A stretch of DNA of 64,000 nucleotides, from sequence record MN850576.1. The stretch is one strand, 5' to 3'. Numbering within the stretch: the first letter of the stretch is position 1; every line of letters begins with the position of its first letter. The position numbers and the translations under genes are program-made. The notes below the pieces were generated by a model, which saw only the letters and a list, made by a program, of their open reading frames with translations, did not search any database and was not told the DNA's origin. This document shows, one piece after another, positions 1 to 64,000 of this stretch. The DNA comes from Escherichia phage ime.

Positions 1-564
1 CGGATTCTCCTCGGTATTTGCGGATTTTGCAACATCATCCACCTCGGTAGTTTTATCCACCTCAGCAGGTTCCTGTACCGCCTTGATCAGGTTCCCTTCT
101 TTATCGAAGAGATCAGCGGTTACTTGTTCAAAAATCTGTTGTGTTTTTAACAGGCTGTACTGATCTACCACACTAAGCTGCTTGCCTTCTTTTGCAGCCT
201 TATGAATGGTCACGTTATCACAACGCTCTTCCAGCCATGCAATACAAGACTCTGCGTCAGCTTGCGCCCATTCCCAATCAGGATGCTCTTTAGCCCAAGC
301 CTCCTCTTCAATCTCAAAACCAAGCATGTGTGCAAGTGCTTTAGCATCATCATACCACATATCGAAGAAACGACGCAGGTATTCTTCAAAACTAAGCTCC
401 ACAGTAACTTGGCGAAGTGCCTTAACAATATCGTCTGTTAACTGCTCAGGCTTAAGATCACTCTTCATCAAAAGAGATACAGGTCTGTTGTTAGCGCTAT
501 AGCCTTGCGCCTTATGGCACAGGGCAATCCCCTTCTCTTTAATAGTAATCGTTTTTTCAGACAT
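1..564 (-). CDS. hypothetical acidic protein, partial (3' end beyond window); possible scaffold/head-assembly protein
   Basis: Minus-strand ATG at 562-564 overlaps stop of upstream gene (TAATG); frame stays open to window edge; absent from ORF track because truncated; SD-like GAAGAGGG upstream; lies downstream of portal candidate. Confidence 0.4.
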   Translation of the reverse strand, partial: MSEKTITIKEKGIALCHKAQGYSANNRPVSLLMKSDLKPEQLTDDIVKALRQVTVELSFEEYLRRFFDMWYDDAKALAHMLGFEIEEEAWAKEHPDWEWAQADAESCIAWLEERCDNVTIHKAAKEGKQLSVVDQYSLLKTQQIFEQVTADLFDKEGNLIKAVQEPAEVDKTTEVDDVAKSANTEENP

Positions 565-995
565 TATTCATTGCCCTCTTCTACAACACTGATCCCGAAG
601 TTTACGTTGGTAATTTCACCAGTTTCTTCATCAACATTACCTGTTGCCTGAATGCTTAGGCCACCAACAATGCCAGCCTTCTTAGCTTCCCATAATTCAG
701 GATTATTGTATTTAACTTTAGCAACCCAAGAGCCAGCCTTGATGACCTGCTCAGTGCCAATTACTACAACATCAAACTCTTCTTGAATCCACGTCTTTTC
801 AATAGTGAAAGCATCTGTAGAGGTCAAGTGGAAAAGGTTTTCAGAAACTAGGCCTGCAGCGTATGCTGCGTCCCAGTTATCTTTAGCCTTTTTGATGGTG
901 TCTTTACTCATCCACTCACCGTGAGCATCTTTAGTGTCAGGCTCGTAGATGATTTCGTAGGAAATCATTTCTTCCTGTGGCATCTTATTCCCCAT
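564..995 (-). CDS. hypothetical protein (head-module gene downstream of portal); start uncertain
   Basis: ORF 564-1139 overlaps portal 3' end; internal Met starts at 995/983/968 avoid overlap, AGGAAG SD precedes the 968 Met. Confidence 0.35.
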   Translation of the reverse strand: MGNKMPQEEMISYEIIYEPDTKDAHGEWMSKDTIKKAKDNWDAAYAAGLVSENLFHLTSTDAFTIEKTWIQEEFDVVVIGTEQVIKAGSWVAKVKYNNPELWEAKKAGIVGGLSIQATGNVDEETGEITNVNFGISVVEEGNE

Positions 996-1050
996 GTGGA
1001 TTATTTTATCACGCCAAAGGAGGTTTTGCAACCCCCTGTGTTGATAATTT

Positions 1051-2607
1051 TTAATTTTCCATGTTGGATATGGAATTATCTCTGGTTGATGATATCTTAG
1101 AAGTGCCGTTGCCAGTGGATCCTGCAGCCATTCCATCACCAGCTCTACTGATGTCCTGGCCCAAGAGCTTCATCAGCTCTTCCTGATCCATGTCCTCGTC
1201 AAATCTTTCATCAAACCCGCCTACTTCAAGAATCTTATTAATTACTGCAGGAGTTTTTGGCAAGTAACCTACAGCACCGATCCTCTGGACAAACTTGGAG
1301 AAGCTCTCCATATCCACTTCTTCAATCAGACCAGGTTTCAGTTTAGGCATATCATCATCTTCAAGGATGATACCATTCAATGCCAGAAGCTGTGGAATAA
1401 GATCCTTATTGAAGGCTTCAGTGATAATATCTATATCACGCTGAACAAAATGACCATGGATAGACTGTTTTGACTCAGACAGAGAGAAGGATCCAACGTT
1501 ATCGTTACCGAGGTTAATAAAGCCAGCACCGAAACGGTCAAGAATCGCCTTCTTACGGGCATCAATCAAATCTTTAGTGGAATACTGCTTACCCATACCG
1601 TCAACCCCCTTCAGGGTCATGGAGTAAAGCTCTTTACCAGACTTATCTCTATCAGACGGAAGTATAAAGAAACTTTGCTCACCACTATGGGCGTTTGCTG
1701 CGTCAAGCATAAGATCTGCAACCATTCTCCCTTCCATTGAATTCGGGTCAATGCTGGCCTTGTTCAAAATATTGGAAGGAATTTTCAGCTCAAGTACACC
1801 ACCAAGGTCTTTGGAACAGCCAACAACCTCAAGGTTTTCAATCAGAACTTTCTCACGGAAAGATCTGTAGCAACCTATCATCGGTGACACACCTGCAGGG
1901 TTAGATTCTGTTCCTGACAGGGTCATGAGCATAAGCTTTTTAGCAGGGATGAAAATTTCAGGCTCATTAAAGCCTTTTGAAGGCATTGCAGCAAGAGGTC
2001 CAGCCCAGCGTGCATTCTGAGTGTTTAGAAATGCATTAGGTGACTGATAAATACCTGTCAGTGTTCTACTATTCTTGTCAAAAACAAACGGCTCTGATCT
2101 GGACAGGCTGGCCTGAGGTCGGAATGCAATTTTATCAATAAGAAGCATCCCGGCATATTTACCTTCTTTCTCTCTGCGGTATACTTTCTCAAACAGTGAA
2201 AAACCATACTCGTTAAAGGTAGCTGCGCTTCTTGCAATATCTCGAAGAGTTTGTTGGTTTGCCAAATTACGCAAAGAATACTCTATAAGCTCGGCAGCTT
2301 TCTTAGAGTCTTCACTTTTAACATTATAAAGGATCTTAAAATCATTGAATGCTTTCGTGATGAAAACATATTTTGTATCTAAGGCAGTAGCAACTGTGGA
2401 ATCACATTTCATAGTCTCCACTGTGGCAATCAGCTGAGGCCAACGCAATTCCTCAACCATCATAGATTGCGATTCTGCCATAATTTGGGAAAGTGCGCCA
2501 GAACCGATCTCACTCATACGAACATTATGAGTTGGTGCGCCTGCGTTCCCAGATTTATTCACAGTTTTGGCTGTGGCGTTGTGTTTCCTGCGGTTCTTTT
2601 TGGACAC
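1051..2607 (-). CDS. putative portal protein
   Basis: 518-aa ORF immediately downstream and co-directional with large terminase; size and position typical of portal; no motif-level confirmation. Confidence 0.5.
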   Translation of the reverse strand: MSKKNRRKHNATAKTVNKSGNAGAPTHNVRMSEIGSGALSQIMAESQSMMVEELRWPQLIATVETMKCDSTVATALDTKYVFITKAFNDFKILYNVKSEDSKKAAELIEYSLRNLANQQTLRDIARSAATFNEYGFSLFEKVYRREKEGKYAGMLLIDKIAFRPQASLSRSEPFVFDKNSRTLTGIYQSPNAFLNTQNARWAGPLAAMPSKGFNEPEIFIPAKKLMLMTLSGTESNPAGVSPMIGCYRSFREKVLIENLEVVGCSKDLGGVLELKIPSNILNKASIDPNSMEGRMVADLMLDAANAHSGEQSFFILPSDRDKSGKELYSMTLKGVDGMGKQYSTKDLIDARKKAILDRFGAGFINLGNDNVGSFSLSESKQSIHGHFVQRDIDIITEAFNKDLIPQLLALNGIILEDDDMPKLKPGLIEEVDMESFSKFVQRIGAVGYLPKTPAVINKILEVGGFDERFDEDMDQEELMKLLGQDISRAGDGMAAGSTGNGTSKISSTRDNSISNMEN

Positions 2608-2707
2608 AAGCTTTACCCCTCAAAACAGTATAACAAAATAGCCCTCGTCAGAGGGCTAGTATCTCCAATTACTTTATTGTACCACATCTAATTAAGATTG
2701 GCAACAC

Positions 2708-4255
2708 TTAGATAAAACGCTTGAACATAGAAGGTGATGAGATTGATGGAATCACACAAGGAAGTGCTACCTCCTCTTTCTCCAGGAAATTAATCGCAGA
2801 AGCTACACAGTCGGCCCAGTCGTCTTTTCTGTTAAATGTTGATCTTTCCCCGTTGAATTTTTCAAGTTCAGTCAGAAATGCTTCCAGAGTATCAGGATGG
2901 AAACTGGATTTTACAATCCTCACCATTCCTTGTTGGGCAAGATTGGCAAAAGGTGAGAACCTTGTCAGTTTAGACTTGTTGGAAGGCATTGGGTCTTCTT
3001 CAACCCTGAACCCTTCGGCAAGCAAGGATCTGGAGGAGGTTAAGAACTCACTCTTACCTGCCTGCCCTGGGTCCACAGAGAAGACGATTATGCAATCATC
3101 ACCATCGAACTGCGCCTGTTTCCTGATGATCACATCTCGTTCACCAGCCTTTTTACAGAACTTGCCTTCCAGACCTGTGGAATACCTCCCGTCATCCACG
3201 TTCTCAGGACAATAATCACCGGACAGGTAATAAAAGCCGTCGCTATCTTTACTTACCTTAACACTGGCAGTAAAGTCAGGAAATTTATTACCGGAAGTTC
3301 TCTCGGTTCCTGCCTTATCCCATGCCCTGCAAGATACTGACCCAAGAGGTACTCTATCGGCATCACGAAGGAAAGATCTTTGAAAATAGTTTGCACCCTC
3401 AGGCTTTGCAAACCAGTTACCATGGAGAAGCTGAGCTTTTTCCAGCTCTGGTAGACCTTCGAGGAAAGCAAGGTATTCTGGGTTGTCTCTCAAACAGACA
3501 GGATTATCGAATATTGTTGCGCCTATGAACGAGAATGACAACGGTCTTGGCTTGATCTCTACGCCAAGTCCGTTAACCGTGGTGTATTTCTCTATCAACT
3601 CTTCTTTAGAGTCTCCCCAGATAAATTCACCGTCGCGTCGGATAAAATATCTTTTCTTACCGCATTTCTCCGGATCTGGATACCCTTCATCGTCCAACCA
3701 CCATCTAACCAGTTTGGCAAGCATGTGTTCTGAATCGGGGTTACAGCTGATAACCATTCTTGATGGATACTTTGACTGAGATCGCAGACGAGACATCAGA
3801 TAGTCTATCTGCTCCCATTCGAACTGCGTGCCCTCATCGAAGCAAACCATGGTGTACTCAAGCCCCTGATGGTTAAGCTTATCTTGTACATACTCCATAT
3901 GGCAGTATTTTACAACAGCTCCCTTTTTGCTTCTATCCCACTTACCAGTGTTCGGATCAAACCGTGGAAAAATGAACTTATGATCCTTCTCTCTGAACTT
4001 TGGCTTAATGTTTTCAGGCAGATCACTGTAAATAGCTACTGCTTTAGGCCATAGTCCACCCTCACCTTCCAACTGTGGGGTTGTTCTTCGGAACATAACC
4101 ACAGAGCTGTGGGGGTCATCAATAATTTTAAGTGGCATCAACTGCAAGAGGAACGACTTGCCAGACCCTGCGGCACCGCCGATTACCAAAATATCTGCAT
4201 CGTTTTCTAGGATCATCTTCTGCTTTTCAGAACACGGTCCGTAAATCTTAGACAT
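2708..4255 (-). CDS. terL: terminase large subunit
   Basis: 515 aa; N-terminal Walker A ILVIGGAAGSGKSF; size and two-domain architecture typical of phage TerL. Confidence 0.8.
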   Translation of the reverse strand: MSKIYGPCSEKQKMILENDADILVIGGAAGSGKSFLLQLMPLKIIDDPHSSVVMFRRTTPQLEGEGGLWPKAVAIYSDLPENIKPKFREKDHKFIFPRFDPNTGKWDRSKKGAVVKYCHMEYVQDKLNHQGLEYTMVCFDEGTQFEWEQIDYLMSRLRSQSKYPSRMVISCNPDSEHMLAKLVRWWLDDEGYPDPEKCGKKRYFIRRDGEFIWGDSKEELIEKYTTVNGLGVEIKPRPLSFSFIGATIFDNPVCLRDNPEYLAFLEGLPELEKAQLLHGNWFAKPEGANYFQRSFLRDADRVPLGSVSCRAWDKAGTERTSGNKFPDFTASVKVSKDSDGFYYLSGDYCPENVDDGRYSTGLEGKFCKKAGERDVIIRKQAQFDGDDCIIVFSVDPGQAGKSEFLTSSRSLLAEGFRVEEDPMPSNKSKLTRFSPFANLAQQGMVRIVKSSFHPDTLEAFLTELEKFNGERSTFNRKDDWADCVASAINFLEKEEVALPCVIPSISSPSMFKRFI

Positions 4256-4542
4256 TAACCTCTCTCCTTTGGAAACAGTGTTCTAATATAGTCTTGCAAA
4301 ATGATCAATTTAGCTCTATCATTGCTACAAGACAGATTATTATCCCTCATAATGCCAGAATTCACTGCATCTGGCGCACCTTTCTTCAAAGGCATAGCTT
4401 TAGCAGGTGGTTTCATGGCACCTTCCGGGGGTTTAACAATCAACCTTCCTACATCCGGAGGGTCAATCTTGTATTCTCTCTCAACGCTGGTTGCACACCC
4501 ACATAATAACAAGCACACAATAAACAGTGTAGCAACTCTCAT
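4255..4542 (-). CDS. putative o-spanin (outer-membrane lipoprotein, Rz1-like)
   Basis: 95 aa; N-terminal signal with Cys-containing lipobox-like LLLCGCATS; proline-rich mature part; 4-nt overlap with upstream i-spanin candidate. Confidence 0.55.
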   Translation of the reverse strand: MRVATLFIVCLLLCGCATSVEREYKIDPPDVGRLIVKPPEGAMKPPAKAMPLKKGAPDAVNSGIMRDNNLSCSNDRAKLIILQDYIRTLFPKERG

Positions 4543-4937
4543 CTACCCTCCTGATTAATACTCTCATTATAAATATCTATAAGCTGATCAGGGAGTGTTG
4601 ACTTCTTACCCTCAGGTGACTGGAGGTAAATAATCTGCTTTTCTTTACCTGCCTTCTCAGCCATATTTAATTTATCCTGTAGATCAGAAAGGGATTTTTC
4701 AAGGTTTTTAACCTCCTCTGCGTGGCCCATTTTAATTTTGTCGGCCTGCTTTTGTTGCTGATCAAGGATCCGTTCCCACTTTAACTCTGTTGCTGACACA
4801 CCTTCTTGGTAGGCATCATTAAGCTTAGAGTTAAACCAATACACGGCCCCAAGATAAGCTGTACCTATCGCAGCTGCAAAAACTAAACCTTTTATGATCC
4901 CTCTATACCTGCTCAGCCATGTTAAAACTGAAATCAT
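4539..4937 (-). CDS. putative i-spanin (Rz-like)
   Basis: 132 aa; N-terminal TM segment (LVFAAAIGTAYLGAVYWF) then coiled-coil-like charged region; paired with overlapping lipoprotein gene. Confidence 0.55.
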   Translation of the reverse strand: MISVLTWLSRYRGIIKGLVFAAAIGTAYLGAVYWFNSKLNDAYQEGVSATELKWERILDQQQKQADKIKMGHAEEVKNLEKSLSDLQDKLNMAEKAGKEKQIIYLQSPEGKKSTLPDQLIDIYNESINQEGR

Positions 4938-4950
4938 TTTAAGGCTCCAG

Positions 4951-4990
4951 AAACGAAAAAACCCCGCAGCTATACAGCTAACGGGGCGGG
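4951..4990 (-). terminator. rho-independent terminator (minus strand)
   Basis: On minus strand: GC stem CCCCG...CGGGG with inner palindrome, followed by TTTTTTCG; downstream of gene 5043-5312. Confidence 0.5.
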
Positions 4991-5042
4991 TTAAAATTGA
5001 GTAACCTAAATAGATCGAAACTAACTAAAAGGAGACTAATAC

Positions 5043-5312
5043 TTATCGAGGCACTCGGTGGATGATTCTAACAGTAACTGCATTTTCATTCATCAAGTAT
5101 GCATCTACATCTCTGTAAATATAAAACTTCTGCTCACTATCAACAACACAAGCTACCGCCCCTTCAGAGTTGTCTTCAAAAAAGACCACCACTGCATCGC
5201 AGCTGAGTTCATGATATGACTCTCGAAGATTTACAGCCAGAGGATTGAAATCGTCACGAAAATCTACGGTATGGGTTGGATTTACACGCTCTACAATTTT
5301 AAGTGTATACAT
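5043..5312 (-). CDS. hypothetical protein
   Basis: ORF track 5043-5402 trimmed to Met at 5310-5312 because N-terminal extension overlaps tRNA-Pro; SD AAGGA 9 nt upstream. Confidence 0.4.
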   Translation of the reverse strand: MYTLKIVERVNPTHTVDFRDDFNPLAVNLRESYHELSCDAVVVFFEDNSEGAVACVVDSEQKFYIYRDVDAYLMNENAVTVRIIHRVPR

Positions 5313-5358
5313 TTTAAAGGTTCCTTTTGTTTGTATATGTTTAAAGTATAACTGAAAG

Positions 5359-5435
5359 TGGTCTCCACGGAGTGATTCGAACACTCGACCTCCTGATCCC
5401 AAATCAGGCGCTCTACCAAGCTGAGCTACGCGGAG
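5359..5435 (-). tRNA. tRNA-Pro (anticodon TGG)
   Basis: Manual cloverleaf: C1-G72 acceptor (typical of Pro), D-arm TAGCTCAGCTTGGTAGAGC, anticodon stem CCTGA/TCAGG with loop TTTGGGA, T-loop TTCGAAT, encoded CCA. Confidence 0.85.
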
Positions 5436-5446
5436 TATTTATTATT

Positions 5447-5521
5447 TGGTGGCCCTGGGTGGAATTGAACCACCGTCTGGCGATTATGAGTCGCTTGCTT
5501 GAACCTTCCAGCTACAGGGCC
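5447..5521 (-). tRNA. tRNA-Met (anticodon CAT; elongator-type or Ile-CAT not distinguishable)
   Basis: Manual fold: acceptor GGCCCTG/CAGGGCC, anticodon loop CTCATAA, T-arm GGTGG-TTCAATT-CCACC, encoded CCA; G1-C72 pair argues against initiator. Confidence 0.75.
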
Positions 5522-5522
5522 A

Positions 5523-5598
5523 TGGTGCTGATGGCAGGACTTGAACCTGCAACCTATTGATTACAAATCAATTGCACTACCAATTGTGCTACATCAGC
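5523..5598 (-). tRNA. tRNA-Thr (anticodon TGT)
   Basis: Manual fold: acceptor GCTGATG/CATCAGC, D-stem GCAC/GTGC, anticodon stem ATTGA/TCAAT loop TTTGTAA, T-arm GCAGG-TTCAAGT-CCTGC, CCA. Confidence 0.85.
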
Positions 5599-5603
5599 AA
5601 AAA

Positions 5604-5702
5604 GGTGCTAGGTGATGGAATCGAACCACCTATGTATTCAACGACTACCTCGTCTATTTTCAGGATTAAAAATCCTCGCCCTTGCCAAAGGGCTTACCTA
5701 GC
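5604..5702 (-). tRNA. aberrant tRNA-like element (Lys-TTT-like anticodon arm; about 25-nt insertion in variable region); possible pseudo-tRNA
   Basis: Perfect 7-bp acceptor GCTAGGT/ACCTAGC, D-arm GCCC-TTTGGCAA-GGGC, T-arm GGTGG-TTCGATT-CCATC, anticodon arm AGGA-TTTTTAA-TCCT; about 30 nt between anticodon and T arms; CC but no terminal A encoded. Confidence 0.4.
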
Positions 5703-5800
5703 TCAGTATGTTGACCATGTTGCTAGTCGGCGATGACGACTGTAACATTTGATAATCCGGTTCTGCTTCCGGCTTTCGCTTAATTACAAGGTCAACAATA

Positions 5801-5891
5801 TGGCTGAGGGTAATGGAATCGAACCATCATCAAGTCATCCTCAACGGGACGGTTTTCAAGACCGCTTGAGCACCATTGCTCCCTACCCTCA
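5801..5891 (-). tRNA. tRNA-Ser (anticodon TGA), type II with long variable arm
   Basis: Manual fold: acceptor TGAGGGT/ACCCTCA, anticodon stem GCGGT/ACCGT loop CTTGAAA, long variable arm, T-loop TTCGATT, encoded CCA; 91 nt. Confidence 0.8.
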
Positions 5892-6005
5892 TTTATAAAC
5901 AATACTGATAATGACACTGATTTTCGAGCAGTTAGTGACTAGTATAAACGACGATAAATATCAATGCCATTATCTGTATGATTTATGCATTTAAAACTAT
6001 AAATT

Positions 6006-6092
6006 TGGTGGGGAGTGGTGGAGTCGAACCACCCGAGTCGCAATGACAATAGATTTACAGTCTACACCGCTACCCCTACGGGATAACTCCCC
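6006..6092 (-). tRNA. tRNA-Tyr (anticodon GTA), type II
   Basis: Anticodon arm GTAGA-CTGTAAA-TCTAT, variable arm about 15 nt, T-arm GGTGG-TTCGACT-CCACC, acceptor GGGGAGT/ACTCCCC, CCA; resembles bacterial tRNA-Tyr layout. Confidence 0.8.
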
Positions 6093-6096
6093 AATT

Positions 6097-6171
6097 TGGC
6101 ACCCCGTACTGGACTCGAACCAGTGTCAACGGCTTAGAAGGCCGCTGCTTTATCCACTAAGCTAACAGGGC
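6097..6171 (-). tRNA. tRNA-Arg (anticodon TCT)
   Basis: Acceptor GCCCTGT/ACGGGGT (2 G-U pairs), D-stem GCTT/AAGC, anticodon stem GCGGC/GCCGT loop CTTCTAA, T-arm ACTGG-TTCGAGT-CCAGT, CCA. Confidence 0.8.
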
Positions 6172-6267
6172 ACTGGGTGGCTTTCTTTTACACCTTAGCC
6201 GCCAGAAAAGGTGGGAGACCATGTTTACAATATTACACTGTTAAGCAAAGTTTGTCAAGAAAATATT

Positions 6268-6606
6268 TTAGCTATTGCCAACAGGTTGTATTTCTGTGGT
6301 AAATGGCATAAAAGGTGCTGGTTTTTCAGCCTCTTCTACTACCACCTCTTCCTCTTCACCAAACATCTCATCATATTCTTCCTGCATTCGGTCTGCCTTA
6401 TCAAGAACATACTCTGCAATGCTTTGACGAATATTTTGTTTGGTTTTCGGGTCCAACATCAGCTCTCTTAAAACTTTGTGAGCTTCTGGAACCATCGCTA
6501 TAAAAGATTCCTTCATATCAAGGATGTTCTTCTCTAGCTGAATGGCGTTGGACTCCTCTTTCAGAGGTCTGCCTCTACGGCGACGCTTTTTAGTTGTATC
6601 CGCCAT
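6268..6606 (-). CDS. hypothetical protein with AT-hook-like basic motif (KKRRRRGRP) and acidic tail
   Basis: ORF track 6268-6726 trimmed to Met at 6604-6606 preceded by GGAGG SD; RGRP AT-hook-like motif near N-terminus. Confidence 0.45.
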   Translation of the reverse strand: MADTTKKRRRRGRPLKEESNAIQLEKNILDMKESFIAMVPEAHKVLRELMLDPKTKQNIRQSIAEYVLDKADRMQEEYDEMFGEEEEVVVEEAEKPAPFMPFTTEIQPVGNS

Positions 6607-6950
6607 GTTTCCTCCATTATCACGTGATAGGTGGATTTTATCATAGCAAATACTGATTGTCAAGTTCGCCGCAGGGTGGTATTCCCTGCGACTTGTCCAG
6701 CGTCCTGGACCAGCAAGACCCAACAAGTGGGTTACCAGAGCCCATTACCGCACTTTGGCTCGACCTTATTACAGGTTGGCTGGGGTCACATCGTCATGTG
6801 CTGGCTGCCCCTACCATTTTAAGTGTGGTGCACTATCAAGCCCTCTAAGGGGAACTCAGCCTTCTCCGAACCCTGTTTCAAAGCATCCGGAGATAAAGCC
6901 ATCAAATTCATCTTTAAATTGGATATTCATCATGATACACGAAAACAACC

Positions 6951-7193
6951 TCATTGTAAAGCACAAATAAATAAAACATACTTAATTTGTTTGTTATCAG
7001 GCTCAGGGTAGAAGTAGAAGATCTTGCTATCACCGATCTGAACACCACCATCCCAACAGCATAGCCCATAACCCGTATTCATACAAGCTAAGTCGTTGGC
7101 AAAATCTATTGCATCATCCAGTGCACGAAATTCACCTTCATCTTCTAAATAATCCTCATTCATGGAACGAAAAACGAGCTTAACCTTAAACAT
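6951..7193 (-). CDS. hypothetical protein
   Basis: 80-aa ORF in leftward block; no recognisable domain. Confidence 0.35.
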   Translation of the reverse strand: MFKVKLVFRSMNEDYLEDEGEFRALDDAIDFANDLACMNTGYGLCCWDGGVQIGDSKIFYFYPEPDNKQIKYVLFICALQ

Positions 7194-7269
7194 AGCATTA
7201 CCTGTAGACCTCGTAAGTTAAAATTGCATCACATCATATTGCAGATCTTATCAGGTAACACTATTTTTG

Positions 7270-7479
7270 TCAACAGATTCCTGCCTTATCCTTCCTGTCT
7301 GCGTATTCTTTAATCGCAACCTCATCTGCATTAGTGACCAGGTCTTCAAAGTAACTCTCAAGCTCCTCGTCAATGTCAGGAGACCAGCTCTTTTTCCTGT
7401 CAGTGTGAATTGCAGACTTGTTGAACTTATTACAGTTCTTTGCTACCGGGTTGTTCATTAAGCGCTCCTCAGCGTTCAT
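7270..7479 (-). CDS. hypothetical protein
   Basis: 69-aa ORF, co-directional, overlaps next gene start by 11 nt. Confidence 0.35.
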   Translation of the reverse strand: MNAEERLMNNPVAKNCNKFNKSAIHTDRKKSWSPDIDEELESYFEDLVTNADEVAIKEYADRKDKAGIC

Positions 7480-8047
7480 AGTAAATCTTATTTAACATTA
7501 CCTCATCCTTTGCAGAAAGGATATCAAGATATGCATCACCAAATCTTCCTGCAACAACCTCTGCATGATACATCACTTCGTTAACATCGTCAAGAGTGAT
7601 AACCGGATGACCATATCTTTCTGAATATTGTCTCAGGGTGCGATGTAACGAGTCGTCATCATATGCAGACTTTTTAATATCACAAACACGACGAATAGCC
7701 TTGATGTCGAAAAAACCTGTGCGATACCACCCAAGAAAAAGGTTTCGTGCAGTGTCAACATCTACATTGATACCATCAAGAACCTTATCTACAAGATAGC
7801 TGTCATCCTTTGGACCAGCGTCCTTAGTGCGAATGTAGTTGCCATCTTTTCCAGGCGACATCTCCTTCTCATCCCCAACCTGCATGCCATCATTTGGCGG
7901 TGTTAGCCACTTATCCGGATGCTTACGATCACGAGCGTTAGAATGATTACGCTGGAAACCGGGCTTCCACTTGAAAGTTTTCTCCATCTGTTCTTCATTC
8001 TGATAACGTTTTGCAATCTTTTCACGGTCATCTTTGCGTGAACCCAT
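7469..8047 (-). CDS. hypothetical protein
   Basis: 192-aa ORF; GAGGAGG SD immediately upstream of ATG at 8045-8047. Confidence 0.5.
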   Translation of the reverse strand: MGSRKDDREKIAKRYQNEEQMEKTFKWKPGFQRNHSNARDRKHPDKWLTPPNDGMQVGDEKEMSPGKDGNYIRTKDAGPKDDSYLVDKVLDGINVDVDTARNLFLGWYRTGFFDIKAIRRVCDIKKSAYDDDSLHRTLRQYSERYGHPVITLDDVNEVMYHAEVVAGRFGDAYLDILSAKDEVMLNKIYYER

Positions 8048-8132
8048 AGCTGCCTCCTCTTCAAGTTATAGAAAAACTAACTGTATCGCTTTGTAACGAG
8101 CTTTTCTATCAAACTGGTGCGATTGCATTACC

Positions 8133-8141
8133 TGGTATAGT
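8133..8141 (+). promoter_or_regulatory. candidate extended -10 promoter element (TGGTATAGT)
   Basis: TGnTATAGT matches the extended -10 consensus; sits just upstream of the GC-rich ORF-free island. Confidence 0.3.
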
Positions 8142-8149
8142 TTATATAG

Positions 8150-8450
8150 CTGTGGAGCGATTTAGGGGCCTTCTTGTCAGTTTCCACACATAAACTTCAT
8201 CCAAGCTCGCGCGGGAGACTCTCAACCGACTCCTTACGGCGCTGGCAAGCTTTCGTCGGTGGTCCACATCAGTGCTCGGCCTTTGGCCTGCGCTATCGCT
8301 TCGCTCCCACACATGTTAACAGACCTGTATGTATGAACTTCTGTTATTGTGTGCACCAAAGAGGCCCGGCATCTCGCCCCTCGTAGGCGAGTGCCAATGA
8401 AGGGCCGACACTGCCCATAGTAAGTAATAAATTTAAAACATGGTACTTAG
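8150..8450 (+). ncRNA. candidate non-coding RNA (GC-rich ORF-free island between extended -10 and strong terminator)
   Basis: About 250 bp visibly GC-richer than surroundings; only one RBS-less TTG-initiated ORF; bounded by promoter-like element and hairpin plus T-run; no match to any RNA family I can recognise. Confidence 0.25.
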
Positions 8451-8523
8451 GATCTAGTATATTCTACATAAGTTAAGTATATGTACTTGGTACCATAAGT
8501 ACTAGATCTTTTATTTTTTTTTT
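8451..8523 (+). terminator. rho-independent terminator (plus strand), long-loop hairpin plus T-run
   Basis: GATCTAGTA (8451-8459) pairs with TACTAGATC (8500-8508), followed by TTTTATTTTTTTTTT. Confidence 0.5.
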
Positions 8524-8555
8524 ATTATTTAGTTATTTTAGTTATATTCTTTATG

Positions 8556-8636
8556 TGTCCGTATCACGGACAGTTAGTGTCCGTATTACGGGCAGATGTG
8601 TCCGCGTGACGGACAGTAGTGTCCGTATCACGGACA
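8556..8636. repeat. array of four phased 17-bp palindromes TGTCCGYRTNACGGRCA (operator- or iteron-like)
   Basis: Copies at 8556-8572, 8578-8594, 8599-8615, 8620-8636 (21-22 bp period) plus degenerate fifth copy about 8643-8662; half-sites TGTCCGT / ACGGACA. Confidence 0.8.
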
Positions 8637-8711
8637 GTTAATAGTATCCGTTCCATGGCGAACATAAAACATACGAATCCTTATAGTACAGATATTTAAG
8701 TTTTTACTGGT

Positions 8712-9062
8712 CTAACCAGTTGTTGACATCCGAATAACTTCTTCTGGTGGCAAAACTTTGGAAAATGTGCATCTTTTACCTCTCCCTTGTGTGGATGTCT
8801 CAACCACTCCTGCACATTCTAAAGTTTTAACGCACGCTGCTGCTTTTGTTTTCTTTATCCCAACATCTGCTGCAATTTTCCTTGTGCTTGGTGTGAAGCG
8901 TGAATTTCCTCCAAGCTTATACCAGTTATGCAGGTAGCAGTATACGATCTTGTCATACAAGTCAAGAACAACAACCTCCCCAGTTGTGTCATTCAAAACT
9001 TTTGACATAGATAGTATTTCAAGGGGGACTTTAAGATATAGCAGCTTATCCCCATCTTTCAT
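8712..9062 (-). CDS. putative helix-turn-helix DNA-binding protein
   Basis: 116 aa; C-terminal segment STRKIAADVGIKKTKAAACVKTLECAGVV resembles a winged-HTH recognition region; adjacent to palindrome array. Confidence 0.45.
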   Translation of the reverse strand: MKDGDKLLYLKVPLEILSMSKVLNDTTGEVVVLDLYDKIVYCYLHNWYKLGGNSRFTPSTRKIAADVGIKKTKAAACVKTLECAGVVETSTQGRGKRCTFSKVLPPEEVIRMSTTG

Positions 9063-9109
9063 ATCTCCTGATTCTCCTTGTGTGGCAATTTTCTTTAAAA
9101 TAGCAGGGA

Positions 9110-9664
9110 TTACTCCCTGCTGTCAATATCAAAACTCATTGCAATACGGTATGCCTCTTCTAATGGTAAGAGTCTCCCCCACACATCCCAACCGACATCA
9201 AGCTGCCTGCCAAACAACTGTTGTGTGGTTCCGTGAGCATGACCGAACAGTTGGACTGATCCGTGAGGCTTTCTGTTCCACTTTGCAAACTGGTAATGGC
9301 TCATACAGATCAAATTCTTGTTGTGGCGAAGCTCGTAATAATCTACAACCTCATGACCGAACTCTTTCATAATTCTGACAGTCGTCCTTGTGTCATGGTT
9401 GCCACGAACAAGAATAATATGTCCGTTCAACATATTTAGAATATCTGGAAGCAAGTTGTTGATATTCTTATCATTAGTGCACGCAATATCTCCCAAGTGG
9501 AACACAGTGTCTGCAGGTGACACAACAGAGTTCCACTCGGCGATGATTCCCGCATTCATACTGTCAAGATTGTGATCATACTGAGATCTGTGTTTTTGAC
9601 ATGAATCAAACTCCATGACCCGCTGGTGGAGAAAGTGTGTGTCGCTTGTTACAAAGTATTTCAT
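9110..9664 (-). CDS. calcineurin-like metallophosphoesterase
   Basis: Starts MKYFVTSDTHF; motifs GDIACTNDKN and GNHD typical of metallophosphoesterases; ORF track start trimmed to Met at 9662-9664 with GAGGA SD; directly follows kinase stop. Confidence 0.7.
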   Translation of the reverse strand: MKYFVTSDTHFLHQRVMEFDSCQKHRSQYDHNLDSMNAGIIAEWNSVVSPADTVFHLGDIACTNDKNINNLLPDILNMLNGHIILVRGNHDTRTTVRIMKEFGHEVVDYYELRHNKNLICMSHYQFAKWNRKPHGSVQLFGHAHGTTQQLFGRQLDVGWDVWGRLLPLEEAYRIAMSFDIDSRE

Positions 9665-9671
9665 ACATTCC

Positions 9672-10139
9672 TCATTTAAGTTTAATGCAGTTTTTAAGCT
9701 GGCGTTCCATACGATCCACAACCTTGTCTGGAACATCATGAATGCTTTTATTACCGTGGCGGTTTTCAACCACGATCACGGTATAACTATACCCATGACT
9801 GATTGCCATGTCAACATATTCCTGCACATGTTTTTCTTTTGTAAACGTATTACTTACCACGATACGGTCGTATCCCATACGCATCATATCTTCTACGTTA
9901 TCTTTGCACCATTTTGCTGCGAGTGTTACTTTACTTGCATCCCAGTTGTAATTGCCGTCATCGTCATACCAGAACATGTCGTTCTCAAAATGTGGATACA
10001 GACCCTCTAAAGATAGCGCATTTGCCAGTGTTGATTTGCCAGACCCTGGTAGACCACGCACGATATATAGCATTTTAGACATAGTGACCCTCCGTTTTAA
10101 TTTCAACGGTAGTATACCTAACTGTTTTGTTAATTTCAA
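9672..10139 (-). CDS. P-loop kinase, polynucleotide-kinase-like
   Basis: 155 aa; Walker A GLPGSGKSTLA near N-terminus as in T4 Pnk kinase domain; followed by phosphoesterase gene. Confidence 0.55.
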   Translation of the reverse strand: MKLTKQLGILPLKLKRRVTMSKMLYIVRGLPGSGKSTLANALSLEGLYPHFENDMFWYDDDGNYNWDASKVTLAAKWCKDNVEDMMRMGYDRIVVSNTFTKEKHVQEYVDMAISHGYSYTVIVVENRHGNKSIHDVPDKVVDRMERQLKNCIKLK

Positions 10140-10203
10140 GTGTTGACACTAGGTTATTTGTGTGGCAGGATAGACTGACAAAATGACAAATGAGGAACGT
10201 ATA

Positions 10204-11118
10204 ATGAAGTATTTTAATGCAGACGACCTGGTTGACAAAGGTCTTGTAACCAGTAGGTATTACCCAGATCTCGGGTTAAAGATCTATAAATATGCTAGAA
10301 AAGTATTTTACAACAATTTATGGCATTTGTCCCCTCGTTTACTGGAGTGCCGAGGCATTGTTGTAGGTAATGAAGGAAATGTTGTGGCATGGCCCTTCAC
10401 AAAAGTGTTTAACTTGGGAGAAAACTCCACCAACCTGCCTGACAATAAGCTTGTGACTGCGGTAGAGAAAAAGAACGGATTCCTTGGTGTGGTATCATCT
10501 CATAAAGGTGACCTATTGTTCTCAACAACCGGGTCTCTTGATTCTCCATATTGTAACCTTGCAAAGGAAACCATCCAAGAGCAATGTGGTAATTTAGATC
10601 TTATCAAGAAGGTTATGGGCAATGAAAACATGACATTCATGTTTGAAATTTGTCACCCTTCAGATCCGCATATTGTTCAAGAAGACCATGGCGCATATTT
10701 GATAGGTTGCAGATATAATGATTCTGGAATAATGCTACCAGAAGCAGCTTTAGATGGGATTGCCAAATACCTTGGTGCAAAACGTCCTCACACTGTGCGT
10801 GAAATCCCGTTCAGCTATGCAAAAGAATTAGCCGCAGAAACAAGGGGCGAAGGGTATATGATCCGTAAGCCTTACTACCCTTATGACCTGCAGCTGAAGA
10901 TCAAGTCTCCATACTACCTGGCACGGAAGGCCGTAATGAGGGGTAAAGCTTGGAAGATTTGGGATGATGATATCTTTAAACGTGTTGACGAAGAGTTTTA
11001 CGGCATGGTAAACTTCATTCGTAACAATTACACAGAAGATGTGTGGAACTGCCTCCTGGAGCAGGAACGCCGTGAGATACTTGATTACTATTTCCACAAC
11101 GAGAACTATATGCAATGA
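10204..11118 (+). CDS. putative RNA ligase-like nucleotidyltransferase
   Basis: Covalent nucleotidyltransferase motifs: motif I KKNGF (KxNG), motif IV-like EGYMIRK, motif V-like LKIK; start set at Met 10204 with GAGGA SD (ORF track start 10183). Confidence 0.5.
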   Translation: MKYFNADDLVDKGLVTSRYYPDLGLKIYKYARKVFYNNLWHLSPRLLECRGIVVGNEGNVVAWPFTKVFNLGENSTNLPDNKLVTAVEKKNGFLGVVSSHKGDLLFSTTGSLDSPYCNLAKETIQEQCGNLDLIKKVMGNENMTFMFEICHPSDPHIVQEDHGAYLIGCRYNDSGIMLPEAALDGIAKYLGAKRPHTVREIPFSYAKELAAETRGEGYMIRKPYYPYDLQLKIKSPYYLARKAVMRGKAWKIWDDDIFKRVDEEFYGMVNFIRNNYTEDVWNCLLEQERREILDYYFHNENYMQ

Positions 11119-11465
11119 AGAAGTTGATTGTGTGGCTGGATGACTTGAGAGATCCGTCAAATTATGGGCTCCCCGACGCTATTTGGCTAAAGAATTCCTC
11201 CGAGTTTATAGATTTTATTAACGATAGGGGAAAGCTCTACAGACGCGTTTCTGAGTGGCACATGGACAACGACCTTGGAGAGTTGTTCGAAGGGTACGAT
11301 TGCCTATCTATGTTGGAGGAAAAATTTGTATTTGGTAAGCCCCCTGTAGTTGACAACGTGAAGATTTTCGTGCATACTTCTAACCCATCAGCGGCTCGTA
11401 AATTCATGCTTGCAGCTGACTCGTTTAAAAAGTTTGGAATAGAGATTAAACAAAACATCTACTGA
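11115..11465 (+). CDS. hypothetical protein (inside RNA-repair/Sir2 cluster)
   Basis: 116-aa ORF with ATGA overlap to upstream gene; no domain recognised. Confidence 0.45.
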   Translation: MKKLIVWLDDLRDPSNYGLPDAIWLKNSSEFIDFINDRGKLYRRVSEWHMDNDLGELFEGYDCLSMLEEKFVFGKPPVVDNVKIFVHTSNPSAARKFMLAADSFKKFGIEIKQNIY

Positions 11466-11473
11466 GGACACTT

Positions 11474-12235
11474 ATGCGACGACTGATTATTATCTCCGGT
11501 GCTGGTTTGAGCGCTGAATCTGGTATTCCCACTTTCCGATCTGGTAGCACTGCAATGTGGGAGAATTTCAGCATCGATGAGGTGTGCAACATCCACACCT
11601 TTGCCAAGAACTACTACAAGGTGCATGACTTTTACAATGCACGTCGTGTAGCTCTAGGCGGTGTTGAGCCTAACCTTGCACATCTTCGGATCGCTGAGTG
11701 GTATTCCCGCTGGTCTGGTCGTGTGATCAACCTTACCACCAATGTAGATGATTTGCTGGAGCGTGCTGGTGTAAAACATGAAGATATTTTACATGTTCAC
11801 GGGTATTTGCCAGAAATAGTCTATGAGGACGATGAAGGAAGTGACGTCATTAAGGACATTGGATACTCTGAGGTAGATGCAGGAAAGTATACCTGGGTTA
11901 AACCTAATGTGGTGTTCTTCGGAGAAGTAGCTCCGAAGTATACAGACATGTATGACCTGTTGACTTCTCTTACAAGCAATGATATGGTTATCCTTGTAGG
12001 GTGTTCCAACACAGTTATCAATTTTAACTGGGAGCTATTCCCTGCCTGCAATAAGGGCACCAAACTGCTGATCGTTAACAAATACGACTCACAGCATCTA
12101 GAGGAGAATGGCATTTCACGTAGTGATATTTACCAGTACGAGGATCGCGGCATCCCGGTTTGGTTTAACGGGGCGGTTGACGCTTTCTCTGATAAAACAT
12201 TCATTGAGACCGTAGAAAACTTTATGGAACTTTAA
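11474..12235 (+). CDS. Sir2-family (sirtuin-like) NAD-binding protein lacking the zinc-ribbon module
   Basis: N-terminal GAGLSAESGIPTFRSG, TTNVDDLLERAG and HVHG motifs match sirtuin NAD-binding/catalytic signatures; no CxxC pairs anywhere in the protein. Confidence 0.8.
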   Translation: MRRLIIISGAGLSAESGIPTFRSGSTAMWENFSIDEVCNIHTFAKNYYKVHDFYNARRVALGGVEPNLAHLRIAEWYSRWSGRVINLTTNVDDLLERAGVKHEDILHVHGYLPEIVYEDDEGSDVIKDIGYSEVDAGKYTWVKPNVVFFGEVAPKYTDMYDLLTSLTSNDMVILVGCSNTVINFNWELFPACNKGTKLLIVNKYDSQHLEENGISRSDIYQYEDRGIPVWFNGAVDAFSDKTFIETVENFMEL

Positions 12236-12248
12236 AAGGAGACCTTTA

Positions 12249-12962
12249 ATGCTGAATACTAAACTGATCGACAACCTGGAAAAACTGTCTCAGCCTGAAA
12301 ACTACCTTTGGTCTGCCAACTGGGTGGAAAACTGGAACCGTGTGGCAGCTAAAGTGAAAAAATCATACACACCATTCGAATTACAGCTTAGCTTCATTGA
12401 GGAAGAGTTCAATGAGGTTTTGGAAGAGCTGGAGAAAGGTGATGGTGGAGATCACCTGCTAAAAGAGGCCTGCGATCTTCACGTTGTCACAAGTTATGCC
12501 GCTTATCTTGTTAATGATAATCACGAAAAGTGGTCAAACCTGTTTGATAATCCACGAGGTCTTAAGTTCAAGATCGGTGAGTTCTATGATACACTGATCG
12601 CTGCGAAAAACACATCCAAGCAAAGAGCGTCAGCTTACCGCTTAGCGGAGTTGTCAACAGCTTTGCTGTTCCAGCTTCGCGGCGATGTGTGTGGGATGAT
12701 GCGGAAGGTTCTCAAATCTAATGACAGCAAGTTTGCACGGATCAACCATCTACGATATTCTCACGGTGCCAGTGCAGATATGTCTACTGAATTGCTCATA
12801 GAGTTAGAGATTGAAGATCTTGAGCGTCGTTTTGGTGGTCGCTACGAAGGTTTCGTTGCTAAAGAGGAGTTCTACAACGGTAATAAAGTTATTATATTCC
12901 TTGACAGTAAAGGTAAGATTATGAAGCCTTCGAGCTTCAAGGATGTAACAGAGTATATTTAA
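12249..12962 (+). CDS. hypothetical protein, possible MazG-like nucleotide pyrophosphohydrolase domain
   Basis: EEEFNEVLEEL ... KEACD segment resembles MazG EExxE...ExxD metal-binding pattern; weak. Confidence 0.3.
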   Translation: MLNTKLIDNLEKLSQPENYLWSANWVENWNRVAAKVKKSYTPFELQLSFIEEEFNEVLEELEKGDGGDHLLKEACDLHVVTSYAAYLVNDNHEKWSNLFDNPRGLKFKIGEFYDTLIAAKNTSKQRASAYRLAELSTALLFQLRGDVCGMMRKVLKSNDSKFARINHLRYSHGASADMSTELLIELEIEDLERRFGGRYEGFVAKEEFYNGNKVIIFLDSKGKIMKPSSFKDVTEYI

Positions 12963-12968
12963 CAACAT

Positions 12969-12997
12969 AGCCGGGATTACCCGGCTTTACTTATTAT
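12969..12997 (+). terminator. rho-independent terminator
   Basis: Hairpin AGCCGGG-ATTA-CCCGGCT followed by T-rich TTACTTATTAT, immediately after stop at 12960-12962. Confidence 0.5.
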
Positions 12998-13024
12998 GGA
13001 AAGTATGCAGTGAGGTAGTTAGTT

Positions 13025-13333
13025 ATGTACAAGCATTCCAGAGATCTTGAAAAAGATGCTGTGTTTGGCGACCAGATGAAGGAGCTGATCAAACTTATAG
13101 GTAGAATGGAAGATAAGTTTGACACTAAAATCTACATCGATAGCAAGATCTTCAACCACAAAATATGGACAAATGTGTGTGTTGGGCTACATGGTGATAA
13201 AGATATTGTAAATTTGGTTGTAATAAAGTTCATAGTGTGGCAGAATAGGACTATACGTTATTCCGATCCACACTTACTTGTTTATCCTATAAAAGACCTA
13301 CTACAGAAGGAGGACTGCAATGCCGTTATTTAA
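13025..13333 (+). CDS. hypothetical protein
   Basis: 102-aa ORF in rightward block. Confidence 0.4.
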   Translation: MYKHSRDLEKDAVFGDQMKELIKLIGRMEDKFDTKIYIDSKIFNHKIWTNVCVGLHGDKDIVNLVVIKFIVWQNRTIRYSDPHLLVYPIKDLLQKEDCNAVI

Positions 13334-13589
13334 TCTTGCTAAACCTGTAGAAGCACACCAGTTTGATGGAAGCTCTTCATCAGTATCTGATCTGCAACGG
13401 TGGATTGATACAGGTGTGTTTACATCGTCACCTGTTCGGACCAGAGATATTCGTCGCATGTGTGAGCTTGTTGAGCCGTTTGGCAACTTGGTTTTGTACC
13501 AGGGAGATTGGTTAGTTGACTTTATGGGAGACTGGTTGGTAATGAGTAAAGAAGAGATGTTTAAAATTTTTAAGGAAGAGGCCGAGTAA
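13320..13589 (+). CDS. hypothetical protein
   Basis: 89-aa ORF; overlaps neighbours by a few nt (coupled). Confidence 0.4.
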   Translation: MPLFNLAKPVEAHQFDGSSSSVSDLQRWIDTGVFTSSPVRTRDIRRMCELVEPFGNLVLYQGDWLVDFMGDWLVMSKEEMFKIFKEEAE

Positions 13590-14872
13590 TGCATCAAATC
13601 AAAACAACACTGTACGCACTGAACAAAGATGGCAGCTACCAACAGTGGAAAGTATTCACTGATGGCGAAAAGGTTATCGTAGAGTTTGGCAAGCTTGACG
13701 GTAAATTGCAGTACAAAGAGACGGTATGTACACCTAAAAACGTAGGTCGTGCCAACGAGACTACAGCTGAGCAACAGGCCGAGCTTGAGGCTATCAGCAA
13801 GTGGGAAAAACAAGTCCGTCTGGGGTATGTTGAAAACATGGAAGATTGCGAGCAGGGTGTTGATCTTTTACCTATGCTGGTGCATGACTACCTGAAGCGT
13901 GGCAAGGCACTTAAATTACCTTGCTGGATCTTGCGTAAGTTAGATGGCCTTCGTCTGCTTGTTGTTTTCCAAAATGGTGAGCCTAAATTTATTTCCCGTG
14001 GTAATAAGTCCTACCCTATTCAAGGAAAGCTTTTAGAGCAACTTCGTTCTTTCCATTCTACCACTGGGATTAAACAACTTGATGGGGAACTATACATTCA
14101 TGGTCTTCCTTTGCAGAAAATAGTGTCTCTTGCTAAACGGTGGCGCACACAGGAAGAGATTCAGGCCGAGATCGATAAAGACTATGAGGCAGATAAAAAA
14201 CGCCGTCATGCAGCAATTAAGGCAGGCTTATCAACATACAAAAACTTCAACAAGGTAGATATTCCTGTCGATGTTGAGCCTGTTCGTGATGATTTGCGTT
14301 ACGGTGGATACTGTAGCTACGATCTGGAGTATCACATTTTTGATATTCCTAGCGACAAGGTGTGGTGGGATCCAGAAACAGAGTCTGGACGCTGCAAGGA
14401 TCTTATGGATGCAGAGGATACCGTTACCACTCTGATGCTTGATCATATCAAGGTTGTTGACGCAGAGCTTGCGTACACAGTTGATCATTGCGAAGAATCT
14501 GTTGGTATATTCATGTCCGAAGGATATGAAGGTACTATCATGCGTAATTTCTGCGGTAAATATGAGTATGGTCAGCGAACATCTGAAGCATTGAAATGGA
14601 AAAAGTTCAACGACGCAGAGGTGAAAGTTATTGACGTTGAGAAAGATAAGAATGATGAAGGTGTTCTTATCTGTGTTGACAAGGAAGGTGTTGTTGTTAA
14701 AATGAAGATGAAAGGCACGCACGAGGAGCGTAGCTATGACAGGATGCAGGAAATGATCGGCAAGTTTGTCACCTTCAAATACCAAGCAAGGACAGAAGAC
14801 AACAACTACCAATTCCCTGTCGGTATCTGCGTCCGAAATGTTAACCCAGACACTTGGGAGGTGCTTGAATGA
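13589..14872 (+). CDS. ATP-dependent DNA ligase
   Basis: Motif I KLDGLR (KxDGxR), motif III-like LDGELYIHG; 427 aa. Confidence 0.75.
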   Translation: MHQIKTTLYALNKDGSYQQWKVFTDGEKVIVEFGKLDGKLQYKETVCTPKNVGRANETTAEQQAELEAISKWEKQVRLGYVENMEDCEQGVDLLPMLVHDYLKRGKALKLPCWILRKLDGLRLLVVFQNGEPKFISRGNKSYPIQGKLLEQLRSFHSTTGIKQLDGELYIHGLPLQKIVSLAKRWRTQEEIQAEIDKDYEADKKRRHAAIKAGLSTYKNFNKVDIPVDVEPVRDDLRYGGYCSYDLEYHIFDIPSDKVWWDPETESGRCKDLMDAEDTVTTLMLDHIKVVDAELAYTVDHCEESVGIFMSEGYEGTIMRNFCGKYEYGQRTSEALKWKKFNDAEVKVIDVEKDKNDEGVLICVDKEGVVVKMKMKGTHEERSYDRMQEMIGKFVTFKYQARTEDNNYQFPVGICVRNVNPDTWEVLE

Positions 14873-14995
14873 TGTAGGAAGGTTCAGTAGGTAACGGTAG
14901 CCAATTGAATGATGGTTTTCAATCGGCACCTACATAACCACACTGTGTAGTGTTGTTGATCGTGTTAGTTATGAGTAAACTGGAGAGTATGAAAA

Positions 14996-15466
14996 ATGAA
15001 ACTTGATAAAAATGTTCAACGAAAAGCTTTCTTGGACATGATCGCATATTCGGAAGGTACAGATAATGGTAGGCAACCCACTAAGGATCGGGGATACGAT
15101 GTCATAGTTGGTGGCAAGCTGTTTAGCGATTACAGCAAGCATCCAGGTGTGTACGTTAAGCTAAATGCTAAACTTACCTCCTCCGCTGCTGGTCGTTACC
15201 AGGTTTTGGAGAAGTTTGCTAAACACTACATGGAACAGTTAGGATTGCCAGATTTTGGCCCCGCCAGTCAGGACAAGATTGCGTTGCAACTGATCCGTGA
15301 GTGCAAGGCTCTCGCCGACATTGACGAAGGGCGTATCCACGAGGCTATCCATAAATGCCGTTCCCGCTGGGCTTCGTTACCTGGTGCTGGATATGGTCAG
15401 CATGAACAGAAGATCGAGAAGTTGATCGAGGTGTTTAAAAAGGCAGGCGGTGTTGTCCTTGATTGA
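14996..15466 (+). CDS. endolysin, lambda R-like lytic transglycosylase
   Basis: N-terminal KAFLDMIAYSEGTDNGRQPTKDRGYDVIVGG and C-terminal WASLPGAGYGQHEQK closely recall phage lambda R. Confidence 0.85.
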   Translation: MKLDKNVQRKAFLDMIAYSEGTDNGRQPTKDRGYDVIVGGKLFSDYSKHPGVYVKLNAKLTSSAAGRYQVLEKFAKHYMEQLGLPDFGPASQDKIALQLIRECKALADIDEGRIHEAIHKCRSRWASLPGAGYGQHEQKIEKLIEVFKKAGGVVLD

Positions 15467-15529
15467 TCATTGACATAACCACACGGACGTGGTATTGTTA
15501 CCTCATAAAATGTTTAGGAGGGCTTAACC

Positions 15530-15736
15530 ATGAAAGATTTTCTGTTGGCAATTTTGTTCATGGTAGCATGTCTGTCCTGTGGTGTCGTGTTTGCAGGTGA
15601 AACAGCGTATCTTGTCGATGTATATCGGGACAATGGTAAACGTATTTGCCTTTATGAGACAAGTCAAGGTGAGCTCTACGAGCTTGTGAAACAAGGTGAG
15701 GCAGGTTCCTGCCCTCGCACCCATTTCTTTGAATGA
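15530..15736 (+). CDS. small secreted protein or lipoprotein
   Basis: 68 aa; strong SD AGGAGGG; N-terminal hydrophobic signal with Cys residues (MVACLSCG); adjacent to endolysin. Confidence 0.45.
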   Translation: MKDFLLAILFMVACLSCGVVFAGETAYLVDVYRDNGKRICLYETSQGELYELVKQGEAGSCPRTHFFE

Positions 15737-15764
15737 GGGAGAACACGTGGAAGACGGACGTTTA

Positions 15765-16211
15765 ATGAAGTCTGAACGCAGGCTTATTGTGCAACTGATC
15801 CCAGAAACAGCTTGGTATAATAACCTCCGAAACGCTGTGAAGAAGAGTGAGTGGGATAAGATACGTAAGAAGTGCTATAGAGAAGCCAACTACACTTGTG
15901 AGGTGTGCGGCGGTAAAGGCAGCAAACACCCAGTGGAGTGTCATGAACTTTACACTTTCGAAGAGGGAGTGATCCGGCTTGTCGGACTGATAGCACTGTG
16001 CCCGGATTGTCACACATCGGTGCATCCTGGGTTAGCAAATATCCGTGGAAAGTATGCTCAGGCAGTTAATCAGTTGGCTAAGGTGAATAAGATCACCAAG
16101 AGTATGGCAGAGGCGTATTACCGAGACTGCTTTGCAGAGTGGCGTGAGCTTAGTAAAGTTCCAGAATGGAAGACTGACTTTTCGTGGATAGAGGGTTACC
16201 TTGATGGCTAA
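15765..16211 (+). CDS. HNH endonuclease
   Basis: CEVCGGKG ... HELY ... CPDCH: His-Me finger with two Cys pairs; start set at Met 15765 (ORF track 15696 overlaps upstream gene). Confidence 0.7.
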   Translation: MKSERRLIVQLIPETAWYNNLRNAVKKSEWDKIRKKCYREANYTCEVCGGKGSKHPVECHELYTFEEGVIRLVGLIALCPDCHTSVHPGLANIRGKYAQAVNQLAKVNKITKSMAEAYYRDCFAEWRELSKVPEWKTDFSWIEGYLDG

Positions 16212-16494
16212 GAGACCTGTAAAAGAGAAATTCGATAAGACAGCTTTTGTATTCGATACACCTCTGGACGACATCATTAGAGGTATGCAATCATTGTATC
16301 GGAAGGCTGAATCTGAGCAGCTGTCGGAATCAGAACTTTACTGGCTCGGTTGGTGGGAGTTAAACCTGCCTAAAGCTGAAAGTTCTTCTCTGAGAACTGT
16401 TAAAACGTGCGCCCAAGAAAACGCTGCACTTGGAATCTACCACAAAAGGAAAAGATCAACAAAAAGCTCTCCAAGAAAGACTAAAAAGTCTTGA
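16201..16494 (+). CDS. hypothetical protein
   Basis: 97-aa ORF, basic C-terminus. Confidence 0.4.
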   Translation: MMAKRPVKEKFDKTAFVFDTPLDDIIRGMQSLYRKAESEQLSESELYWLGWWELNLPKAESSSLRTVKTCAQENAALGIYHKRKRSTKSSPRKTKKS

Positions 16495-16520
16495 CAAAAG
16501 TGTTATTAATCTGATATTAT
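16491..16520 (+). promoter_or_regulatory. sigma70-like promoter (TTGACA-N18-TATTAT)
   Basis: -35 TTGACA 16491-16496, -10 TATTAT 16515-16520; upstream of gene 16554. Confidence 0.5.
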
Positions 16521-16553
16521 CGGTCAGATATCTATAAACTAGGAGAACTAGAT

Positions 16554-16862
16554 ATGCTTAAAATTTTTATTGTTGAAGATAAAGATATTGTCCAGTTGTA
16601 TGCAAACGAGAATCATAAAGGTATGATTCTGAAGAAGGCAAGCAACCTTCATGAAAACACAATTCAACCTGGCGATGTAATTAAGATCTGTGGTTATATG
16701 ATACCAGACTCCTTGATGAAAATAACCCACCACTGGGGGTCTAATCCGTTCCTTTTTGAAAAGTATTGGGATGTTGAGTCACTTATTGCAGAGAGTGATG
16801 ATGCATTCCATTACAGCATCCAACCATCTTGCAGAATAACTAACAGGAGGGTCTTTGAGTAG
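16554..16862 (+). CDS. hypothetical protein
   Basis: 102-aa ORF following promoter. Confidence 0.45.
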   Translation: MLKIFIVEDKDIVQLYANENHKGMILKKASNLHENTIQPGDVIKICGYMIPDSLMKITHHWGSNPFLFEKYWDVESLIAESDDAFHYSIQPSCRITNRRVFE

Positions 16863-17994
16863 AGAATATCCACTTATTGAGTCCATAGATTGTCTGGCTG
16901 ATCTTCTTGAACCTGACGCTATAGTTTATTATGACTTCGATCAGGTTGCATATCAAGCTGCAGCAAGTTGTGAAAAAAGGACAATTGAGGTAACACACAA
17001 AGCCTCCGGACGTAAGAAGATGTTTAAAACACGAACAGAGTTCTGGGGGCGGCAGAAGAACACAGTTGGTGGTTGGTTAAAAGCTGAGAATACCAACCGT
17101 GAAGCTGCATGTAAAAAGGCTGGCAAGGAGTTTATTCCGTGGACACGAGAAGATTTCGATGTCTTGGATATCCAAACCCCTGATCCTGTAGAGAACTGCT
17201 TGCACACAATTAAGTGTAAAGCGAATGCAGTCCTTAATTATCTCGGTATTCCGGAAGATCGGTGCGTGGGGGTACTTGGAGGCACAGGTAATTTCAGACT
17301 AGATCTTCCCATGCCGGAAAGATATAAAGCCAACCGTAACAATACTCTTCGACCACTGCTGCTTGGAGATGCAAGACAGTATCTCCAAAAGCAGTATAAT
17401 GCTCAAGTGATCAACGGTATCGAGGCTGACGACTGGTTAGCTATCCAGCAATTTGAAGGTTGGAACCACTACCAAAAAACAGGTAAGTTCAACAAGTTTA
17501 TTATCTCTATTGATAAGGACCAAAGAACACTGCCGGGGCTTGTGTTCGATCCCATGCGAAACGATAAGGGAGATTTTGTAAGGGAAACCCCTATGCTGAT
17601 CGATAACGGTATGGGGAACATCTTCATGAAGCCTAATGGAGAGGTTGGTGGTTACGGAATGCTGTTCTTCGGATACCAAATGCTGTGTGGTGACTCTGCC
17701 GACAATATCAAGCCGTATCAAGGACTTATCGGTAAGGGTAAGTTCGGGGATGCCTCAGCATTCTACCTACTGTCTCAGTGCAGCACTCCAAAGGAGATGT
17801 GGGTGGCTATTATTGATCAGTACAAGAAGTGGTTCCCGAAAGGTGTTGTTAAGTATACTGACTTCAATGGTGTTGATCGTAGAATTTCCGTAGGTCAATG
17901 GATGAGTATAATTTTTGACTGTTTGTATATGAAGCGAACATTCAATGATCAAACAAAACTTGTTAACGTTCTTAGAAATGTTGGAGCAATTTGA
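16855..17994 (+). CDS. flap endonuclease / 5'-3' exonuclease (FEN family)
   Basis: INGIEADDWLA and CGDSADNIKPYQGLIGKGKFGDASAFYLL match FEN metal-binding and helix-hairpin-helix signatures; TTG start after GGAGGG. Confidence 0.7.
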   Translation: MSREYPLIESIDCLADLLEPDAIVYYDFDQVAYQAAASCEKRTIEVTHKASGRKKMFKTRTEFWGRQKNTVGGWLKAENTNREAACKKAGKEFIPWTREDFDVLDIQTPDPVENCLHTIKCKANAVLNYLGIPEDRCVGVLGGTGNFRLDLPMPERYKANRNNTLRPLLLGDARQYLQKQYNAQVINGIEADDWLAIQQFEGWNHYQKTGKFNKFIISIDKDQRTLPGLVFDPMRNDKGDFVRETPMLIDNGMGNIFMKPNGEVGGYGMLFFGYQMLCGDSADNIKPYQGLIGKGKFGDASAFYLLSQCSTPKEMWVAIIDQYKKWFPKGVVKYTDFNGVDRRISVGQWMSIIFDCLYMKRTFNDQTKLVNVLRNVGAI

Positions 17995-18326
17995 TGACTA
18001 AAAATTCTGTAGATAGTGCAATTATGGAAGCTGTTTTTGAGGATGATCATACAACAGGGACACTTAAAACAAAAAATACATTCGTTGTTGCCACAGGTAT
18101 GTGGCGGTTGTATGAAGATGACACCATTTCATACATCCTGTACACTGATGATTACGCAGATGACCGTGTATGGTCTGCTGTTTTAAAAGAGGATTGTGAA
18201 CTGATTGAGGGCGAGCGGTTATGCATGTTCACCAGTGTGGAAACAGATGTTAAGCTTTGCTCTCTCGTCTTGTTCAAAGATAAGGCTTATGCTCCTGATG
18301 AAGGAGAGGAGGATGAGGAAGTATGA
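17991..18326 (+). CDS. hypothetical acidic protein
   Basis: 111-aa ORF, ATGA-coupled. Confidence 0.4.
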   Translation: MMTKNSVDSAIMEAVFEDDHTTGTLKTKNTFVVATGMWRLYEDDTISYILYTDDYADDRVWSAVLKEDCELIEGERLCMFTSVETDVKLCSLVLFKDKAYAPDEGEEDEEV

Positions 18327-18952
18327 GAGAGCGTCTATTATCCATAGACCAGTCGTTGACACACACAGCTTGCGTTGTATGGGACGATGGAAAGCCTGTT
18401 CATAAGGTTGTGTTACGAACTCAAAGCTCATCTGCAAAAGAGAAGAAACCAGGGACGGTTTCTTTTGCAACAGCTGCTGAGCGTATTGACTGGATCTGCA
18501 AACAGGTCAGATATTATATCCACACGCACGGAGTTGACACCGTGGTTATGGAAGGACTTTCCTTCGGATCTCGCGGGGATGCCACACGTGAACTGGCTGG
18601 GTTGTTTTACGGTCTCGAAGTTATGCTTTGGGATGCTTTAGCTGATTGTGAAAATGACGGCCTGTTTAAGGTTCACACAGTGACACCAACAACTGCCAAA
18701 AAGTTTGCTCGTAGTCATCTTCCTGAAGAACTTGCTTTTGAGGAGAAGAAAAAGCTTGACAAAAAGACAGGTAAAGAGCATACTGTGAAGAAACCTGTTA
18801 CGATGGATAAAAAGTTGATGGTTAAGGCCTGCGAAGTATCTGAACCAGGGTTCCTAGATGGGATCAATTTGGTACAAGGTAAGGCCGATCTCGCAGATGC
18901 TTATTGGATAGGCAGGGCGCATCTGGAGGGGTTATCGCAAAGCGTAAAATAA
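18323..18952 (+). CDS. putative RuvC-like (RNase H-fold) junction-resolving nuclease
   Basis: N-terminal LSIDQSLTHTACVVWD and VVMEGL segments resemble RuvC/YqgF fold motifs; weak. Confidence 0.35.
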   Translation: MRERLLSIDQSLTHTACVVWDDGKPVHKVVLRTQSSSAKEKKPGTVSFATAAERIDWICKQVRYYIHTHGVDTVVMEGLSFGSRGDATRELAGLFYGLEVMLWDALADCENDGLFKVHTVTPTTAKKFARSHLPEELAFEEKKKLDKKTGKEHTVKKPVTMDKKLMVKACEVSEPGFLDGINLVQGKADLADAYWIGRAHLEGLSQSVK

Positions 18953-19509
18953 GAAAGAAAGCTGTCAAAGCCCCCGTTCATAGCGGGTGGCTAAAAGATT
19001 CTAAGGACATAGCCAACTTTCGAAAAGAATTGTCAGAGGAGCAGGATGGTCTTGATCCGATCTTGTGCGAGCCACTTCGTAAGCCTTGTTTAGATCATGA
19101 TCATCTGACTGGTCGTTGCAGGGGTGTTTTGTCTCAGTGCACTAATACCTTTGAGGGGTATGTGCTTAAATACTGGATGAAATACTGTAACGAGTATACA
19201 GATTGCAGTTTATCAGAGGCGTTGCGCCGGATGGCTGACTATCTGGAGAAAGACTACAGCGACTTCCCGCTCCACAAAAACTACAGAGATGATATGACAA
19301 AGTTCTTGAGGAGATGCTCTAAAGCTACGATTATTGCACGAGCAGAATCAGATCTCAATCTTGTCATTAATCCAGAGTGCACCAAGCATGAGGCTATTGA
19401 GTCCTACATGCAGGAGTTTATAAAGAAAACTGAGGAGAGAGATTTCTATGGGGATGAAAAAGGTATTCAATCCTTGCGACTCAGTCCTGATCAGGATGAA
19501 ATACCGTAA
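18904..19509 (+). CDS. endonuclease VII-like (T4 gp49-type) nuclease; start codon uncertain
   Basis: CLDHDHLTGRCRGVLSQCTNTFEG matches the Endo VII Zn/His-Me core; ORF track start is TTG without SD and overlaps upstream gene. Confidence 0.55.
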   Translation: MDRQGASGGVIAKRKIRKKAVKAPVHSGWLKDSKDIANFRKELSEEQDGLDPILCEPLRKPCLDHDHLTGRCRGVLSQCTNTFEGYVLKYWMKYCNEYTDCSLSEALRRMADYLEKDYSDFPLHKNYRDDMTKFLRRCSKATIIARAESDLNLVINPECTKHEAIESYMQEFIKKTEERDFYGDEKGIQSLRLSPDQDEIP

Positions 19510-19669
19510 CTGGAAAGGTGTTGTTGCAGATCGCTGCGTTACTGAGCCTAATTTATGGTTTGGCTCTACAGAGTATCATAAAGAAGAGCAGTGGTTGATG
19601 CATGCCTTTGATGTAGACAAGGGCGAATATCGTGACTTCGCTTTAAAAGACATTCTTCAGTTTTACTAA
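19448..19669 (+). CDS. hypothetical protein
   Basis: 73-aa ORF; overlaps upstream gene, start uncertain. Confidence 0.3.
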   Translation: MGMKKVFNPCDSVLIRMKYRNWKGVVADRCVTEPNLWFGSTEYHKEEQWLMHAFDVDKGEYRDFALKDILQFY

Positions 19670-19681
19670 GGAATTTTGACG

Positions 19682-20665
19682 ATGATGACAAAGTTAACTC
19701 TTGAGCAAATTTTAACACTAAAGCAGCAGGGATACACTAATAGACAAATTGCTCGTGAATTTTTAGGCCGTGAGTCACGTGAGAGTTGGATCCGACTACA
19801 GCTTAAACGTGCACAAGAGAATATGTCAGAGATTGTAGGAGAAGCAACGGAGCGCTTCCTTGAAGAACACAAAGGAGCTAAAGTTTGGGTGTATGATACA
19901 GAAACATCACCAACAAACGGCTGGTTCTTTGGGCACTATAAGACCAACATTCAAACCTGCGGTATTGAAATTATGCCCTATATGCTAACTTTCGCAGGTA
20001 AGTGGTTAGACAGTCCTAGTGTGGTTGACTGCGCTCTTCCCGATTACAAAATGTGGGATGAGGATATTCACAATGACCTCGAATTGATTCAGGACTTGTG
20101 GTATTATCTGGATAAATGTGATGTCGCAGTAGCCCACAATTCAGGTTTTGACTGTGGGTGGGCAAACCAACGATTTGCATTTCACGGGTTGCCTCCAACA
20201 AGCCCATACAAAGAGGTTGACACCCTTAAAATGATCAAGAAGGCATTCCGTTTGAATGCAAACACTTTGGAGTATGCATGCAAATACTTCCAACTTGCCA
20301 GACAGAAACTGATTGACCACACATTTGAAATGTGGATCAAGTGTGTTCATGGTGATCTTGAGGCGTTTAAACAGATGCGGGAGTACAATGTTGGTGATAT
20401 CCTATCTCTGGAAGGCCTGTATTTGCTGGCACGCCCGTTTGCTAAGCAGCACCCCAACATGTCATTGTACTACCAGGATGAGGAGCCAAAAGTTCGTTGC
20501 CCACGCTGCGGTGGAGAACACCTTCACGAGGAAGAAGCTTTGGCGTATACTCAACTGAGTGCATTTAAAACATATCGCTGCGAAGGTTGTGGATCTGTTG
20601 TTCGTGACCGTAACAACATCCGTACCAGAGAAGAAATGAAAAACACCCTGATTCAGATAATCTAA
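19682..20665 (+). CDS. DEDD-family 3'-5' exonuclease with C-terminal zinc ribbon
   Basis: VWVYDTETS (Exo I), AVAHNSGFD (Exo II), HGDL...YNVGD (Exo III-like); C-terminal CPRCG...CEGCG; ATG 19682 with AAGGA SD. Confidence 0.6.
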   Translation: MMTKLTLEQILTLKQQGYTNRQIAREFLGRESRESWIRLQLKRAQENMSEIVGEATERFLEEHKGAKVWVYDTETSPTNGWFFGHYKTNIQTCGIEIMPYMLTFAGKWLDSPSVVDCALPDYKMWDEDIHNDLELIQDLWYYLDKCDVAVAHNSGFDCGWANQRFAFHGLPPTSPYKEVDTLKMIKKAFRLNANTLEYACKYFQLARQKLIDHTFEMWIKCVHGDLEAFKQMREYNVGDILSLEGLYLLARPFAKQHPNMSLYYQDEEPKVRCPRCGGEHLHEEEALAYTQLSAFKTYRCEGCGSVVRDRNNIRTREEMKNTLIQII

Positions 20666-20674
20666 TCAAGTATA

Positions 20675-20702
20675 GGGAGGCTTGCGCCTCCCTTTTCCTT
20701 TT
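20675..20702 (+). terminator. rho-independent terminator
   Basis: GGGAGGC-TTGC-GCCTCCC hairpin followed by TTTTCCTTTT, right after stop at 20663-20665. Confidence 0.6.
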
Positions 20703-20711
20703 GGAGGCACT

Positions 20712-21530
20712 TTGAGCAAGAAAGAGTCCAACGACAAATATTACACAAACCCTGAGTATGCAGAATATCTTGTTGGTAAAGTAAAAGATAAGTATGGAAA
20801 TTGTGCATACGTTGAGCCTTCTGCTGGAAGGGGTTCTTTTTCAAAACTATTTTCAGAGATACTGTCTTACGATCTAGTACCAGATCCTGAATTTGAAGGA
20901 CCAACACCGTGCATTCAGGCAAACTTCTTGGAGGTGCATCCCAAGGCAGATGTCTTCATAGGTAACCCACCATTTGGCAAGAATTCATCTTTAGCTTGCA
21001 AATTCTTTAACCATTGTGCATCATTGCTAGAGCTTGGAGGGGCTATAGCCTTCATCTTGCCACGGACATTTGAAAAAATATTTTTTGCAAACAAACTGGA
21101 CATGTCGATGCACCTTGTCTACAGTGAAAGGTGCCCTAAGAACTCGTTTCTACTTAATGGCAAACCTTATGACGTGCCGTGTGTTTTCCAAATTTGGGAG
21201 AAAAAGGCGTGCAACAGGGATCCTGTAGAGATTGGGGAGAATAAGTTATTTTCTTTTAGCACTCCAGATGACTACGACTTCTGTGTAAGACGTGTTGGGT
21301 ATAATGCTGGAAAAGTATTGGGGGAGGATGACCCAAAATCTGAAGAATCAACATATTTCATAAAATCTTTAGTTGACGGTGTTGACAGAGTGTTTGCTGA
21401 ATGCTATTCTTCTTTTCAAGAAGAAGCAGGTAAGACTGCCGGAATGAAGAGTATAGGTAAGAAAGAACTACAATACATTTTGGAGACTAGGTATGATCAA
21501 AAGCATAGACTTGACCAAAGAACTTACTGA
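20712..21530 (+). CDS. N6-adenine DNA methyltransferase
   Basis: Motif I-like EPSAGRGSF and motif IV IGNPPFG; ORF-track start 20682 lies inside the terminator hairpin, so in-frame TTG 20712 after GGAGG is proposed. Confidence 0.65.
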   Translation: MSKKESNDKYYTNPEYAEYLVGKVKDKYGNCAYVEPSAGRGSFSKLFSEILSYDLVPDPEFEGPTPCIQANFLEVHPKADVFIGNPPFGKNSSLACKFFNHCASLLELGGAIAFILPRTFEKIFFANKLDMSMHLVYSERCPKNSFLLNGKPYDVPCVFQIWEKKACNRDPVEIGENKLFSFSTPDDYDFCVRRVGYNAGKVLGEDDPKSEESTYFIKSLVDGVDRVFAECYSSFQEEAGKTAGMKSIGKKELQYILETRYDQKHRLDQRTY

Positions 21531-21951
21531 TGCAAAAGCTTTTGGTGAGACAGCGGTACAAAGGGGGCAGGCGATGGGACTGGCACTACCTTTCGTATTA
21601 AAAGAGCACTTTACAGATTTTCAACTTATCAAGGGTGATAAGGGAATGCTTATCCTGGAGCATAAGTTGAGTAAGAAACGCTATAAAGTTGTTTTTAATT
21701 CTAAAGCTCCAACAAAACTGGGATTCAGAACTTACAATCTTAACCCATCCTACACTAAGGGTGTTGGAAGGGTAGAACAACAGCATTTCAGCGCCAGAGC
21801 TTCTTTAGCCCCTTTGATGCTAAATTTCTCAGGGGTGGCTTTAGGATACCTTGATAAGAAAAGAGTTCTTCATGTCCGTTTCACAGACTTTGTAACGCTT
21901 CTAGCCAACAACGAGGTTGATGAAAAGGGACGTGTAAAAACAAACTTCTAA
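21493..21951 (+). CDS. hypothetical protein
   Basis: 152-aa ORF; ATG preceded by GGAGACTAGG. Confidence 0.45.
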   Translation: MIKSIDLTKELTDAKAFGETAVQRGQAMGLALPFVLKEHFTDFQLIKGDKGMLILEHKLSKKRYKVVFNSKAPTKLGFRTYNLNPSYTKGVGRVEQQHFSARASLAPLMLNFSGVALGYLDKKRVLHVRFTDFVTLLANNEVDEKGRVKTNF

Positions 21952-21966
21952 TAACGCATAGTATGA

Positions 21967-22170
21967 TTGGAGAACGCAATGACACTAAAGTTAACAATTC
22001 CAGACAGCTTTTCAGAAGACTTTATCCCAGAAATGATGGGTAAGATGCGATCATTGCTTGATCAGATCGAGGAAGCTGTTTGGGAAGACGATGCTGTAGT
22101 GGCTAACGAGCTGGTAGATAAGTGTAAAAGTATTATTGATGCAGTTGAAGAATACCACGGAGGTTTTTGA
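21967..22170 (+). CDS. hypothetical acidic protein
   Basis: 67-aa ORF, ATGA-coupled to next gene. Confidence 0.4.
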   Translation: MENAMTLKLTIPDSFSEDFIPEMMGKMRSLLDQIEEAVWEDDAVVANELVDKCKSIIDAVEEYHGGF

Positions 22171-22784
22171 TGGATATTATTGTTCTTAACGCCCCACCCA
22201 GCAGTGGTAAGGATCACATTGCAGATCTCTTGTTGGAAGCTATTCCTAACTCACACCACCGTGAGGTTAAGGAGATGCTCTTCAGTGTGGCAATTAAGGC
22301 AGCTGGTGTAACTCCTCAACTCTGGAATGCACTTTATGACCGCCACTACAAAGAAGAGCCTTGCCCTTTCTTAATGATAGACGGCAAGCATGTTTCTCCG
22401 CGAGAATGGATGATCCATTGTAGTGAAAATCTGATTAAACCTATCTTTGGTGAAGATGCTTTCGGTAAAGCCGCAGTCGCATCTTTGAAGAAAGATTTCC
22501 CTAAAGGTAAAGGGGTTGTTGTTTACTCCGATGGTGGATTCAAAGAGGAGCTGGCATGCCTTAGCGAGTACGCGTACAGCACAGGTGGAGATCTGTTGTT
22601 GTTCCGTATTCACCGTGTCGGATATGACTGGGGAAATGATTCCAGAACCTATCTAAGTCTGGAAAAGAACGGAATAAAAGGAATTGAGTTCGATGTTGTA
22701 AACCCTGAAGGTGCACCTTGGGAATGTGCATCGGAGATTGTGTGCAAGTATATTGATGCTAAAGAGGCCCAAGAAGAATGTTAA
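22167..22784 (+). CDS. deoxynucleoside monophosphate kinase-like P-loop kinase
   Basis: N-terminal IIVLNAPPSSGKDHIADLL resembles T4 gp1 dNMP kinase P-loop (GxxxSGKD). Confidence 0.55.
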   Translation: MMDIIVLNAPPSSGKDHIADLLLEAIPNSHHREVKEMLFSVAIKAAGVTPQLWNALYDRHYKEEPCPFLMIDGKHVSPREWMIHCSENLIKPIFGEDAFGKAAVASLKKDFPKGKGVVVYSDGGFKEELACLSEYAYSTGGDLLLFRIHRVGYDWGNDSRTYLSLEKNGIKGIEFDVVNPEGAPWECASEIVCKYIDAKEAQEEC

Positions 22785-23371
22785 TCGGTATTGATGTAGA
22801 TTTGACACTGGTAGATTCAGGAACAGCATGGTGGGAGTGGTTGGAGCGTTTATATGGTCCAGCCAGTAAGACAGTCACTAAACCTTCTAATGGGTTAATG
22901 TATTACGATCTGTCAAAGTATTGGCCTAATCGCCCCAAAGAAAACATCATAGGGCCTTTTGATTTCTGGAGTGACCCGTTCCTCTACGACTTTCTTAAGC
23001 CTGAAGAGGGGGCTATTGAGGTTATGAAAGATTTGGTGGCTCGTGGTCACAAGCTTGCATTTATCTCGGTATGCAAGAAAGGTCACCTTGCATCTAAATC
23101 AAGGTTCTTAAAGCGTTGGACTAGTGATTTTATGGATCTGGACGATCACACCCAGGGTCACGGCTTCTACGCCACGCATTTCAAGGGAAATGTGGCTGTA
23201 GATGTTATAATTGACGACAGGCATGAATACCTGAACCAATTCGCTTCACGCCCTGAAGTTATTAAAATCCTAAAAGATACGCCTTATGAGCAATTTGAGG
23301 AGTTAAAGGTTAGTGTTGACTATACCGCTAATAGCTGGTATAAAATAGGAAAGTTTTTAGAAGGTATTTGA
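22778..23371 (+). CDS. HAD-superfamily hydrolase (possible 5'-nucleotidase)
   Basis: N-terminal IGIDVDLTL = HAD motif I (DxDxT); sits between dNMP kinase and thymidylate synthase genes. Confidence 0.5.
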   Translation: MLIGIDVDLTLVDSGTAWWEWLERLYGPASKTVTKPSNGLMYYDLSKYWPNRPKENIIGPFDFWSDPFLYDFLKPEEGAIEVMKDLVARGHKLAFISVCKKGHLASKSRFLKRWTSDFMDLDDHTQGHGFYATHFKGNVAVDVIIDDRHEYLNQFASRPEVIKILKDTPYEQFEELKVSVDYTANSWYKIGKFLEGI

Positions 23372-23372
23372 A

Positions 23373-23573
23373 ATGGGCAGATGTTCTAAAGGTGGCGATC
23401 CTGTAGTCAGATACGGTGACTGGCTAGAGGTGTATGATCTGGGAGGTAAGCTGGTGTATGCCTCCAGGATCACCCAAGACATGTGCTCCGATATGCTCAA
23501 CAGATACCTTGCATTTAAGGCCAACATAAACCCAGACGAAATTTCCAAAATTAAAACAAGGAGAGCTAAATAA
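23373..23573 (+). CDS. hypothetical protein
   Basis: 66-aa ORF, coupled to thyX-like gene. Confidence 0.4.
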   Translation: MGRCSKGGDPVVRYGDWLEVYDLGGKLVYASRITQDMCSDMLNRYLAFKANINPDEISKIKTRRAK

Positions 23574-24556
23574 TGCTAAAACTGTGCACTGCAAAGATCA
23601 TTGCTGACAGCATTTCCGAGAAAGGTAAGCGCATCACAACTTTTGAGCTAGAGTATCCTCGAATTATTCACTCAGAGCTTATGACGCACCGAGTGTTCAG
23701 CCGAAACGCCATGTCTTCCCGTGCAGTGCCTGTCGGAAAGATGCTGCAACAGATTGTGGAGAATCCGGCAATGCCAGTTCGCTTCGGTGTAAATAAGCGA
23801 GGAATGGAAGATGGTGGGGAACACGATCAAAAGATCCGTGTAGAGTACACTGATATGGAGCTAACTCCGGAAGAGTTTTGGAAAGAAGCTGCAAAAAACG
23901 CCGCTTGGCATGCAGAGAAGTTTGCCCTTGCTGGTTACCATAAGCAAGTATGTAACCGCTTAGTGGAGCCTTTTCAGCGCATGAAAACAGTTGTAACAAG
24001 CACCGAGTGGAATAATTTTTTCCACCTCCGTTGCTGGCACGATGCGGATCCTACGATTCAGATGTTAGCTAATTGTATGTGGGAGGCTCTTGTGAATAGC
24101 ACTCCTGAAATCCTTAAACCGGGTCAATGGCACACTCCATATGTAGAGCACGTTTATTTGGACGGGGAGTTTAACTACGCTGTACGTGACACAGAAGGAA
24201 AGCTCTGCATTCTCGATACTAAAGAAGCTCTGTCTATCAGTGCTAGTTGCTGTGCACAAGTATCTTATCGAAATATTGACAGCACGTTTGAAAAGGCAGA
24301 CAGTGTGGCTAAAAAATTGATTGGTGGGGATCGTATTCATGCAAGCCCTTACGAGCACCAGGCAACACCTATGGATCACGATAACGCAATGGAACGTTTA
24401 AACTACTACCTGTCTTCATGTGAAATCACACAAGACATCAGTACTTGGCAGGAAGGTGTAACCCATCAAGACCGTGATGGTAAATTCTGGTCTGCCAACT
24501 TTTGTGGGTGGGTTCAGCACAGACAACTGCTTAATAACCACTTCGTGAAAGGTTAA
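23573..24556 (+). CDS. thyX: flavin-dependent thymidylate synthase (ThyX-like)
   Basis: HSELMTHRVFSRNAMSSRA fits the ThyX RHR-x7-S signature (T substituting first R); nucleotide-metabolism context. Confidence 0.55.
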   Translation: MLKLCTAKIIADSISEKGKRITTFELEYPRIIHSELMTHRVFSRNAMSSRAVPVGKMLQQIVENPAMPVRFGVNKRGMEDGGEHDQKIRVEYTDMELTPEEFWKEAAKNAAWHAEKFALAGYHKQVCNRLVEPFQRMKTVVTSTEWNNFFHLRCWHDADPTIQMLANCMWEALVNSTPEILKPGQWHTPYVEHVYLDGEFNYAVRDTEGKLCILDTKEALSISASCCAQVSYRNIDSTFEKADSVAKKLIGGDRIHASPYEHQATPMDHDNAMERLNYYLSSCEITQDISTWQEGVTHQDRDGKFWSANFCGWVQHRQLLNNHFVKG

Positions 24557-24585
24557 TCCTATCACAGCGATAGGTAACTTTTGTG

Positions 24586-24614
24586 TTGACTAATAGTATT
24601 AGATAATCTATAAT
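24586..24614 (+). promoter_or_regulatory. sigma70-like promoter (TTGACT-N17-TATAAT)
   Basis: -35 TTGACT 24586-24591, 17-nt spacer, -10 TATAAT 24609-24614. Confidence 0.6.
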
Positions 24615-24642
24615 AATGGCTCACTTTGTTGGTGAGCCAGAA

Positions 24643-25116
24643 ATGGAGACAGATATGAGTAATGTTATGATTCCTAAAAAGACATTTATTTCAGTTACTT
24701 TGGATTTCCTATCTACCGTTCCCGGGTTTAACGTTCGCACACGAAACGGTCTCCGAGCTGCACTCTTTGCCGTAGGGTTTGATTTAAAAAGTATTGATGT
24801 TCTTCGTGGAAAAAACGTTCGATGCAAAAATAAGCCAACACATTATCGAAAGGCAGATGTATTTGCTGGTGTCATGCGTGCAGACTTTAGATACCCGCAA
24901 ATGTATAACGGTGTAGATATTTTAGATGTGGATAAAGCACCTGGTGAGGCAATGCTTGTTCAAGATCTTCCGTATGATATTCCTGTAGAGGATCGTGTTA
25001 ATGTAAGAAAGTATACAAAACAATCTGAAAAGGCTGAAGATATTCATATTGTTGATGAACCTTTCAATTTTGAAGATCTGCATCGCCTGGAAAAATTATT
25101 CGGTATTGAAAGCTAA
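24643..25116 (+). CDS. hypothetical protein
   Basis: ORF track start 24616 lies upstream of predicted transcription start; in-frame Met at 24643 or 24655 proposed. Confidence 0.4.
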   Translation: METDMSNVMIPKKTFISVTLDFLSTVPGFNVRTRNGLRAALFAVGFDLKSIDVLRGKNVRCKNKPTHYRKADVFAGVMRADFRYPQMYNGVDILDVDKAPGEAMLVQDLPYDIPVEDRVNVRKYTKQSEKAEDIHIVDEPFNFEDLHRLEKLFGIES

Positions 25117-25126
25117 GGTGGTGAAG

Positions 25127-25357
25127 ATGAGTCATAACTCCAAGTGGAAGGATCTTGGTTTTGCAAGTCGGTCAGAGTATGTTGGTTGGCTTTGGTTCAA
25201 CGGCCTGACAAACGATATTAAAATGTATGATGATGTTTATTATGACGAGTATACAGGCAAAATTATAAATATCTCTGTAGAAGAGGATACCTTTATCCAG
25301 CAAGATACTGATACCTGCCTTGATAAATACGTTGATGAAGTGGAGGAAGCAAATTGA
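25127..25357 (+). CDS. hypothetical protein
   Basis: Met at 25127 after AAGGTGGTGAAG; 4-nt overlap with nrdA start. Confidence 0.4.
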   Translation: MSHNSKWKDLGFASRSEYVGWLWFNGLTNDIKMYDDVYYDEYTGKIINISVEEDTFIQQDTDTCLDKYVDEVEEAN

Positions 25358-27669
25358 TCACCAAGGTAATTAAAAGCAACGGATGTGAAGTGGCATTCGA
25401 TCCAGAACGTTTAAATAAGGCAGCTATTTTCGGTGACGACGGTAACGGCAATTGGTCACATATTGCACTGGATGCATACAAACGACTGTATGATGGATGT
25501 ACAACCAAAGAAGTTAACCAAGCTATCATAGACTCCTGTGTTAGCCGTAAAGACGAAGCACATTCCCGTATGGCTGGTCGTGTTCTTATTGGTCAGATTT
25601 ATAAAGAGGCTTTTGGAGGGTTTACAAAGATCCCTTCCTTACCATCATTTTACAACGACATGGTTGAGAAAGGGTATTGGGAGGATATGGGATATAGCTT
25701 TACCGAGCTAAACACTTTAGACGCTGTTATTGACCACAGTAAAGATCTCGGTTATGGCTATGCAGTCCTTAAACAGTTTCGCGACAAATACGGGATCAAG
25801 GATACTCTTAAAGACACCTTGTTTGAATCTCCCCAGATGATGTTTATGGGGATAGCAATGGCTGTCATGAAGAATATGCCGAAAGAACGTCGTATCAACG
25901 ATGTTGTAAAATTATACACTTATCTGTCCGACTTAAAGATCAATGCCCCGACACCGTACTTAAACGGGCTGCGCACAGGTAAGACAGGGTATGCATCTTG
26001 TTGTGTAATAAAAGCTGACGATACAGCAAAATCTATTGGTGTGGCACGTGAAGTTGCGTACACAATGACGGTTAACCAAGCAGGTATCGGCTACTATTTA
26101 TCATCAAGATCTGCAGGTGATGGTGTTCGCGGTAACACTATTAAACACATGGGTAAGATTCCATATTATCGAGGTATTGACGCTGGGGTTAAGGAGAACA
26201 GGCAACAATCACGTGGCGGTTCTGCAACAGTATCATTCCTTGCACTAGACCCGCAGATTGATGAGCTAATCCGCTTGAGAAACCCTATGACTGTTGCTTC
26301 AAAAAGAATCAACACCATGGACTACTCCATCGGTATTAATAGGTCGTTTATCAACCGTGTGGCTAAGAATTTAGATTGGATGCTTGTTTCTTATAAGCAC
26401 GCTCCTCAACTGCATGAGGGTATCTTCACCATGTCTATGGAGGAGTTTGATGCAGAGGTTGATCGTATTGCTAAAGATGACAGTATCCCTAAAACATGGA
26501 TCCGAGCCAGAGATCTTGCTGTTGAACTGATCACGCAGCGTACTGAGGTGGGAAGGCTGTATGTATACTGGACAGATGAGATGAATAGACATACACCTTT
26601 TAAAGATGTGATCTATTCAAGTAACCTGTGTGCAGAAATAGCCCTCCCTACAAAAGGCTATTCAGATATGCGTAATATCTTCAAGTACGATGCTGATGAT
26701 GGAGAGGTTGCATTGTGCTTCCTGTCATCTCTTGTAGCTGGAAGGGTTACTCCAGAGGAGTATGAGGATGTTGCATACTACACGGTGCTTATGATTGACA
26801 ATGTTATGGAAATCATGACATATCCGTATGAAAATATGGAAAGCACAGTTAAAAAACGCAGATCCATCGGGGTTGGCCTTACCAATGCTGCACATTTTAT
26901 TGCCAGCCACAAGGTTACTTACGGATCTCCTGAAAGTAAACAGCTTGTTCACGATCTTGCAGAACTTCACAGCTACAGCTTGCATAAGGCAAGTTTACGG
27001 TTGGCAAAAGAGCGTGGTGTCTGCGAGTGGATGCATAAAACAAAATATCCAGAAGGTTGGTTACCAATCGACACCTATAACAAAGAGGTCGATAGCGTGG
27101 TGAAAGATCCTTCTCTTAAACAGGATTGGGAAGGGTTACGTAAAGAAATTATTGAAAATGGTGGGCTACGTAATAGCGTTCTTGAAGCATATATGCCTAA
27201 TGAAAGCTCTTCGCTGGCAACAAACACCACTAACGGGGTTTATCCTGTCCGTGAGCACATTATCTTTAAAAAGTCGCCACAAGGGCAGGTGCTGTTTATC
27301 GTTCCTGACTATGATGAGTTGAAAGAGTATTACACCTCGGCTTGGGACGTTGATACTAACGACATGATCGATATGTATGCTGTGATTCAAAAATTTACAG
27401 GTCAGGCAATCAGCGCGGATTTATACATAGACTACACCAAGTTGAAAGATGGTAAAATTTCAATGAAGGAGCAGCTAGGGTACCTTATCCGTGCCACTAA
27501 ATTCGGGATGAAGACATGGTATTATTTAAACTCCAGGGTTGGTGCTGGTGACTCATTGGCAGAGGAACTTCATGCCAAGAAACAGGCTGAAGATGAAACC
27601 AGAAAGAACTACCCTTTGATTGCAGATAGTTCGGTTGAAGATCCGTATTGCGAAAGTTGTGCACTATAA
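25354..27669 (+). CDS. nrdA: ribonucleoside-diphosphate reductase large subunit (class I)
   Basis: 771 aa; SSNLCAEIALPT catalytic-site motif, C-terminal CESCAL Cys pair as in E. coli NrdA; TTG start after GGAGG. Confidence 0.9.
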   Translation: MITKVIKSNGCEVAFDPERLNKAAIFGDDGNGNWSHIALDAYKRLYDGCTTKEVNQAIIDSCVSRKDEAHSRMAGRVLIGQIYKEAFGGFTKIPSLPSFYNDMVEKGYWEDMGYSFTELNTLDAVIDHSKDLGYGYAVLKQFRDKYGIKDTLKDTLFESPQMMFMGIAMAVMKNMPKERRINDVVKLYTYLSDLKINAPTPYLNGLRTGKTGYASCCVIKADDTAKSIGVAREVAYTMTVNQAGIGYYLSSRSAGDGVRGNTIKHMGKIPYYRGIDAGVKENRQQSRGGSATVSFLALDPQIDELIRLRNPMTVASKRINTMDYSIGINRSFINRVAKNLDWMLVSYKHAPQLHEGIFTMSMEEFDAEVDRIAKDDSIPKTWIRARDLAVELITQRTEVGRLYVYWTDEMNRHTPFKDVIYSSNLCAEIALPTKGYSDMRNIFKYDADDGEVALCFLSSLVAGRVTPEEYEDVAYYTVLMIDNVMEIMTYPYENMESTVKKRRSIGVGLTNAAHFIASHKVTYGSPESKQLVHDLAELHSYSLHKASLRLAKERGVCEWMHKTKYPEGWLPIDTYNKEVDSVVKDPSLKQDWEGLRKEIIENGGLRNSVLEAYMPNESSSLATNTTNGVYPVREHIIFKKSPQGQVLFIVPDYDELKEYYTSAWDVDTNDMIDMYAVIQKFTGQAISADLYIDYTKLKDGKISMKEQLGYLIRATKFGMKTWYYLNSRVGAGDSLAEELHAKKQAEDETRKNYPLIADSSVEDPYCESCAL

Positions 27670-27676
27670 TTTTAAA

Positions 27677-27696
27677 GGGGCTTCGGCCCCATTTTA
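27677..27696 (+). terminator. intra-operon terminator or attenuator between nrdA and nrdB
   Basis: GGGGC-TTCG-GCCCC hairpin followed by ATTTTA. Confidence 0.45.
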
Positions 27697-27708
27697 GAGG
27701 TTAGAATA

Positions 27709-28797
27709 ATGGCTGTATTTAATGCTGAGAACACCGCTCATAAAACTGGTGACTATCCGCTGTTTCTAGGACAGCAAATGGGTATGTATGACTCTATCAA
27801 CAAAAAATATCCACAACTGTTTGAACTATACAAAAAACAAAAAGAGCAAGATTGGGCAGAGGATGAAGTGGATTTGTCGCAATCTATTTCAGATTTTGTA
27901 ACATGCTCCAAGTCAACTTATGACGTGATGGTGCAGACCTTGATGTGGCAATGGGAGGCTGATAGCGTTGCGGCAAGATCGATCATCTGCCTCTTTTCAC
28001 CATTCATCACTAATAGTGAGCTTTTCACTCTATTGATGAAACAGTCAGAGATTGAAGTTCTTCACGCACTAACTTACTCAGAGATTGTTAGACAATGCCT
28101 CCCCAATGCCCGTGAGATTATAGAAGAGATTCAGGAAAACCAAAACGTTCTGAGCAGATCTGGCGTTATTGTCAAATACATGCAAGAGCTTGAGGTTATT
28201 GGTGCAAAATACCGACTGGATCCTTCTAGTGTTGAAGAAGATATTGTGCGGAAATGCATTCTTAGAGCGCTTTTTGCACTTTTAGCCCTGGAAAGTATTG
28301 AGTTTATTGCAAGTTTTGCATGCACTTTCGCAGTAGCTGAACAGGGTATTTTTGTTCAGGTGGCGCAGCTTGTTCAAAAAATCATGCTTGACGAAATGCT
28401 ACACTCGAAAGGTGATTTTGCCATCATTGATATCCTGCTTAATGATCCCACATGGGAGAAAAGCTTCCTTGAGATAAAGGGGGAGTTAAAAGAGATTCTT
28501 GATGAAGTACGAACCAAAGAGTACGGTTGGAGTGACTATATTTTCAGCGAAGGAAGGGCGATTATAGGTCTTAACTCACCGTTGCTTAAAGAATGGGTTG
28601 ACTATAACTGCTCACCGATTTATGATTACTACGACATCGACAAAGACTTTGTGCCGCCAACAAAGGACCCGCTACCGTTTATGCAGGTGTGGATGAAACC
28701 TTCATTGCAACAGACGGCGAACCAAGAAATGTCGAACACTGACTACCGCGTCAACACAACTGTTAACGACGCTGAAGAAGAAATTTGGGAGTTTTAA
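27709..28797 (+). CDS. nrdB: ribonucleoside-diphosphate reductase small subunit (class I)
   Basis: 362 aa directly after nrdA; helical ferritin-like protein with conserved E/H-rich segments typical of R2. Confidence 0.8.
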   Translation: MAVFNAENTAHKTGDYPLFLGQQMGMYDSINKKYPQLFELYKKQKEQDWAEDEVDLSQSISDFVTCSKSTYDVMVQTLMWQWEADSVAARSIICLFSPFITNSELFTLLMKQSEIEVLHALTYSEIVRQCLPNAREIIEEIQENQNVLSRSGVIVKYMQELEVIGAKYRLDPSSVEEDIVRKCILRALFALLALESIEFIASFACTFAVAEQGIFVQVAQLVQKIMLDEMLHSKGDFAIIDILLNDPTWEKSFLEIKGELKEILDEVRTKEYGWSDYIFSEGRAIIGLNSPLLKEWVDYNCSPIYDYYDIDKDFVPPTKDPLPFMQVWMKPSLQQTANQEMSNTDYRVNTTVNDAEEEIWEF

Positions 28798-28800
28798 TAT

Positions 28801-29079
28801 ATGAGCTGCGAAAAATCTTTTTTCATCATCATTTACGGTAAGGATAACTGCCCACATTGTGTCAGAGCAAAAGAATTTGCAATCAGCAAAGGTCTGCCTT
28901 TTGTATATAAGACACTTGGCGAGGGCTACACAAAAGAAGAGCTTATTGAGAAGTGTAGTCCAATCGTCCCCCGAACGTTGCCGCAGATCTTCTTAGAAAG
29001 CGATCTTGACAGTATCCATATAGGCGGTGCCGACGATTTCATCTCTTTTGTTAAGAATGGTTTTGGAGAGAAAAAGTGA
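28801..29079 (+). CDS. nrdH: glutaredoxin-like protein (NrdH-like redoxin)
   Basis: 92 aa with CPHC redox motif near N-terminus; between nrdB and nrdD. Confidence 0.65.
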   Translation: MSCEKSFFIIIYGKDNCPHCVRAKEFAISKGLPFVYKTLGEGYTKEELIEKCSPIVPRTLPQIFLESDLDSIHIGGADDFISFVKNGFGEKK

Positions 29080-31199
29080 AAGTTGTAAAACGGGACGGTA
29101 GAGAAGAGTTCTATAACGGAATTAAGGTGATCAAGGCGGCAGAGTCCGCCTTACTTGAGTCTGGACATACTGAAGAAGAAGCTTACCGGATCGCCTGCGC
29201 GGTTAATGAAGTTGTTGCTAACAATCTACCAACCGACCAGTGCACAATCTCTGTAAAAAATATCCATATCCTTGTTGAAGATGCTCTTATGGATATGGGT
29301 TTAAAATGTGCAGCCAGAGAATACATCCAGTATAGACAGACAAGAGATAATAACAGAGAGGCAGGTGGAAAACTGCTTGCAGATATTAGTGGCTTCTTGG
29401 ATCGAACTTGTGATGAATTTACAAAAGAAAACGCAAATAAGCCTACTAATCATGTACACACTCATCGCGACCTGCTTGCAGGTATTCTTAGCAAACACCT
29501 TGCATCAACACAGATCCTGCCAGACCGTGTCTCCGAAGAGCACAATAAAGGCTTCATCCATGTGCATGATCTTGACTACTTGATCAGTCCGTTAACAAAC
29601 TGTTGTTTGGTAAATTATCCAGATATGTTGGAAAACGGATTCAACATTGGTAACGCCCATGTCAGTAAGCCGAAGTCAATAGGGGTTGCAACAACAATCC
29701 TTAGCCAAATTTCTAGTGCGGTAGCTAGTGCTCAATATGGTGGTCAGACTATGAGCCATATTGATCATTATCTGGCACAGTATGCTGAAGCAACCTATGA
29801 GAAGAACCTTAAATTTTGCCAGGAACATTGGTTGCCAAATGCTGAGAGTGTTGCAATGCAAATGACAGATAAAGACGTATTTGACAGCATGCAGACTTTG
29901 CTCTATCAAATCAATACGTTAACTTCTGTCAACGGGCAAACTCCATTCATCACATTGAGTTTAGGACTGGATACCTCGGTCTTTGGTAGAATGATTACCA
30001 AAAACTACCTGAAAGTCCACAAAATGGGTCTTGGTGAAGAACGTATTACACCTGTGTTCCCTAAAGTGCTGTTCTTCCTAGAAGAGGGTGTCAACATGAA
30101 CCCTGGGGATCCTAACTATGATTTGAAACGATTAGCTCTGGAATGCTGTGCAGAACGTATCTACCCTGACTTCGTATCTGTACCACTAAATAGAAAAGTG
30201 ACAGGCTCGACAGATGGCAAAGTAACGAGCATGGGTTGCCGGAGTTTTCTTAGCAAATACAATGACTTGGAAACAGGCGAGGAGAAATATCTTGGTAGAT
30301 TTAACTTAGGCGTTGTTAGCCTTAACCTGCCAATGATTGCGGCAAAAGCCAAGACGGAAGGTGTTGATTTCTTTGCAGTTCTTGACGAATACTTGGATCT
30401 TGCATACGAGGCTCACCTTGTAAGGGTTAATCGTCTAAAAGGAACAAAGGCAGGGCAGAACCCCATCATGTGGTGTGAAGGCGCTCTTGCTCGCCTGGAT
30501 CCTGAAGAGAGTATTGATAAACTCTTCTATGACGGGTACGCTTCCATCAGTATTGGGTATATCGGTGTGTATGAAACCTGTCAGATTTTGGGTAGAGAGG
30601 GTGACAAGGCTTTAGCTCTTGAAATCCTTCAGCACATGAGAGATGCTTGTGAGCGATACAAGAAGGAAAGTAGACTAGCATTTAGCTTGTACGGCACTCC
30701 TTCTGAGAGTCTATGCTATAAAGCTGCAACCTGTCTGGATCGTGAATATCCGGAAGTGTTGAAGCACGAGCATGAATATCTCACCAACAGTTTCCATCAG
30801 CCAGTATGGATAAATAGCTCTCCTTTTGATAAGTGGGAGTATGAGGAAGGTTTTGCTATGATCTCCTCTGGTGGCAACATCGGATACGTAGAAACACCTA
30901 ACCTGAAAAACAACCTGGATGCTTTAGAGGCTCTTGTTGACTTCGGGTATAAACACATTATGTATTTTGGTATTAACCAACCTGTAGATAAATGTCTCAA
31001 GTGTGGTTTCTCTGGTGAGTTCAGTGCAACAGCTAAAGGCTTTGTATGCCCAGAGTGTGGAAACCATGAAGAGGGAACTATCAGTGTAATTCGACGTGTG
31101 TCTGGATACCTTTCCAGTCCTAACTCCCGTCCTTACAATAAAGGTAAGCAAGCGGAAGTTATCGAGCGAGTTAAGCACTATGGAAGTTGTAGTTGCTGA
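29076..31199 (+). CDS. nrdD: anaerobic ribonucleoside-triphosphate reductase
   Basis: 707 aa; C-terminal zinc ribbon CLKCG...CPECG and glycyl-radical motif RRVSGYL. Confidence 0.9.
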   Translation: MKVVKRDGREEFYNGIKVIKAAESALLESGHTEEEAYRIACAVNEVVANNLPTDQCTISVKNIHILVEDALMDMGLKCAAREYIQYRQTRDNNREAGGKLLADISGFLDRTCDEFTKENANKPTNHVHTHRDLLAGILSKHLASTQILPDRVSEEHNKGFIHVHDLDYLISPLTNCCLVNYPDMLENGFNIGNAHVSKPKSIGVATTILSQISSAVASAQYGGQTMSHIDHYLAQYAEATYEKNLKFCQEHWLPNAESVAMQMTDKDVFDSMQTLLYQINTLTSVNGQTPFITLSLGLDTSVFGRMITKNYLKVHKMGLGEERITPVFPKVLFFLEEGVNMNPGDPNYDLKRLALECCAERIYPDFVSVPLNRKVTGSTDGKVTSMGCRSFLSKYNDLETGEEKYLGRFNLGVVSLNLPMIAAKAKTEGVDFFAVLDEYLDLAYEAHLVRVNRLKGTKAGQNPIMWCEGALARLDPEESIDKLFYDGYASISIGYIGVYETCQILGREGDKALALEILQHMRDACERYKKESRLAFSLYGTPSESLCYKAATCLDREYPEVLKHEHEYLTNSFHQPVWINSSPFDKWEYEEGFAMISSGGNIGYVETPNLKNNLDALEALVDFGYKHIMYFGINQPVDKCLKCGFSGEFSATAKGFVCPECGNHEEGTISVIRRVSGYLSSPNSRPYNKGKQAEVIERVKHYGSCSC

Positions 31200-31262
31200 T
31201 ACTTGACAAAAGCCACAAGGATGTGGCATATTATTGACACACAGTGAGCTAGGAGGTGCAGT

Positions 31263-31379
31263 ATGTCTAAAGGTATTTATAAAATTTGCAAGTGTGGTTG
31301 TCGTTGTAATCTTCGTTGGTGCAAGGCATTGGACGATTTTATTTGGCATTGCCCTGAATGCGATGCGGAGTACTTATAA
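31263..31379 (+). CDS. small Cys-rich (zinc-ribbon-like) peptide, 38 aa
   Basis: ATG 31263 preceded by AGGAGGTG at ideal spacing; MSKGIYKICKCGCRCNLRWCKALDDFIWHCPECDAEYL; below ORF-track length cut-off. Confidence 0.45.
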   Translation: MSKGIYKICKCGCRCNLRWCKALDDFIWHCPECDAEYL

Positions 31380-31530
31380 GCATAAGGGGTCGAAATGCGG
31401 AAATCTATCAAGAAAATCAAGATAAAATTGTTAGCATTGAAGCGTAAGTATAAAAAGTTATACGGCTTCATCAAATGGACTTTTATAGGTTTATCTTGAA
31501 TAGAAGCACACCACAGAAGAGAGGTTCCTT

Positions 31531-31767
31531 ATGATAGGTGTCTGTGTAAAAGATAACAGATGGTTTACATTCGGCAAGGATTACGAAATTATCTTTCATT
31601 CGGACAGAGCCACAACAGTAGAAAGTGATGATGGGTGCTACTGGTTCGTTAGTTACCAGGGTGATGGGTATTATAGATCTACTGATTCCAGAGGGGAAGA
31701 AGCTGTTTTCTTAGATAGAGCTTATTGTGGGCCTGAATATCCCTATCTCAAAGAGGGTAAGGAATGA
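31531..31767 (+). CDS. hypothetical protein
   Basis: 78-aa ORF, ATGA-coupled to nrdG. Confidence 0.4.
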   Translation: MIGVCVKDNRWFTFGKDYEIIFHSDRATTVESDDGCYWFVSYQGDGYYRSTDSRGEEAVFLDRAYCGPEYPYLKEGKE

Positions 31768-32237
31768 ATGTTGTCAATATTATAGAGTGTAGCATGGTTG
31801 ACGGCCCAGGTATCAGGACAACGGTGTTCTGTTCTGGTTGTCCACATCACTGCGTCGGTTGCCAAAACAAAAGTGTTTGGTCCCCCGCTAAAGGGGAACC
31901 GTTAACAAATGACACAATCGAGAGCATACTTAGCTCTATAGAACCAAACCATATTACCGGCGTTACATTATGCGGTGGAGAGCCTTTAGCGCCTTACAAT
32001 ATTGATGGTATGTATTCAATCATTTGCGCTATCCGTGAACGCTTCGGCAACACAAAAACTATCTGGGTGTACACAGGGTATTTGTTTGAAGAAGTCCCCG
32101 ATTACATTAAAGATAGTGTTGATTACATTATGGACGGTAAGTACGAAAAAGATAACCCCACCAAAAAACCCTTTAGAGGCAGTGATAACCAAAGAATGTT
32201 TAAAAAGGTAGCAGATGGTTGGGTTCAGGTTGACTAA
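31764..32237 (+). CDS. nrdG: anaerobic RNR activating protein (radical SAM)
   Basis: CPHHCVGC = CxxxCxxC radical-SAM cluster motif; 157 aa; follows nrdD. Confidence 0.8.
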   Translation: MNVVNIIECSMVDGPGIRTTVFCSGCPHHCVGCQNKSVWSPAKGEPLTNDTIESILSSIEPNHITGVTLCGGEPLAPYNIDGMYSIICAIRERFGNTKTIWVYTGYLFEEVPDYIKDSVDYIMDGKYEKDNPTKKPFRGSDNQRMFKKVADGWVQVD

Positions 32238-32240
32238 TCG

Positions 32241-32270
32241 TTGACAAAGCTTTGTTAAGTCGGTTATAAT
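32241..32270 (+). promoter_or_regulatory. sigma70-like promoter (TTGACA-N18-TATAAT)
   Basis: -35 32241-32246, -10 32265-32270. Confidence 0.6.
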
Positions 32271-32299
32271 TGTCGTAATGAAAGCAGAGGAGGTGCCAA

Positions 32300-32413
32300 A
32301 TGGCTAAAAAAGCCTTGAAGAAGGCGTACAAGAAAGAGATTGCGCTTGAGCTTAAGAAAAAACACAAGCGTGAAAAGAAACATCATGAAGATGAAGAGGG
32401 GGTGCAACAGTGA
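32300..32413 (+). CDS. small highly basic peptide, 37 aa
   Basis: ATG 32300 after GAGGAGGTG; MAKKALKKAYKKEIALELKKKHKREKKHHEDEEGVQQ; below ORF-track cut-off. Confidence 0.4.
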   Translation: MAKKALKKAYKKEIALELKKKHKREKKHHEDEEGVQQ

Positions 32414-32760
32414 CACAAGAACGTATCGATTTGGCTAATAAGTTTGTAGATCTCATTTTGCCACGGTTAGTTACTCAACATGCAGATGCTATTTCCACTA
32501 ATCTTGATGGCTTACGCCTAATGCTGAATCGCACAGATGACCCTCGTATTCGGGCTGATTTAGAAGCCTCTGCCAACAAACTGGAAAAGTTCTTGCAAGT
32601 AGACACGCAAGAAGCCTTGCACAAGATTATGGTGGAAGGTTTCTCTAAAGAATTTACCATTAAAGAGCTTAAGGAGCTGATCCACCAAGAAGAGATGAAT
32701 ATTCGAGTTCAGGCTGTTGCAAGCAGCATGGAAGCGGCTATTGAAAAACTGTTGCAGTAA
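32410..32760 (+). CDS. hypothetical protein
   Basis: 116-aa ORF, GTG start overlapping upstream stop. Confidence 0.4.
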   Translation: MTQERIDLANKFVDLILPRLVTQHADAISTNLDGLRLMLNRTDDPRIRADLEASANKLEKFLQVDTQEALHKIMVEGFSKEFTIKELKELIHQEEMNIRVQAVASSMEAAIEKLLQ

Positions 32761-32798
32761 AAGTACTTGGCACATCTCAATCTGAAAGGAGTCCCAAC

Positions 32799-33587
32799 AT
32801 GGGTCGAGCTAAAGAAACAAAACGCATGCGTGATGAAGCTAGAGAGGCTCGCAAATCTGATCGCCTGCGTAAGGCTGCTGAGAAATTTGCTGACGAAAGA
32901 GAGCACACCGCTCCAGCTCTCCGACCAATGAATAAGAAGCAGCAAAAGTATCTTGATTATCTAGGGTCACGTAAGATTATTATTGTAAACGGTGTGTTTG
33001 GATCCGGTAAGACATTTATGGCATCTGCATATGCAGGTGATCTTCTGCGTAAGAACGAGATTGATAAGATCATTGTTGCACGTCCTTACGTCCAGACAGG
33101 AAAGACTTCAGGATTTAAACCCGGAAATGCAATGCAGAAACTGTGGCCCTATCTTCGAAGCATGATGGACACGATTTGTCGTCGTGTTGGCAAAGGTGCT
33201 TTTGCCGCAATGCTGGGAGACGGTCAGAACAGTCGTATCGAGATTTGTGAAGTTGAAAGCATTCGTGGTCGTAGTTTCGATGAGCGATGCTTTGTCCTGA
33301 TTGACGAGGCACAGCAAACTAACCCTGAAGAAATGTTGTCAATTATCACAAGGATCTCTGATCAAGCCACCCTTGTAATTATGGGTGATAATAGCCAACG
33401 TGACATCCCTGGTAAATCTGGCCTTGCATGGGTGACGGATTTCTTTACTCGTCATCCAGATCCTGAGGTTGGAATGATCAGCTTTGATAGTCCAGACGAT
33501 GTCGTTCGTTCCGGGTTGGGTCGTCAAATCGCACTCAATCTTATTGAGGATCGTGCAAATCATATTTGGACCCCTGTTTCCGAGTAA
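32799..33587 (+). CDS. phoH: PhoH-like ATPase
   Basis: P-loop GVFGSGKTF and overall PhoH-like layout; 262 aa. Confidence 0.8.
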   Translation: MGRAKETKRMRDEAREARKSDRLRKAAEKFADEREHTAPALRPMNKKQQKYLDYLGSRKIIIVNGVFGSGKTFMASAYAGDLLRKNEIDKIIVARPYVQTGKTSGFKPGNAMQKLWPYLRSMMDTICRRVGKGAFAAMLGDGQNSRIEICEVESIRGRSFDERCFVLIDEAQQTNPEEMLSIITRISDQATLVIMGDNSQRDIPGKSGLAWVTDFFTRHPDPEVGMISFDSPDDVVRSGLGRQIALNLIEDRANHIWTPVSE

Positions 33588-33631
33588 TACAGAAGGGTGG
33601 TTATTCCACCCTTAAATATCTAAAACAGTTG

Positions 33632-33660
33632 TTGACAAATAGGCAAGCTTTAGATATTAT
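33632..33660 (+). promoter_or_regulatory. sigma70-like promoter (TTGACA-N17-TATTAT)
   Basis: -35 33632-33637, -10 33655-33660. Confidence 0.6.
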
Positions 33661-33688
33661 TATCGGACAAAACAAAGAGAAGGACAGT

Positions 33689-34000
33689 ATGGCTACAATA
33701 CAAGAGAAACTGAATAAAATATACTGCCTATTTGTCTATAACGGTGAGACAATTTTGGCAAATAAAGGATCCAAGAATGTGTGGACCAAGGACAGCGGTG
33801 GTAATATAATCAACTTAGCGTTGCTACGTGAGCGCCGACACAGATTCTTTATCGAGTCTCGAATTATTGAAAGCAGCACTTGCTACAGAACAGGCGATAA
33901 AGTAATTGTTGACAATGATACGTGGTATGTGGTAGATTGGCAATCATTGAGTTGTGATGCTTCTGACAATCGTAAGTACTCCATAGTGATTGCTAAATAA
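33689..34000 (+). CDS. hypothetical protein
   Basis: ORF track start 33566 precedes the promoter; Met 33689 after AGAAGGACAG proposed. Confidence 0.45.
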   Translation: MATIQEKLNKIYCLFVYNGETILANKGSKNVWTKDSGGNIINLALLRERRHRFFIESRIIESSTCYRTGDKVIVDNDTWYVVDWQSLSCDASDNRKYSIVIAK

Positions 34001-34060
34001 AGGTAAATGTGAATCAGGTTTAAATAAATAGCTTTCAACTTCCAATATTAAGGATTTCTC

Positions 34061-35110
34061 ATGAATTTAACACCTCGCAGCACCATGGTACACGGCATGA
34101 AAGAAAAACAGAACGGTTTCGAACCTATGAGTAATAAAATGTTTGGTATGCCGGGCGGTATCATGGAAACATACAGCTACCCAACACCTGTTGTTGACCA
34201 CGTTCTTTATATCGACGATTTGGAGGACCTGCAGGATCATATGTCTCGTCTGCAGACGATCCGTATGGCTCAGCCGGAAGAAAGCATTCGTGTGATCATC
34301 AATAGCCCTGGTGGTTGCGTGCACATTGCAATGGCCTATCTGCAGGCATTCCGCGAGTCTCAGGCAAGCGTTGTTGCACATGCTGAAGGGATGTGCTGCT
34401 CTGCTGGAACAATCTTATGGCTTGGTTGCAAAGAACGTACTGTGGCTCCGGACACAGAATTTATGTTCCACTACTATCAAGGTGGCACTTATGGTAACGG
34501 TGTTAACATGAATACTCAGGTCAGCTACTGGAAAAAACGTTTTGAACACCTGATCGAAAAATACTACGGTGGGGTGCTGACAGAAGATGAGATAGCATCC
34601 ATCACAGCTGGTGGCGAAGTGTGGTTGGACGGAGAAGAGTTGGCAGCACGCACTGGAGCTATTATTCTGGATGAAGGCAACATACAACGCATCCAGAACG
34701 GACAAAAACCGAAAAAGCTTCTGGCAAAAGGTGATGAAGAAGGCGTGTTAGGTGAAGCAGGTCTTCCGGAGATTCATCAGTGCACATCTTTAGATGAGTT
34801 AGTTCATGCTGTTGAATCTGCAAAAGCGGGTGGTTCGAAAGGTGATGTTCACACTGTGTTCCTGAATCTGCAGATGGAAAGTGGCGAGACCGTCCGAATT
34901 GCCCTGGGTGAGATTACTTCAGAAGATCTGCAGAGATTCTCTGTCGTTGAACTTCAGGATATTCTGTCTCAATTGAAGACTACTCTGAACGGCGGTGAAG
35001 AGGTTAAGGTGAAAGATAAGACTCGCAAGCGTCTTGTGGACAATATTATTAAAACAGCAAAAGAGCTCAATGAAAAAATCCTGGGTGCAGGAATTGTCGA
35101 AGAAGCTTAA
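34061..35110 (+). CDS. ClpP-family serine protease with acidic C-terminal extension (possible prohead protease/scaffold fusion)
   Basis: IRVIINSPGGCVHIAMAYL and GMCCSAGTILWLG match the ClpP INSPGG / GxAASMG active-site region; C-terminal 150 aa acidic. Confidence 0.7.
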   Translation: MNLTPRSTMVHGMKEKQNGFEPMSNKMFGMPGGIMETYSYPTPVVDHVLYIDDLEDLQDHMSRLQTIRMAQPEESIRVIINSPGGCVHIAMAYLQAFRESQASVVAHAEGMCCSAGTILWLGCKERTVAPDTEFMFHYYQGGTYGNGVNMNTQVSYWKKRFEHLIEKYYGGVLTEDEIASITAGGEVWLDGEELAARTGAIILDEGNIQRIQNGQKPKKLLAKGDEEGVLGEAGLPEIHQCTSLDELVHAVESAKAGGSKGDVHTVFLNLQMESGETVRIALGEITSEDLQRFSVVELQDILSQLKTTLNGGEEVKVKDKTRKRLVDNIIKTAKELNEKILGAGIVEEA

Positions 35111-35122
35111 ACATTAATTCTA

Positions 35123-35145
35123 AAGCCCTCTTCGGAGGGCTTTTA
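35123..35145 (+). terminator. rho-independent terminator
   Basis: AGCCCTC-TTCG-GAGGGCT hairpin followed by TTTA, just after stop. Confidence 0.6.
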
Positions 35146-35161
35146 TGATCTGGAGATTTGC

Positions 35162-35695
35162 ATGACTTGTGCTAGAAAACCTGATGAACAACGTAACGCC
35201 TACGATGAGTATGTGACACCGGAGTGGTGTGCAGAAGGGCTGTATGACCTTATTCCGTTCCCAGAAGACTGGACCTACTTAGAGCCTTGCAGGAATAGTG
35301 CCTCAGGTGTGTTCTACTCCCGTATGCCGTTAGGATCTGCATGGGGAGAAATCCAAGAAGGTGTTGACTATCTGAATACAGAATACAACCATGTTGACTG
35401 TATTATCACCAACCCGCCGTACAGCCTGGCTCGTGAGTTTGTGGACAAGGCGTTGAAAGATGCCGACGTAGTTATTATGCTTTTGCGTCTTAATTTTCTG
35501 GAAAGCAAGGCCAGATTTGAATGGTGGCTTGATAATGCACCTACCACTGTGATCACAATATCTAAGCGTCCGTCATTCCAATCTAATGGTAGAACGGATG
35601 GGCAGGCATATGCATATTTTGTATGGGACAAGAAAAACCGTCTAGACTTGCCGCCATTTATGTGGTTGGCACCACCAGAGGCAGACTTGAAATGA
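35162..35695 (+). CDS. N6-adenine DNA methyltransferase (small, NPPY-type)
   Basis: DCIITNPPYS catalytic motif; 177 aa. Confidence 0.6.
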   Translation: MTCARKPDEQRNAYDEYVTPEWCAEGLYDLIPFPEDWTYLEPCRNSASGVFYSRMPLGSAWGEIQEGVDYLNTEYNHVDCIITNPPYSLAREFVDKALKDADVVIMLLRLNFLESKARFEWWLDNAPTTVITISKRPSFQSNGRTDGQAYAYFVWDKKNRLDLPPFMWLAPPEADLK

Positions 35696-35976
35696 AAATG
35701 AGTGCTAAGGACAAGTTGCACCAGTTAGCGCTAAAACGTCCTGTAACGCTTCCTGACGAGCTTAACTCTATTTATGATGCGATTGTTGGGGAGATACAAA
35801 ATAAAGCGTTAGCAGGCTTTCTGGGATGTGGATTTTCGATAAATCTCCCATCACACCTCTCAGACTACTTCCCACACATTGTTGGGGATTTGAGGGCAGG
35901 AGGTCTGCAGGTGGATGTTGTTGGCATCTCTCCGGAGAAAAATAACACAGTTGCCTACTTGACAGTGACCTGGTAG
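35692..35976 (+). CDS. hypothetical protein
   Basis: Met 35692 overlapping upstream stop (ATGA); ORF track start 35623 trimmed. Confidence 0.4.
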   Translation: MKMSAKDKLHQLALKRPVTLPDELNSIYDAIVGEIQNKALAGFLGCGFSINLPSHLSDYFPHIVGDLRAGGLQVDVVGISPEKNNTVAYLTVTW

Positions 35977-36011
35977 TAGTGTATTTTGTTTTCAACAAGA
36001 GGGGGCCATTT

Positions 36012-36251
36012 ATGTACAAGTCATTCTCAATCTACTCAAGACAGGCGAAACACTACACAGAGATCCTGATCACTCAGAAAAAGTCTGTAGAAGGTGAGTG
36101 GGAGTATCACCATAAAATGTTGCGTCCAGATTGGGTTTTTGATAGACTTATTGCTATGATCCCTCTTGGAGAAGTATACCCTCTGACAGGTCATAGGGAT
36201 GCTTGGGATTTAATTGATTACATAGATTCATTTAAGGAGCCTAGATTATGA
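36012..36251 (+). CDS. hypothetical protein
   Basis: Met 36012 after GAGGGGG. Confidence 0.4.
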   Translation: MYKSFSIYSRQAKHYTEILITQKKSVEGEWEYHHKMLRPDWVFDRLIAMIPLGEVYPLTGHRDAWDLIDYIDSFKEPRL

Positions 36252-36646
36252 AGATTGAGATTACTAAAGAAGGTAAGAAAGTGTCCGGCAACTATGCAAC
36301 AGTAATTCGGGATTTAATGTTTGAAGCCACCAAGATCGGTACATCTAAAGTTGGTCAAACTGTTAGTGTGAAAAGTAATATCGCCACAGGAGAGAAGGTA
36401 TTCATTGTGGTCAAAGGGCAGGATCCCGTGGAAGGAACAGTGGGCCGAGGTGGCTACCTGTGCATTTCTGAAGAGCCGCGTATGTTAGTGGCTGACGCTA
36501 CTATGGGTGGGAAACGTGTGTGCGAGGCGGATGAGGTAATGATTATCCAACCTGTTGATCCAGATGACCCAGCAACTTGGGTGGTAGGAAATGAAATCTT
36601 CTCTTTAGAAGAGTTATCCTTCCCAGCACCGCGCTCTGTTCAGTAA
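36248..36646 (+). CDS. hypothetical protein
   Basis: 132-aa ORF, ATGA-coupled. Confidence 0.45.
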   Translation: MKIEITKEGKKVSGNYATVIRDLMFEATKIGTSKVGQTVSVKSNIATGEKVFIVVKGQDPVEGTVGRGGYLCISEEPRMLVADATMGGKRVCEADEVMIIQPVDPDDPATWVVGNEIFSLEELSFPAPRSVQ

Positions 36647-36683
36647 TAATTTATCTTACCAGGGACGGTAGGTAGGAGGTAGC

Positions 36684-36917
36684 ATGAAAGTTAAATTTCT
36701 TACAGATTTAGGGTACCCTTCCTTGGTTGACTGTGTTGGTAAAATTGTGGAAGCAAAACGGCTATCTGCAAACGAGAATGTTGTCCTGGTTAAAGGGAAT
36801 GATTTACTAGCTGCAGGTGCAGAGTCTGGCAGGATCTCTCCTGATTATATGTATTACCTATCTTTAAGTAATCTGCCAGAGCGAGGCGGTAAAGGCCTTG
36901 AAGTTGTGGAGGAGTGA
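36684..36917 (+). CDS. small acidic protein, paralog family A
   Basis: Strong SD AGGAGG; MKVKFL...VLVKGNDLLAAGAES...LEVVEE shares N-terminal, central VKG-DL-AAGA and acidic C-terminal patterns with 40329, 40546, 42418, 42686. Confidence 0.5.
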   Translation: MKVKFLTDLGYPSLVDCVGKIVEAKRLSANENVVLVKGNDLLAAGAESGRISPDYMYYLSLSNLPERGGKGLEVVEE

Positions 36918-36922
36918 CAGGT

Positions 36923-37447
36923 ATGCTTCTGATTAACTGGGAAGACCTCTATGGGGACAAAGACCCTGTTGCGTTTGTTGATCGTAGGTGGAGATATACT
37001 GAAGAACAACTGGCGGCAAAAAATTTAACTGCAAAACGCAGAAAGATCATCCAGTGCAAGTACAAATACGCACAGTTCGCTGCAAAAGTGTCTCCACAAA
37101 TCGAGAGCTTTGTGCTTAAATTGTATGACGAGTACCTCAAATTCAAATTGGATTTTGTGCAGGTGTACCGTGCACAGGTACGACCAGATACCAACATATG
37201 TAGATGGAAGGTTGTTTGTGAAGGTAAAGATTTGCCGCTCAGCTTGACAATTGAGTGGCGTTATGGGTATCATGAGTGTGGTCTGTATGATATTTGGGAT
37301 GTCATTGTAGATCCTGCTAAGCATCTGAACACAGAGGAGCTGGAATATATCAATAAGGTTATTCTCGATATGTTTTTCAGCTACACACATGAAAACTCTG
37401 AGAAAGAACGGGATAATTTTCTTGACACCCTCAGCGACCATTTGTAG
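36923..37447 (+). CDS. hypothetical protein
   Basis: ATG 36923 after GGAGGAG. Confidence 0.45.
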   Translation: MLLINWEDLYGDKDPVAFVDRRWRYTEEQLAAKNLTAKRRKIIQCKYKYAQFAAKVSPQIESFVLKLYDEYLKFKLDFVQVYRAQVRPDTNICRWKVVCEGKDLPLSLTIEWRYGYHECGLYDIWDVIVDPAKHLNTEELEYINKVILDMFFSYTHENSEKERDNFLDTLSDHL

Positions 37448-37477
37448 TGTACAATTTAACCTACAAAGGGAGGACCA

Positions 37478-37705
37478 ATGAGTATAAATGTTGTGCTAAT
37501 AGCTTACCTGGTAATGTCCGTTATAACAGCGGTATTCTTGACAGGTGTATGCATCGTGTCCAGACGAAGGGTGAAGTTTGATGATTTTATCACCATCATC
37601 ACTGCTGCACCTTTTTGGCCTGTTGTTATCTTCATCGTAATAATGTGCCTAGTTGATTACTACAAGAATATCAGGAAGGAGAGTAGGGATGGAGACCGCA
37701 CCTAA
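37478..37705 (+). CDS. small membrane protein (two predicted TM helices)
   Basis: SD AGGGAGGA; hydrophobic segments VVLIAYLVMSVITAVFLTGVCIV and AAPFWPVVIFIVIMCLV. Confidence 0.45.
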   Translation: MSINVVLIAYLVMSVITAVFLTGVCIVSRRRVKFDDFITIITAAPFWPVVIFIVIMCLVDYYKNIRKESRDGDRT

Positions 37706-37841
37706 AACTATCTATACTGTTCTTAAAGAGATTGCGTTCTACGCAGATCTTAGCCAGGCACCTTTATGGGAAAAGAGCATGTATTTAAAATGGTGCGTTA
37801 ATTTAGGGAGACCTTCCAGTGTTTCAAGCCATGTTTATTGA
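37689..37841 (+). CDS. hypothetical small protein
   Basis: Met 37689 after GGAAGGAG; overlaps end of previous gene. Confidence 0.3.
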   Translation: METAPKTIYTVLKEIAFYADLSQAPLWEKSMYLKWCVNLGRPSSVSSHVY

Positions 37842-37924
37842 GATGCTATCTGGGATATTGTTACTGGTAGCCATCTTAGGTGGTGCAGTTCTGATGTATA
37901 ACTATCTTGAAAAAGGAGACAGCA

Positions 37925-38110
37925 ATGGCAAAAAATAAATCTTTAGAGCAGGCTGAAAACCTTCTCCACGAGCTGGTAAAGGAGTGGAAAGTTGAATACT
38001 CAGATTTTAATGCACGAGAGGGTGAAGATTATTGGCCTACGGAGCGCTCAGAGGGCGAATGGTATCAAGATTTCATAGAGTGGTTATATCAGACGTGCGA
38101 TGAGGGGTGA
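37925..38110 (+). CDS. hypothetical small acidic protein
   Basis: Met 37925 after AAAGGAGA. Confidence 0.35.
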   Translation: MAKNKSLEQAENLLHELVKEWKVEYSDFNAREGEDYWPTERSEGEWYQDFIEWLYQTCDEG

Positions 38111-38568
38111 CGATGTTTGTTAAATATGTAAAAACGTGCCTCAACAATCTTGGTAGAGAGCATTGGTACACCTTGCTTGAAAAAGGAGAAATTTTAACAA
38201 AATCTGGAAAGATAACTTTAATACCCTTGGACGATAAAGACCCGTCACTACTTATCATAGATGATTACGTTACAGGTGTGTCGTACGAGGTCTCTGTGGA
38301 GAGGTTAATACGCAGATCTGGAGGTCCTTATGACCGAAGAGAGTATGTTTTCGATTCTATTACAGAGAAGGAAGATCCGTCTCTAATGTTTAGGATGGTA
38401 ATCAGGGATATGAAATCATCTATAAATAGGATCGTAAAGGACATTAAGGAACCTTTTAGAGTAAAAGTTAAGAAGTTTTTCGATTCTAAGATTAACATAC
38501 TCGCCGTTGCACTAGGTGTAGTTCAACTTCTGTTAATTTTGCACTATTTTGGACTACTATTTAAGTAG
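38107..38568 (+). CDS. hypothetical protein with C-terminal TM anchor
   Basis: 153-aa ORF, ATGA-coupled; C-terminal hydrophobic LAVALGVVQLLLILHYFGLLF. Confidence 0.45.
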   Translation: MTMFVKYVKTCLNNLGREHWYTLLEKGEILTKSGKITLIPLDDKDPSLLIIDDYVTGVSYEVSVERLIRRSGGPYDRREYVFDSITEKEDPSLMFRMVIRDMKSSINRIVKDIKEPFRVKVKKFFDSKINILAVALGVVQLLLILHYFGLLFK

Positions 38569-38630
38569 TGGTTGAGATATGGCACAAAGGATGTGCCATA
38601 GTGAAATAAACTAAGAAAGAGGTAGAGAGA

Positions 38631-38978
38631 ATGCCAAAGATTAAAACGTTATTAATGTGGGTAGCTGTTTTAGCTTTTATAGGGTACTGGACTTGGGAAA
38701 CTGAATTAAAAGATATCGGATATACCAGTCTTGAGAGCAAGGCGTGCATTGGTATAACCGATGCATTCAGGCAAAATGCTATGGATCACGAATGTGTCGA
38801 TGCAGACATAGATGATAAACTGTCTAAGGACAAAGACTTCTACCACGGGTATGCTTTGCTTGACAGTGGGGACACTGTAGAGTTCTGGTCGTGGTTTCGT
38901 GAAGATGGAACAATAAAAACAGCAGTAAAAATCTCCAACAAAGAGTTAATGCTGTTGCAGCAGAAGGAGGTTCAATGA
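38631..38978 (+). CDS. hypothetical protein with N-terminal TM/signal segment
   Basis: SD AAGAGG; N-terminal LLMWVAVLAFIGYW. Confidence 0.45.
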   Translation: MPKIKTLLMWVAVLAFIGYWTWETELKDIGYTSLESKACIGITDAFRQNAMDHECVDADIDDKLSKDKDFYHGYALLDSGDTVEFWSWFREDGTIKTAVKISNKELMLLQQKEVQ

Positions 38979-39262
38979 TCTGGATATCCTATGCGGATGG
39001 CACCATGCTGTATACTGCGGGTACCCGATACGAAGTTCAGGAGAACGATAAAAAATTTATCGTAAGAACATTTGACAAGGACGACAACCTTTTGCTAGAA
39101 TTGACTTACAAGGTTGGAGAGGTATCCAATATCCAATTGGATTGTGGTCATAAAGATAACCCACTCAAAAAACCTGGAATAGGCAAGGCTTCAGAAGAAC
39201 GTTTGTCTCGTATTGCAGAAAGCGTTTCTACACAAAAATCTAAGAAGGGGACTAGAAAATGA
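38975..39262 (+). CDS. hypothetical protein
   Basis: 95-aa coupled ORF. Confidence 0.4.
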   Translation: MIWISYADGTMLYTAGTRYEVQENDKKFIVRTFDKDDNLLLELTYKVGEVSNIQLDCGHKDNPLKKPGIGKASEERLSRIAESVSTQKSKKGTRK

Positions 39263-39453
39263 AAAACTTACGTTTTAACACTTATTACTACAACACATTG
39301 AATGATTTGTATTATATTGTTCGAAGTAAAAGTCCTGAAACAGTCCTATTCTGCCGCGAACCTTTCAAAGGGGAGGAAGTAGAGTCTGAGATGAATGTTA
39401 GCCAGATCACCTCTTTGTTGCTCTCAGGTGCAATGGAAGAAGCAATATTCTAA
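39259..39453 (+). CDS. hypothetical protein
   Basis: 64-aa coupled ORF. Confidence 0.4.
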   Translation: MKNLRFNTYYYNTLNDLYYIVRSKSPETVLFCREPFKGEEVESEMNVSQITSLLLSGAMEEAIF

Positions 39454-39470
39454 ACCAGGCGGGGGGTTTT

Positions 39471-39656
39471 ATGAAGCACTATTGCCTGTCTGGTAGAATG
39501 GGTGCAGATTGTGATTGGGTTTTCTTAAAACTTGTCAGCATTCGAGAGTTCATCCCAGAGGAAGAGCAAGAAAGCGAGCTGATGTCATGGATCAACCATT
39601 ACGGTAACACTTTTCGGCATGTTAAGGTAGAAGAGTTGCCAAGCGAGGCTGATTGA
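39471..39656 (+). CDS. hypothetical protein
   Basis: 61-aa ORF. Confidence 0.35.
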   Translation: MKHYCLSGRMGADCDWVFLKLVSIREFIPEEEQESELMSWINHYGNTFRHVKVEELPSEAD

Positions 39657-39658
39657 CT

Positions 39659-39748
39659 ATGATTGCATCAATATTAACGTTTATGGGTGGCGTGGCATTC
39701 GGATTCATTGTTTGCCTGTTTATAGTGATTATGTCTATGCGAGGCTGA
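39659..39748 (+). CDS. hydrophobic micro-peptide, 29 aa
   Basis: ATG 39659 overlapping upstream stop; MIASILTFMGGVAFGFIVCLFIVIMSMRG; below ORF-track cut-off. Confidence 0.3.
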   Translation: MIASILTFMGGVAFGFIVCLFIVIMSMRG

Positions 39749-39751
39749 ATT

Positions 39752-40048
39752 ATGAAACTTTTTGAGTGGTTTAAAAAGTTTAAATATAAAGCTGTAGCCA
39801 TCGTGCCGTGGTCCATTCAGTGGGTTGATGAAGGTGGTCTACCGATACCTGGTGACAAAGATACTGGGTACTGGATTATGATGGAGAACGGGTTTGGAAA
39901 GCGAAAGTATACGTGCACAAACTCTACTCGATCTGCACTTAATAGAGTTCCTGGTTACAAACTTATGGTTGTGTGGAAAATGTCAGGCGTGCCTCCAGCC
40001 AATGCTCAATTTCTTACTGACAATCCGACCACGGTAGAGGGAGATTGA
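39752..40048 (+). CDS. hypothetical protein
   Basis: 98-aa ORF. Confidence 0.4.
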   Translation: MKLFEWFKKFKYKAVAIVPWSIQWVDEGGLPIPGDKDTGYWIMMENGFGKRKYTCTNSTRSALNRVPGYKLMVVWKMSGVPPANAQFLTDNPTTVEGD

Positions 40049-40332
40049 TAATGAAAAAGATTAACAGTAGTGAAGTAGAGTTTAAACTTGTCGGAAAAGG
40101 CACTTACTGGGAAGTTCGTCAAAAGGTATATTTGTTCGGTATTATTCCCTACTGGTCTAAATTCTACTGGGGAGCTAACGAGTGGGGAAGATACGCCACC
40201 AAATCAATGGCACTTATTGGTATAGCAGAGTACATTGCAGCCCGAGATAGGGTTGGAACCACTTATTACTACACTGCTGACGATATTCGTAACAGTGTTT
40301 ACATCCCACAACCGCCTGAGGGAGACCGTTGA
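40045..40332 (+). CDS. hypothetical protein
   Basis: 95-aa coupled ORF. Confidence 0.4.
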   Translation: MIMKKINSSEVEFKLVGKGTYWEVRQKVYLFGIIPYWSKFYWGANEWGRYATKSMALIGIAEYIAARDRVGTTYYYTADDIRNSVYIPQPPEGDR

Positions 40333-40556
40333 TGAAAGTTAAAGTTTTAGATTCAAGCTTCTATATTGGTCAGGAGCCCTTAGTGGGGAAAGTGTTTACC
40401 GCTATCCCTAACGAAGATTATCCTGACCTTTTAAAAATAAAAGGTGCAGATCTTATTTCCGCTGGTGCATCTCAGGACTGCTTTGACAGCCAGTGGACCT
40501 ACAACTTTGCCCTTGGTGAGGATGTAGAGATAGTGGAGGACGAGAATGAAGGTTAA
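40329..40556 (+). CDS. small acidic protein, paralog family A
   Basis: MMKVKVLDSSFYIGQEPLVGKV...LLKIKGADLISAGAS...VEIVEDENEG; first gene of duplicated cassette copy 1. Confidence 0.5.
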   Translation: MMKVKVLDSSFYIGQEPLVGKVFTAIPNEDYPDLLKIKGADLISAGASQDCFDSQWTYNFALGEDVEIVEDENEG

Positions 40557-40800
40557 AATTCTTGATTCTAACGTCTACTTGGGACAATCCTTCCTGAAGG
40601 GAAAGGTCGTTCCTGCGGTATACTTTGAAGGGTTGCCGTGGGATGATCCTGTGCGGCAACATCGCAGTTATGTAGGCCACAACGTGGTGTTTATCTTGGG
40701 ATCAGACCTGATCGCTGCTGGTGCACCGGAATATTATTTCGGGGAAGAATCCTATTATGCCTTTGGGGCAGGGTCAGATGCAGAGATTGTAGAGCTGTGA
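40546..40800 (+). CDS. small acidic protein, paralog family A
   Basis: MKVKILDSNVYLGQSFLKGKV...VVFILGSDLIAAGAPE...AEIVEL; second gene of cassette copy 1. Confidence 0.5.
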   Translation: MKVKILDSNVYLGQSFLKGKVVPAVYFEGLPWDDPVRQHRSYVGHNVVFILGSDLIAAGAPEYYFGEESYYAFGAGSDAEIVEL

Positions 40801-40812
40801 TGGGTAACCGTT

Positions 40813-41211
40813 GTGAAAAATAAACTGTTCAAAGTTACAATGAAAATTCGCGGAGCTTGGAGCGTAAAGCAAGGGCGTATCCCAGAATTTGAGAAAGACT
40901 TCTACGTAGTCTCCACCTCGGAGGAGGCTGCATGCTGGCAGGCTGGCTATGCATATGCAAGAACCTGGTACGAAGGATACCAGACTGGTGGCTATGACGG
41001 AGAAATTATCAGCAAGGGTGTAGAAGAAATTAATGTGTTGACAAGTGAAAAAGTTTTTGTTATAGTGCATCCAGATTCCAGAGTGAAGCATTACTGGAAT
41101 GCCAGAACAAAAACTTGGACACCGTTTGCAGATTCTGCTACACCACTTTTAAACCAGAAAGCTCTTGACTCTGTCCCGAGCTATGGGGTTGTTGAAGAAA
41201 AGCTAAACTGA
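40813..41211 (+). CDS. hypothetical protein, paralog family B
   Basis: VFVIVHPDSRVKHYWNARTKTWTPFADSATPLL aligns with 43018 gene (KFVMRHPHSNIAYYWDVLNNEWTPDLQKATVLTPFL); third gene of cassette copy 1. Confidence 0.5.
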   Translation: MKNKLFKVTMKIRGAWSVKQGRIPEFEKDFYVVSTSEEAACWQAGYAYARTWYEGYQTGGYDGEIISKGVEEINVLTSEKVFVIVHPDSRVKHYWNARTKTWTPFADSATPLLNQKALDSVPSYGVVEEKLN

Positions 41212-41228
41212 AACGGTGAGGTACTAAC

Positions 41229-41519
41229 ATGATTGATTTAGTTCTAGACACTGATAACACCGGAGCGTTTAAAAAGGATGGTGTAACAAGCGTTGACCAA
41301 TCATTCCCTGCCAAGATTGACTCAAAATGGACCTACAAGTTTGATGGAGAGATCTTCGCAAATGATGAGAAGGTTGTAGATGCTGCAGCCATTTTGAACG
41401 CTCTAGGGTACGACCCTGTGAATTCTTTGATCAAGGATCCTGTTGAGTTTGCAGAGTATGTTCGAAAAATGGCAGATCTTGCTGTGGATATTTTAAAAAC
41501 TATCGACAACAATCTGTAA
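41229..41519 (+). CDS. hypothetical protein
   Basis: 96-aa ORF. Confidence 0.4.
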   Translation: MIDLVLDTDNTGAFKKDGVTSVDQSFPAKIDSKWTYKFDGEIFANDEKVVDAAAILNALGYDPVNSLIKDPVEFAEYVRKMADLAVDILKTIDNNL

Positions 41520-41524
41520 AAACT

Positions 41525-41553
41525 GTTGACACAACGCTTCAGATTTAGTATCA
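41525..41553 (+). promoter_or_regulatory. sigma70-like promoter (TTGACA-N17-TATCAT)
   Basis: -35 41525-41530, -10 41548-41553; directly upstream of HPF-like gene. Confidence 0.55.
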
Positions 41554-41601
41554 TTGTTTTCAAAGAGGGTTTGGTTCCCTCTTCTTTAAAAGGAACACGT
41601 T

Positions 41602-41919
41602 ATGCAAATTGAAATCACTGGCAACGTAGAAATCACTGAAGGTATGGTGTCTTTCATTTCCCACAAAATGTCTAAGCTGGAGCGTTTGCATCCCTCTGCC
41701 AACTATGCACGTGTGAGTGTAAAAGTTGAAAATGATCACCAGGAAGTTATGGCGTTCATTTTTGACAATTCTGGAAAAGAAGTTATTGCCAAAGCTAAAG
41801 GCAGTGATGCTTACGAGGCAACTGACCGTATGGTAGATGTTGCAGCACGTCAACTGGCTAAATGCGGTGGAAAGAAAGGTAAGGGGAAAGGCAAAGTAAA
41901 GATTGACTTTGGAGAATGA
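41602..41919 (+). CDS. hpf: ribosome hibernation promoting factor / RaiA (YfiA) family homolog
   Basis: MQIEITGNVEITEGMVSFISHKMSKLERL ... VSVKVEND ... AKAKGSDAYEATDRMVDVAARQLAK parallels E. coli HPF/RaiA along its whole length (from memory); own promoter; Lys/Gly-rich tail. Confidence 0.8.
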   Translation: MQIEITGNVEITEGMVSFISHKMSKLERLHPSANYARVSVKVENDHQEVMAFIFDNSGKEVIAKAKGSDAYEATDRMVDVAARQLAKCGGKKGKGKGKVKIDFGE

Positions 41920-41928
41920 GGTGCTACA

Positions 41929-42030
41929 ATGGGTGTGATCAAGAAATTAGTCCCAAATGTAGAGATTGCATGCTTTGAAATTATGTTTGCAATCGCAGTT
42001 GTAGTTAATGTGTTAGGTTACGGCTATTAA
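41929..42030 (+). CDS. hydrophobic micro-peptide, 33 aa
   Basis: ATG 41929 after GAGGTG; MGVIKKLVPNVEIACFEIMFAIAVVVNVLGYGY; below ORF-track cut-off. Confidence 0.3.
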   Translation: MGVIKKLVPNVEIACFEIMFAIAVVVNVLGYGY

Positions 42031-42056
42031 TATCAAATAATTGAGGAGACCTCTAA

Positions 42057-42326
42057 ATGAAAATTAAATTATTCAAAACTGAGCTGGCAGACAAAAACTG
42101 TGGACTGGTTGAAGGTATGATTGTCGAAGCACAACCAGTTGACTATATGAAGGTGGTTCGTGATGCCCTGGGTGAAGGTTTTGATCTGATGGAGCCAGCT
42201 CTGCGAGAAGATGTTATCGAGATGGCTAAAAAGCACACACCTGAAGGCATGGTGGTGTTTGTTGCACCGGGTAACGGAGAAGAGTTGATTGTAACTCCGG
42301 ATGTGTATGAGATTGTAGAGGAATAA
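42057..42326 (+). CDS. small acidic protein (distantly family A-like)
   Basis: MKIKLFKTELADKNCGLVEGMIVEA...EIVEE; N- and C-terminal patterns as in family A. Confidence 0.4.
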   Translation: MKIKLFKTELADKNCGLVEGMIVEAQPVDYMKVVRDALGEGFDLMEPALREDVIEMAKKHTPEGMVVFVAPGNGEELIVTPDVYEIVEE

Positions 42327-42417
42327 TCCTGCTTGGATTAGCATACTTCCTCGATAAGGAAGGTTTGTAATTATTTGTGGGAAAGGAATCCCAATCTCTT
42401 ACCAGAGGTGATACTAT

Positions 42418-42681
42418 ATGATTGTTTATTTTAAAACTTCAGGTGGATACCCTGATTCTCAAAGCTTGATCGGAAAAACGTGCACAGCATACTCACCTCT
42501 TGATGAGGAGGTAGGCGATATTCTACGAAATATGTATCGGATTGATCCTCAAGAAGCTTTTGATCAAAACCTTGTATTTGTCAAGGGCTCAGACATGAAG
42601 TCTTTGGGAGCATTCCCTGAAGCAGATGATGATGCCGTTTATTCGTTCATGACCCCTTTTGAAGCTATGGTTGTTGGGTGA
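42418..42681 (+). CDS. small acidic protein, paralog family A
   Basis: ...YPDSQSLIGKTCTA...LVFVKGSDMKSLGAFPE; first gene of cassette copy 2. Confidence 0.45.
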   Translation: MIVYFKTSGGYPDSQSLIGKTCTAYSPLDEEVGDILRNMYRIDPQEAFDQNLVFVKGSDMKSLGAFPEADDDAVYSFMTPFEAMVVG

Positions 42682-42685
42682 TAAT

Positions 42686-43018
42686 ATGAAAGTACGCTTT
42701 ATTGGTGAAACAATTCCTGTGCATCTCCGGTCGCCTGAGGATTCTGCAGATCTTGCATCTCAAAAGGCGAGAGGTTATGATAAGAAAGTAACCTCAACTG
42801 ATGTAGTGCTTGAGGCTACTAGTCTACCTGACCCTGCTGCATTCTTTAATCATTATGGGTACTATTTCAGCAATCTGATGAATATCGGTGAGCTTGTGTT
42901 TATTAGTGGTGGAGAGATTGTTAGCAAGCTTGGCGGCGATCCGGATGTCTTTCATGAAACCTGTCCTTTTGCATTTGTGGTAGGTTCAGATGTGGAAGTT
43001 ATTGAGGAGGTGCGGTAA
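42686..43018 (+). CDS. small acidic protein, paralog family A
   Basis: MKVRFIGE...LVFISGGEIVSKLGGDPD...VEVIEEVR; start set at Met 42686; second gene of cassette copy 2. Confidence 0.45.
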   Translation: MKVRFIGETIPVHLRSPEDSADLASQKARGYDKKVTSTDVVLEATSLPDPAAFFNHYGYYFSNLMNIGELVFISGGEIVSKLGGDPDVFHETCPFAFVVGSDVEVIEEVR

Positions 43019-43413
43019 TGGTAAGCCTATACCGTGTTGAGTATAGCTCAGATACTGTATACAACGTAAGAAGCAAAGATCGCAGCGACAGAGTGCAAGA
43101 AATGTATGTTCTTGCCGACAGTCCGTTATCTGCAGCGTTCAAGGCAGGGGCTCTTGCATCTCGTTGGAAATTTGAAGGCGGATCTTTCTATGAAGAAACC
43201 CTTGAAGATTCTGTTGTTATTTCTTCTGTAGAGGTTTCAGATGACTACGAAGGGAAAAAGTTCGTAATGCGGCACCCACACAGCAACATTGCGTACTACT
43301 GGGATGTTCTGAACAACGAGTGGACCCCAGATCTTCAGAAGGCTACTGTGCTAACACCGTTTTTGGCAGATAAGTTCCCACCAGAAGGTAATTTATCCGC
43401 ACTGTTTCAGTAA
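43018..43413 (+). CDS. hypothetical protein, paralog family B
   Basis: Paralog of 40813-41211 (shared HP-S---YW------WTP and A-KAG-A--W-EG segments); third gene of cassette copy 2. Confidence 0.5.
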   Translation: MVSLYRVEYSSDTVYNVRSKDRSDRVQEMYVLADSPLSAAFKAGALASRWKFEGGSFYEETLEDSVVISSVEVSDDYEGKKFVMRHPHSNIAYYWDVLNNEWTPDLQKATVLTPFLADKFPPEGNLSALFQ

Positions 43414-43489
43414 TTTTCTTGCACACAGGTGTTGACAACGCCAACCCTGTGTGAAATAATACCTTCATCTTAACAAGACAGGAGACCGA

Positions 43490-43750
43490 TTGATGAAGAT
43501 TAAATTGAAAAACCTTGAAACGGCAGAGATTCAGGACGGTGTTGATTTCCGTTCTAAAGATGGTGACATCTTAGAGGTAAATATTCCAACCTACGAGCTG
43601 ATTAAAGGTTTTGGCAACGTTCCGGAAGAGGATATTACAGAAATTCTTATGATGTTGATTCTTGACGGAACTGTGTTTGTAGGTGAAGGTGAGAACGCTA
43701 TTGCAATCCCAGGCCATTTTTATGAAGTAGTTGACGAAGAGGTGCTGTAA
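43490..43750 (+). CDS. small acidic protein
   Basis: MMKIKLKNLE...EVVDEEVL; preceded by TTGACA-type promoter at about 43432. Confidence 0.4.
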   Translation: MMKIKLKNLETAEIQDGVDFRSKDGDILEVNIPTYELIKGFGNVPEEDITEILMMLILDGTVFVGEGENAIAIPGHFYEVVDEEVL

Positions 43751-44101
43751 ATGAAAGTAGAAATTACCGGTTTTGATGTGAATGTGGTTCCGGAAGATAT
43801 TTTAGCTAAACTTCCAGAAGGTTTTGGTAACGGCGTTGTGGTGGATGCTGTTCCTCCTACCAAAGACATTCTGCTGCAGTATGGTGTAGCAGAGGAAGAT
43901 GTCGATAAAGTTCTTACAATGATGGCAATCGATCGTGTTGTCGTTGTTAAAGGTCTCGATAATTTTGAGAGTGATCCCCTGATTATTCGTGGAGATGACT
44001 ACAAAATCATCGATAATGAAGGCCAAGAGTTCTATGAACCTTGTGCAGAAGATATTCTTAACTTATTACTGGAAGCAGGCACCGAAGAGGAGGACGAATA
44101 A
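43751..44101 (+). CDS. small acidic protein (family A-like)
   Basis: MKVEITG...VVVVKGLDNFESDP...; 116 aa. Confidence 0.4.
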   Translation: MKVEITGFDVNVVPEDILAKLPEGFGNGVVVDAVPPTKDILLQYGVAEEDVDKVLTMMAIDRVVVVKGLDNFESDPLIIRGDDYKIIDNEGQEFYEPCAEDILNLLLEAGTEEEDE

Positions 44102-44430
44102 TGAAGATTGACCCGTTACTGAAGGCTCGTGCAGAAAAAGCGTACACTATTAAGCTGACTAATCTGGTTCCTACTTGTCATCCGGATGTAGGTTGGCCCG
44201 AAGGTCTGGTAGAGGGAACTGTAACAGCTGCATACCTTCCTAACATCAAGTACCTTATGGAGATCTTAGAGATGGATGAGGAAACTGCAGAACAGTTCCA
44301 GTTAGATATGAAACAGAGTGGGACTCTGGTTATTCACGGGTGGTATAATACTAAAGATGCAGAAGACCCTCTGGTAACTTCTAATCTGGCATATGAAATC
44401 TTAGGGCCTTTGAACCTGGAGGAAGACTAA
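44101..44430 (+). CDS. hypothetical acidic protein
   Basis: 109-aa coupled ORF. Confidence 0.4.
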   Translation: MKIDPLLKARAEKAYTIKLTNLVPTCHPDVGWPEGLVEGTVTAAYLPNIKYLMEILEMDEETAEQFQLDMKQSGTLVIHGWYNTKDAEDPLVTSNLAYEILGPLNLEED

Positions 44431-44717
44431 TGAAAGATCTGGTTAAGATTAAGATTAAAGATACCAATGGAGAACTCAGCCATTTTGGAATTAATGATGG
44501 TGACGAGCTGATCGCACACCTGCCTACTAAGGAGGTTGTAAGCAAAGCAGTTGCCGGAGAAGAAGCTGCAATGCAGGCTGCAGGTGTGGATGAAAACTAT
44601 GTAGCTATGTGCATGTGCCGAGATCAGGTTGTTCTGTATAAAGCGTATCGACCAAACGGAGCCACGGAGTGGCTTGTATTCCGACCCGAAGGATATGAAA
44701 TCTTAGAGGCACTATGA
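44430..44717 (+). CDS. hypothetical protein
   Basis: 95-aa coupled ORF. Confidence 0.4.
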   Translation: MKDLVKIKIKDTNGELSHFGINDGDELIAHLPTKEVVSKAVAGEEAAMQAAGVDENYVAMCMCRDQVVLYKAYRPNGATEWLVFRPEGYEILEAL

Positions 44718-44806
44718 TAAATCTTGCCAAGGTTGCAACGGCACTGTTAATTATTTGCTGGTCTGTAACCTTAACACTGTGTCTTGTATTTCAGTGAGGT
44801 GCTTGT

Positions 44807-45070
44807 ATGAACATCCTGATGTGGGTTATAGCAGTGGCGTTTGTTGCATGTTTTTGCTGCTGGGTTGCGGTGAGGATTTCTGTAGCTACCCTTCGGAAGT
44901 TGGGGTTCTCAGAATGGGATATTAATATCCTTTCTTTTCGCAATGAAACAATCTCAGCCGCCCTGCTTTGTAAGAAATTCAAGTGGGAACCTTGTGAGGT
45001 CATGAGCTATCTAAGAACAGGCGATATCCCTGAAAGATTTAAAAAAGTTCTTGACGGCAAGGATAAATGA
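44807..45070 (+). CDS. membrane protein (N-terminal TM helix)
   Basis: N-terminal ILMWVIAVAFVACFCCWVAV. Confidence 0.4.
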   Translation: MNILMWVIAVAFVACFCCWVAVRISVATLRKLGFSEWDINILSFRNETISAALLCKKFKWEPCEVMSYLRTGDIPERFKKVLDGKDK

Positions 45071-45225
45071 CAGTATAGTGACTAACAAGAGGTGAGGAGT
45101 GACTGATTTTACTGAAGCTTTAATGATGGCCTTGTCTGTTTTAGCGCTATCGGTGTGTTTTGGGGCGTTATTCACATCTCTGGTTAAAGTTTTACATACA
45201 GTATTATTACCCAAGGAGCGCAGTA

Positions 45226-45477
45226 ATGACGAAGATTGACTTGAATGCTGGCGACCATGTTGTTGTCAAATGCATCGGAGATTATCTTGGATTCACAATC
45301 GGTAATACTTACGAGGCGGTAGTGGCGAAGGTTTATCATGATAAAGTCCTCAGTCTTGTATTTGACTGCGATGATGATGGAGATGACCGATACGTCTGTG
45401 AGGTGCTGGCACGAGACGACAGTGAAGACCAGAAATTCTTGGTTATTGAACTGAACGGTATTTTTGTAGAACGTTAA
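45226..45477 (+). CDS. hypothetical protein
   Basis: Met 45226 after AAGGAG; ORF-track start 45160 trimmed. Confidence 0.4.
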   Translation: MTKIDLNAGDHVVVKCIGDYLGFTIGNTYEAVVAKVYHDKVLSLVFDCDDDGDDRYVCEVLARDDSEDQKFLVIELNGIFVER

Positions 45478-45505
45478 TTTAAAACAACATAAGGGGACTC
45501 TTACT

Positions 45506-45811
45506 ATGGCTAAATCTAAAGTTGAACTGTTCACCTCTCTTCCTTCTGACACTGCAGAGCGTGATCGCCTTCGCAAGACAATCGAAGAACTGGTGGAACT
45601 CCAACTTCAGATTAAAGATCTGAAAGATGCCATTAAGGATATCATTCTCGTTGAGAAGCAGGATCACCTGTATTCTCCTAAATTCATCAAATCTCTGGTG
45701 GCTACCGAGTTCGATATTCGCTATGAGGCTGAAAAACGTCGAGCTAAAATCGAAGAAGAGGTTGAGCACATGTCCGAGGCAGACATTCTGTTCAAACGCT
45801 CTGTAGAATAA
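45506..45811 (+). CDS. hypothetical coiled-coil protein
   Basis: ATG after AAGGGGA; heptad-like charged sequence. Confidence 0.45.
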   Translation: MAKSKVELFTSLPSDTAERDRLRKTIEELVELQLQIKDLKDAIKDIILVEKQDHLYSPKFIKSLVATEFDIRYEAEKRRAKIEEEVEHMSEADILFKRSVE

Positions 45812-45819
45812 TGACAAAA

Positions 45820-45843
45820 AGAGGGGCCCAAGCCCCTCTTTTT
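45820..45843 (+). terminator. rho-independent terminator
   Basis: AGAGGGGC-CCAA-GCCCCTCT hairpin followed by TTTTT. Confidence 0.65.
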
Positions 45844-45866
45844 ACTATCTATGAAGGAGATTTGAG

Positions 45867-46199
45867 ATGGGTATACCGATCACTGTAAAAGAATTGAATG
45901 AACGTGATGCAGGTGGTCTATGGCCTGCACGAAAAATACGCTGCATCCGTATGAAAGAGAACCTTGAGCATCTTGAGCAACAGAAACGGATTGAGGTTGG
46001 TGATATTTTCGAAGTATTTTATTCTGATCGCCGTAACTGGGAAACCATTCAACCTTCCGGTTTTGTTCTTGCTAAGCTTGACACTGGAGAAGTGATTGTT
46101 CCTGGGTTGGATATTGTCTTCGAAATTATCCAGGAGTGGGATCCGGACAAGATTAGATACGAAGAGCTATTCGGTGAAGGTATTATCAAACCTGTGTGA
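45867..46199 (+). CDS. hypothetical protein
   Basis: 110-aa ORF after AAGGAG. Confidence 0.45.
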   Translation: MGIPITVKELNERDAGGLWPARKIRCIRMKENLEHLEQQKRIEVGDIFEVFYSDRRNWETIQPSGFVLAKLDTGEVIVPGLDIVFEIIQEWDPDKIRYEELFGEGIIKPV

Positions 46200-46207
46200 G
46201 GTGGATT

Positions 46208-46507
46208 ATGTCTACAAAGGCGGCTAAATACTCCTACATGCCATCAACCTCTGCAGAGGTAGACTTTAGTTTCGATGTGTTTCCACTGTTTGAGGTGGTT
46301 CTGGCATACCCAACAATACTATCTACTCCTGAATCACTTGTGCCTGTTAAGTTGCAGAACGCTATGCATTCCATGCACTACAACAACAAATGTAGGCACA
46401 GATGGTGTCAGGACGAGGAAAAAGATTTGGATAGTTTGAGAGATTTTGACAGTCACCTTTTGACACCTTTCAGCTACTCCAACCTTGATAAGCCCTCGTG
46501 GGTATAG
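46208..46507 (+). CDS. hypothetical protein
   Basis: Met 46208 after GAGGTGG. Confidence 0.4.
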   Translation: MSTKAAKYSYMPSTSAEVDFSFDVFPLFEVVLAYPTILSTPESLVPVKLQNAMHSMHYNNKCRHRWCQDEEKDLDSLRDFDSHLLTPFSYSNLDKPSWV

Positions 46508-46531
46508 CAAAATATCAAATTTAAGACACCT

Positions 46532-46558
46532 AGGACGCTCTGTGGCGTCCTTTTCTTT
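46532..46558 (+). terminator. rho-independent terminator
   Basis: AGGACGC-TCTGTG-GCGTCC(T) hairpin followed by TTTTCTTT. Confidence 0.6.
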
Positions 46559-46720
46559 ATCTGGTGCACGATTGCATACCTTGGGCAGTTAATCTCATTA
46601 CAGAGCGTTTAAGAGCTCCCTACAAACAACTCCATATTTCGAGCGTAGCGAGAACGCACGTCCGTTTTGACCCAAATCACCATACGCTCGGATTTTAACC
46701 AAACCCTCGCGGCGTTTCTG

Positions 46721-46749
46721 TTGACACATTACCGATCCAGTGATAGTAT
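46721..46749 (+). promoter_or_regulatory. sigma70-like promoter (TTGACA-N17-TAGTAT)
   Basis: -35 46721-46726, -10 46744-46749. Confidence 0.5.
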
Positions 46750-46781
46750 CCACACATAGTTTGTAGAATATGGAGTACACA

Positions 46782-46871
46782 ATGAGAACATTGTCCGAAG
46801 TTTTAGTGGTGATCCTGATGATCATTACGTCCATAGCGGCTGTTGCCGGAATACTCACGGGTGGAACATGA
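46782..46871 (+). CDS. hydrophobic micro-peptide, 29 aa
   Basis: ATG 46782 after GGAG; MRTLSEVLVVILMIITSIAAVAGILTGGT; ATGA-coupled to next ORF. Confidence 0.35.
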   Translation: MRTLSEVLVVILMIITSIAAVAGILTGGT

Positions 46872-47080
46872 TAAACACACATGCATCTGAAGAGACATCC
46901 AAAGGAGTGACTATATGTCCCTTGGCTGAGCCAGTGAAAGAGGAAAACTTAGATTCTGAAGATTCTCCATCTTCGCTCCAGGTAGATCCTGAGGCTGATG
47001 ACCTAACGTGGGAAGACATCGTAGATATCTGGTTCTCTATTATGCCTGAGCACGAAGAGTTCAGGGGTGGTAGACTATGA
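46868..47080 (+). CDS. hypothetical acidic protein
   Basis: 70-aa ORF. Confidence 0.4.
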   Translation: MINTHASEETSKGVTICPLAEPVKEENLDSEDSPSSLQVDPEADDLTWEDIVDIWFSIMPEHEEFRGGRL

Positions 47081-47201
47081 AGCACCGAGCCCACACAGGT
47101 TCCTCATGCTAAAGCATGGCCTGAAGAGGCAAACGTGCATAATTCCTGTGCATCGGAACGTATAAAACCCTGTTCACACTCTCATTTCCAGAGGAGATTT
47201 C

Positions 47202-47417
47202 ATGAAGATAGAAATATTTGGTGGAGCTGACAACACTCGTGGCCTGATTTACCTTGAATTCGATGAATCATACCTGCCAGAGGTGTTAAATATGGACTCT
47301 GTTGCTGATGCTTTGGGAGTAAGTCCTAAAGATCTCTACTCTGGTGCTGAGATTGATGGTTGGGAGGAGACCATGAACATTGATTTCAGTGAAGTAGGTG
47401 ATGAACCACTGGACTGA
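47202..47417 (+). CDS. small acidic protein (family A-like N-terminus MKIEIFGG)
   Basis: 71-aa ORF after GGAGA. Confidence 0.4.
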   Translation: MKIEIFGGADNTRGLIYLEFDESYLPEVLNMDSVADALGVSPKDLYSGAEIDGWEETMNIDFSEVGDEPLD

Positions 47418-47546
47418 CACACAATTAGCTGCCAGGCTAAAGTGCTGGAAGCGCACCTATAACACATCTTTCAACTAAATTTCCTACCACCACAATCACT
47501 TACCTCCCACACATGACTGTTTGCTTGTTTAGTGAGCAGTCATGCC

Positions 47547-47574
47547 TTGACATTCTTGCCTATCCTGATAAAAT
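47547..47574 (+). promoter_or_regulatory. sigma70-like promoter (TTGACA-N16-TAAAAT) facing an ORF-free region
   Basis: -35 47547-47552, -10 47569-47574; no ORF of 60 aa or more downstream on plus strand for over 2 kb. Confidence 0.45.
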
Positions 47575-47579
47575 TAAGT

Positions 47580-47860
47580 TCTTCTCTTTTCTTTTACCGA
47601 GTAATTCGGGTTTTCTGTTCTCTTCGGTTTGAAGGGGTATGGAGATACACCTGAGTGAACAGGGTGAACAACCGAACCATTGGCTATGGCATTAGCATGG
47701 CGAAGCGGACGGGTGACGAAAGAGGGGCCGGAGGACACCAGTCACTGCCATATGGTATATGGGTGATAACCTGAAGAGTCTGAATAAGTGTTTAAGTACC
47801 AGTCAGAGGAAAAGGTGAATGGTAGCCGAAGGGGGAGGGGGGTTTCTTGTATCTTTAATT
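47580..47860 (+). ncRNA. candidate non-coding transcript (unclassified)
   Basis: Promoter-proximal ORF-free stretch with locally elevated GC and G-rich tract (GAAGGGGGAGGGGGG) followed by TTTCTTGTATCTTT. Confidence 0.2.
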
Positions 47861-48912
47861 TGTATATTATGTATACACTTGTAAACCAATCTCATCTGAA
47901 TCTGTTTACCACACAAAGCGGATAGAGACAAATATCACCTATTAAACTTGAATTATTTATAGAAAATACCACAACACCACTTAAGTCTTTGATTTTACAC
48001 ACAAATCCTACAGATATTCAACCTCCATATTTAACATACTTGTAACATATTCCATACTCTACCTGTCTGATCAATCTACCCAACCACATCCTTCATATTT
48101 TCCCTGTCTGTACCACCCCTGCCCCGCCGGGAGTCCCGTCATATCTGGCTTTCCAGTAAATAGCACACCCACAAATATCATTGCCTGAAGAGGGTTTCAT
48201 CCCATAATACATGCCTTACCTGAAGAGCGCTTCATACACCACGTAAATTTTTTAATTGACCTGCAATTTTCCCGTCATGACCCCCCCCCTGCCCCGCCGG
48301 AGAGGTTGGCTTTTCCCACACAGACCTGAAGAGTCAGCCAGAAATATCTGAACAGGTCCAGTTCTGCCTTGTCATGAGCCGTAGCGACTGGAGTGCTGCC
48401 AGGCGGACGGAATGGGAATACTTCTCATTCTTATAATAATTCTCAAATATCGAGGCAGTGAGGCAAATTAATAGGTGAGGCCGTTCACACAGTGGCACAA
48501 CATTTGCAATCTATTTTGTGAGGGTGAATGAGAATACCTATCATTGTGAGAACCTTTATCATTACGGGCAATTTAACATAATACCCATTATGCGCACCAC
48601 TGGCGATACATACAGGGATTGATACCATGAGTTACAGTTTACGCATATAACAATCATATTTCTTACTATTTGTGTGGGATATAGTTAGCAACCAATAGAT
48701 TAGATATTGACCTACAGACTTCCAACCGTCTAGACGTCTAAACGCCCACACACCAAGGGTTATACATACATTACTGAATGTAAACAGGGCCGCAAAAATG
48801 CTACCATACCAGTTTGTAAATTTTTCATGCAGCACTTGACAAAGAGGAGAAAAACTTGTCTGACATAATGTGACCTAACTGACACAACATGACACTTTTA
48901 CACACCTATTAG

Positions 48913-48984
48913 TTTACACACTGGATTGTTTACATTCCTGATTGTTCACATGCTAACCATTTACATGATTGACTGTTTACACAC
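48913..48984. repeat. iteron-like direct repeats (five TTTACA/TTCACA copies, loosely DnaA-box-like)
   Basis: GTTTACACA 48913-48921, TGTTTACAT 48927-48935, TTGTTCACA 48942-48950, ATTTACAT 48959-48966, TGTTTACACA 48975-48984; further copies near 49395-49455. Confidence 0.55.
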
Positions 48985-48993
48985 CGATAATCA

Positions 48994-49251
48994 GCCATGC
49001 CATTCGTTTGCATGACAATAATTATACATGACAATAATCGCACTGATTATAATTAGCATGACATAATATAAAAGCAGGGCAACTATTAGCAGATCTATAG
49101 TTGCCTTGCTTGTTATGTCATGATTAACTAAATACAAGGCAACTATGATCTGATTAATAGTTTGCAGACAAACTATCACGGGGGTGATGGTTACTGCTTT
49201 TATATTATGTCGCGACTCCGTCGCGCCATGCCATTCGTTTGCATAGTTGCC
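48994..49251. repeat. composite repeat: 20-bp direct repeat, 18-20 bp inverted repeat, four GGCAACTAT/ATAGTTGCC copies
   Basis: GCCATGCCATTCGTTTGCAT at 48994-49013 and 49225-49244; ATGACATAATATAAAAGCAG 49058-49077 vs its reverse complement 49194-49211; GGCAACTAT at 49078, 49138 and ATAGTTGCC at 49097, 49243. Confidence 0.7.
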
Positions 49252-49861
49252 TTATTGTTACAGATAAAATAATTGTATTGTTAATTATTTCTTATCTTTC
49301 TATTAGTCATCTAATGATTTCAGTTAATATAGTAACGTACAGTAAACATTAGACGACTAAAGATTTCTCTGCTTATGGTAACCTAACGTGACAATTCCAG
49401 ACTGTTTACGAAAAATGTTGACACCTGGGCCGATTTATGTTATGCAGTTTACACGAATAATTATTTTATGCAGGTATTGACTATTCCGTTATTCTATGGT
49501 TGGAATAAATGCTTAGCAGGCTATAGAATGGCGAGCGTACGTAAATTCTGAGATCTGGCGGCTATAGTTATACTCGATTTTTCACGTAGAAAACGCTTTT
49601 GTAGCTATGTAAGTGTATGACTTATAAAGATTTTTAGTTGTTGACAAGATATTGGAGATGTGCATCAGATTAAATTTTGTGCAATAGCTACATTACGTGC
49701 ACTTTTGGAAGAAAAAACGTGTAAAAATGGCCCTGCTACCACACAATGAAAGATTATGCAATAGTTATTTTATATGTATATTTGTACAGTGTGTGGGATT
49801 AATGGCTAGTCAATTATTCCACTTGCCAGGTAGGGCCGTTTATGGTAGGAGAAGAGCAGAC

Positions 49862-49886
49862 AAAAAGAAAGGGGCCTTTAAGCCCC
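49862..49886 (-). terminator. rho-independent terminator (minus strand)
   Basis: On minus strand GGGGC...GCCCC hairpin followed by TTTCTTTTTG; downstream of gene 49907-50326. Confidence 0.55.
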
Positions 49887-49906
49887 TTGATAATTCAGTT
49901 AAGAAA

Positions 49907-50326
49907 TTATAATGATTCGTATATTTCAAAAATCCGATTTGCCAGGTCGTTACGGTAGCGGAATTTTTCATCACGCTTGATCATTAAATCCTTATAGCCG
50001 TACTCTTTAAGCACTTCATTAACTTTATGGCGGCATACCTGCATATTATCTTGAGCGTCACCAATAAACTTGTTGCTGTGGTGCATTGCTTTAATTTCTT
50101 CTTCCAGGACCAGGGCAACTACCCGGACCGGATCAAGCTGGTAGGCGGTAACATCCATGCGGCATTGTAGACGGCTTTTAACGTCTGCCACCGGATATAC
50201 TGCAACCTCTTCCCCGTCAACATTAACAATAACTAGTTTACCATCGATTTCGAATCCTTTCGCCGCCGGACCGTGACAAAAAGCGTTATCAAAGCTATAT
50301 GCCGGATTATCAGATTTAATGTTCAT
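49907..50326 (-). CDS. hypothetical protein
   Basis: 139-aa ORF; minus-strand promoter TTGACA-N17-TATATT and SD AAGAGG upstream. Confidence 0.5.
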   Translation of the reverse strand: MNIKSDNPAYSFDNAFCHGPAAKGFEIDGKLVIVNVDGEEVAVYPVADVKSRLQCRMDVTAYQLDPVRVVALVLEEEIKAMHHSNKFIGDAQDNMQVCRHKVNEVLKEYGYKDLMIKRDEKFRYRNDLANRIFEIYESL

Positions 50327-50469
50327 GGTGTTTTTACCTCTTAGTTAATTTTCTTACAACTTCCCTTCAAAAAGAATATAGCAAAACTGCCGATCCCTGT
50401 CAACCAAGGATAGCATAATTTTTATGTGATCAAGGGGCTTTATTGCCCCTGACCATGTAACTTGTTGTA

Positions 50470-50733
50470 TTATTTGTTGCTCATCCAGTTTTCCCAAGCT
50501 GCCTGATAATCTGCCTCACTACGGCGGATCTCTTCTTGTTCTTCACGCCGGATCTCTTCTTCCAGGTACCCCAGTATATCGGCTTTTTTGGTCTGGCGTA
50601 ACATCCAATCATCTTTTTTACGAGTAAAGATCTTATAAGCTTTCTCGCAAACCTCTTTTTTGCTACCTTTCTGGACTTCAAGAATTCTGTAGGCCATGTA
50701 CTGAACTAATTTAAGCTGATCCAGACGTTTCAT
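50470..50733 (-). CDS. hypothetical protein
   Basis: 87-aa ORF in leftward block. Confidence 0.4.
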   Translation of the reverse strand: MKRLDQLKLVQYMAYRILEVQKGSKKEVCEKAYKIFTRKKDDWMLRQTKKADILGYLEEEIRREEQEEIRRSEADYQAAWENWMSNK

Positions 50734-50810
50734 GATGTTTCCTCTTTATGTGGTTCGTTTTGATTAGTTGATAATACAGCAGTTCGCAGATCAGTCTTTA
50801 GCAATTCATG

Positions 50811-51029
50811 CTATTTACTCACAACGGTGTCGAAAACAAATTTTTCTTTATTGTCTAAACTCACGTATCCGATTCGACCACGCAAGCCGCAAGTAGTGCC
50901 GTACTCGTAACCATTAAGGCCTTTAACCTTCCAATCCGTACCCATTAAAACCGCATTATATTCCTGACCAACTACAAAAGCGCCCCCAGTCGATTCAATG
51001 CAAACAACTTTAATTTTACGGGTTGTCAT
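50811..51029 (-). CDS. hypothetical protein
   Basis: 72-aa ORF. Confidence 0.4.
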   Translation of the reverse strand: MTTRKIKVVCIESTGGAFVVGQEYNAVLMGTDWKVKGLNGYEYGTTCGLRGRIGYVSLDNKEKFVFDTVVSK

Positions 51030-51089
51030 TTTCTTTCTCTCTTTGTGTGGTTCTGATTAGTGGACCTTTTGGCCCGTGTCATTATCTTA

Positions 51090-51362
51090 TTACTTGCGGC
51101 GGCAGAATTCAAGCGTTTTTAATTGATAATCTTCCTCAGCCTGGAGTACTACCGCCTCGATCATTTCGTTGGCATTGTTAAAGCCATAACCTTTAGCGAA
51201 CTCATCCGCGCCACCTTCGTGATCATGTTCTGCGTTCATCGCTTCCACAAAATGGAATTCCAAATTGTTGAGGTAGGGGCTTGATGTGCCGTCTTCTTTT
51301 TCGATGAGATCCCAAATAGCATTAAAACGTGATTCGACTTCTTGATTAATCCAGCTTGACAT
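51090..51362 (-). CDS. hypothetical acidic protein
   Basis: 90-aa ORF; SD GGAGAGAGG; GC hairpin in leader. Confidence 0.45.
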   Translation of the reverse strand: MSSWINQEVESRFNAIWDLIEKEDGTSSPYLNNLEFHFVEAMNAEHDHEGGADEFAKGYGFNNANEMIEAVVLQAEEDYQLKTLEFCRRK

Positions 51363-51573
51363 AGTGTTTTCCTCTCTCCTGGTTATTGTGTGGGCACTTT
51401 TGCCCCTTCAAGATAAATGTTACCCCACCCCATGGCAGATGTCAACGGTTTTTATAGTTCTTATATGACAGGCAGGCCCGGTGATTGTCTCCACCCGTCG
51501 CCAGGTGCCTGCCGTGAAACAAGTATAACAAAAAACAGGACCATTGCAAGCCCTGTTTTGTAGTTTATAAGGA

Positions 51574-51765
51574 TTATATTTTTTCGCCTATGTAGTCCGG
51601 TCGGTTTTTCTCTGTCATGCGCTTGAGCAATTCTTGCATGTTGCTTATGGCTTGCAGTGTATCCCCTTCCAGACTTGAATCAACATAATCAGGATCGTCT
51701 ATAACCTTTCTATGATTATGATAACGCAGTACCGCCAATACCTTTCTAACTTGTTCGATATTCAT
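51574..51765 (-). CDS. hypothetical protein
   Basis: 63-aa ORF. Confidence 0.35.
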   Translation of the reverse strand: MNIEQVRKVLAVLRYHNHRKVIDDPDYVDSSLEGDTLQAISNMQELLKRMTEKNRPDYIGEKI

Positions 51766-51914
51766 TTTTATCGCTCTTTAAAACAAGGTGCCAACCGTTC
51801 CCAATAGATCACTGACTACCAGGACAATACTGATCAGCACATACCTAACCATAAGGGGAAAGAGCGCCAGCGATCCAGCCACAATCCCCAAGGTGATGAT
51901 TATCTTTCTCATGG

Positions 51915-52199
51915 TTAACGGTTTACGTAAGCTTTACCGTTTACGGTGATGGGCAGGTCTTCCAGGTCTGGATCTTCCTTAAGGTCGCGAGCAAGCTCAC
52001 CGCACCGGATACCCTCGAATCCGTAGTACTCTGTTGTGCCGTCATTAAAAGTTTTAGCGGCAAGGCATAAGCGATAAGTAACCCCGATTTGATTGACGGC
52101 ATGGATATCCGTTAGATTAACCTCTTTTGCCAGCTCTTTAGCCATTACAGGCGCATTAAGTCCAACAACCAGGGCAACTACTGCGATCATCTTTTTCAT
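51915..52199 (-). CDS. secreted/periplasmic protein (signal peptide)
   Basis: N-terminal MKKMIAVVALVVGLNAPVMA signal-like sequence. Confidence 0.45.
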   Translation of the reverse strand: MKKMIAVVALVVGLNAPVMAKELAKEVNLTDIHAVNQIGVTYRLCLAAKTFNDGTTEYYGFEGIRCGELARDLKEDPDLEDLPITVNGKAYVNR

Positions 52200-52290
52200 T
52201 GTGTCTAGCCTCTTTCTGCTACGTTTAAGGCGGCGGTAACCGCCTGTTTATGATTTATTGGTTAATTTTCAGGTATCGCTATAAATTAAA

Positions 52291-52515
52291 CTATGCTGTA
52301 CGCTCAACTATAACAACGGTTTGAGGGATCTCACCTTCTACCACTATCAAGGCCTTTTTCTGCGTGATGGATATCTTTACCCGTTGCAGCGTGGCGGTGA
52401 AGTCTTTCATTTCGTCACGTGGTGTTTTAGTGCAATGCCAGATCTCAGGCTTACCTATTTGCAAGCCGCGTAAAAATTCTGTTTTACCTGTCTTATTCGT
52501 GATCATTTGATTCAC
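52291..52515 (-). CDS. hypothetical protein
   Basis: 74-aa ORF. Confidence 0.35.
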   Translation of the reverse strand: MNQMITNKTGKTEFLRGLQIGKPEIWHCTKTPRDEMKDFTATLQRVKISITQKKALIVVEGEIPQTVVIVERTA

Positions 52516-52516
52516 C

Positions 52517-52621
52517 TTAACCGATACCGTGGGAAGATAGGATCATGTTAGCCATAGTTGCAACCACTCCAACCGATAATGCCAGGCCAACTACTACAAC
52601 CGTGAAAATTTTCTCTAACAT
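52517..52621 (-). CDS. hydrophobic micro-peptide, 34 aa
   Basis: ORF track 52517-52720 trimmed to Met at 52619-52621 preceded by GAGGGTAG; leader TTAATGAGGGTA shared with next small ORF. Confidence 0.3.
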   Translation of the reverse strand: MLEKIFTVVVVGLALSVGVVATMANMILSSHGIG

Positions 52622-52704
52622 GATTCTACCCTCATTAATGGGCGTTGCCTTATTGCCCCGCCCTACGAAATACAGTCTATCAAGTAATAAACTATTGTCA
52701 AGAT

Positions 52705-52842
52705 TTATTTTACTTCCCAAACGGAAAATTCACTACCTGGCGGAATCATCTTTTTAATCTTGTTTGCTGCTGCTACCAGATCCACGGCTTGTACTGTAAT
52801 AATATAACCAATTGTCGAGGCTGTTGCGTTGAAAGTTTTCAT
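52705..52842 (-). CDS. small protein, 45 aa
   Basis: Met at 52840-52842 preceded by GAGGGTAA and palindrome GGCGGGAA-N3-TTCCCGCG; below ORF-track cut-off. Confidence 0.3.
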   Translation of the reverse strand: MKTFNATASTIGYIITVQAVDLVAAANKIKKMIPPGSEFSVWEVK

Positions 52843-52860
52843 TAAATTACCCTCATTAAT

Positions 52861-52878
52861 GGCGGGAAGTATTCCCGC
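52861..52878 (-). promoter_or_regulatory. leader palindrome GGCGGGAA-N3-TTCCCGC (copy 1 of 3)
   Basis: Inverted repeat about 20 nt upstream of a minus-strand start codon; see copies at 56939 and 58828. Confidence 0.45.
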
Positions 52879-52926
52879 GCTATGTAGTACACTTTACCAG
52901 ATTGTTGACTGTTGTCAAACTATTTT

Positions 52927-53100
52927 AACGATAATCATCATATGCTTTATTGACCTGGCGAATATAACATTCAAAAGCTAAATCAATAGATTTATATTCA
53001 CGGATATATTCACCATAGGAAACCACATACATTTCTATAGCTTCCTCATATGCGAGGAGAATAGAATCTAAGCCTACGATCTCAGTCTTTGCAATAATAG
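52927..53100 (-). CDS. small protein, 57 aa
   Basis: Minus-strand ORF MAIIAKTEIVGLDS... with SD AAGAGGA; GC hairpin in leader; below ORF-track cut-off. Confidence 0.3.
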
Positions 53101-53179
53101 CCATGATTTTTATCCTCTTTGTGGTTGGTGGGGCTTGTTGCCCCCTTTGATTTATATTCTACAGTCTTATAAGGTCATG

Positions 53180-53389
53180 TCAACTATTTTCAAAAAATTT
53201 TTCTGCTGTAATATTTTTCCCGGTAGGGTTCGCTACTTTCAAAATTTTATCATGCACTGGACGCCCAAAAGAATAATCGCCGTCAGGCTGTACTATTACA
53301 GCCGCATAGGGTACGCCTTTTTCGTTTTTGCTGACAAAATAGATCACGTTGCCATTAATAGCCTCGGCGCGTTTAATTTGTTCCATCAT
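53180..53389 (-). CDS. hypothetical protein
   Basis: 69-aa ORF; SD AGAGAGG. Confidence 0.4.
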   Translation of the reverse strand: MMEQIKRAEAINGNVIYFVSKNEKGVPYAAVIVQPDGDYSFGRPVHDKILKVANPTGKNITAEKFFENS

Positions 53390-53445
53390 GATGATTTGCC
53401 TCTCTTTATTTTCATAATTGGGGGGCCTTTTCGGCCCCGCCAGGT

Positions 53446-53730
53446 TTATTTATTGATAGCGTGCAGCGGGAAAGGTACGCCAGGTTGATAGATAACTTTT
53501 ACAACCTCATCAGAGCAAAAGAAATTACAAAATTCACCCTGGTAAGCCTCATCCTCTTTTAATTCTTCATCAACATACTGGAAAAAGTAGTCAATGCTTG
53601 GATAATCCTGACCGGGATTATATTCAACCATGGTTAATAACAATTCTTGATCATTCCGTATGATATGCATACCAGCTTTTAAGTATTTGGCTTCCATTTC
53701 TACTACATCGCCAACGGTAACAATAGCCAT
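53446..53730 (-). CDS. hypothetical acidic protein
   Basis: 94-aa ORF. Confidence 0.4.
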   Translation of the reverse strand: MAIVTVGDVVEMEAKYLKAGMHIIRNDQELLLTMVEYNPGQDYPSIDYFFQYVDEELKEDEAYQGEFCNFFCSDEVVKVIYQPGVPFPLHAINK

Positions 53731-53870
53731 GGTTTTAACTCCTATCTATCCGGTTAATGATTGGAGGCCTCACCGCCCCCCCCCGACACCCTTTATTATC
53801 CATATTGTAGGACTTGATGCAAGTACTTCTTTAAAAATTTTTTAAGCGCCTTGGGGGCCGCTGTAACGCC

Positions 53871-53902
53871 AAAATAATAAAGGCTATGCAACCGCATAGC
53901 CT
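53871..53902 (-). terminator. rho-independent terminator (minus strand)
   Basis: On minus strand AAGGCTATGC-GGTT-GCATAGCCTT followed by TATTATTTT. Confidence 0.5.
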
Positions 53903-53939
53903 TTATGTGATTATATCGCTGCAGGCCCTGCCAGGGGCC

Positions 53940-54290
53940 TTATTTTGCATTCTTTCCTATATTGCCGCTACGGTACCAGCGTTTACGGTGAAAATGGTAA
54001 TAATCACCATCGGCATTAAACATCAGATGATTTTCAATAACCAGCTTACGAAGGTGGGCCGGATCTTGTTCCATTCTTGCCAGATTCTGGCGGCTGTTAC
54101 GTAAGCGGATAAATTCTATATTCAGGCCGTTGATTGCAGCATGGATGTCAAAGTAACCACCTTTGAGACGTTCACGCATGGCGTTAAGCTCAACACAATA
54201 TACAGATTTCTCACAAATCAAGGTATTAGCCAGGGCGCGGACCTGGGCAAGGGGGTTAAGCTCATTAAGGTAATATAGTTTTACTTTCAT
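53940..54290 (-). CDS. hypothetical protein
   Basis: 116-aa ORF. Confidence 0.4.
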   Translation of the reverse strand: MKVKLYYLNELNPLAQVRALANTLICEKSVYCVELNAMRERLKGGYFDIHAAINGLNIEFIRLRNSRQNLARMEQDPAHLRKLVIENHLMFNADGDYYHFHRKRWYRSGNIGKNAK

Positions 54291-54307
54291 AAAATCACCT
54301 GCTGAAA

Positions 54308-54628
54308 TTAGTTTGAGAAAACATCGTTCACAATAGCGATCACAATGCCGCCCACCTTGTCACGGTCAACAATGCACAAATCACCATAAATCATGTGGTA
54401 GTCTGGATGATCTTTGACGGAATAGTCGATAAGTGTTTTCTTGTCATCCAGCTTACTAACTTCCATTCTCATAACGATATGAGAATCATCAAAGGCATTA
54501 TTCCGAAAAGTCATAACCTGACCGCCAGGGCACCCGGTGATTTCCACCTCCACGCCGTCTACGATCTGACCATCAAAGAAATAAAGATTATTAGCCTGGA
54601 TAAACATGATCATTACTCCTTTTTGCAC
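54308..54628 (-). CDS. hypothetical protein
   Basis: 106-aa ORF. Confidence 0.4.
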   Translation of the reverse strand: MQKGVMIMFIQANNLYFFDGQIVDGVEVEITGCPGGQVMTFRNNAFDDSHIVMRMEVSKLDDKKTLIDYSVKDHPDYHMIYGDLCIVDRDKVGGIVIAIVNDVFSN

Positions 54629-54651
54629 TGATTATTTTAACAGGGTTTAAA

Positions 54652-54696
54652 TTTACTTTATTGATGGCCCTGGAGTCAAGGCCATCTAAAAATAAA
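54652..54696. repeat. 45-bp exact repeat containing a hairpin (copy 1)
   Basis: TTTACTTTATTGATGGCCCTGGAGTCAAGGCCATCTAAAAATAAA; identical to 58367-58411; lies 2 nt beyond a minus-strand stop codon. Confidence 0.8.
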
Positions 54697-54698
54697 TT

Positions 54699-54899
54699 TT
54701 ACAGGCCTACAATCTCTTTAATTCGTTTTACTGCTGCCTCAGCGCCTTGAGGGTAAAAATTATGGTAACCAATCACGCGAGTGATACTAATCGCCGTTTG
54801 ATGATCTTCATAATCACCTTTAAAGATTTCTTGACCGTCAATCAGCACGGCAATTTTTTCTTCTTTTTTGAAGTTAATAACGCGGATATTGTTGCTCAT
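54699..54899 (-). CDS. hypothetical protein
   Basis: 66-aa ORF. Confidence 0.35.
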   Translation of the reverse strand: MSNNIRVINFKKEEKIAVLIDGQEIFKGDYEDHQTAISITRVIGYHNFYPQGAEAAVKRIKEIVGL

Positions 54900-55379
54900 T
54901 TTGTTTCTCCTTTTGGAACTTTGTCTATGCGGTGGGGAGTGTCTCCCCGTTGATTGTTATTATCCATATTCTGGATCGGATTGCAACACTCAGGGAGAAA
55001 AAAATTTGAAAAGTTAGGCCCCCATGATCGGGGGCCGTTCTTAGTTACTTACAGCGATAAAGTACATCCCTACGCCTAGCAATATTTCAAGGGCGATAAT
55101 CTCAAGCCATACCATAACGCGGCGCACCTTATCGGTGCATGGCTTATCCTTGGTTGTCATCGTCTCCCCCTTTCCTTCTGGTAGTAGTGACGCGATCTAC
55201 AATGGCCCCCAGGAGTCCTATCACGACACACACCACAAGAAAAATTATCTCCGCTGTTGTTCGATCCATTGTTATAAAATTCCTCAAGATCAGGCCTGAA
55301 AATAAAGCGTTCGTTATTGAATCCGTCACGCCAGGCGGCTGGCTTCAAATCTCCACTAAAGGGATTAATTAACGTGGCA

Positions 55380-55784
55380 TTATTTAAACGGTTGGCCCAC
55401 ATATTTTCTATTCCTCTCAAATAGGCGATCCGCCTCAGTTAAACAAATCTCATGGGCGTGATCTCTGGTTTTAGCTTCATCGAAAACCTGTTGTGCAAGG
55501 CTGCAACGTAGGGAGACTGGAAGATCACTATAATAGGCGTTGACAAACGTTTGAGCGTCGTACAGGTCTGAAAATACTTTACCCTTTCTATTATTCCCCT
55601 TGTCAACAATTGCAAGGATAACCAATACAATAGTTGCAACCACCCCCAGGAAAATAGATATAATAAACCATAAAAAGGCGGATCTTCCCATCTTGCCAGC
55701 GATCCAGGCGTTAAACAAGGCAACCAATACAGCCAAAATAATAAATTCCATTCTATGTACCTCTTTTACAGTTCTGATTAACAA
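55380..55784 (-). CDS. membrane protein (two TM helices)
   Basis: FIILAVLVALFNAWIAG and FLWFIISIFLGVVATIVLVILAIV hydrophobic segments. Confidence 0.4.
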   Translation of the reverse strand: MLIRTVKEVHRMEFIILAVLVALFNAWIAGKMGRSAFLWFIISIFLGVVATIVLVILAIVDKGNNRKGKVFSDLYDAQTFVNAYYSDLPVSLRCSLAQQVFDEAKTRDHAHEICLTEADRLFERNRKYVGQPFK

Positions 55785-55815
55785 TAAGGCGGCAAATATG
55801 CCGCCTGCTACCTGA

Positions 55816-56196
55816 TTAAAAATTATCGCCGTAAATCTTTCCGCTTTCTACCCATACCACCACGCGAGGCATACTATCCCACACGTCTTGTTTTAGATTG
55901 AGCGCGTGCAATTCTTCGGTGGTGCTCATACCGGGCACGGGCTGATTGTATACTGCAAAACGACCGCCTGCATAATCATAGGCCAGGGTTAAATCACACT
56001 GGATCATCTTTTTGATCATGGCATTAAGCATGGCGTTAGCCGCATATTGATCACGTTTTAAAGGCAACTCTTTGATTAGTTTGCGATAGTTTTCGATATG
56101 GTCGCACACTGTTTCACGAGGAAGATCTTTCATATCTTCACGGAATGTAACCAGGTTAAACATAACGGTGTCAATAGCCTTGGTAGTGTTTTTCAT
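55816..56196 (-). CDS. hypothetical protein
   Basis: 126-aa ORF; minus-strand promoter TTGCAA-N16-TATATT, GC leader hairpin and SD AGAGGA upstream. Confidence 0.45.
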   Translation of the reverse strand: MKNTTKAIDTVMFNLVTFREDMKDLPRETVCDHIENYRKLIKELPLKRDQYAANAMLNAMIKKMIQCDLTLAYDYAGGRFAVYNQPVPGMSTTEELHALNLKQDVWDSMPRVVVWVESGKIYGDNF

Positions 56197-56286
56197 GATG
56201 TTATCCTCTTTGTTTTGTGTTGGGGCAAACGTCTTGCCCCCTTGAGTTTTAATATAGCAGGTTTTTAGGTTATTGCAACACTTTAT

Positions 56287-56910
56287 TTATGAAAAAGTCA
56301 TCTCACCATATTCATCGACATCAAACCGCCAATCATTGGCCTCGATAAGGCCGATCAGGTTTTCTGCGGTGAACTGTTCTAGATAGGCCTCCTCCAGGTC
56401 TACGTAAACCTTGCGGGATAGCTCCCGTACCGTCTCGGTGATCAGTTCTTCCAGGTCTTCCACTTTGTTTTCTTGTTTGGCGGTCAGATCTAGCCAAGTG
56501 GTATCAATGTACCCGCTTACAGTGTTTTCATGGCTGTAATGGCTGTACTTGTCGCGTTCAACACTGGCTGATAACTCGCCATCGTGCATTGTGCCGAACA
56601 AGTGACGAATTGATCGGAACTTGGTCAGGGCCTTTACTTTACGCAAAAATTTTTCTAAATCCACGTTTTCAGCACTGATTGACGCGCCGTCACCCTGGCA
56701 CCAAAAGCCTGACCAATGTACTTCGGTATCTTCAAGGCCATACTCTGGAAAAACATATTCTTTATAGTATTCAATTACACTTTCTGCAAAAAAGTTATCC
56801 CCGCTGTGTTCTTCTCTTTCGCGGACCATTTCAACGGCTTTTTCTTTTTGTTCGTCGGTCAGCACGTCGAAAGATAAATTGTAACCTGCGGTAATGTTAA
56901 CGGTGGTCAT
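56287..56910 (-). CDS. hypothetical strongly acidic protein
   Basis: 207-aa ORF rich in Glu/Asp; conserved-looking HWSGFWCQGDGAS motif of unknown family; own promoter TTGACA-N16-TATACT. Confidence 0.45.
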   Translation of the reverse strand: MTTVNITAGYNLSFDVLTDEQKEKAVEMVREREEHSGDNFFAESVIEYYKEYVFPEYGLEDTEVHWSGFWCQGDGASISAENVDLEKFLRKVKALTKFRSIRHLFGTMHDGELSASVERDKYSHYSHENTVSGYIDTTWLDLTAKQENKVEDLEELITETVRELSRKVYVDLEEAYLEQFTAENLIGLIEANDWRFDVDEYGEMTFS

Positions 56911-56938
56911 GATATTTTCTCCTATTTTCTTTGTTAGT

Positions 56939-56957
56939 GGCGGGAAGTTTTCCCGCC
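56939..56957 (-). promoter_or_regulatory. leader palindrome GGCGGGAA-GTT-TTCCCGCC (copy 2 of 3)
   Basis: Perfect 8-bp arms; between predicted promoter and SD of gene 56287-56910. Confidence 0.5.
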
Positions 56958-56984
56958 TGTGTGTTTAAGTATACTTATTGAGGC

Positions 56985-57245
56985 TTACTTGTCAACACTA
57001 TTTTTTAAATTATTGTGGCGCAAAATGTTTAAAATCTCCTCAACGTCATCAACACGGCGGCAATTTTTAAACGCTACCAATTGCCCCATGATTTTAATCA
57101 CTGGGCGGCCTTGCCAGTGCCCCTGAAGAAAGCGCGCCCTGACTTTATCGGTGGAACTATCACGCCACCAAATAGCCTTGTTGTTGCAGTAGTAAAAATT
57201 ATTCAGGATAACATCAACTTTATCAAAATTTTTTAATTTACGCAT
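56985..57245 (-). CDS. hypothetical protein
   Basis: 86-aa ORF. Confidence 0.4.
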   Translation of the reverse strand: MRKLKNFDKVDVILNNFYYCNNKAIWWRDSSTDKVRARFLQGHWQGRPVIKIMGQLVAFKNCRRVDDVEEILNILRHNNLKNSVDK

Positions 57246-57427
57246 GGCGTTTACTCCTTTCTCTCTTTGATGTGGTTAGTATAGCTAACCTGTTGACGAT
57301 GTCAATGATATTTTTAACGCCATGAAACGGCCCTGGGCGATGTTTTCAGGTTAAGGGGGGCGATTGCATAGGTGGGGGCCTTTTTGGCGCTTACAGGGCC
57401 AACCAGGGGCGCTATTCGTAGGATAGA

Positions 57428-57455
57428 AATAAAAAGCCCCGCACAATGGCGGGGC
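57428..57455 (-). terminator. rho-independent terminator (minus strand)
   Basis: On minus strand GCCCCGC-CATTGT-GCGGGGC followed by TTTTTATTT. Confidence 0.55.
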
Positions 57456-57463
57456 GTTGGTTG

Positions 57464-57685
57464 TTATTTGTCTTTATGGCGGTATCGTTCTGCCTGTCGT
57501 TCACGTTCCAAAAGTAGGCCGGGCAATTTACGATCATAATGATTACGCCAGATCTTCCCAAACCTTTTTGGCTTATTCAGTTTATTGTTACGCTGGCGGC
57601 GTTCTGGCAGCTCTTCGGAATCATGAGGGCGCTTTACAATTTTCTCGAAATTAATTTTCATATATTCCCCCCTTGCTAACTTCAA
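57464..57685 (-). CDS. hypothetical basic protein
   Basis: 73-aa ORF. Confidence 0.35.
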   Translation of the reverse strand: MKLARGEYMKINFEKIVKRPHDSEELPERRQRNNKLNKPKRFGKIWRNHYDRKLPGLLLERERQAERYRHKDK

Positions 57686-58004
57686 TATTGGCCTGAATAG
57701 CCCGGATACGGCGCTTTATAACTTCCTGATCTGTGTGGTCGTATCCCCAAAAGTCTACAATTTTTGCGCCCCCCGCCTTCAGGCGGTATAGTGTTTCCTG
57801 CATTTTGTAAGCCGGGATCGGTCGCGGTGTTACTTGGTCACCTTCTTTATTTTTATACTTTATAATATAATCTTCGTTATCGTTGAATGCCCAAAATGGA
57901 TATTCTGCAAGGGCGGTACTTCCTCTTTCCTTTTTATCCTGGATCTTATTTACAATTAAAGCCGTAGCAATAGCGCCAATAATAAAACTTGCCCCGCTGA
58001 TCAT
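57651..58004 (-). CDS. membrane-anchored protein
   Basis: N-terminal ISGASFIIGAIATALIV hydrophobic segment. Confidence 0.4.
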   Translation of the reverse strand: MISGASFIIGAIATALIVNKIQDKKERGSTALAEYPFWAFNDNEDYIIKYKNKEGDQVTPRPIPAYKMQETLYRLKAGGAKIVDFWGYDHTDQEVIKRRIRAIQANIEVSKGGIYEN

Positions 58005-58077
58005 GTACTTTCTCCTTTCATGGTGTTAATAAATTATCTTTATAGATGGCCCTGCAACCAGGACCACCGAAAAATAA

Positions 58078-58323
58078 CTATTTCACAATGCCTACAAAAC
58101 AGATCCCGCCTTCACCTATATAAGCAATATCGGTCACTTTATAACTTGTCAAGATCTGCTTATTTAGTTCATTAATAAAATCGGTCATTGCGTTGGTGTA
58201 GTTGTCTTCCGTGTCTAAGGCATAATCCCAGGTGTACACCTTTTTACGTCCGAAGCCTTTTACCATGATACGGGCGCTTTTGGTGTTGGTAGGGGCATAA
58301 TATTTGGTGATTAGTGCTGCCAT
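58078..58323 (-). CDS. hypothetical protein
   Basis: 81-aa ORF. Confidence 0.4.
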   Translation of the reverse strand: MAALITKYYAPTNTKSARIMVKGFGRKKVYTWDYALDTEDNYTNAMTDFINELNKQILTSYKVTDIAYIGEGGICFVGIVK

Positions 58324-58366
58324 GGTTTTAACTCCTATGCATTAGTTCAGTGTTAACAGTATAAAG

Positions 58367-58411
58367 TTTACTTTATTGATGGCCCTGGAGTCAAGGCCAT
58401 CTAAAAATAAA
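58367..58411. repeat. 45-bp exact repeat containing a hairpin (copy 2)
   Basis: Identical to 54652-54696; lies 1 nt beyond stop codon of gene 58413-58808. Confidence 0.8.
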
Positions 58412-58412
58412 C

Positions 58413-58808
58413 TCAATAAGTTTTTAGTACTTTCCCGTCCAATCTGTCAAGCTGGATCTCGATAGCTGCAGAAAACCTATTGTAAACCACATCGCCCAGG
58501 GAGTCCAGCCAATCTATGACGTTATATACCTGCTCTTTATTCTTGCAAGTCCGGATCCGTTTCATTACGTAAGACGGATCAATATTAGCGCTCTCGTTGT
58601 TGTGGTCCTGCGCCTGGCCTGCTGCGCTAGTTATAGATTTTACAACCACCTGAAAGGGCTTTAAGGTGCCTTTTGCGTTCATCTCACGCGCTTTTGCGGC
58701 GCGGTTGTTATATGTTACACAACGGCGGCAAATGTTGACCAAATGCATATCAATAATTTTTTCATCGTTTGCCAGTTCGTTCATGATGCGGCGTACGTTC
58801 TTATTCAT
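58413..58808 (-). CDS. hypothetical protein
   Basis: 131-aa ORF; SD AAGGA; leader palindrome upstream. Confidence 0.45.
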   Translation of the reverse strand: MNKNVRRIMNELANDEKIIDMHLVNICRRCVTYNNRAAKAREMNAKGTLKPFQVVVKSITSAAGQAQDHNNESANIDPSYVMKRIRTCKNKEQVYNVIDWLDSLGDVVYNRFSAAIEIQLDRLDGKVLKTY

Positions 58809-58827
58809 GATCTTTTTCCTTTGTGCT

Positions 58828-58846
58828 GGCGGGAAACATTCCCGCC
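58828..58846 (-). promoter_or_regulatory. leader palindrome GGCGGGAA-ACA-TTCCCGCC (copy 3 of 3)
   Basis: Perfect 8-bp arms 20 nt upstream of start codon at 58806-58808. Confidence 0.5.
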
Positions 58847-58890
58847 TTTTGTGTCTAGTTTACTTAAATTTTGCAGCGTGTCAATGATTT

Positions 58891-59289
58891 TTATTCGTGG
58901 GCGCATGTTACAATGTGTTTTTTATAGCCCAGGTGGTCAGCAAGTGCCGACAAAAACTCTTCTTCGTAGATCCAGCCGTCGGCAGTGATCCCCATAGCAT
59001 TTAATGCGCTCTCAAGTGCTGCGTTAGCTTTATCGTAACCGTGACCGCTCGCCTTGCCGCCAGTATAACCGTACTTATTGTTCTTGTTGTCGTGAATCCA
59101 AAACACGCAGTAGTGAGTGTTCCCGCTGGCGGCGGCATAATACCGGATCTCAGCTACTTCGTGCAAATTATTGTCATCGTCCAGGCCCACCAGATTATAA
59201 GCCTTGTAAAATCCACGATCACGGCGGCAGTTCTTGACATCAGAAAAAGAAAAGTCCGCATTATCAAAATTAAAGGTGGTGGTTTTCAT
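58891..59289 (-). CDS. hypothetical protein
   Basis: 132-aa ORF. Confidence 0.4.
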   Translation of the reverse strand: MKTTTFNFDNADFSFSDVKNCRRDRGFYKAYNLVGLDDDNNLHEVAEIRYYAAASGNTHYCVFWIHDNKNNKYGYTGGKASGHGYDKANAALESALNAMGITADGWIYEEEFLSALADHLGYKKHIVTCAHE

Positions 59290-59353
59290 GATTTTATCCT
59301 CTTAGTGTCTTTTGTGCTTTTAGTGTATTTGGTGTCGGACTATATGTCAATAC

Positions 59354-59629
59354 TTATTTTTTATTAAACCAGTGGTTGATCTGTCCTTTTGTCAGGGCGC
59401 AACGATTAAGCTGTTGCCGGGTATAGCTCTGACCGCGACGGAATTTATAAAGGCCTTGCCCGTTGTTGATGGTTACGTCCACCTGGCAAACCATTTGATC
59501 GGTGACCACCTGGCGAGTGTTGCGACGTACTTTGATCCCGTATGCGTTCATAAATTTATCCTCTTTACTGGTTAGTGCGGTGTTGTTCACCTTGTAGGGT
59601 AATAATACCATGATTAACCTTGTTGTCAA
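59354..59629 (-). CDS. hypothetical protein
   Basis: 91-aa ORF. Confidence 0.4.
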   Translation of the reverse strand: MTTRLIMVLLPYKVNNTALTSKEDKFMNAYGIKVRRNTRQVVTDQMVCQVDVTINNGQGLYKFRRGQSYTRQQLNRCALTKGQINHWFNKK

Positions 59630-60304
59630 CGATTATTTTAAATTATTTTTATGATAGAATCCACCTGCCGCCCCCGCCAGGTTAACCACCATTTTTTCGT
59701 ACTCTTCTTTATGTTCCCGCGCTTCTGTATCATTAATCACTACATTTCCCAGGTGAGTAGCATTACCTTTCATTTTTGTACCTCCTCTTCAATTGTTTAC
59801 CCTACAGCATGGGCCTACCAGGTTTGCAAGATTTCACCCTCTCCCACCTGGTCAGTTAGGTCCTGCCAGGCTGGCCCCGCCAGGTTGCAACGGTTAGCGC
59901 ATCAGGTTAGAAAAATTTTTTGAAAAGGTGTTGACAGCGGCCCCGCCAGGGGGCACAATATACCTATCGAAAGGACGGCAGGCACCGGTGACGGTGGAGA
60001 CAACCACCGGGGATGGGCGCTGCATAAAATGAGAACGGTTATCATTATCATTTAAAAATTTATGCAAAAAATCCTTGCCTTCTTTGTCCTGTGTGATACT
60101 ATAATAACAAGCCGGGGCAACAGGGGCCGGGAGACAATCACCGGGCCTGCCCGTTATTCTGCAAACGAGAATGATTATCATTCAAAATTCTAAATGAGAA
60201 CTCCTCGCATTTAATAAATTTAATTAGCATGCTAATTACCCTCCGTAACAATTTCCTATAAAACAGTATCCCATAAAATATTCCCATATAGAAATTTTAA
60301 AAAT

Positions 60305-60486
60305 CCATTTCTGAAAACGAAAAATCGATTTCGTCCCCAAAAATTTCAGGTCGAGAGCTGGAACGATTTCCAGAAAATCCGATTCAGAAAACGAAAAACA
60401 GATCGAGTACTTGGAAATTTATCGAGAAAAATTTTCAGAAAATTCAATCTTTGAAACGAAAAACAGATCGAGTACTTGGAAAGCTG
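60305..60486. repeat. tandem direct repeats, about 66-bp period, 2.5 copies
   Basis: AAACGAAAAACAGATCGAGTACTTGGAAA at 60388-60417 and 60454-60483 nearly identical; degenerate copy at 60314-60345; TTCAGAAAA sub-motif recurs. Confidence 0.75.
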
Positions 60487-60787
60487 TACCGCAACTTCAA
60501 GATAGTGGCTGGATTATTGCCATAAAAGGCCAAGGGCGAGTGGGAAAGTTCTGGTAGAAGGATGTGAGCATGTGTGGGAAAATCTATAATGGTGGCCTGG
60601 AATATGGTGCAAACGATAGGATGAGTTATTCAGCTTGTCGCGCCTACTCTGAAAAATCCATTTTAGTTTTCGATCCATTTTCTGATTTTCTAAGAATTTT
60701 AAAATATCCAGCCCGGTGAAATATCAAAAGGAGGAAATCCATTTTAGAAATCCCCCTTATACTTGATATGCCAGGAATTTTCAAGTA

Positions 60788-61117
60788 TCAGTTGTCTTTG
60801 TTTTTAGGTTTGTACATGCGCAGAGGTATGGTCTTTGTAACATTCCATTTCCTCAACCCTTCCCAGCTCCAGTTGTGGGCGTGGTATCCGGTTATGCATG
60901 CACTACTGGAGTGATCGTAAGCATAAGAGAACGCTAAGCGCACCAGGTGGGGCCAGTCCTTCCATGGTTGTGGACCGTAAGCTTTTCTCCAACACCGACA
61001 CAAACTAAATGTCTCAAGGATAGGAAGGATAACAAACCCATACACTGTCACCAAAATAGTCAGTGCAATGATTGTCAGGAACACATACCCTGCAGTTGAA
61101 ATGATGATCTCTGTCAT
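60788..61117 (-). CDS. membrane protein
   Basis: N-terminal IIISTAGYVFLTIIALTILVTVYGFVILPI hydrophobic segment. Confidence 0.4.
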   Translation of the reverse strand: MTEIIISTAGYVFLTIIALTILVTVYGFVILPILETFSLCRCWRKAYGPQPWKDWPHLVRLAFSYAYDHSSSACITGYHAHNWSWEGLRKWNVTKTIPLRMYKPKNKDN

Positions 61118-61317
61118 TTGTCGTCCCCTTTCTTACGGATATAGATGTGAGAACCTGCCTGTATATAAATTTCTCGACCATCTTCTGCGAAGATGTGGAA
61201 TACACGGTCACCTTCGTACTCAATACGAGATATCTTCATAATGGTCTTTCCACCTGGGATACGGATCTCGTCCCCCACAGCGATGTTCCATGCAGATTTA
61301 AGCTTAAACATCTGCAC
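61114..61317 (-). CDS. hypothetical protein
   Basis: 67-aa coupled ORF. Confidence 0.4.
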   Translation of the reverse strand: MQMFKLKSAWNIAVGDEIRIPGGKTIMKISRIEYEGDRVFHIFAEDGREIYIQAGSHIYIRKKGDDK

Positions 61318-61549
61318 CCTCCTTTGGGAACTTGAACTCTGGCATAGCCATATACGCTACAACAGGGTTGTGATCAAAGTAGAACTGACCGTTAATTATC
61401 CCGGTTTTACTCACATAGTTACCAGATCCTGCAAGAACAACCTCGCAAGCTCCGAAATCTACATTGCCATCCTCATCAGCCATGGCTACGATATACTTTC
61501 CTAGAGGCATGTTTTTAACGCCGTCTACAAATGTCCACCCTTTGTTCAT
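61304..61549 (-). CDS. hypothetical protein
   Basis: 81-aa ORF. Confidence 0.4.
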   Translation of the reverse strand: MNKGWTFVDGVKNMPLGKYIVAMADEDGNVDFGACEVVLAGSGNYVSKTGIINGQFYFDHNPVVAYMAMPEFKFPKEGADV

Positions 61550-61569
61550 ACTTTATCTCCTGCACTTTT

Positions 61570-61902
61570 TTAAGGTAACCAGTAAACAATCTCGCCTTTC
61601 AGCTTCATGTCGTTTCCAACATAAATTTCCCAGCCATCCATCTTAGCAACTGTAGGCCCAAAGTCATCCGCACCCCTTACCTCTTTCCAGGCTCCGTAGT
61701 CAGGTTGCCAGATATAGAATCCACCTTCTTTGTCCCATGCTCCGTACACTACGTTTAACAGGTTTCCCATTGCAACAATGGTGGGCCGTGGGAATAATAC
61801 ATCTACAGATGCGCCACAATTTCGGGTATCTTTTAAGTTGCAATCCCAAAAGATGTCTGCCAGTGTGGCGGCGATAGCTTTACGTCTTTCCAATGTTACC
61901 AT
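61570..61902 (-). CDS. hypothetical protein
   Basis: 110-aa ORF. Confidence 0.4.
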   Translation of the reverse strand: MVTLERRKAIAATLADIFWDCNLKDTRNCGASVDVLFPRPTIVAMGNLLNVVYGAWDKEGGFYIWQPDYGAWKEVRGADDFGPTVAKMDGWEIYVGNDMKLKGEIVYWLP

Positions 61903-61912
61903 GGCACGATAC

Positions 61913-62104
61913 TCACTTGTTGTTAATAAGTTCTAAAACTTTCTGTCTTACTTTGTCAAGGTCTGTTGATTCAAAAACTGTGCGATATCCCCAACTTTGC
62001 CCATAGGAGTGACTGCAATCCCCGTAGCACCATTGCTCAATTTGATAGTATTCAAGGAACGGGTGCTGTCTAACTATGATACCATCCCGGTTAAAAATTA
62101 CCAT
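61913..62104 (-). CDS. hypothetical protein
   Basis: 63-aa ORF. Confidence 0.35.
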   Translation of the reverse strand: MVIFNRDGIIVRQHPFLEYYQIEQWCYGDCSHSYGQSWGYRTVFESTDLDKVRQKVLELINNK

Positions 62105-62167
62105 AATACATCGCTCTCTGTTAGTTTATGCGTATATTATACACTGCAGTTTTCAGATGTCAACCTC

Positions 62168-62419
62168 TTACAGATTGCTCCAGTACAATCGGCATTTACA
62201 TTTTTGGCAATGAGGTTCTTTTATGTAATAACCGTCAGTCTTTGGAACACTTTTTGGTGCAGTTTTAATATTGTACCTGGTAAAACATCGGAAGCAGGTT
62301 ACCTCTCCGATCTGTTGATCGTTAATCCACTCGCCAGAGTGAAGCTCTTTCTTGTTTCTCATAATTCTCTTCAAAATCCTCTGCAATCTTATACCAAAAT
62401 CTCCAGCCAGAAAGCACAC
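62168..62419 (-). CDS. zinc-ribbon protein
   Basis: CFRCF ... CQKCKC Cys pairs. Confidence 0.4.
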   Translation of the reverse strand: MCFLAGDFGIRLQRILKRIMRNKKELHSGEWINDQQIGEVTCFRCFTRYNIKTAPKSVPKTDGYYIKEPHCQKCKCRLYWSNL

Positions 62420-62613
62420 GGGAACACTTTGAGGATTGAATCTTTACTTGGCTCGGAAGTTCTTTTTCCGTATGGTAGGTAGAAATACCCTCCTGCAGAT
62501 TCGAATATAGCTCCTTCGGTTGTATCTACCACAGCAAGAATTAAGATTTTAGTCTCCACAGTGCTCCCCTCTCTTAGTTGTTGTGGTGACTATACCATCT
62601 CAAAAACCAGCTG

Positions 62614-63111
62614 TCAACACTTTTTGTACTCCACCACGATAATATCCATATCAAAAGTGGCAAGGTTAATAACGTCCTCTACGTGCTCCCACTTCAAACC
62701 GCCTATGCCGCACCCGATCTTAGGGATGTAGAATGGTAAAGTCGATCCACTGAATACCTCATTGACTAGCTCAAAGCCTTTCAGGATTGAGAAATATTCA
62801 GCATTAGGTCCTGGGTAGAACTGAGTATACAGATTGATTCCGTAGACAATACCTCTCGGAGATAAGTGCTCCCATCGGGAGAACGCACCCAGTTTACTTA
62901 GGCAACCATGTCTGGTCTCTTTGTCAGCTGCCAATGCTTGAGGGAACTCACGGGTAATCTGTTTTGCTATCCCCTTGCCCATTGTGTGGAAGCAGTTACA
63001 ACCGTGGATCAGGTGACCAGCACCACTCTTAAAAAGGGAGATTAAATCTCCCTCTACAGTATCAATAATCACGGTATGCCAGCTCCTCTTCCACAATTTC
63101 AAAAAACTCAT
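62614..63111 (-). CDS. macro-domain protein (ADP-ribose binding/processing)
   Basis: GHLIHGCNCFHTMGKGIAKQI matches macro-domain NAAN-x6-GGG-[IV]A motif (C for A); C-terminal GCGIGG glycine-rich loop; start set at Met 63109-63111. Confidence 0.55.
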   Translation of the reverse strand: MSFLKLWKRSWHTVIIDTVEGDLISLFKSGAGHLIHGCNCFHTMGKGIAKQITREFPQALAADKETRHGCLSKLGAFSRWEHLSPRGIVYGINLYTQFYPGPNAEYFSILKGFELVNEVFSGSTLPFYIPKIGCGIGGLKWEHVEDVINLATFDMDIIVVEYKKC

Positions 63112-63487
63112 CCCAACCTTGTGGCATATTTGAGTTGCCGAAGTGGCTTTCATAGTAAAGGTTCTCACCACTTGGGAGATAGAAATCTGTTACCTCGTAG
63201 AGTCCACAATCGTCGCACTCACCTTCTTCGAACTTGGCCTCAACCTTAATACCTAGGAAGGTGAAAAGTTTATGGATATCTTCAGTTTCGAACTCCCAGC
63301 AGATATTGTTTTCCGCATCGGTGTAGAACTGGATCAGCAGACCATTATCCAGTTTACCAAAATATTCTGTGAAGTAACTACCTTCCCAGAAATCTTTATG
63401 ACAAATAATATCCATGCGCTTGCCCATGATAAAGGTGTGGGCGTTTTGGGCATCGTCACGAATCAGTTTTGGCATTTCATAGATCAT
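63062..63487 (-). CDS. hypothetical acidic protein
   Basis: 141-aa ORF. Confidence 0.4.
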   Translation of the reverse strand: MIYEMPKLIRDDAQNAHTFIMGKRMDIICHKDFWEGSYFTEYFGKLDNGLLIQFYTDAENNICWEFETEDIHKLFTFLGIKVEAKFEEGECDDCGLYEVTDFYLPSGENLYYESHFGNSNMPQGWDEFFEIVEEELAYRDY

Positions 63488-63555
63488 CTTAGTTCTCCGG
63501 GTTCAACAGGTGGTGGTGCTACAGGAAGATCATAAAACATAGCTATCACAGTCTC

Positions 63556-63753
63556 TTACACAGGAATTGCTTCAAACAGGCCGTTATCTATACCGTCCTT
63601 CAGATAGAGATTATATTCTATGTCGGTATCTGTATAAAGGGCAGCATCCAGCATTCTATCTGTGAGTCCATCCATTGGGTGGAGAAACCACCACCCACGC
63701 CAGTCAAAGTAACAGCCTGGTGCATCTTCTCTTACACGGATTCGATAAATCAT
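63556..63753 (-). CDS. hypothetical protein
   Basis: 65-aa ORF. Confidence 0.35.
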   Translation of the reverse strand: MIYRIRVREDAPGCYFDWRGWWFLHPMDGLTDRMLDAALYTDTDIEYNLYLKDGIDNGLFEAIPV

Positions 63754-64000
63754 GGGCAGTGGCCTCCTGTTAGTTATACATCCCAGTTTTCTTCGTTCAT
63801 CACGTCCTCCCGTTCTATGAAGTTATAATTGCACACCTTTCCACCTGTGTCAACAGAAAACTTCAACAAATTCTTCCACAGTTTTAATGTCGTGTGAAAA
63901 AGGTTTACGGCTATAACGGGCAATAGCACTATCAACCACCGCCCGGTACTCCAAATCTTCAGAATATTTCATGAAGCATTGCAGCGTCTCTGGGCAGATA

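Follow-up and report, generated by a model that had tools for sequence, protein, structure and literature searches.

A conserved, essentially non-coding locus of rV5-like phages carrying promoter-led structured RNAs, palindromic boxes and a three-unit repeat array: a candidate replication-control region

The T4 origins oriE and oriF and the primary origin of T7 are promoter-driven, transcript-primed phage origins. In each, one or two promoters for host or phage polymerase direct transcription into a segment that is rich in AT and unwinds easily; the origin lies among the early or middle genes of a large virulent phage that supplies its own replisome. No dedicated DnaA-type boxes are needed by origins of this type, and oriE carries short iterons as well. 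Plasmid and lambdoid iteron origins place several direct repeats beside an AT-rich stretch, with palindromes nearby. In ColE1 RNA II/RNA I and lambda oop, the transcript begins with a GC-rich stem-loop and heads towards AT-rich DNA, while in HK022 put and lambda nut two hairpins lie side by side immediately 3' of early promoters, with several copies occurring in either orientation. Phage therapy and phage typing commonly make use of rV5-like, phi92/phAPEC8-like, PVP-SE1-like and CR3-like phages. To our knowledge, no origin is known for the Vequintavirinae or Stephanstirmvirinae. Literature searches turned up neither a transcriptome nor a mapped origin for any of these phages. In rV5 no origin has been mapped; its genome paper sought one and reported only skew changes that follow transcription (PMC3606486).

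The locus described here lies in a window of 64,000 nt (the whole stretch analysed, from sequence record MN850576.1), which represents an rV5-like Vequintavirus with 97% identity to Vequintavirus genomes. It resembles the T4 and T7 origins in the features listed above; unlike them, its predicted promoters oppose the surrounding genes, its transcript would begin with a conserved structured element that is also found elsewhere in the genome, and its repeats, whose role in an origin is putative, are long, composite and 63-78 bp apart. With iteron origins it shares direct repeats beside AT-rich DNA and palindromes that are putative protein-binding sites, but it has no adjacent initiator gene or DnaA boxes, only three repeats, and a spacing other than the usual ~22 bp. 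The ColE1 RNA I geometry is echoed in most genera by a weak site resembling a convergent promoter (TTGAAT-18-CAGAAT), ~95 nt downstream, whose spacer contains a box; this site agrees with the consensus at only 8 of 12 positions, and its resemblance to a promoter may stem from the box sequence alone. Sequence similarity to ColE1 or oop is absent, and a lytic phage has no obvious need of copy-number control. The likeness to put and nut is one of architecture, and genes co-oriented with the RNA units at the locus are absent downstream.

A conserved locus in the early region

Some general features of the locus are as follows.

59633-59773, minus strand: small ORF of 46 aa preceded by a strong ribosome-binding site (GAGGAGG); it borders the non-coding locus on the left
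60483-60650, no strand assigned: variable spacer, 74-85% identity, with 1-2-nt indels and no conserved reading frame
60756-60808, plus strand: inverted repeat (arms 60756-60766 and 60781-60791), then a T-rich tail on the plus strand only; found by repeat search

All neighbouring genes are early genes on the minus strand. Across ten rV5-like genomes, positions 59925-60250, 60275-60460 and 60650-60700 are 93-99.6% conserved and gap-free, compared with 82-92% for the flanking genes, and the locus is the most conserved non-coding DNA in the otherwise fast-evolving early region of these phages. Positions 59800-59865, just upstream of an invariant block, are variable and deleted in some genomes, and single-nucleotide indels are tolerated over 60475-60650. 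We regard it as very probable that the stretch is a functional, essentially non-coding locus kept across the Vequintavirinae, with its promoter, RNA and box part also present in Phapecoctavirus (Stephanstirmvirinae). With equally high confidence, its plus strand holds two promoter-led structured RNAs, palindromic boxes, an AT-rich segment with three repeats, a spacer, short repeats, and a hairpin with a T-tract. The initial annotation overlooked the best-conserved of these features, namely the two promoter-driven structured RNA elements and the palindromic boxes at 59931-60211.

That annotation described 59640-60790 as free of ORFs, which holds for conserved ORFs between ~59,800 and 60,787; the 46-aa ORF at the left border may be a real small gene, and carries a 34-nt deletion in the window relative to most relatives. 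GenBank records do annotate ORFs at the locus, as would be expected if it held small protein genes like rV5 ORF197-199. The CDS calls in relatives are inconsistent, however, ranging from none to seven, reading frames across the locus are interrupted by indels among rV5-like genomes, and the 95-aa ORF at 59894-60181 on the minus strand lies exactly over both RNA units and has no ribosome-binding site. We rejected the coding interpretation as extremely unlikely. ORFs of the rV5 gp193/ORF198 type that overlie the RNA elements are probably not genes, a correction to database annotation. The flanking proteins offer no functional clue: they have no Pfam domains, fall into PHROGs of unknown function and differ between genera. 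On the right, the inverted repeat and T-tract overlap the stop codon of the minus-strand gene at 60788-61117 and may mark the end of a plus-strand transcription unit at ~60.8 kb. A terminator scan did not call this structure because its stem is AT-rich.

A family of promoter-proximal structured RNAs

Three copies of a structured RNA element, designated units A, B and C, were found in the window.

59931-59959, plus strand: predicted promoter of unit A, TTGACA-17-CACAAT; 10/12 consensus matches, conserved in rV5-like genomes
59966-60040, plus strand: RNA unit A, a paralogue of B; outer stem GCAGGC/GCGCUGC, inner stem, and apical loop with GAGACAAC
60075-60105, plus strand: predicted promoter of unit B, TTGCCT-16-TACTAT, with TG extension and an overlapping TATAAT; read from the sequence
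60108-60176, plus strand: RNA unit B (ncRNA2 in other genera); P1 CGGGGCA/UGCCCG, P2 CCGG/CCGG with loop GAGACAAUCA, H1 AUUCU/AGAAU
51549-51522, minus strand: predicted promoter of unit C, TTGCAA-16-TATACT, in or after a terminator hairpin
51448-51516, minus strand: RNA unit C, outside the studied region; P1 GGCAGGC/GCCUGCC and an exact GGAGACAATCACCGG

At the locus the element occurs as two tandem plus-strand copies, each directly behind its own predicted sigma-70-type promoter (~5-10 nt from promoter to structured element) and oriented against the surrounding early genes. It is made up of an outer stem P1, an inner stem whose loop, GAGACAAYCA, is conserved, and a further hairpin, H1. Unit A has a minimum free energy of -24.1 kcal/mol (z = -3.5) and was recovered by nhmmer (E = 5e-5) and by a covariance model (21.6 bits, E = 0.009). 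Unit B scored 63.3 bits with the covariance model and showed 72-88% blastn identity to distant genera; together with the first box behind it, it is the only part of the locus with DNA similarity to other genera. The hexamers of its promoter are conserved in position in five other genera, where the spacers have diverged. Unit C (nhmmer E = 2e-8; z = -2.4; 25.6 bits) stands alone, without repeats, 8.6 kb from the locus, and second copies orthologous to it occur in Mydovirus-like contigs. A promoter is predicted 5' of every copy, including A, B, C, their orthologues in six genera and those in metagenomic contigs, in both genomic orientations.

The same fold topology was obtained for 15/15 variants of the element. 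In a covariance-model alignment of 37 distinct members, which was fitted to that same model, 9/11 pairs in two helices showed a compensatory change, as against 3.9 in shuffles (0/500 shuffles reached 9), and 79.6% of paired cells were complementary, as against 38-58% with the partners slid. The significance is confined to this alignment: in a ten-sequence MAFFT alignment, P1 was 87.5% paired and covariation was no better than in shuffles. RNAalifold gave no consensus fold on a plain MAFFT alignment, because the 5' halves were misaligned. H1 is formed from different sequences in different lineages, and the loop GAGACAAUCACC is nearly invariant from E. coli phages through unrelated metagenomic contigs. 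An attempt to assign the strand by wobble pairs failed; with 35 G.U cells barely exceeding 29 A.C cells in the model alignment, the transcribed strand is assigned by the predicted promoters only. A P22-boxB-like GACAA pentaloop was also considered and dropped, as most lineages can form only a CAA triloop and GAP31 and Mydovirus have ACAAA.

At gathering thresholds, Rfam returned only tRNAs in the window; it gave nothing credible in 59400-61000 up to E = 5, and four related loci produced no hit up to E = 1. The element is a previously undescribed RNA family, without an Rfam match, that reaches unclassified metagenomic phages. Promoter, RNA, boxes and three repeats follow one another in this order in Seuna-, Mydo-, Certre- and Henunavirus too, the layout having been found in GAP31, SSE121, Mydo, CR3, F2M1E and Hena1. 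Phapecoctavirus (phiWec186, SKA64) has promoter, RNA and boxes in common, with an unrelated repeat family. Metagenomic contigs have the RNA element as well, and in unrelated ones it is present without repeats; this solitary occurrence, like that of unit C, indicates that the RNA has a function independent of the repeat array. In sister genera, a CpxR-consensus-like repeat lies at the RNA promoter.

The main rival to a role in replication, discussed below, is that A, B and C are free-standing regulatory small-RNA genes, giving early trans-acting or cis-antisense RNAs with no part in replication, which is possible if somewhat doubtful. Small antisense-oriented RNAs within early operons are known, lambda oop being one example. 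The loop GAGACAAUCACC would then contact a conserved host or phage RNA or protein, and the boxes would act as operators or roadblocks that set the 3' ends or level of the RNA, with the repeats as unrelated regulator sites; we hold these details with the same reserve. A multi-copy family with its own predicted promoter at each copy in both orientations, a nearly invariant loop, a covarying structure, and boxes that accompany the element at a second locus in Mydovirus-like contigs are consistent with such genes. On the other side, no intrinsic terminator (GC-rich hairpin plus U-tract) follows the element, the hairpins there being AU-rich and the U-tract missing, so that a discrete small RNA cannot be taken for granted. 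Within the window, a search for a site complementary to the loop found none, the only other exact copy being that in paralogue C, and the linkage of A and B to the repeat array, in the same order and orientation in five genera, would be left unexplained. The hairpin at the 5' side of ncRNA1 was weighed as a minus-strand terminator, a weak reading since several genera lack the U-tract.

The closeness of the element to the predicted transcription start (a few nucleotides in all copies), its two adjacent hairpins, and its several copies behind early promoters in both orientations with no terminator directly after them would also suit a promoter-proximal leader RNA that modifies polymerase in the manner of lambda nut or HK022 put. 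Polymerases starting at A and B would then pass terminators, and the long antisense transcript covering the upstream early genes of the minus strand would shut these genes off; unit C would do likewise, in the sense direction, for its downstream genes. We consider this unlikely in each of its parts, since no plus-strand gene lies downstream of A or B in any genus, the hairpin and T-tract at 60756-60808 would stop plus-strand transcripts short of the upstream genes, and the Rfam search was empty.

Boxes, repeat array and a candidate origin

Behind the RNA units lie palindromic boxes and, further downstream, an array of three direct repeats; none has an assigned strand.

60028-60052: box A, AATGAGAACGGTTATCATTATCATT; 60031-60049 (read on the minus strand) matches 16/19 positions of the Fur-box consensus
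60164-60182: box B1, AACGAGAATGATTATCATT
60193-60211: box B2, AATGAGAACTCCTCGCATT
60287-60343: tandem unit 1, degenerate, 61% identity to the reference; AAATCCATTTC...GAAAACGAAAAATCGATTTCGTCC
60361-60417: tandem unit 2, the reference copy; AAAATCCGATTCAGAAAACGAAAAACAGATCGAGTAC (unit core), 93-98% conserved, gapless
60426-60482: tandem unit 3, 82% identity to the reference

The boxes, with the consensus ATGAGAA-N3-5-TTCTCAT, lie just 3' of units A and B; the family consensus is AATGAGAAT-N-ATTCTCATT and the box sequence AATGAGAATGATTCTCATT. Other genera have 1-5 copies at the equivalent position. The half-sites vary independently, without compensation, and the boxes therefore look like DNA sites for a putative dimeric protein. 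Like Fur boxes, they are 19-bp AT-rich palindromes, and three sites in the window match the 19-bp Fur consensus GATAATGATAATCATTATC at 16, 15 and 14 of 19 positions; unlike Fur sites, the phage family consensus has G in place of T in each half (GAGAAT, not GATAAT).

Tandem repeats had been noted in the initial annotation, and a repeat search confirmed three 57-nt direct repeats with start-to-start distances of 74 and 65 nt. The 30-bp repeated unit reported there corresponds to the last ~30 nt of copies 2 and 3, which are identical. Tandem Repeats Finder, which had been proposed as a check, missed the array and reported only a 12-nt period at 60415-60442. The array is nearly invariant in ten genomes, and three-unit arrays occur in four other genera, giving three units per genome, 63-78 bp apart, in all five Vequintavirinae genera examined. 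The best-conserved part of a unit is the motif GATCGAG(A/T)AC with a 21-bp CGATC spacing, and units often have two CGATC boxes 21 bp apart; the units of Hena1 lack GATC. The GC content is 27-37% at 60150-60450, and the AT skew is +0.2 to +0.33 over 60200-60550, a purine skew of the non-template strand that gives an indirect hint of a persistent RNA-DNA hybrid. The comparison with iterons made initially holds for three composite direct repeats in AT-rich DNA adjoining short repeat families, but the 63-78-bp spacing is atypical. The units are not helically phased 17-22-bp repeats; only the inner CGATC boxes, at 20-21 bp, approach that spacing.

That the array is not a CRISPR array, as had been proposed, is supported on several counts. 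The intervals between the 30-nt cores are homologous, belonging to 57-nt units of 61-82% identity, exactly three homologous units recur in four other genera, and the array as a whole shows 92-99.6% conservation over 10 genomes, where CRISPR spacers would be expected to vary. No match to the host was found in 5,426 E. coli genomes, and the neighbouring genes are phage ORFans. Other anti-defence RNA repeats, such as a mini-CRISPR, a solitary repeat or a pseudo-ToxI mimic, were suggested by the pseudo-ToxI repeats of the relative phiTE (PMC3475682). The supposed spacers here are mutually homologous and invariant between genomes, the phiTE locus lies elsewhere (tRNA-Tyr to phiTE_203, near the terminase), and the units, at 57-75 nt rather than 36, are unrelated; both the CRISPR and pseudo-ToxI interpretations were rejected, and anti-defence repeats are extremely unlikely. 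Host mimicry or a plasmid origin was likewise dropped, no similarity being found in E. coli genomes, plasmids (bar one plasmid entry that is in fact a phage genome) or 185,579 bacterial species genomes.

Each repeat unit, when read on the minus strand, forms a weak hairpin followed by a U-tract of U4-U7 (for example at 60344-60307 in the window and 1768-1753 in GAP31), so the three repeats might form a triple minus-strand terminator or insulator, halting early-gene transcripts that read through from 61 kb before they meet the convergent A and B promoters. This is improbable: the stems are AT-rich and short, a lenient scan accepts just one unit in each genome, and what is conserved is GATCGAG(A/T)AC and the CGATC spacing, not hairpin strength. 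A role in packaging, as a pac site or as a binding site for the terminase whose repeats contain GATC like those of P1 pac, is very unlikely. The repeated boxes of the units do contain GATC, and PVP-SE1 and rV5-like genomes are reported to be terminally redundant and permuted. By synteny with phiTE, however, the terminase lies beyond the tRNA cluster (tRNAs at 5.3-6.2 kb of the window), >50 kb away; several deposited genomes are linearised at ~48.6-48.9 kb, in another non-coding region; and GATC is missing from the Hena1 units.

Our own tentative reading, held with somewhat less than even confidence, is that the locus is a transcription-fed, iteron-type origin or a cis-acting replication-control region. 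Host RNA polymerase would start at the two early promoters and produce a transcript with the structured element as its leader; this transcript would cross the operator boxes into the AT-rich, purine-skewed repeat array and there open or prime the DNA, through an R-loop or transcriptional activation, as in T4 oriE/oriF and the T7 primary origin. Two proteins would act as the gate, one bound to the boxes and the other to the three units with GATCGAG. The anatomy is origin-like in that three direct repeats adjoin an AT-rich segment, and the predicted promoters at 59931 and 60075 point towards AT-rich 60150-60480; further predicted promoters lie directly before the repeats and point into the array in GAP31 (Seunavirus) and Mydovirus. 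Against this stand the lack of a DnaA box (TTATCCACA, <=1 mismatch) in 59600-60800, of a recognisable initiator or DNA-binding gene among the adjacent genes, and of a GC-skew inflection at the locus. A larger non-coding region at 47.4-49.9 kb carries the same boxes and is an equally good origin candidate.

It is a more doubtful proposition that rV5-like phages and their large virulent relatives use the locus as a new type of RNA-controlled origin or as a master region of early control. We are similarly hesitant about its proposed composition from a promoter-proximal, widely distributed RNA, whose transcript would run into the three-unit iteron array to license or prime the synthesis of DNA, and a protein gating this step through Fur-box-like palindromes. 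If the origin reading is true, the locus gives an origin that can be put to the test, a way into the initiation of replication in the Vequintavirinae and Stephanstirmvirinae, and a possible link from host signals to replication through the Fur-like boxes and, in sister genera, the CpxR-consensus-like repeat.

Short motifs and other repeats

At least five repeat families occur within a 600-bp stretch of the locus. The remaining features, beyond the boxes and the array, are as follows.

59865-59912, plus strand: invariant block CCAGGCTGGCCCCGCCAGGTTGCAACGGTTAGCGCATCAGGTTAGAA, with the second motif copy; kept in 10/10 genomes
60221-60238, no strand assigned: perfect 18-bp palindrome TAATTAGCATGCTAATTA; single changes only among rV5-like genomes
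60654-60747, no strand assigned: near-invariant short-repeat block; AAATCCATTTTAG at 60654 and 60735, GATCCATTTTCT at 60672, AAATATC(A) at 60702 and 60719

The initial annotation had taken GCCCCGCCAGG as a unifying motif. Its copies exist, although the position given as 59661 was off by 10 nt and the others by 1-3 nt: exact copies of CCCCGCCAGG lie at 59672, 59875, 59941 and 53435, three of them in the locus, and 8 sites with <=1 mismatch were found as against 1.3 expected (8 reached in 0/100 shuffles). The contexts are unrelated. The first copy (59671-59681) lies inside the 46-aa ORF and is changed in most rV5-like genomes; the second (59874-59884), in the invariant block, is the only one invariant in 10/10; and the third (59940-59950) lies in the spacer of the unit A promoter and is kept in 8/10. 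The motif was therefore dropped as a functional unit. The invariant block itself may be what is left, in diverged form, of the ncRNA1 3' half known from other genera, to which it aligns collinearly in 4/5 genera, none of the alignments being individually significant.

The recurring short box of the initial annotation (ATCCATTT) was borne out, with AAATCCATTT(T/C) boxes at 60301, 60654 and 60735 and GATCCATTTT at 60672. The short repeats past the spacer consist of ATCCATTTT and AAATATC, and analogous AAACCATTTCG and AAATATCA repeats are present in Seuna-, Certre- and Phapecoctavirus.

A conserved non-coding kilobase

The kilobase at ~59,800-60,790 is a conserved non-coding locus that combines promoter-proximal structured RNA elements with palindromic boxes of protein-binding type and three repeats arrayed in AT-rich sequence. 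This combination of parts is new, as is the RNA family, and both locus and family are absent from Rfam and from the searched literature; origin-like regions rich in repeats are already known as a kind, as are leader and small RNAs of phages. More than 100 Vequintavirus (rV5-like) genomes match the surrounding 1.9 kb at 93-97% identity. The annotated neighbours, without exception small hypothetical genes of the minus strand, form the set described as the early-gene cluster of rV5 (PMC3606486); their proteins differ from genus to genus and offer no hint of function. In an alignment of ten rV5-like genomes, segments 59925-60250, 60275-60460 and 60650-60700 are 93-99.6% identical and free of gaps, flanking protein genes are 82-92% identical, and the variable segments 59800-59870 and 60475-60650 carry indels not divisible by three. 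This pattern of sequence conservation speaks for a locus that is functional and non-coding.

The initial annotation described the region as free of ORFs, which holds for ~59,800-60,787 and may fail at 59633-59773(-), where a 46-aa ORF with a strong ribosome-binding site may be a real gene; its 3' part is displaced by an indel of 34 nt that sets it apart from most relatives. GenBank records call between zero and seven ORFs in this kilobase. Among them, a 95-aa ORF at 59894-60181(-) (rV5 gp193/ORF198, Gotham, CarlMeissner and others) exactly overlaps RNA units A and B, lacks a ribosome-binding site and is probably an annotation artefact.

Gene orientation switches strand at ~9-10 kb and ~47-49 kb, and GC skew tracks these switches and is unremarkable at 60 kb. 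At 8553-8638, by the divergent switch at ~9-10 kb, the 21-bp sequence GTGTCCGTATCACGGACAGTA, itself an inverted repeat, occurs four times in tandem and resembles an operator array flanked by divergent promoters.

Structured RNA units A, B and C

The main feature of the locus, overlooked in the initial annotation, is a pair of paralogous segments (units A and B). A third member, unit C, was located at 51.5 kb through an exact 15-mer, GGAGACAATCACCGG.

Units and predicted promoters
59931-60062, plus strand: unit A, with a sigma-70-type promoter TTGACA-17-CACAAT
60075-60200, plus strand: unit B, with a sigma-70-type promoter TTGCCT-16-TACTAT and a TG extension, read from sequence
51448-51549, minus strand: unit C with its own promoter, between genes 51574-51765(-) and 51090-51362(-)

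Behind each promoter of units A and B is a GC-rich stem-loop followed by an AT-rich palindrome. The unit C promoter immediately precedes its element, in or after a terminator hairpin.

The predicted fold has the same topology in 15 of 15 variants tested. An outer stem, P1, begins near the predicted 5' end and is followed by an internal loop and an inner stem displaying GAGACAAYCA; a second hairpin, H1, lies directly 3' of P1 and reads AUUCU/AGAAU, GUUAUU/AAUAAC, GCUAU/AUAGC or GCAUGU/ACAUGC according to lineage. A covariance model of P1 and H1 scored units B, C and A at 63.3, 25.6 and 21.6 bits, respectively. In an alignment of 37 distinct sequences, itself fitted to the covariance model, 79.6% of cells were paired versus 38-58% with partners slid, and 9 of 11 pairs displayed compensatory change, a level reached by none of 500 shuffles. 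Plain MAFFT/RNAalifold returned no fold for the element, and a covariation test on ten sequences was not significant. Wobble counts did not fix the RNA strand, which was assigned from the promoters and from the flipping of the element jointly with its promoter. The dinucleotide after CACCGG(G) (60145-60149 and orthologues) has undergone repeated independent CC/GG flips within rV5-like phages and within Certrevirus, with no compensating 5'-strand change, and the inner stem is thereby shortened or lengthened.

A metagenome scan recovered more distant members of the family. Two kinds of contig carrying them (L040; L041/L045) resemble no deposited phage at the DNA level; L040 has two copies (465-531 and 2766-2838), and of the two kinds one is freshwater, its member adjoining an anti-restriction gene, and the other is 215 kb. 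The family thus extends beyond Vequintavirinae and Stephanstirmvirinae. These distant members, together with the solitary copy C, favor the main alternative to a role in replication or cis-control, in which A, B and C would function as independent regulatory RNAs and the repeats would be regulator sites of no relation to them; we consider this possible but doubtful. The element has no Rfam match and no intrinsic terminator behind it, and may be a 5' leader and not a discrete small RNA. A put/nut-like leader driving antisense shut-off is a lesser alternative.

A plan common to related genera

Sensitive blastn found the region's only DNA similarity to other genera and to another subfamily in unit B (~60114-60230), with 72-88% identity to Seunavirus, Mydovirus, Certrevirus, Henunavirus and Phapecoctavirus, in most of whose records it is unannotated. 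Related loci, all on the strand opposite to neighbouring genes, follow a common plan.

Order of parts in related loci
1. Small ORF, optional
2. Promoter P1, then ncRNA1
3. GTAAA-N5-GTAAA direct repeat
4. Promoter P2, then ncRNA2 (the unit B equivalent)
5. Palindromic boxes, one to five
6. Third promoter, often
7. Three ~65-78-bp repeat units in four Vequintavirinae genera; an unrelated repeat family in Phapecoctavirus
8. More short repeats

Promoter hexamers are positionally conserved, whereas spacers diverge. Upstream of ncRNA2 in all non-rV5 genera, ncRNA1 (1305-1415 of locus L004, and orthologues) is a conserved, promoter-driven RNA candidate, GCCACCCCACGGCGAAAAGGCGGGGCUAAC...GGAAGGUGGAUCGCCGGUAG, with one compensatory pair (A-U to G-C, split 9 to 6) and no Rfam match. 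Its position is occupied by unit A in rV5-like phages, where most of ncRNA1 is replaced; an invariant block at 59865-59912 is collinear with its 3' half, in an alignment that is not significant.

The GTAAA-N5-GTAAA repeat lies 4-5 nt upstream of the ncRNA2 promoter -35 in Seuna-, Mydo-, Certre- and Phapecoctavirus loci (L003-L020, L031-L047; for example L004 1419-1433, L005 1418-1432 and L018 1429-1443), is degenerate in Hena1 and is absent from the rV5-like window. It is identical to the CpxR consensus, and through it the RNA may be tied to the envelope-stress response of the host.

In Mydovirus-like contigs the unit C counterpart and ncRNA2 are ~7.3 kb apart on opposite strands. Boxes accompany the RNA element at both loci there, whereas unit C in the window has none behind it.

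Boxes, repeats and possible function

The palindromic boxes (consensus AATGAGAAT-N-ATTCTCATT) cluster at 60028-60211 and 48411-48563. Half-sites vary independently and without compensation, which suggests DNA sites bound by a dimeric protein and not RNA hairpins. One box matches the Fur consensus at 16/19 positions (0.03 such sites expected), but the family consensus departs from Fur sites at one and the same position of each half.

The short motif CCCCGCCAGG matches exactly at 59672, 59875, 59941 and 53435 and is over-represented in the window (8 sites at ≤1 mismatch versus 1.3 expected); positions in the initial annotation were correct to within 1-10 nt. AAATCCATTT(T/C) occurs at 60301, 60654 and 60735, with a variant at 60672. 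Among the three GCCCCGCCAGG copies of the locus in ten rV5-like genomes, only copy 2, inside the block at 59865-59912, is invariant; copy 1 is altered in most, and copy 3, within a promoter spacer, varies in two. At 53435, the motif copy makes up one arm of a hairpin resembling a terminator. Since copies differ in invariance and context, the motif is not one functional element.

The tandem repeats reported initially proved to be three 57-nt direct repeats (60287, 60361 and 60426; spacing 74 and 65 nt), found by direct-repeat search and not detected by TRF. Copies 2 and 3 share 82% identity overall and do not differ over the last ~30 nt. The number of units is exactly three, at 63-78 bp spacing, in all Vequintavirinae genera examined, and the units have a homologous core AAAAT(A/C)CGAT(C/T)T...GAAAA..(C)GATCGAG(A/T)(A/C)C; many units carry two CGATC boxes 21 bp apart, and Hena1 lacks GATC. 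The initial annotation likened the repeats to iterons more than to a CRISPR array, and a CRISPR array this is not: the 'spacers' are homologous and invariant, and cas genes and host repeats are absent. The segment is 27-37% GC and A-rich on the plus strand, and the locus has no DnaA box. Read on the minus strand, the units form a weak hairpin with a U-tract; a minus-strand insulator is another lesser alternative.

T4 oriE/oriF and the T7 primary origin are models for a transcription-fed origin. By anatomy and this analogy, we tentatively propose that the locus could be such an origin or a cis-control region: its predicted early promoters point into AT-rich, purine-skewed sequence, an iteron-like array that includes many families of repeats. 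None of these phages has a known origin (PMC3606486). A pac site is a lesser reading and probably incorrect: by phiTE synteny the terminase is >50 kb distant, on the far side of the tRNA cluster (5.3-6.2 kb), and several rV5-like genomes were deposited with their linearisation point in the other non-coding region, at ~48.6-48.9 kb of the window. The phiTE pseudo-ToxI locus, which is near tRNAs and terminase, was ruled out as a counterpart, as was derivation of the locus from a host, plasmid or prophage.

That second, larger non-coding region (47400-49900) may, given the linearisation points, be a terminal/packaging region or an alternative origin. It has its own repeat families.

Repeats and boxes at 47400-49900
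48994 and 49225: exact 20-mer GCCATGCCATTCGTTTGCAT
49060-49260: GGCAACTAT inverted repeats
48113 and 48283: CCACCCCTGCCCCGCCGG
48411-48563: four boxes of the ATGAGAA..TTCTCAT family

Within the seven-tRNA cluster, a 99-nt tRNA-like gene at 5604-5702(-) scores just 35.5 bits in Rfam and is assigned a four-base anticodon (atcc) by ARAGORN; it may be an intron-containing, frameshift-suppressor-like or degenerate tRNA.

Follow-up and report, generated by a model that had tools for sequence, protein, structure and literature searches.

Our analysis of a 64,000-nucleotide stretch of Escherichia phage ime DNA (MN850576.1; hereafter the window) identified the product of a minus-strand gene at 62614..63072 as a small macrodomain, an ordinary member of a known family. 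The protein is a stand-alone Vequintavirus orthologue of T4 Tk.4 (AdfM) and probably strips ADP-ribose off phage DNA as an orphan anti-DarTG2 hydrolase, the most likely function because this relative protects T4 from DarTG2.

Gene extent, translation start and genomic context

The source phage is a Vequintavirus of the rV5/JES2013 type, and orthologues of the gene are ORF194 of JES2013, bas54_0092 of Bas54 (81% identity between the proteins) and tk.4 of T4. An earlier, sequence-only reading had drawn the gene at 62614-63111; the stop end of this span was right, but translation probably begins 39 nt inside its other end, at a GTG codon. The features concerned are:

62614..63072, minus strand: macrodomain gene (ORF list and sequence; a 459-nt gene likewise in GenBank annotations)
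63070..63072, minus strand: GTG start codon of the macrodomain gene (homologue N-termini; conservation in 4 vequintaviruses)
63083..63088, minus strand: Shine-Dalgarno-like GAGGAG, 10 nt 5' of the GTG (putative function)

The product comprises 152 aa plus stop, the stop codon ending at 62614 in the ORF list. The N-termini of all 52 aligned homologues (‘MII..’) coincide with the GTG at 63072, the N-terminus of T4 Tk.4 also aligns there, and the codon is kept in the window, JES2013, typing phage 4 and Bas54; the GAGGAG, read from the sequence, is common to four vequintaviruses. The 39 nt 5' of the GTG are 3'-terminal sequence of the preceding gene (63062..63487), whose final 11 nt the macrodomain gene overlaps with its start; within those 39 nt, substitutions are radical when read in the macrodomain frame (L>W, W>Q). 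From this pattern, together with the N-termini of homologues and the annotations already in place, we rejected both the ATG at 63111, which is probably not the macrodomain start, and the GTG at 63171 that opens the longest ORF.

The leftward early-like block in which the gene had been placed is plausible, as sigma-70-like promoters are enriched in 61800..64000 (11 found vs 4.1 +/- 1.8 expected), and the minus strand carries 10 of these 11. The macrodomain gene is flanked by small phage ORFs that either lack a Pfam match or have a phage zinc-binding domain, and it does not adjoin replication genes in this genome; the homologues of three metagenomic phage contigs lie inside DnaB/primase/AAA_24 replication modules. 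No darT was seen next to a macrodomain homologue in six contexts examined, and no second macro gene was found in the window. A tblastn search of the window for a NADAR (AdfN) partner with T4 30.3 gave a best E of 2.5, this search being too insensitive for the distinct Bas60-type NADAR. An Rfam scan of the window returned five tRNAs only.

Macro fold and family membership

The protein had been called a macro domain from its sequence, and profile, fold and motif conservation agree on this assignment. Pfam Macro (PF01661) matched at E 2.7e-6 with 27.8 bits, the gathering score being 22, a precomputed PF01661 match is present on many homologues, and PHROG 335 matched at E 4e-58. The three-layer alpha/beta/alpha macro fold was confirmed by an AlphaFold2 model (pLDDT 96.7, pTM 0.91) and its matches to PDB structures: Foldseek returned 161 at E<=0.001, those listed being macrodomains or designed enzymes of the same fold. 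Human TARG1 was the best match (E 2.6e-10, TM 0.78-0.85) and was accompanied at the top by yeast Poa1p, DarG, Bacteroides BT1257 and Streptomyces coelicolor SCO6735, which like TARG1 belong to the ALC1-like class. The best 19 matches came from the ALC1-like/TARG1-like class, while viral and MacroD-type macrodomains appeared at 1e-6 or weaker.

Sequence comparison led to the same class, to which all significant PDB sequence matches belonged except TTHA0132 (2dx6), the weakest one. A family profile matched M. tuberculosis DarG at 3e-17, BT1257 at 1e-16, and SCO6735 and TARG1 at 1e-15 each; because these scores are almost equal (61-66 bits), we rejected assignment to one sub-clade by score and regard the family as its own clade inside the ALC1-like class. 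The only matches in PADLOC and NCBIfam were to their DarG models (9e-14 and 1.6e-12), the former spanning positions 4-142 of 329 and the latter (antitoxin_DarG) positions 3-141 of 338 with 47 bits against a cut-off of 250. Membership of DarG2 was rejected, the protein having no catalytic Lys, 152 aa against about 340 aa in two domains, and no darT neighbour. The gene already bears a macro domain protein annotation; records also name it ‘phosphatase’, ‘A1pp motif’ or ‘O-acetyl-ADP-ribose deacetylase’, and we attribute the phosphatase/A1pp labels to its resemblance to Poa1p.

Active-site motifs and their conservation

Two motifs on which the macro-domain call had been based are present: GCNCFHTMGKGIA at residues 24-36 (about 62965..63003) and the glycine-rich C-terminal loop at residues 117-128. 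With them the protein matches both the macro consensus N-x6-G-x-G-[IV]-A and the Gly-rich phosphate loop. The parts of the predicted ADP-ribose pocket are:

62965..63006, minus strand: loop 1, residues 23-36, HGCNCFHTMGKGIA (H23, G24, N26, G34-I-A36; family conservation)
62821..62835, minus strand: NLYTQ motif, residues 80-84 (Gln84 at the catalytic position; family conservation)
62689..62724, minus strand: glycine-rich phosphate-binding loop, residues 117-128, PKIGCGIGGLKW (family conservation, alignment)

Across 53 family sequences, G24, N26, G34 and A36 of loop 1, N80 and Q84 of the NLYTQ motif, and P117 and G120 of the phosphate loop are each invariant (53/53), and H23, Y82 and G122 (52/53), G125 (51/53) and T83 (50/53) are nearly so. 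In alignments, loop 1 has the counterparts H24, N27 and GKG in SCO6735 and N22 in DarG, the phosphate loop corresponds to PRIGCGLAGG in SCO6735 and PRIGCGLDRL in TARG1, and Q84 falls on Lys80 of DarG, Lys84 of TARG1 and Gln85 of both SCO6735 and BT1257. H23, N26, Q84, G120 and G122 correspond to SCO6735 H24, N27, Q85, G126 and G128.

Kinship with T4 Tk.4 and resistance to DarTG2

T4 Tk.4 and the macrodomain protein are 39% identical over their full length (E 4e-41) and are reciprocal best matches, each being the sole significant match in the other genome. Both are single-domain proteins of about 152-155 aa with identical HGCNCFHTMG, NLYTQ and P-x-IG-x-GIG motifs, and both genes lie in leftward small-gene blocks and overlap the upstream gene. 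The neighbours themselves differ, the upstream gene here not being homologous to T4 vs; conservation of the vs-tk.4 pair was rejected (63062..63487 against T4 Vs, E 35, with no Pfam family).

The Tk.4 phenotype, like the DarT2 target and the biochemistry of SCO6735 and DarG, is taken from the literature. Tk.4 was named AdfM (anti-DarT factor Macrodomain) in the HIDEN-SEQ preprint, where tk.4 alone among T4 genes came out as significantly conditionally essential on a DarTG2 host and its clean knockout made T4 sensitive to DarTG2, so that resistance of T4 to the DNA ADP-ribosylating DarTG2 requires Tk.4 on evidence that is genetic only (10.1101/2025.11.20.689424). This evidence agrees with the suggestion, made from the sequence, that ADP-ribose marks could be taken off by a phage macro domain. 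Both genes are also dispensable on laboratory hosts, with transposon insertions at 45 of 46 TA sites in tk.4 and at 31/31 in bas54_0092, which a literature supplement scored as ‘Non-essential’; such tolerance of insertions in bas54_0092 fits the expectation for an anti-defence gene.

The anti-DarTG2 phenotype is known for T4 alone, and our search of the literature found no Vequintavirus orthologue tested against DarTG2. With an identity of 39%, substrate specificity could differ from that of Tk.4, and since about 60% of residues differ, the DarT2 variants or substrates covered may differ too. DarTG2 strongly restricts T5 (PMC11825919); consistent with that restriction, whole-genome tblastn gave no macro homologue in T5-like Bas26.

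Comparison with characterised macrodomains

A biochemical model is offered by macrodomains with Gln at the catalytic position, SCO6735 (PDB 5E3B) and BT1257 (2FG1/2AFC), with which the phage protein shares Q84 (Gln85 there), the loop 1 His and Asn and the conserved phosphate-loop Gly, and which are likewise stand-alone proteins without a cognate DarT. SCO6735 is a hydrolase of thymidine-linked ADP-ribosyl DNA, and it rescues cells from DarT; mutation of N27, Q85 or G128 abolished or nearly abolished ADP-ribose removal from DarT-modified DNA, Q85A being inactive, and H24Y also lost activity, through fold disruption (PMC9411070). However, identity to the two proteins is only 24-27%, their Val/Ile25 is replaced by the invariant Gly24, and their genes are chromosomal whereas this one is phage-borne. 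Several features that the SCO6735 authors connected with activity on DNA are also lacking, which counts against a role on DNA: the mobile loop that follows the Gln, extended in SCO6735, is shorter here by 5-6 residues and contains no lysines (Lys89/Lys94 in SCO6735), the equivalent of SCO6735 Lys34 is Ala in most family members, and the protein is mildly acidic (pI 6.3 vs 9.7 for SCO6735 and 8.9 for BT1257). The same authors called two of the differing features SCO6735-specific, namely Val/Ile25 and the long basic loop with Lys89/Lys94 (PMC9411070).

The same features bear on the idea, which we consider unlikely, that the protein erases ADP-ribose from proteins (Glu/Asp-linked) or RNA, the marks being set either by competing phages or by host defence ADP-ribosyltransferases such as CmdTAC-type toxins. 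A dedicated DNA enzyme is made less likely by the near-neutral pI and by the missing SCO6735-like basic mobile loop, TARG1 is the best structural match, TARG1-class enzymes act on phosphate-linked RNA ends, and SCO6735 hydrolyses Glu-linked protein mono-ADP-ribose in addition to DNA adducts (PMC9411070). Nevertheless, the sole known phenotype of the clade is against DarTG2, which modifies DNA, and although human TARG1/OARD1 (PDB 4J5R/4J5S) has the same loop architecture including the P-R/K-IGCG motif, it is only 22-27% identical and its Lys84/Asp125 dyad for protein substrates is absent, Gln84 and Gly124 standing in its place. No ADP-ribosyltransferase gene was seen in the parts of the window examined, and nothing more than a ‘phosphatase’ label of a generic kind, or matches of DarG type, came from PHROG, PADLOC and NCBIfam. 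Macrodomains of the ALC1-like class are promiscuous: the substrates of TARG1 include protein Glu-ADPr, OAADPr and nucleic-acid ends, and that of Poa1p is ADPr-1''-phosphate. The physiological substrate is therefore not readable from sequence.

The DarG2 macrodomain (T. aquaticus 5M31/5M3E, M. tuberculosis 5M3I) and PhiKZ gp104, the chimallivirus AdfM (Cell Rep 2026, PMC13309987), share the fold and class of the phage protein and its proposed activity, the removal of DarT2's ADP-ribose from ssDNA thymidine, and DarG provides the best sequence matches in PDB, PADLOC and NCBIfam. In contrast to the invariant Gln here, both have a catalytic Lys (K80/K78); DarG further carries a DarT-binding domain at its C-terminus and is encoded next to darT, neither of which applies here, while the PhiKZ protein is only 21-24% identical and is imported into the phage nucleus. 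To our knowledge, vequintaviruses do not form a phage nucleus. The name AdfM is now common to two evolutionarily distinct phage proteins. ICP1 AdfB was considered as a phage macrodomain precedent and rejected, being a 77-aa DarT binder with no macrodomain.

The Sir2 gene and the RNA-repair cluster

A Sir2-like gene had also been recognised in the window, with the speculative idea that it might form a reversible ADP-ribosylation system with the macrodomain. The gene is real:

11474..12235, plus strand: Sir2 gene (PF02146, 95 bits)

It lies 50.4 kb from the macrodomain gene, on the opposite strand and in a different transcription block, and its neighbours encode an Rnl1-like ligase, a cREC, a polynucleotide-kinase-like kinase, a metallophosphoesterase and a MazG-like protein. 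SirTM systems are two-gene sirtuin-macrodomain systems of bacteria and actinophages; the window resembles them in holding a sirtuin and a macrodomain gene in one genome, but here the genes are non-adjacent and on opposite strands, with the sirtuin in an RNA-repair neighbourhood, and across phages the two genes occur independently. To judge co-inheritance, the complete genomes of T4 and Bas26 were searched by tblastn. In T4 the macro orthologue is present and Sir2 absent (best Sir2 match E 0.04 over 44 aa); Bas26 shows the reverse, with a Sir2 of 46% identity but without the macro gene. The two genes are therefore inherited independently. Homologues of the macrodomain occur in 2,778 phage records and those of Sir2 in 1,020, in largely different phage groups among the matches listed. 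With the distance, the RNA-repair setting and this independent inheritance, the proposed pair is not supported. The same RNA-repair cluster with its sirtuin has already been described for phage V5, where its lack of coupling to a neighbouring Macro gene was noted (Iyer et al. 2022, PMC9503650).

The strongest form of the proposed Sir2 link is a small-molecule clean-up, in which Sir2, by taking off RNA 2'-phosphates like KptA/Tpt1, would yield ADP-ribose 1''-2'' cyclic phosphate, cREC would open it to ADPr-1''-phosphate, and the macrodomain would act as a Poa1p-like phosphatase (or as an O-acetyl-ADP-ribose deacetylase); we judge this quite unlikely. In its favour, Sir2, cREC, the Rnl1-like ligase, the kinase and the phosphoesterase are all in the window, a KptA-like role has been predicted for the sirtuin clade (Iyer et al., PMC9503650), macro and Sir2 genes are both found in several large myovirus groups among the matches listed, NAMPT, Nudix and RtcB genes lie near one distant macro homologue, and the phosphatase, A1pp and deacetylase labels in records point the same way. 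Poa1p (PDB 6LFQ-6LFU), the ADP-ribose 1''-phosphate phosphatase of yeast, is moreover among the closest structures (E 1.6e-9), with a strong structural and N-terminal match in which H23, C25, N26 and C27 are numbered identically; the Foldseek rmsd of about 4 A is attributable to a long Poa1p insertion. Of the residues studied in Poa1p mutant structures, His23 recurs here as H23, while Thr30 (Thr in 37/53) takes the place of Ser30 and Gly124 that of Phe152; the invariant Gln84 falls on a Ser of Poa1p. Against the clean-up also stand the 50.4 kb, opposite strands and separate transcription blocks, the DarTG2 phenotype of a T4 orthologue that has no Sir2, the presence of Sir2 in Bas26 without a macro gene, the uncoupling of the sirtuin from a Macro gene (Iyer et al., PMC9503650) and the status of the sirtuin's KptA-like activity as a prediction. 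A related scheme, in which the macrodomain supplies the missing last step of sirtuin-centred RNA repair (Sir2 removing RNA 2'-phosphates in a KptA/Tpt1-like manner, cREC opening the cyclic phosphate and the Gln-type macrodomain dephosphorylating ADPr-1''-phosphate), is very improbable; if true, the two genes would belong to one NAD-dependent pathway despite the 50 kb between them, perhaps besides an anti-DarT2 role.

Proposed mode of action

For the removal of ADP-ribose from phage DNA, the reading that we prefer, host RNA polymerase would transcribe the macrodomain gene jointly with the upstream gene, presumably early. The protein would bind the ADP-ribose that host DarT2 puts on thymidines of single-stranded phage DNA and would hydrolyse the ribose-base bond, given the predicted activity on thymidine-linked ADP-ribosyl DNA. 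The DNA would thereby be freed for replication and transcription, which would make the protein an ‘orphan antitoxin’ against DarTG2-type defence. Catalysis may follow the lysine-independent route proposed for SCO6735, in which case Asn26 would hold the invariant Gln84, Gln84 would position the distal ribose and a bound water would do the chemistry.

The sequence-only reading had also raised the degradation of ADPR-derived defence signals, for which we found no support in the literature searched. Here the protein would be a destroyer or sponge of Thoeris messengers (1''-2'/1''-3' gcADPR, His-ADPR) or of toxic ADPR derivatives, blunting TIR/SIR2-based defence, and we hold this to be the most improbable of the functions considered. 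Low-molecular-weight ADPr derivatives have been regarded, on a distributional argument, as the main targets of phage Macro domains (Iyer et al.), and His-ADPR is bound by the Macro domains of type II Thoeris effectors. Yet no phage macrodomain cleaving or binding Thoeris signals was found in the literature searched, known anti-Thoeris proteins are unrelated sponges, and the phenotype of the T4 orthologue was DarTG2-specific in reported screens; a pure sponge is further disfavoured by the invariant catalytic-type residues.

Implications for rV5-like phages

Tk.4-type phage macrodomains are widespread, with homologues in about 2,800 phage records, and as their invariant Gln stands at the position of the catalytic Lys of DarG2 and the chimallivirus AdfM, they resemble the lysine-independent SCO6735 and are not simple DarG copies. 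The function of the family having been published in 2025-2026, nothing in this will surprise the specialist. rV5-like phages find use in the biocontrol and typing of E. coli O157, and DarTG2 is a DNA ADP-ribosylating defence of E. coli and pathogens. If our proposal for the macrodomain protein holds, rV5-like phages carry a ready-made DarTG2 countermeasure, and because DarTG2 is found in E. coli and pathogens, the gene would help to predict their host range.

Macrodomain fold and gene boundaries

The macro gene of Escherichia phage ime is predicted, from comparison of sequences, to encode a further orphan macrodomain hydrolase of the Tk.4/AdfM type. The macro-domain call of an earlier sequence-only reading was borne out by the profile search it had proposed (Pfam Macro, PF01661, 27.8 bits against a threshold of 22, the score coming mainly from the N-terminal loop), by PHROG 335 (4e-58) and by structure prediction. 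The AlphaFold2 model, computed from an alignment of 53 sequences (the protein and 52 homologues), had a mean pLDDT of 96.7 and a pTM of 0.91, with strands and helices alternating in the order of the macro fold. The first Foldseek matches in the PDB were TARG1 (E 2.6e-10, TM 0.78), Poa1p, the DarG proteins of T. aquaticus and M. tuberculosis, BT1257 and SCO6735, and these ALC1-like proteins were followed by viral X-domains and other macrodomains. PDB sequence searches agreed, whether the query was the protein itself or the family profile (profile: M. tuberculosis DarG 3e-17, BT1257 1e-16, SCO6735 1e-15, TARG1 1e-15, Poa1p 1e-13). The profile, Foldseek and PDB sequence matches therefore place the protein, a stand-alone macrodomain, in the ALC1-like (TARG1/DarG/SCO6735/Poa1p) class, and confidence in the macro fold and hydrolase function is high. 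DarG models were the only matches in PADLOC and NCBIfam; identity as a DarG antitoxin was rejected, as these models covered the macro part alone and the NCBIfam match lay far under its cut-off (47 vs 250 bits).

The minus-strand ORF with its 3' end at 62614 carries both features quoted in the sequence-only reading, the motif GCNCFHTMGKGIA and the glycine-rich loop PKIGCGIGGLKW, and has candidate starts at GTG 63171, ATG 63111 and GTG 63072. The ATG, chosen in that reading, was displaced by GTG 63072 for the following reasons. All 52 aligned homologues, and likewise T4 Tk.4, have 'MII/MIV...' N-termini at this position, and the 459-nt genes that GenBank annotates for JES2013, typing phage 4 and Bas54 have the same extent. 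Four vequintaviruses retain both this GTG and, 10 nt upstream of it, a GAGGAG. The 39 nt separating the two candidate starts (63073-63111) code for the C-terminal end of the upstream gene 63062..63487, and substitutions in them are radical when read in the macro frame.

62614..63072, minus strand: macro gene, 152 aa, overlapping its upstream neighbour by 11 nt

A scan of 61800..64000 gave 11 sigma-70-like promoter matches (4.1 ± 1.8 expected), 10 of them on the minus strand, and no terminator-like sites in the macro gene region. This pattern fits an early block transcribed by the host polymerase, consensus matches not being proof. Two examples are:

62617..62589, minus strand: sigma-70-like promoter, TTGACA-17-TATAGT with extended -10 TG, the -35 box overlapping the macro gene stop codon
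62163..62136, minus strand: sigma-70-like promoter near the macro gene, perfect TTGACA-16-TATAAT

Two genes downstream of the macro gene, a small protein (62168..62419, minus strand) matches the 'Phage zinc binding domain' PF23903 (E 2e-20). A gene-poor, AT-rich stretch of ~2.5 kb (~47417..49907; GC 0.34-0.37 at 48.5-50 kb) marks the junction of the rightward and leftward gene blocks and might hold an origin or specify non-coding RNAs. In Bas54, ~2 kb of intergenic sequence free of insertions (HIDEN-SEQ preprint, 10.1101/2025.11.20.689424) probably lies in the same place.

Over the 2.5 kb round the macro gene, identity is 96-97% with Escherichia phage JES2013, with O157 typing phage 4 and with ~115 further records, nearly all Vequintavirinae (rV5-like myoviruses of ~136-140 kb), in which the gene is labelled 'macro domain protein', 'phosphatase', 'O-acetyl-ADP-ribose deacetylase' or 'hypothetical protein'. 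The window corresponds to roughly 55.5-119.5 kb of JES2013. Sixteen GenBank 'Campylobacter phage' records (within MG065646-MG065689; host C. jejuni) are ~97% identical over the macro region, the probable explanation being mislabelled hosts or contaminant records. The terminase large subunit (2708..4255, minus strand) is a single unbroken 515-aa ORF in the window and is annotated in JES2013 and Bas54 as two pieces round a homing-endonuclease insertion; five clustered tRNA genes (Rfam) lie at 5362..6171 (minus strand), where JES2013 is annotated with four.

Active site

The 53-sequence alignment has eight invariant positions (G24, N26, G34, A36, N80, Q84, P117, G120) and nine that are nearly so (H23, C27, M31, Y82, T83, G88, I119, G122, G125). 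Gln84, within the NLYTQ motif, is placed by all the pairwise, profile and multiple alignments opposite the catalytic Lys of DarG (K80) and TARG1 (K84), and also opposite Gln85 of SCO6735 and BT1257. SCO6735 strips ADP-ribose both from ssDNA whose thymidines DarT has modified and from PARP1 modified on Glu, and it protects E. coli and S. coelicolor against DarT (PMC9411070). Replacing its Gln85 by Ala or Glu (Q85A, Q85E) abolishes activity, N27S leaves almost none, a G128 substitution is also damaging, and H24Y is dead but structurally disrupted by circular dichroism; the proposed mechanism is lysine-independent and water-mediated, Gln85, locked by Asn27, positioning the distal ribose (PMC9411070). 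The corresponding residues H23, N26, Q84, G120 and G122 are retained in the phage family, which by this alignment is 'Gln-type' like SCO6735. The family nevertheless falls outside the SCO6735 subfamily, because it has an invariant Gly24 (Val25 in SCO6735), lacks the extended Lys-bearing mobile loop and is represented here by a mildly acidic protein (pI 6.3 vs 9.7).

TARG1 and SCO6735 also act on ADP-ribosylated protein or RNA, and the phage protein might do the same; such a role is without a supporting phenotype, however, and the Lys/Asp dyad of TARG1 is absent, so that we consider it unlikely.

Orthology to T4 Tk.4

Homologues were detected by tblastn in 2,778 of 50,697 phage records, including T4-like phages, where the gene adjoins vs; in T4 this neighbour is tk.4 (RefSeq: 'phosphatase; contains A1pp phosphatase motif'). 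Tk.4 is 39% identical to the macro protein over its full length (E 4e-41) with all motifs in common, NLYTQ included, and the two are unique reciprocal best hits in whole-genome tblastn.

L004 (T4 sequence), 5426-5890: tk.4, Gln-type (NLYTQ)
L005 (PhiKZ sequence), 22518-23006: gp104, Lys-type, DarG-like

Of the T4 genes, only tk.4 emerged as significantly conditionally essential on a DarTG2-expressing host, and its clean knockout sensitised T4, whence the name adfM (HIDEN-SEQ, 10.1101/2025.11.20.689424). The Vequintavirus Bas54 was also mapped in that study; its orthologue bas54_0092, 81% identical to the window protein, carried insertions at all 31 of its TA sites and was scored as non-essential (10.1101/2025.11.20.689424).

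Relationship to the Sir2-like gene

The Sir2-like gene was confirmed (PF02146, 95 bits; PHROG 2162, 3e-109). It lies in a sirtuin-centred RNA-repair cluster (9110..12962) matching the 'Escherichia phage V5' neighbourhood described by Iyer et al. 2022 (PMC9503650, section 3.7.3):

9110..9769, minus strand: metallophosphoesterase
9672..10139, minus strand: polynucleotide-kinase-like P-loop kinase, divergently transcribed
10183..11118, plus strand: Rnl1-like RNA ligase
11115..11465, plus strand: cREC_REC ('cyclic-phosphate processing receiver') protein
11474..12235, plus strand: SIR2 (PF02146)
12249..12962, plus strand: MazG-like protein

Those authors predicted a KptA/Tpt1-like sirtuin for NAD-dependent RNA 2'-phosphate removal and stressed that it is not coupled to an adjacent Macro gene (PMC9503650). 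The Sir2-macro pairing raised in the sequence-only reading found no support as a SirTM-style toxin/antidote or writer/eraser pair, because 50.4 kb separates the two genes, which lie on opposite strands, Sir2 homologues (1,020 records) include many T5-like siphoviruses among the matches listed whereas T4-likes dominate the listed macro matches, and whole-genome checks showed the macro gene without Sir2 in T4 and the reverse in Bas26. A Poa1p-like macro protein could finish the pathway if the sirtuin makes ADP-ribose cyclic phosphate, and Poa1p His23 is indeed kept; yet the family's invariant Gln is missing from Poa1p and the distributions oppose dependence of the two genes, leaving this speculative proposal quite improbable.

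Proposed role

DarT2 marks thymidines of ssDNA TNTC motifs with ADP-ribose, blocking replication and transcription, and macrodomain hydrolases undo this (PMC13309987, PMC9411070). Of the readings considered, the one with the best support is that the Vequintavirus protein would act as an early-expressed orphan hydrolase clearing DarT2 adducts from phage DNA by lysine-independent chemistry through Gln84/Asn26. The earlier suggestion that it removes ADP-ribose marks would accord, by analogy, with the requirement for Tk.4 against DarTG2. That DarT2-modified DNA serves as the physiological substrate is rated moderately likely, somewhat better than even, because the case draws on orthology, at 39% identity, to a protein characterised by genetics and not by biochemistry, in a promiscuous class. 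Circumstantial support comes from T5, which is strongly restricted by DarTG2 (PMC11825919), the complete genome of T5-like Bas26 having no macro homologue of Tk.4, window or PhiKZ type; from the homologue's location inside DnaB/primase/AAA_24 replication modules in three of six metagenomic phage contexts; and from its always being an 'orphan', as none of the six has a DarT neighbour. Destruction of Thoeris-type ADPR signals, for which no phage-macrodomain precedent was found in the literature searched, is very unlikely. In L021, a phage-like contig (Logan SRR20820735), a distant homologue lies a few genes from a Nudix protein, NAMPT and an RtcB RNA ligase (genes at 1627..4242 and 9012..10226), the NAMPT suggesting NAD+ salvage or reconstitution.

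The chimallivirus AdfM, PhiKZ gp104, clears DarT2 marks from DNA in vitro and shields the phage (PMC13309987), but it resembles DarG, having Lys78, and its identity to the window protein is only 21-24%; Tk.4 and gp104 share only ~18% identity. The two proteins named AdfM thus represent different, evolutionarily distinct lineages, the Tk.4 clade being Gln-type and the chimallivirus protein Lys-type, and probably differ in chemistry. That the very widespread Tk.4-type clade is Gln-type like SCO6735, unlike Lys-type DarG2 and chimallivirus AdfM, may be worth reporting.
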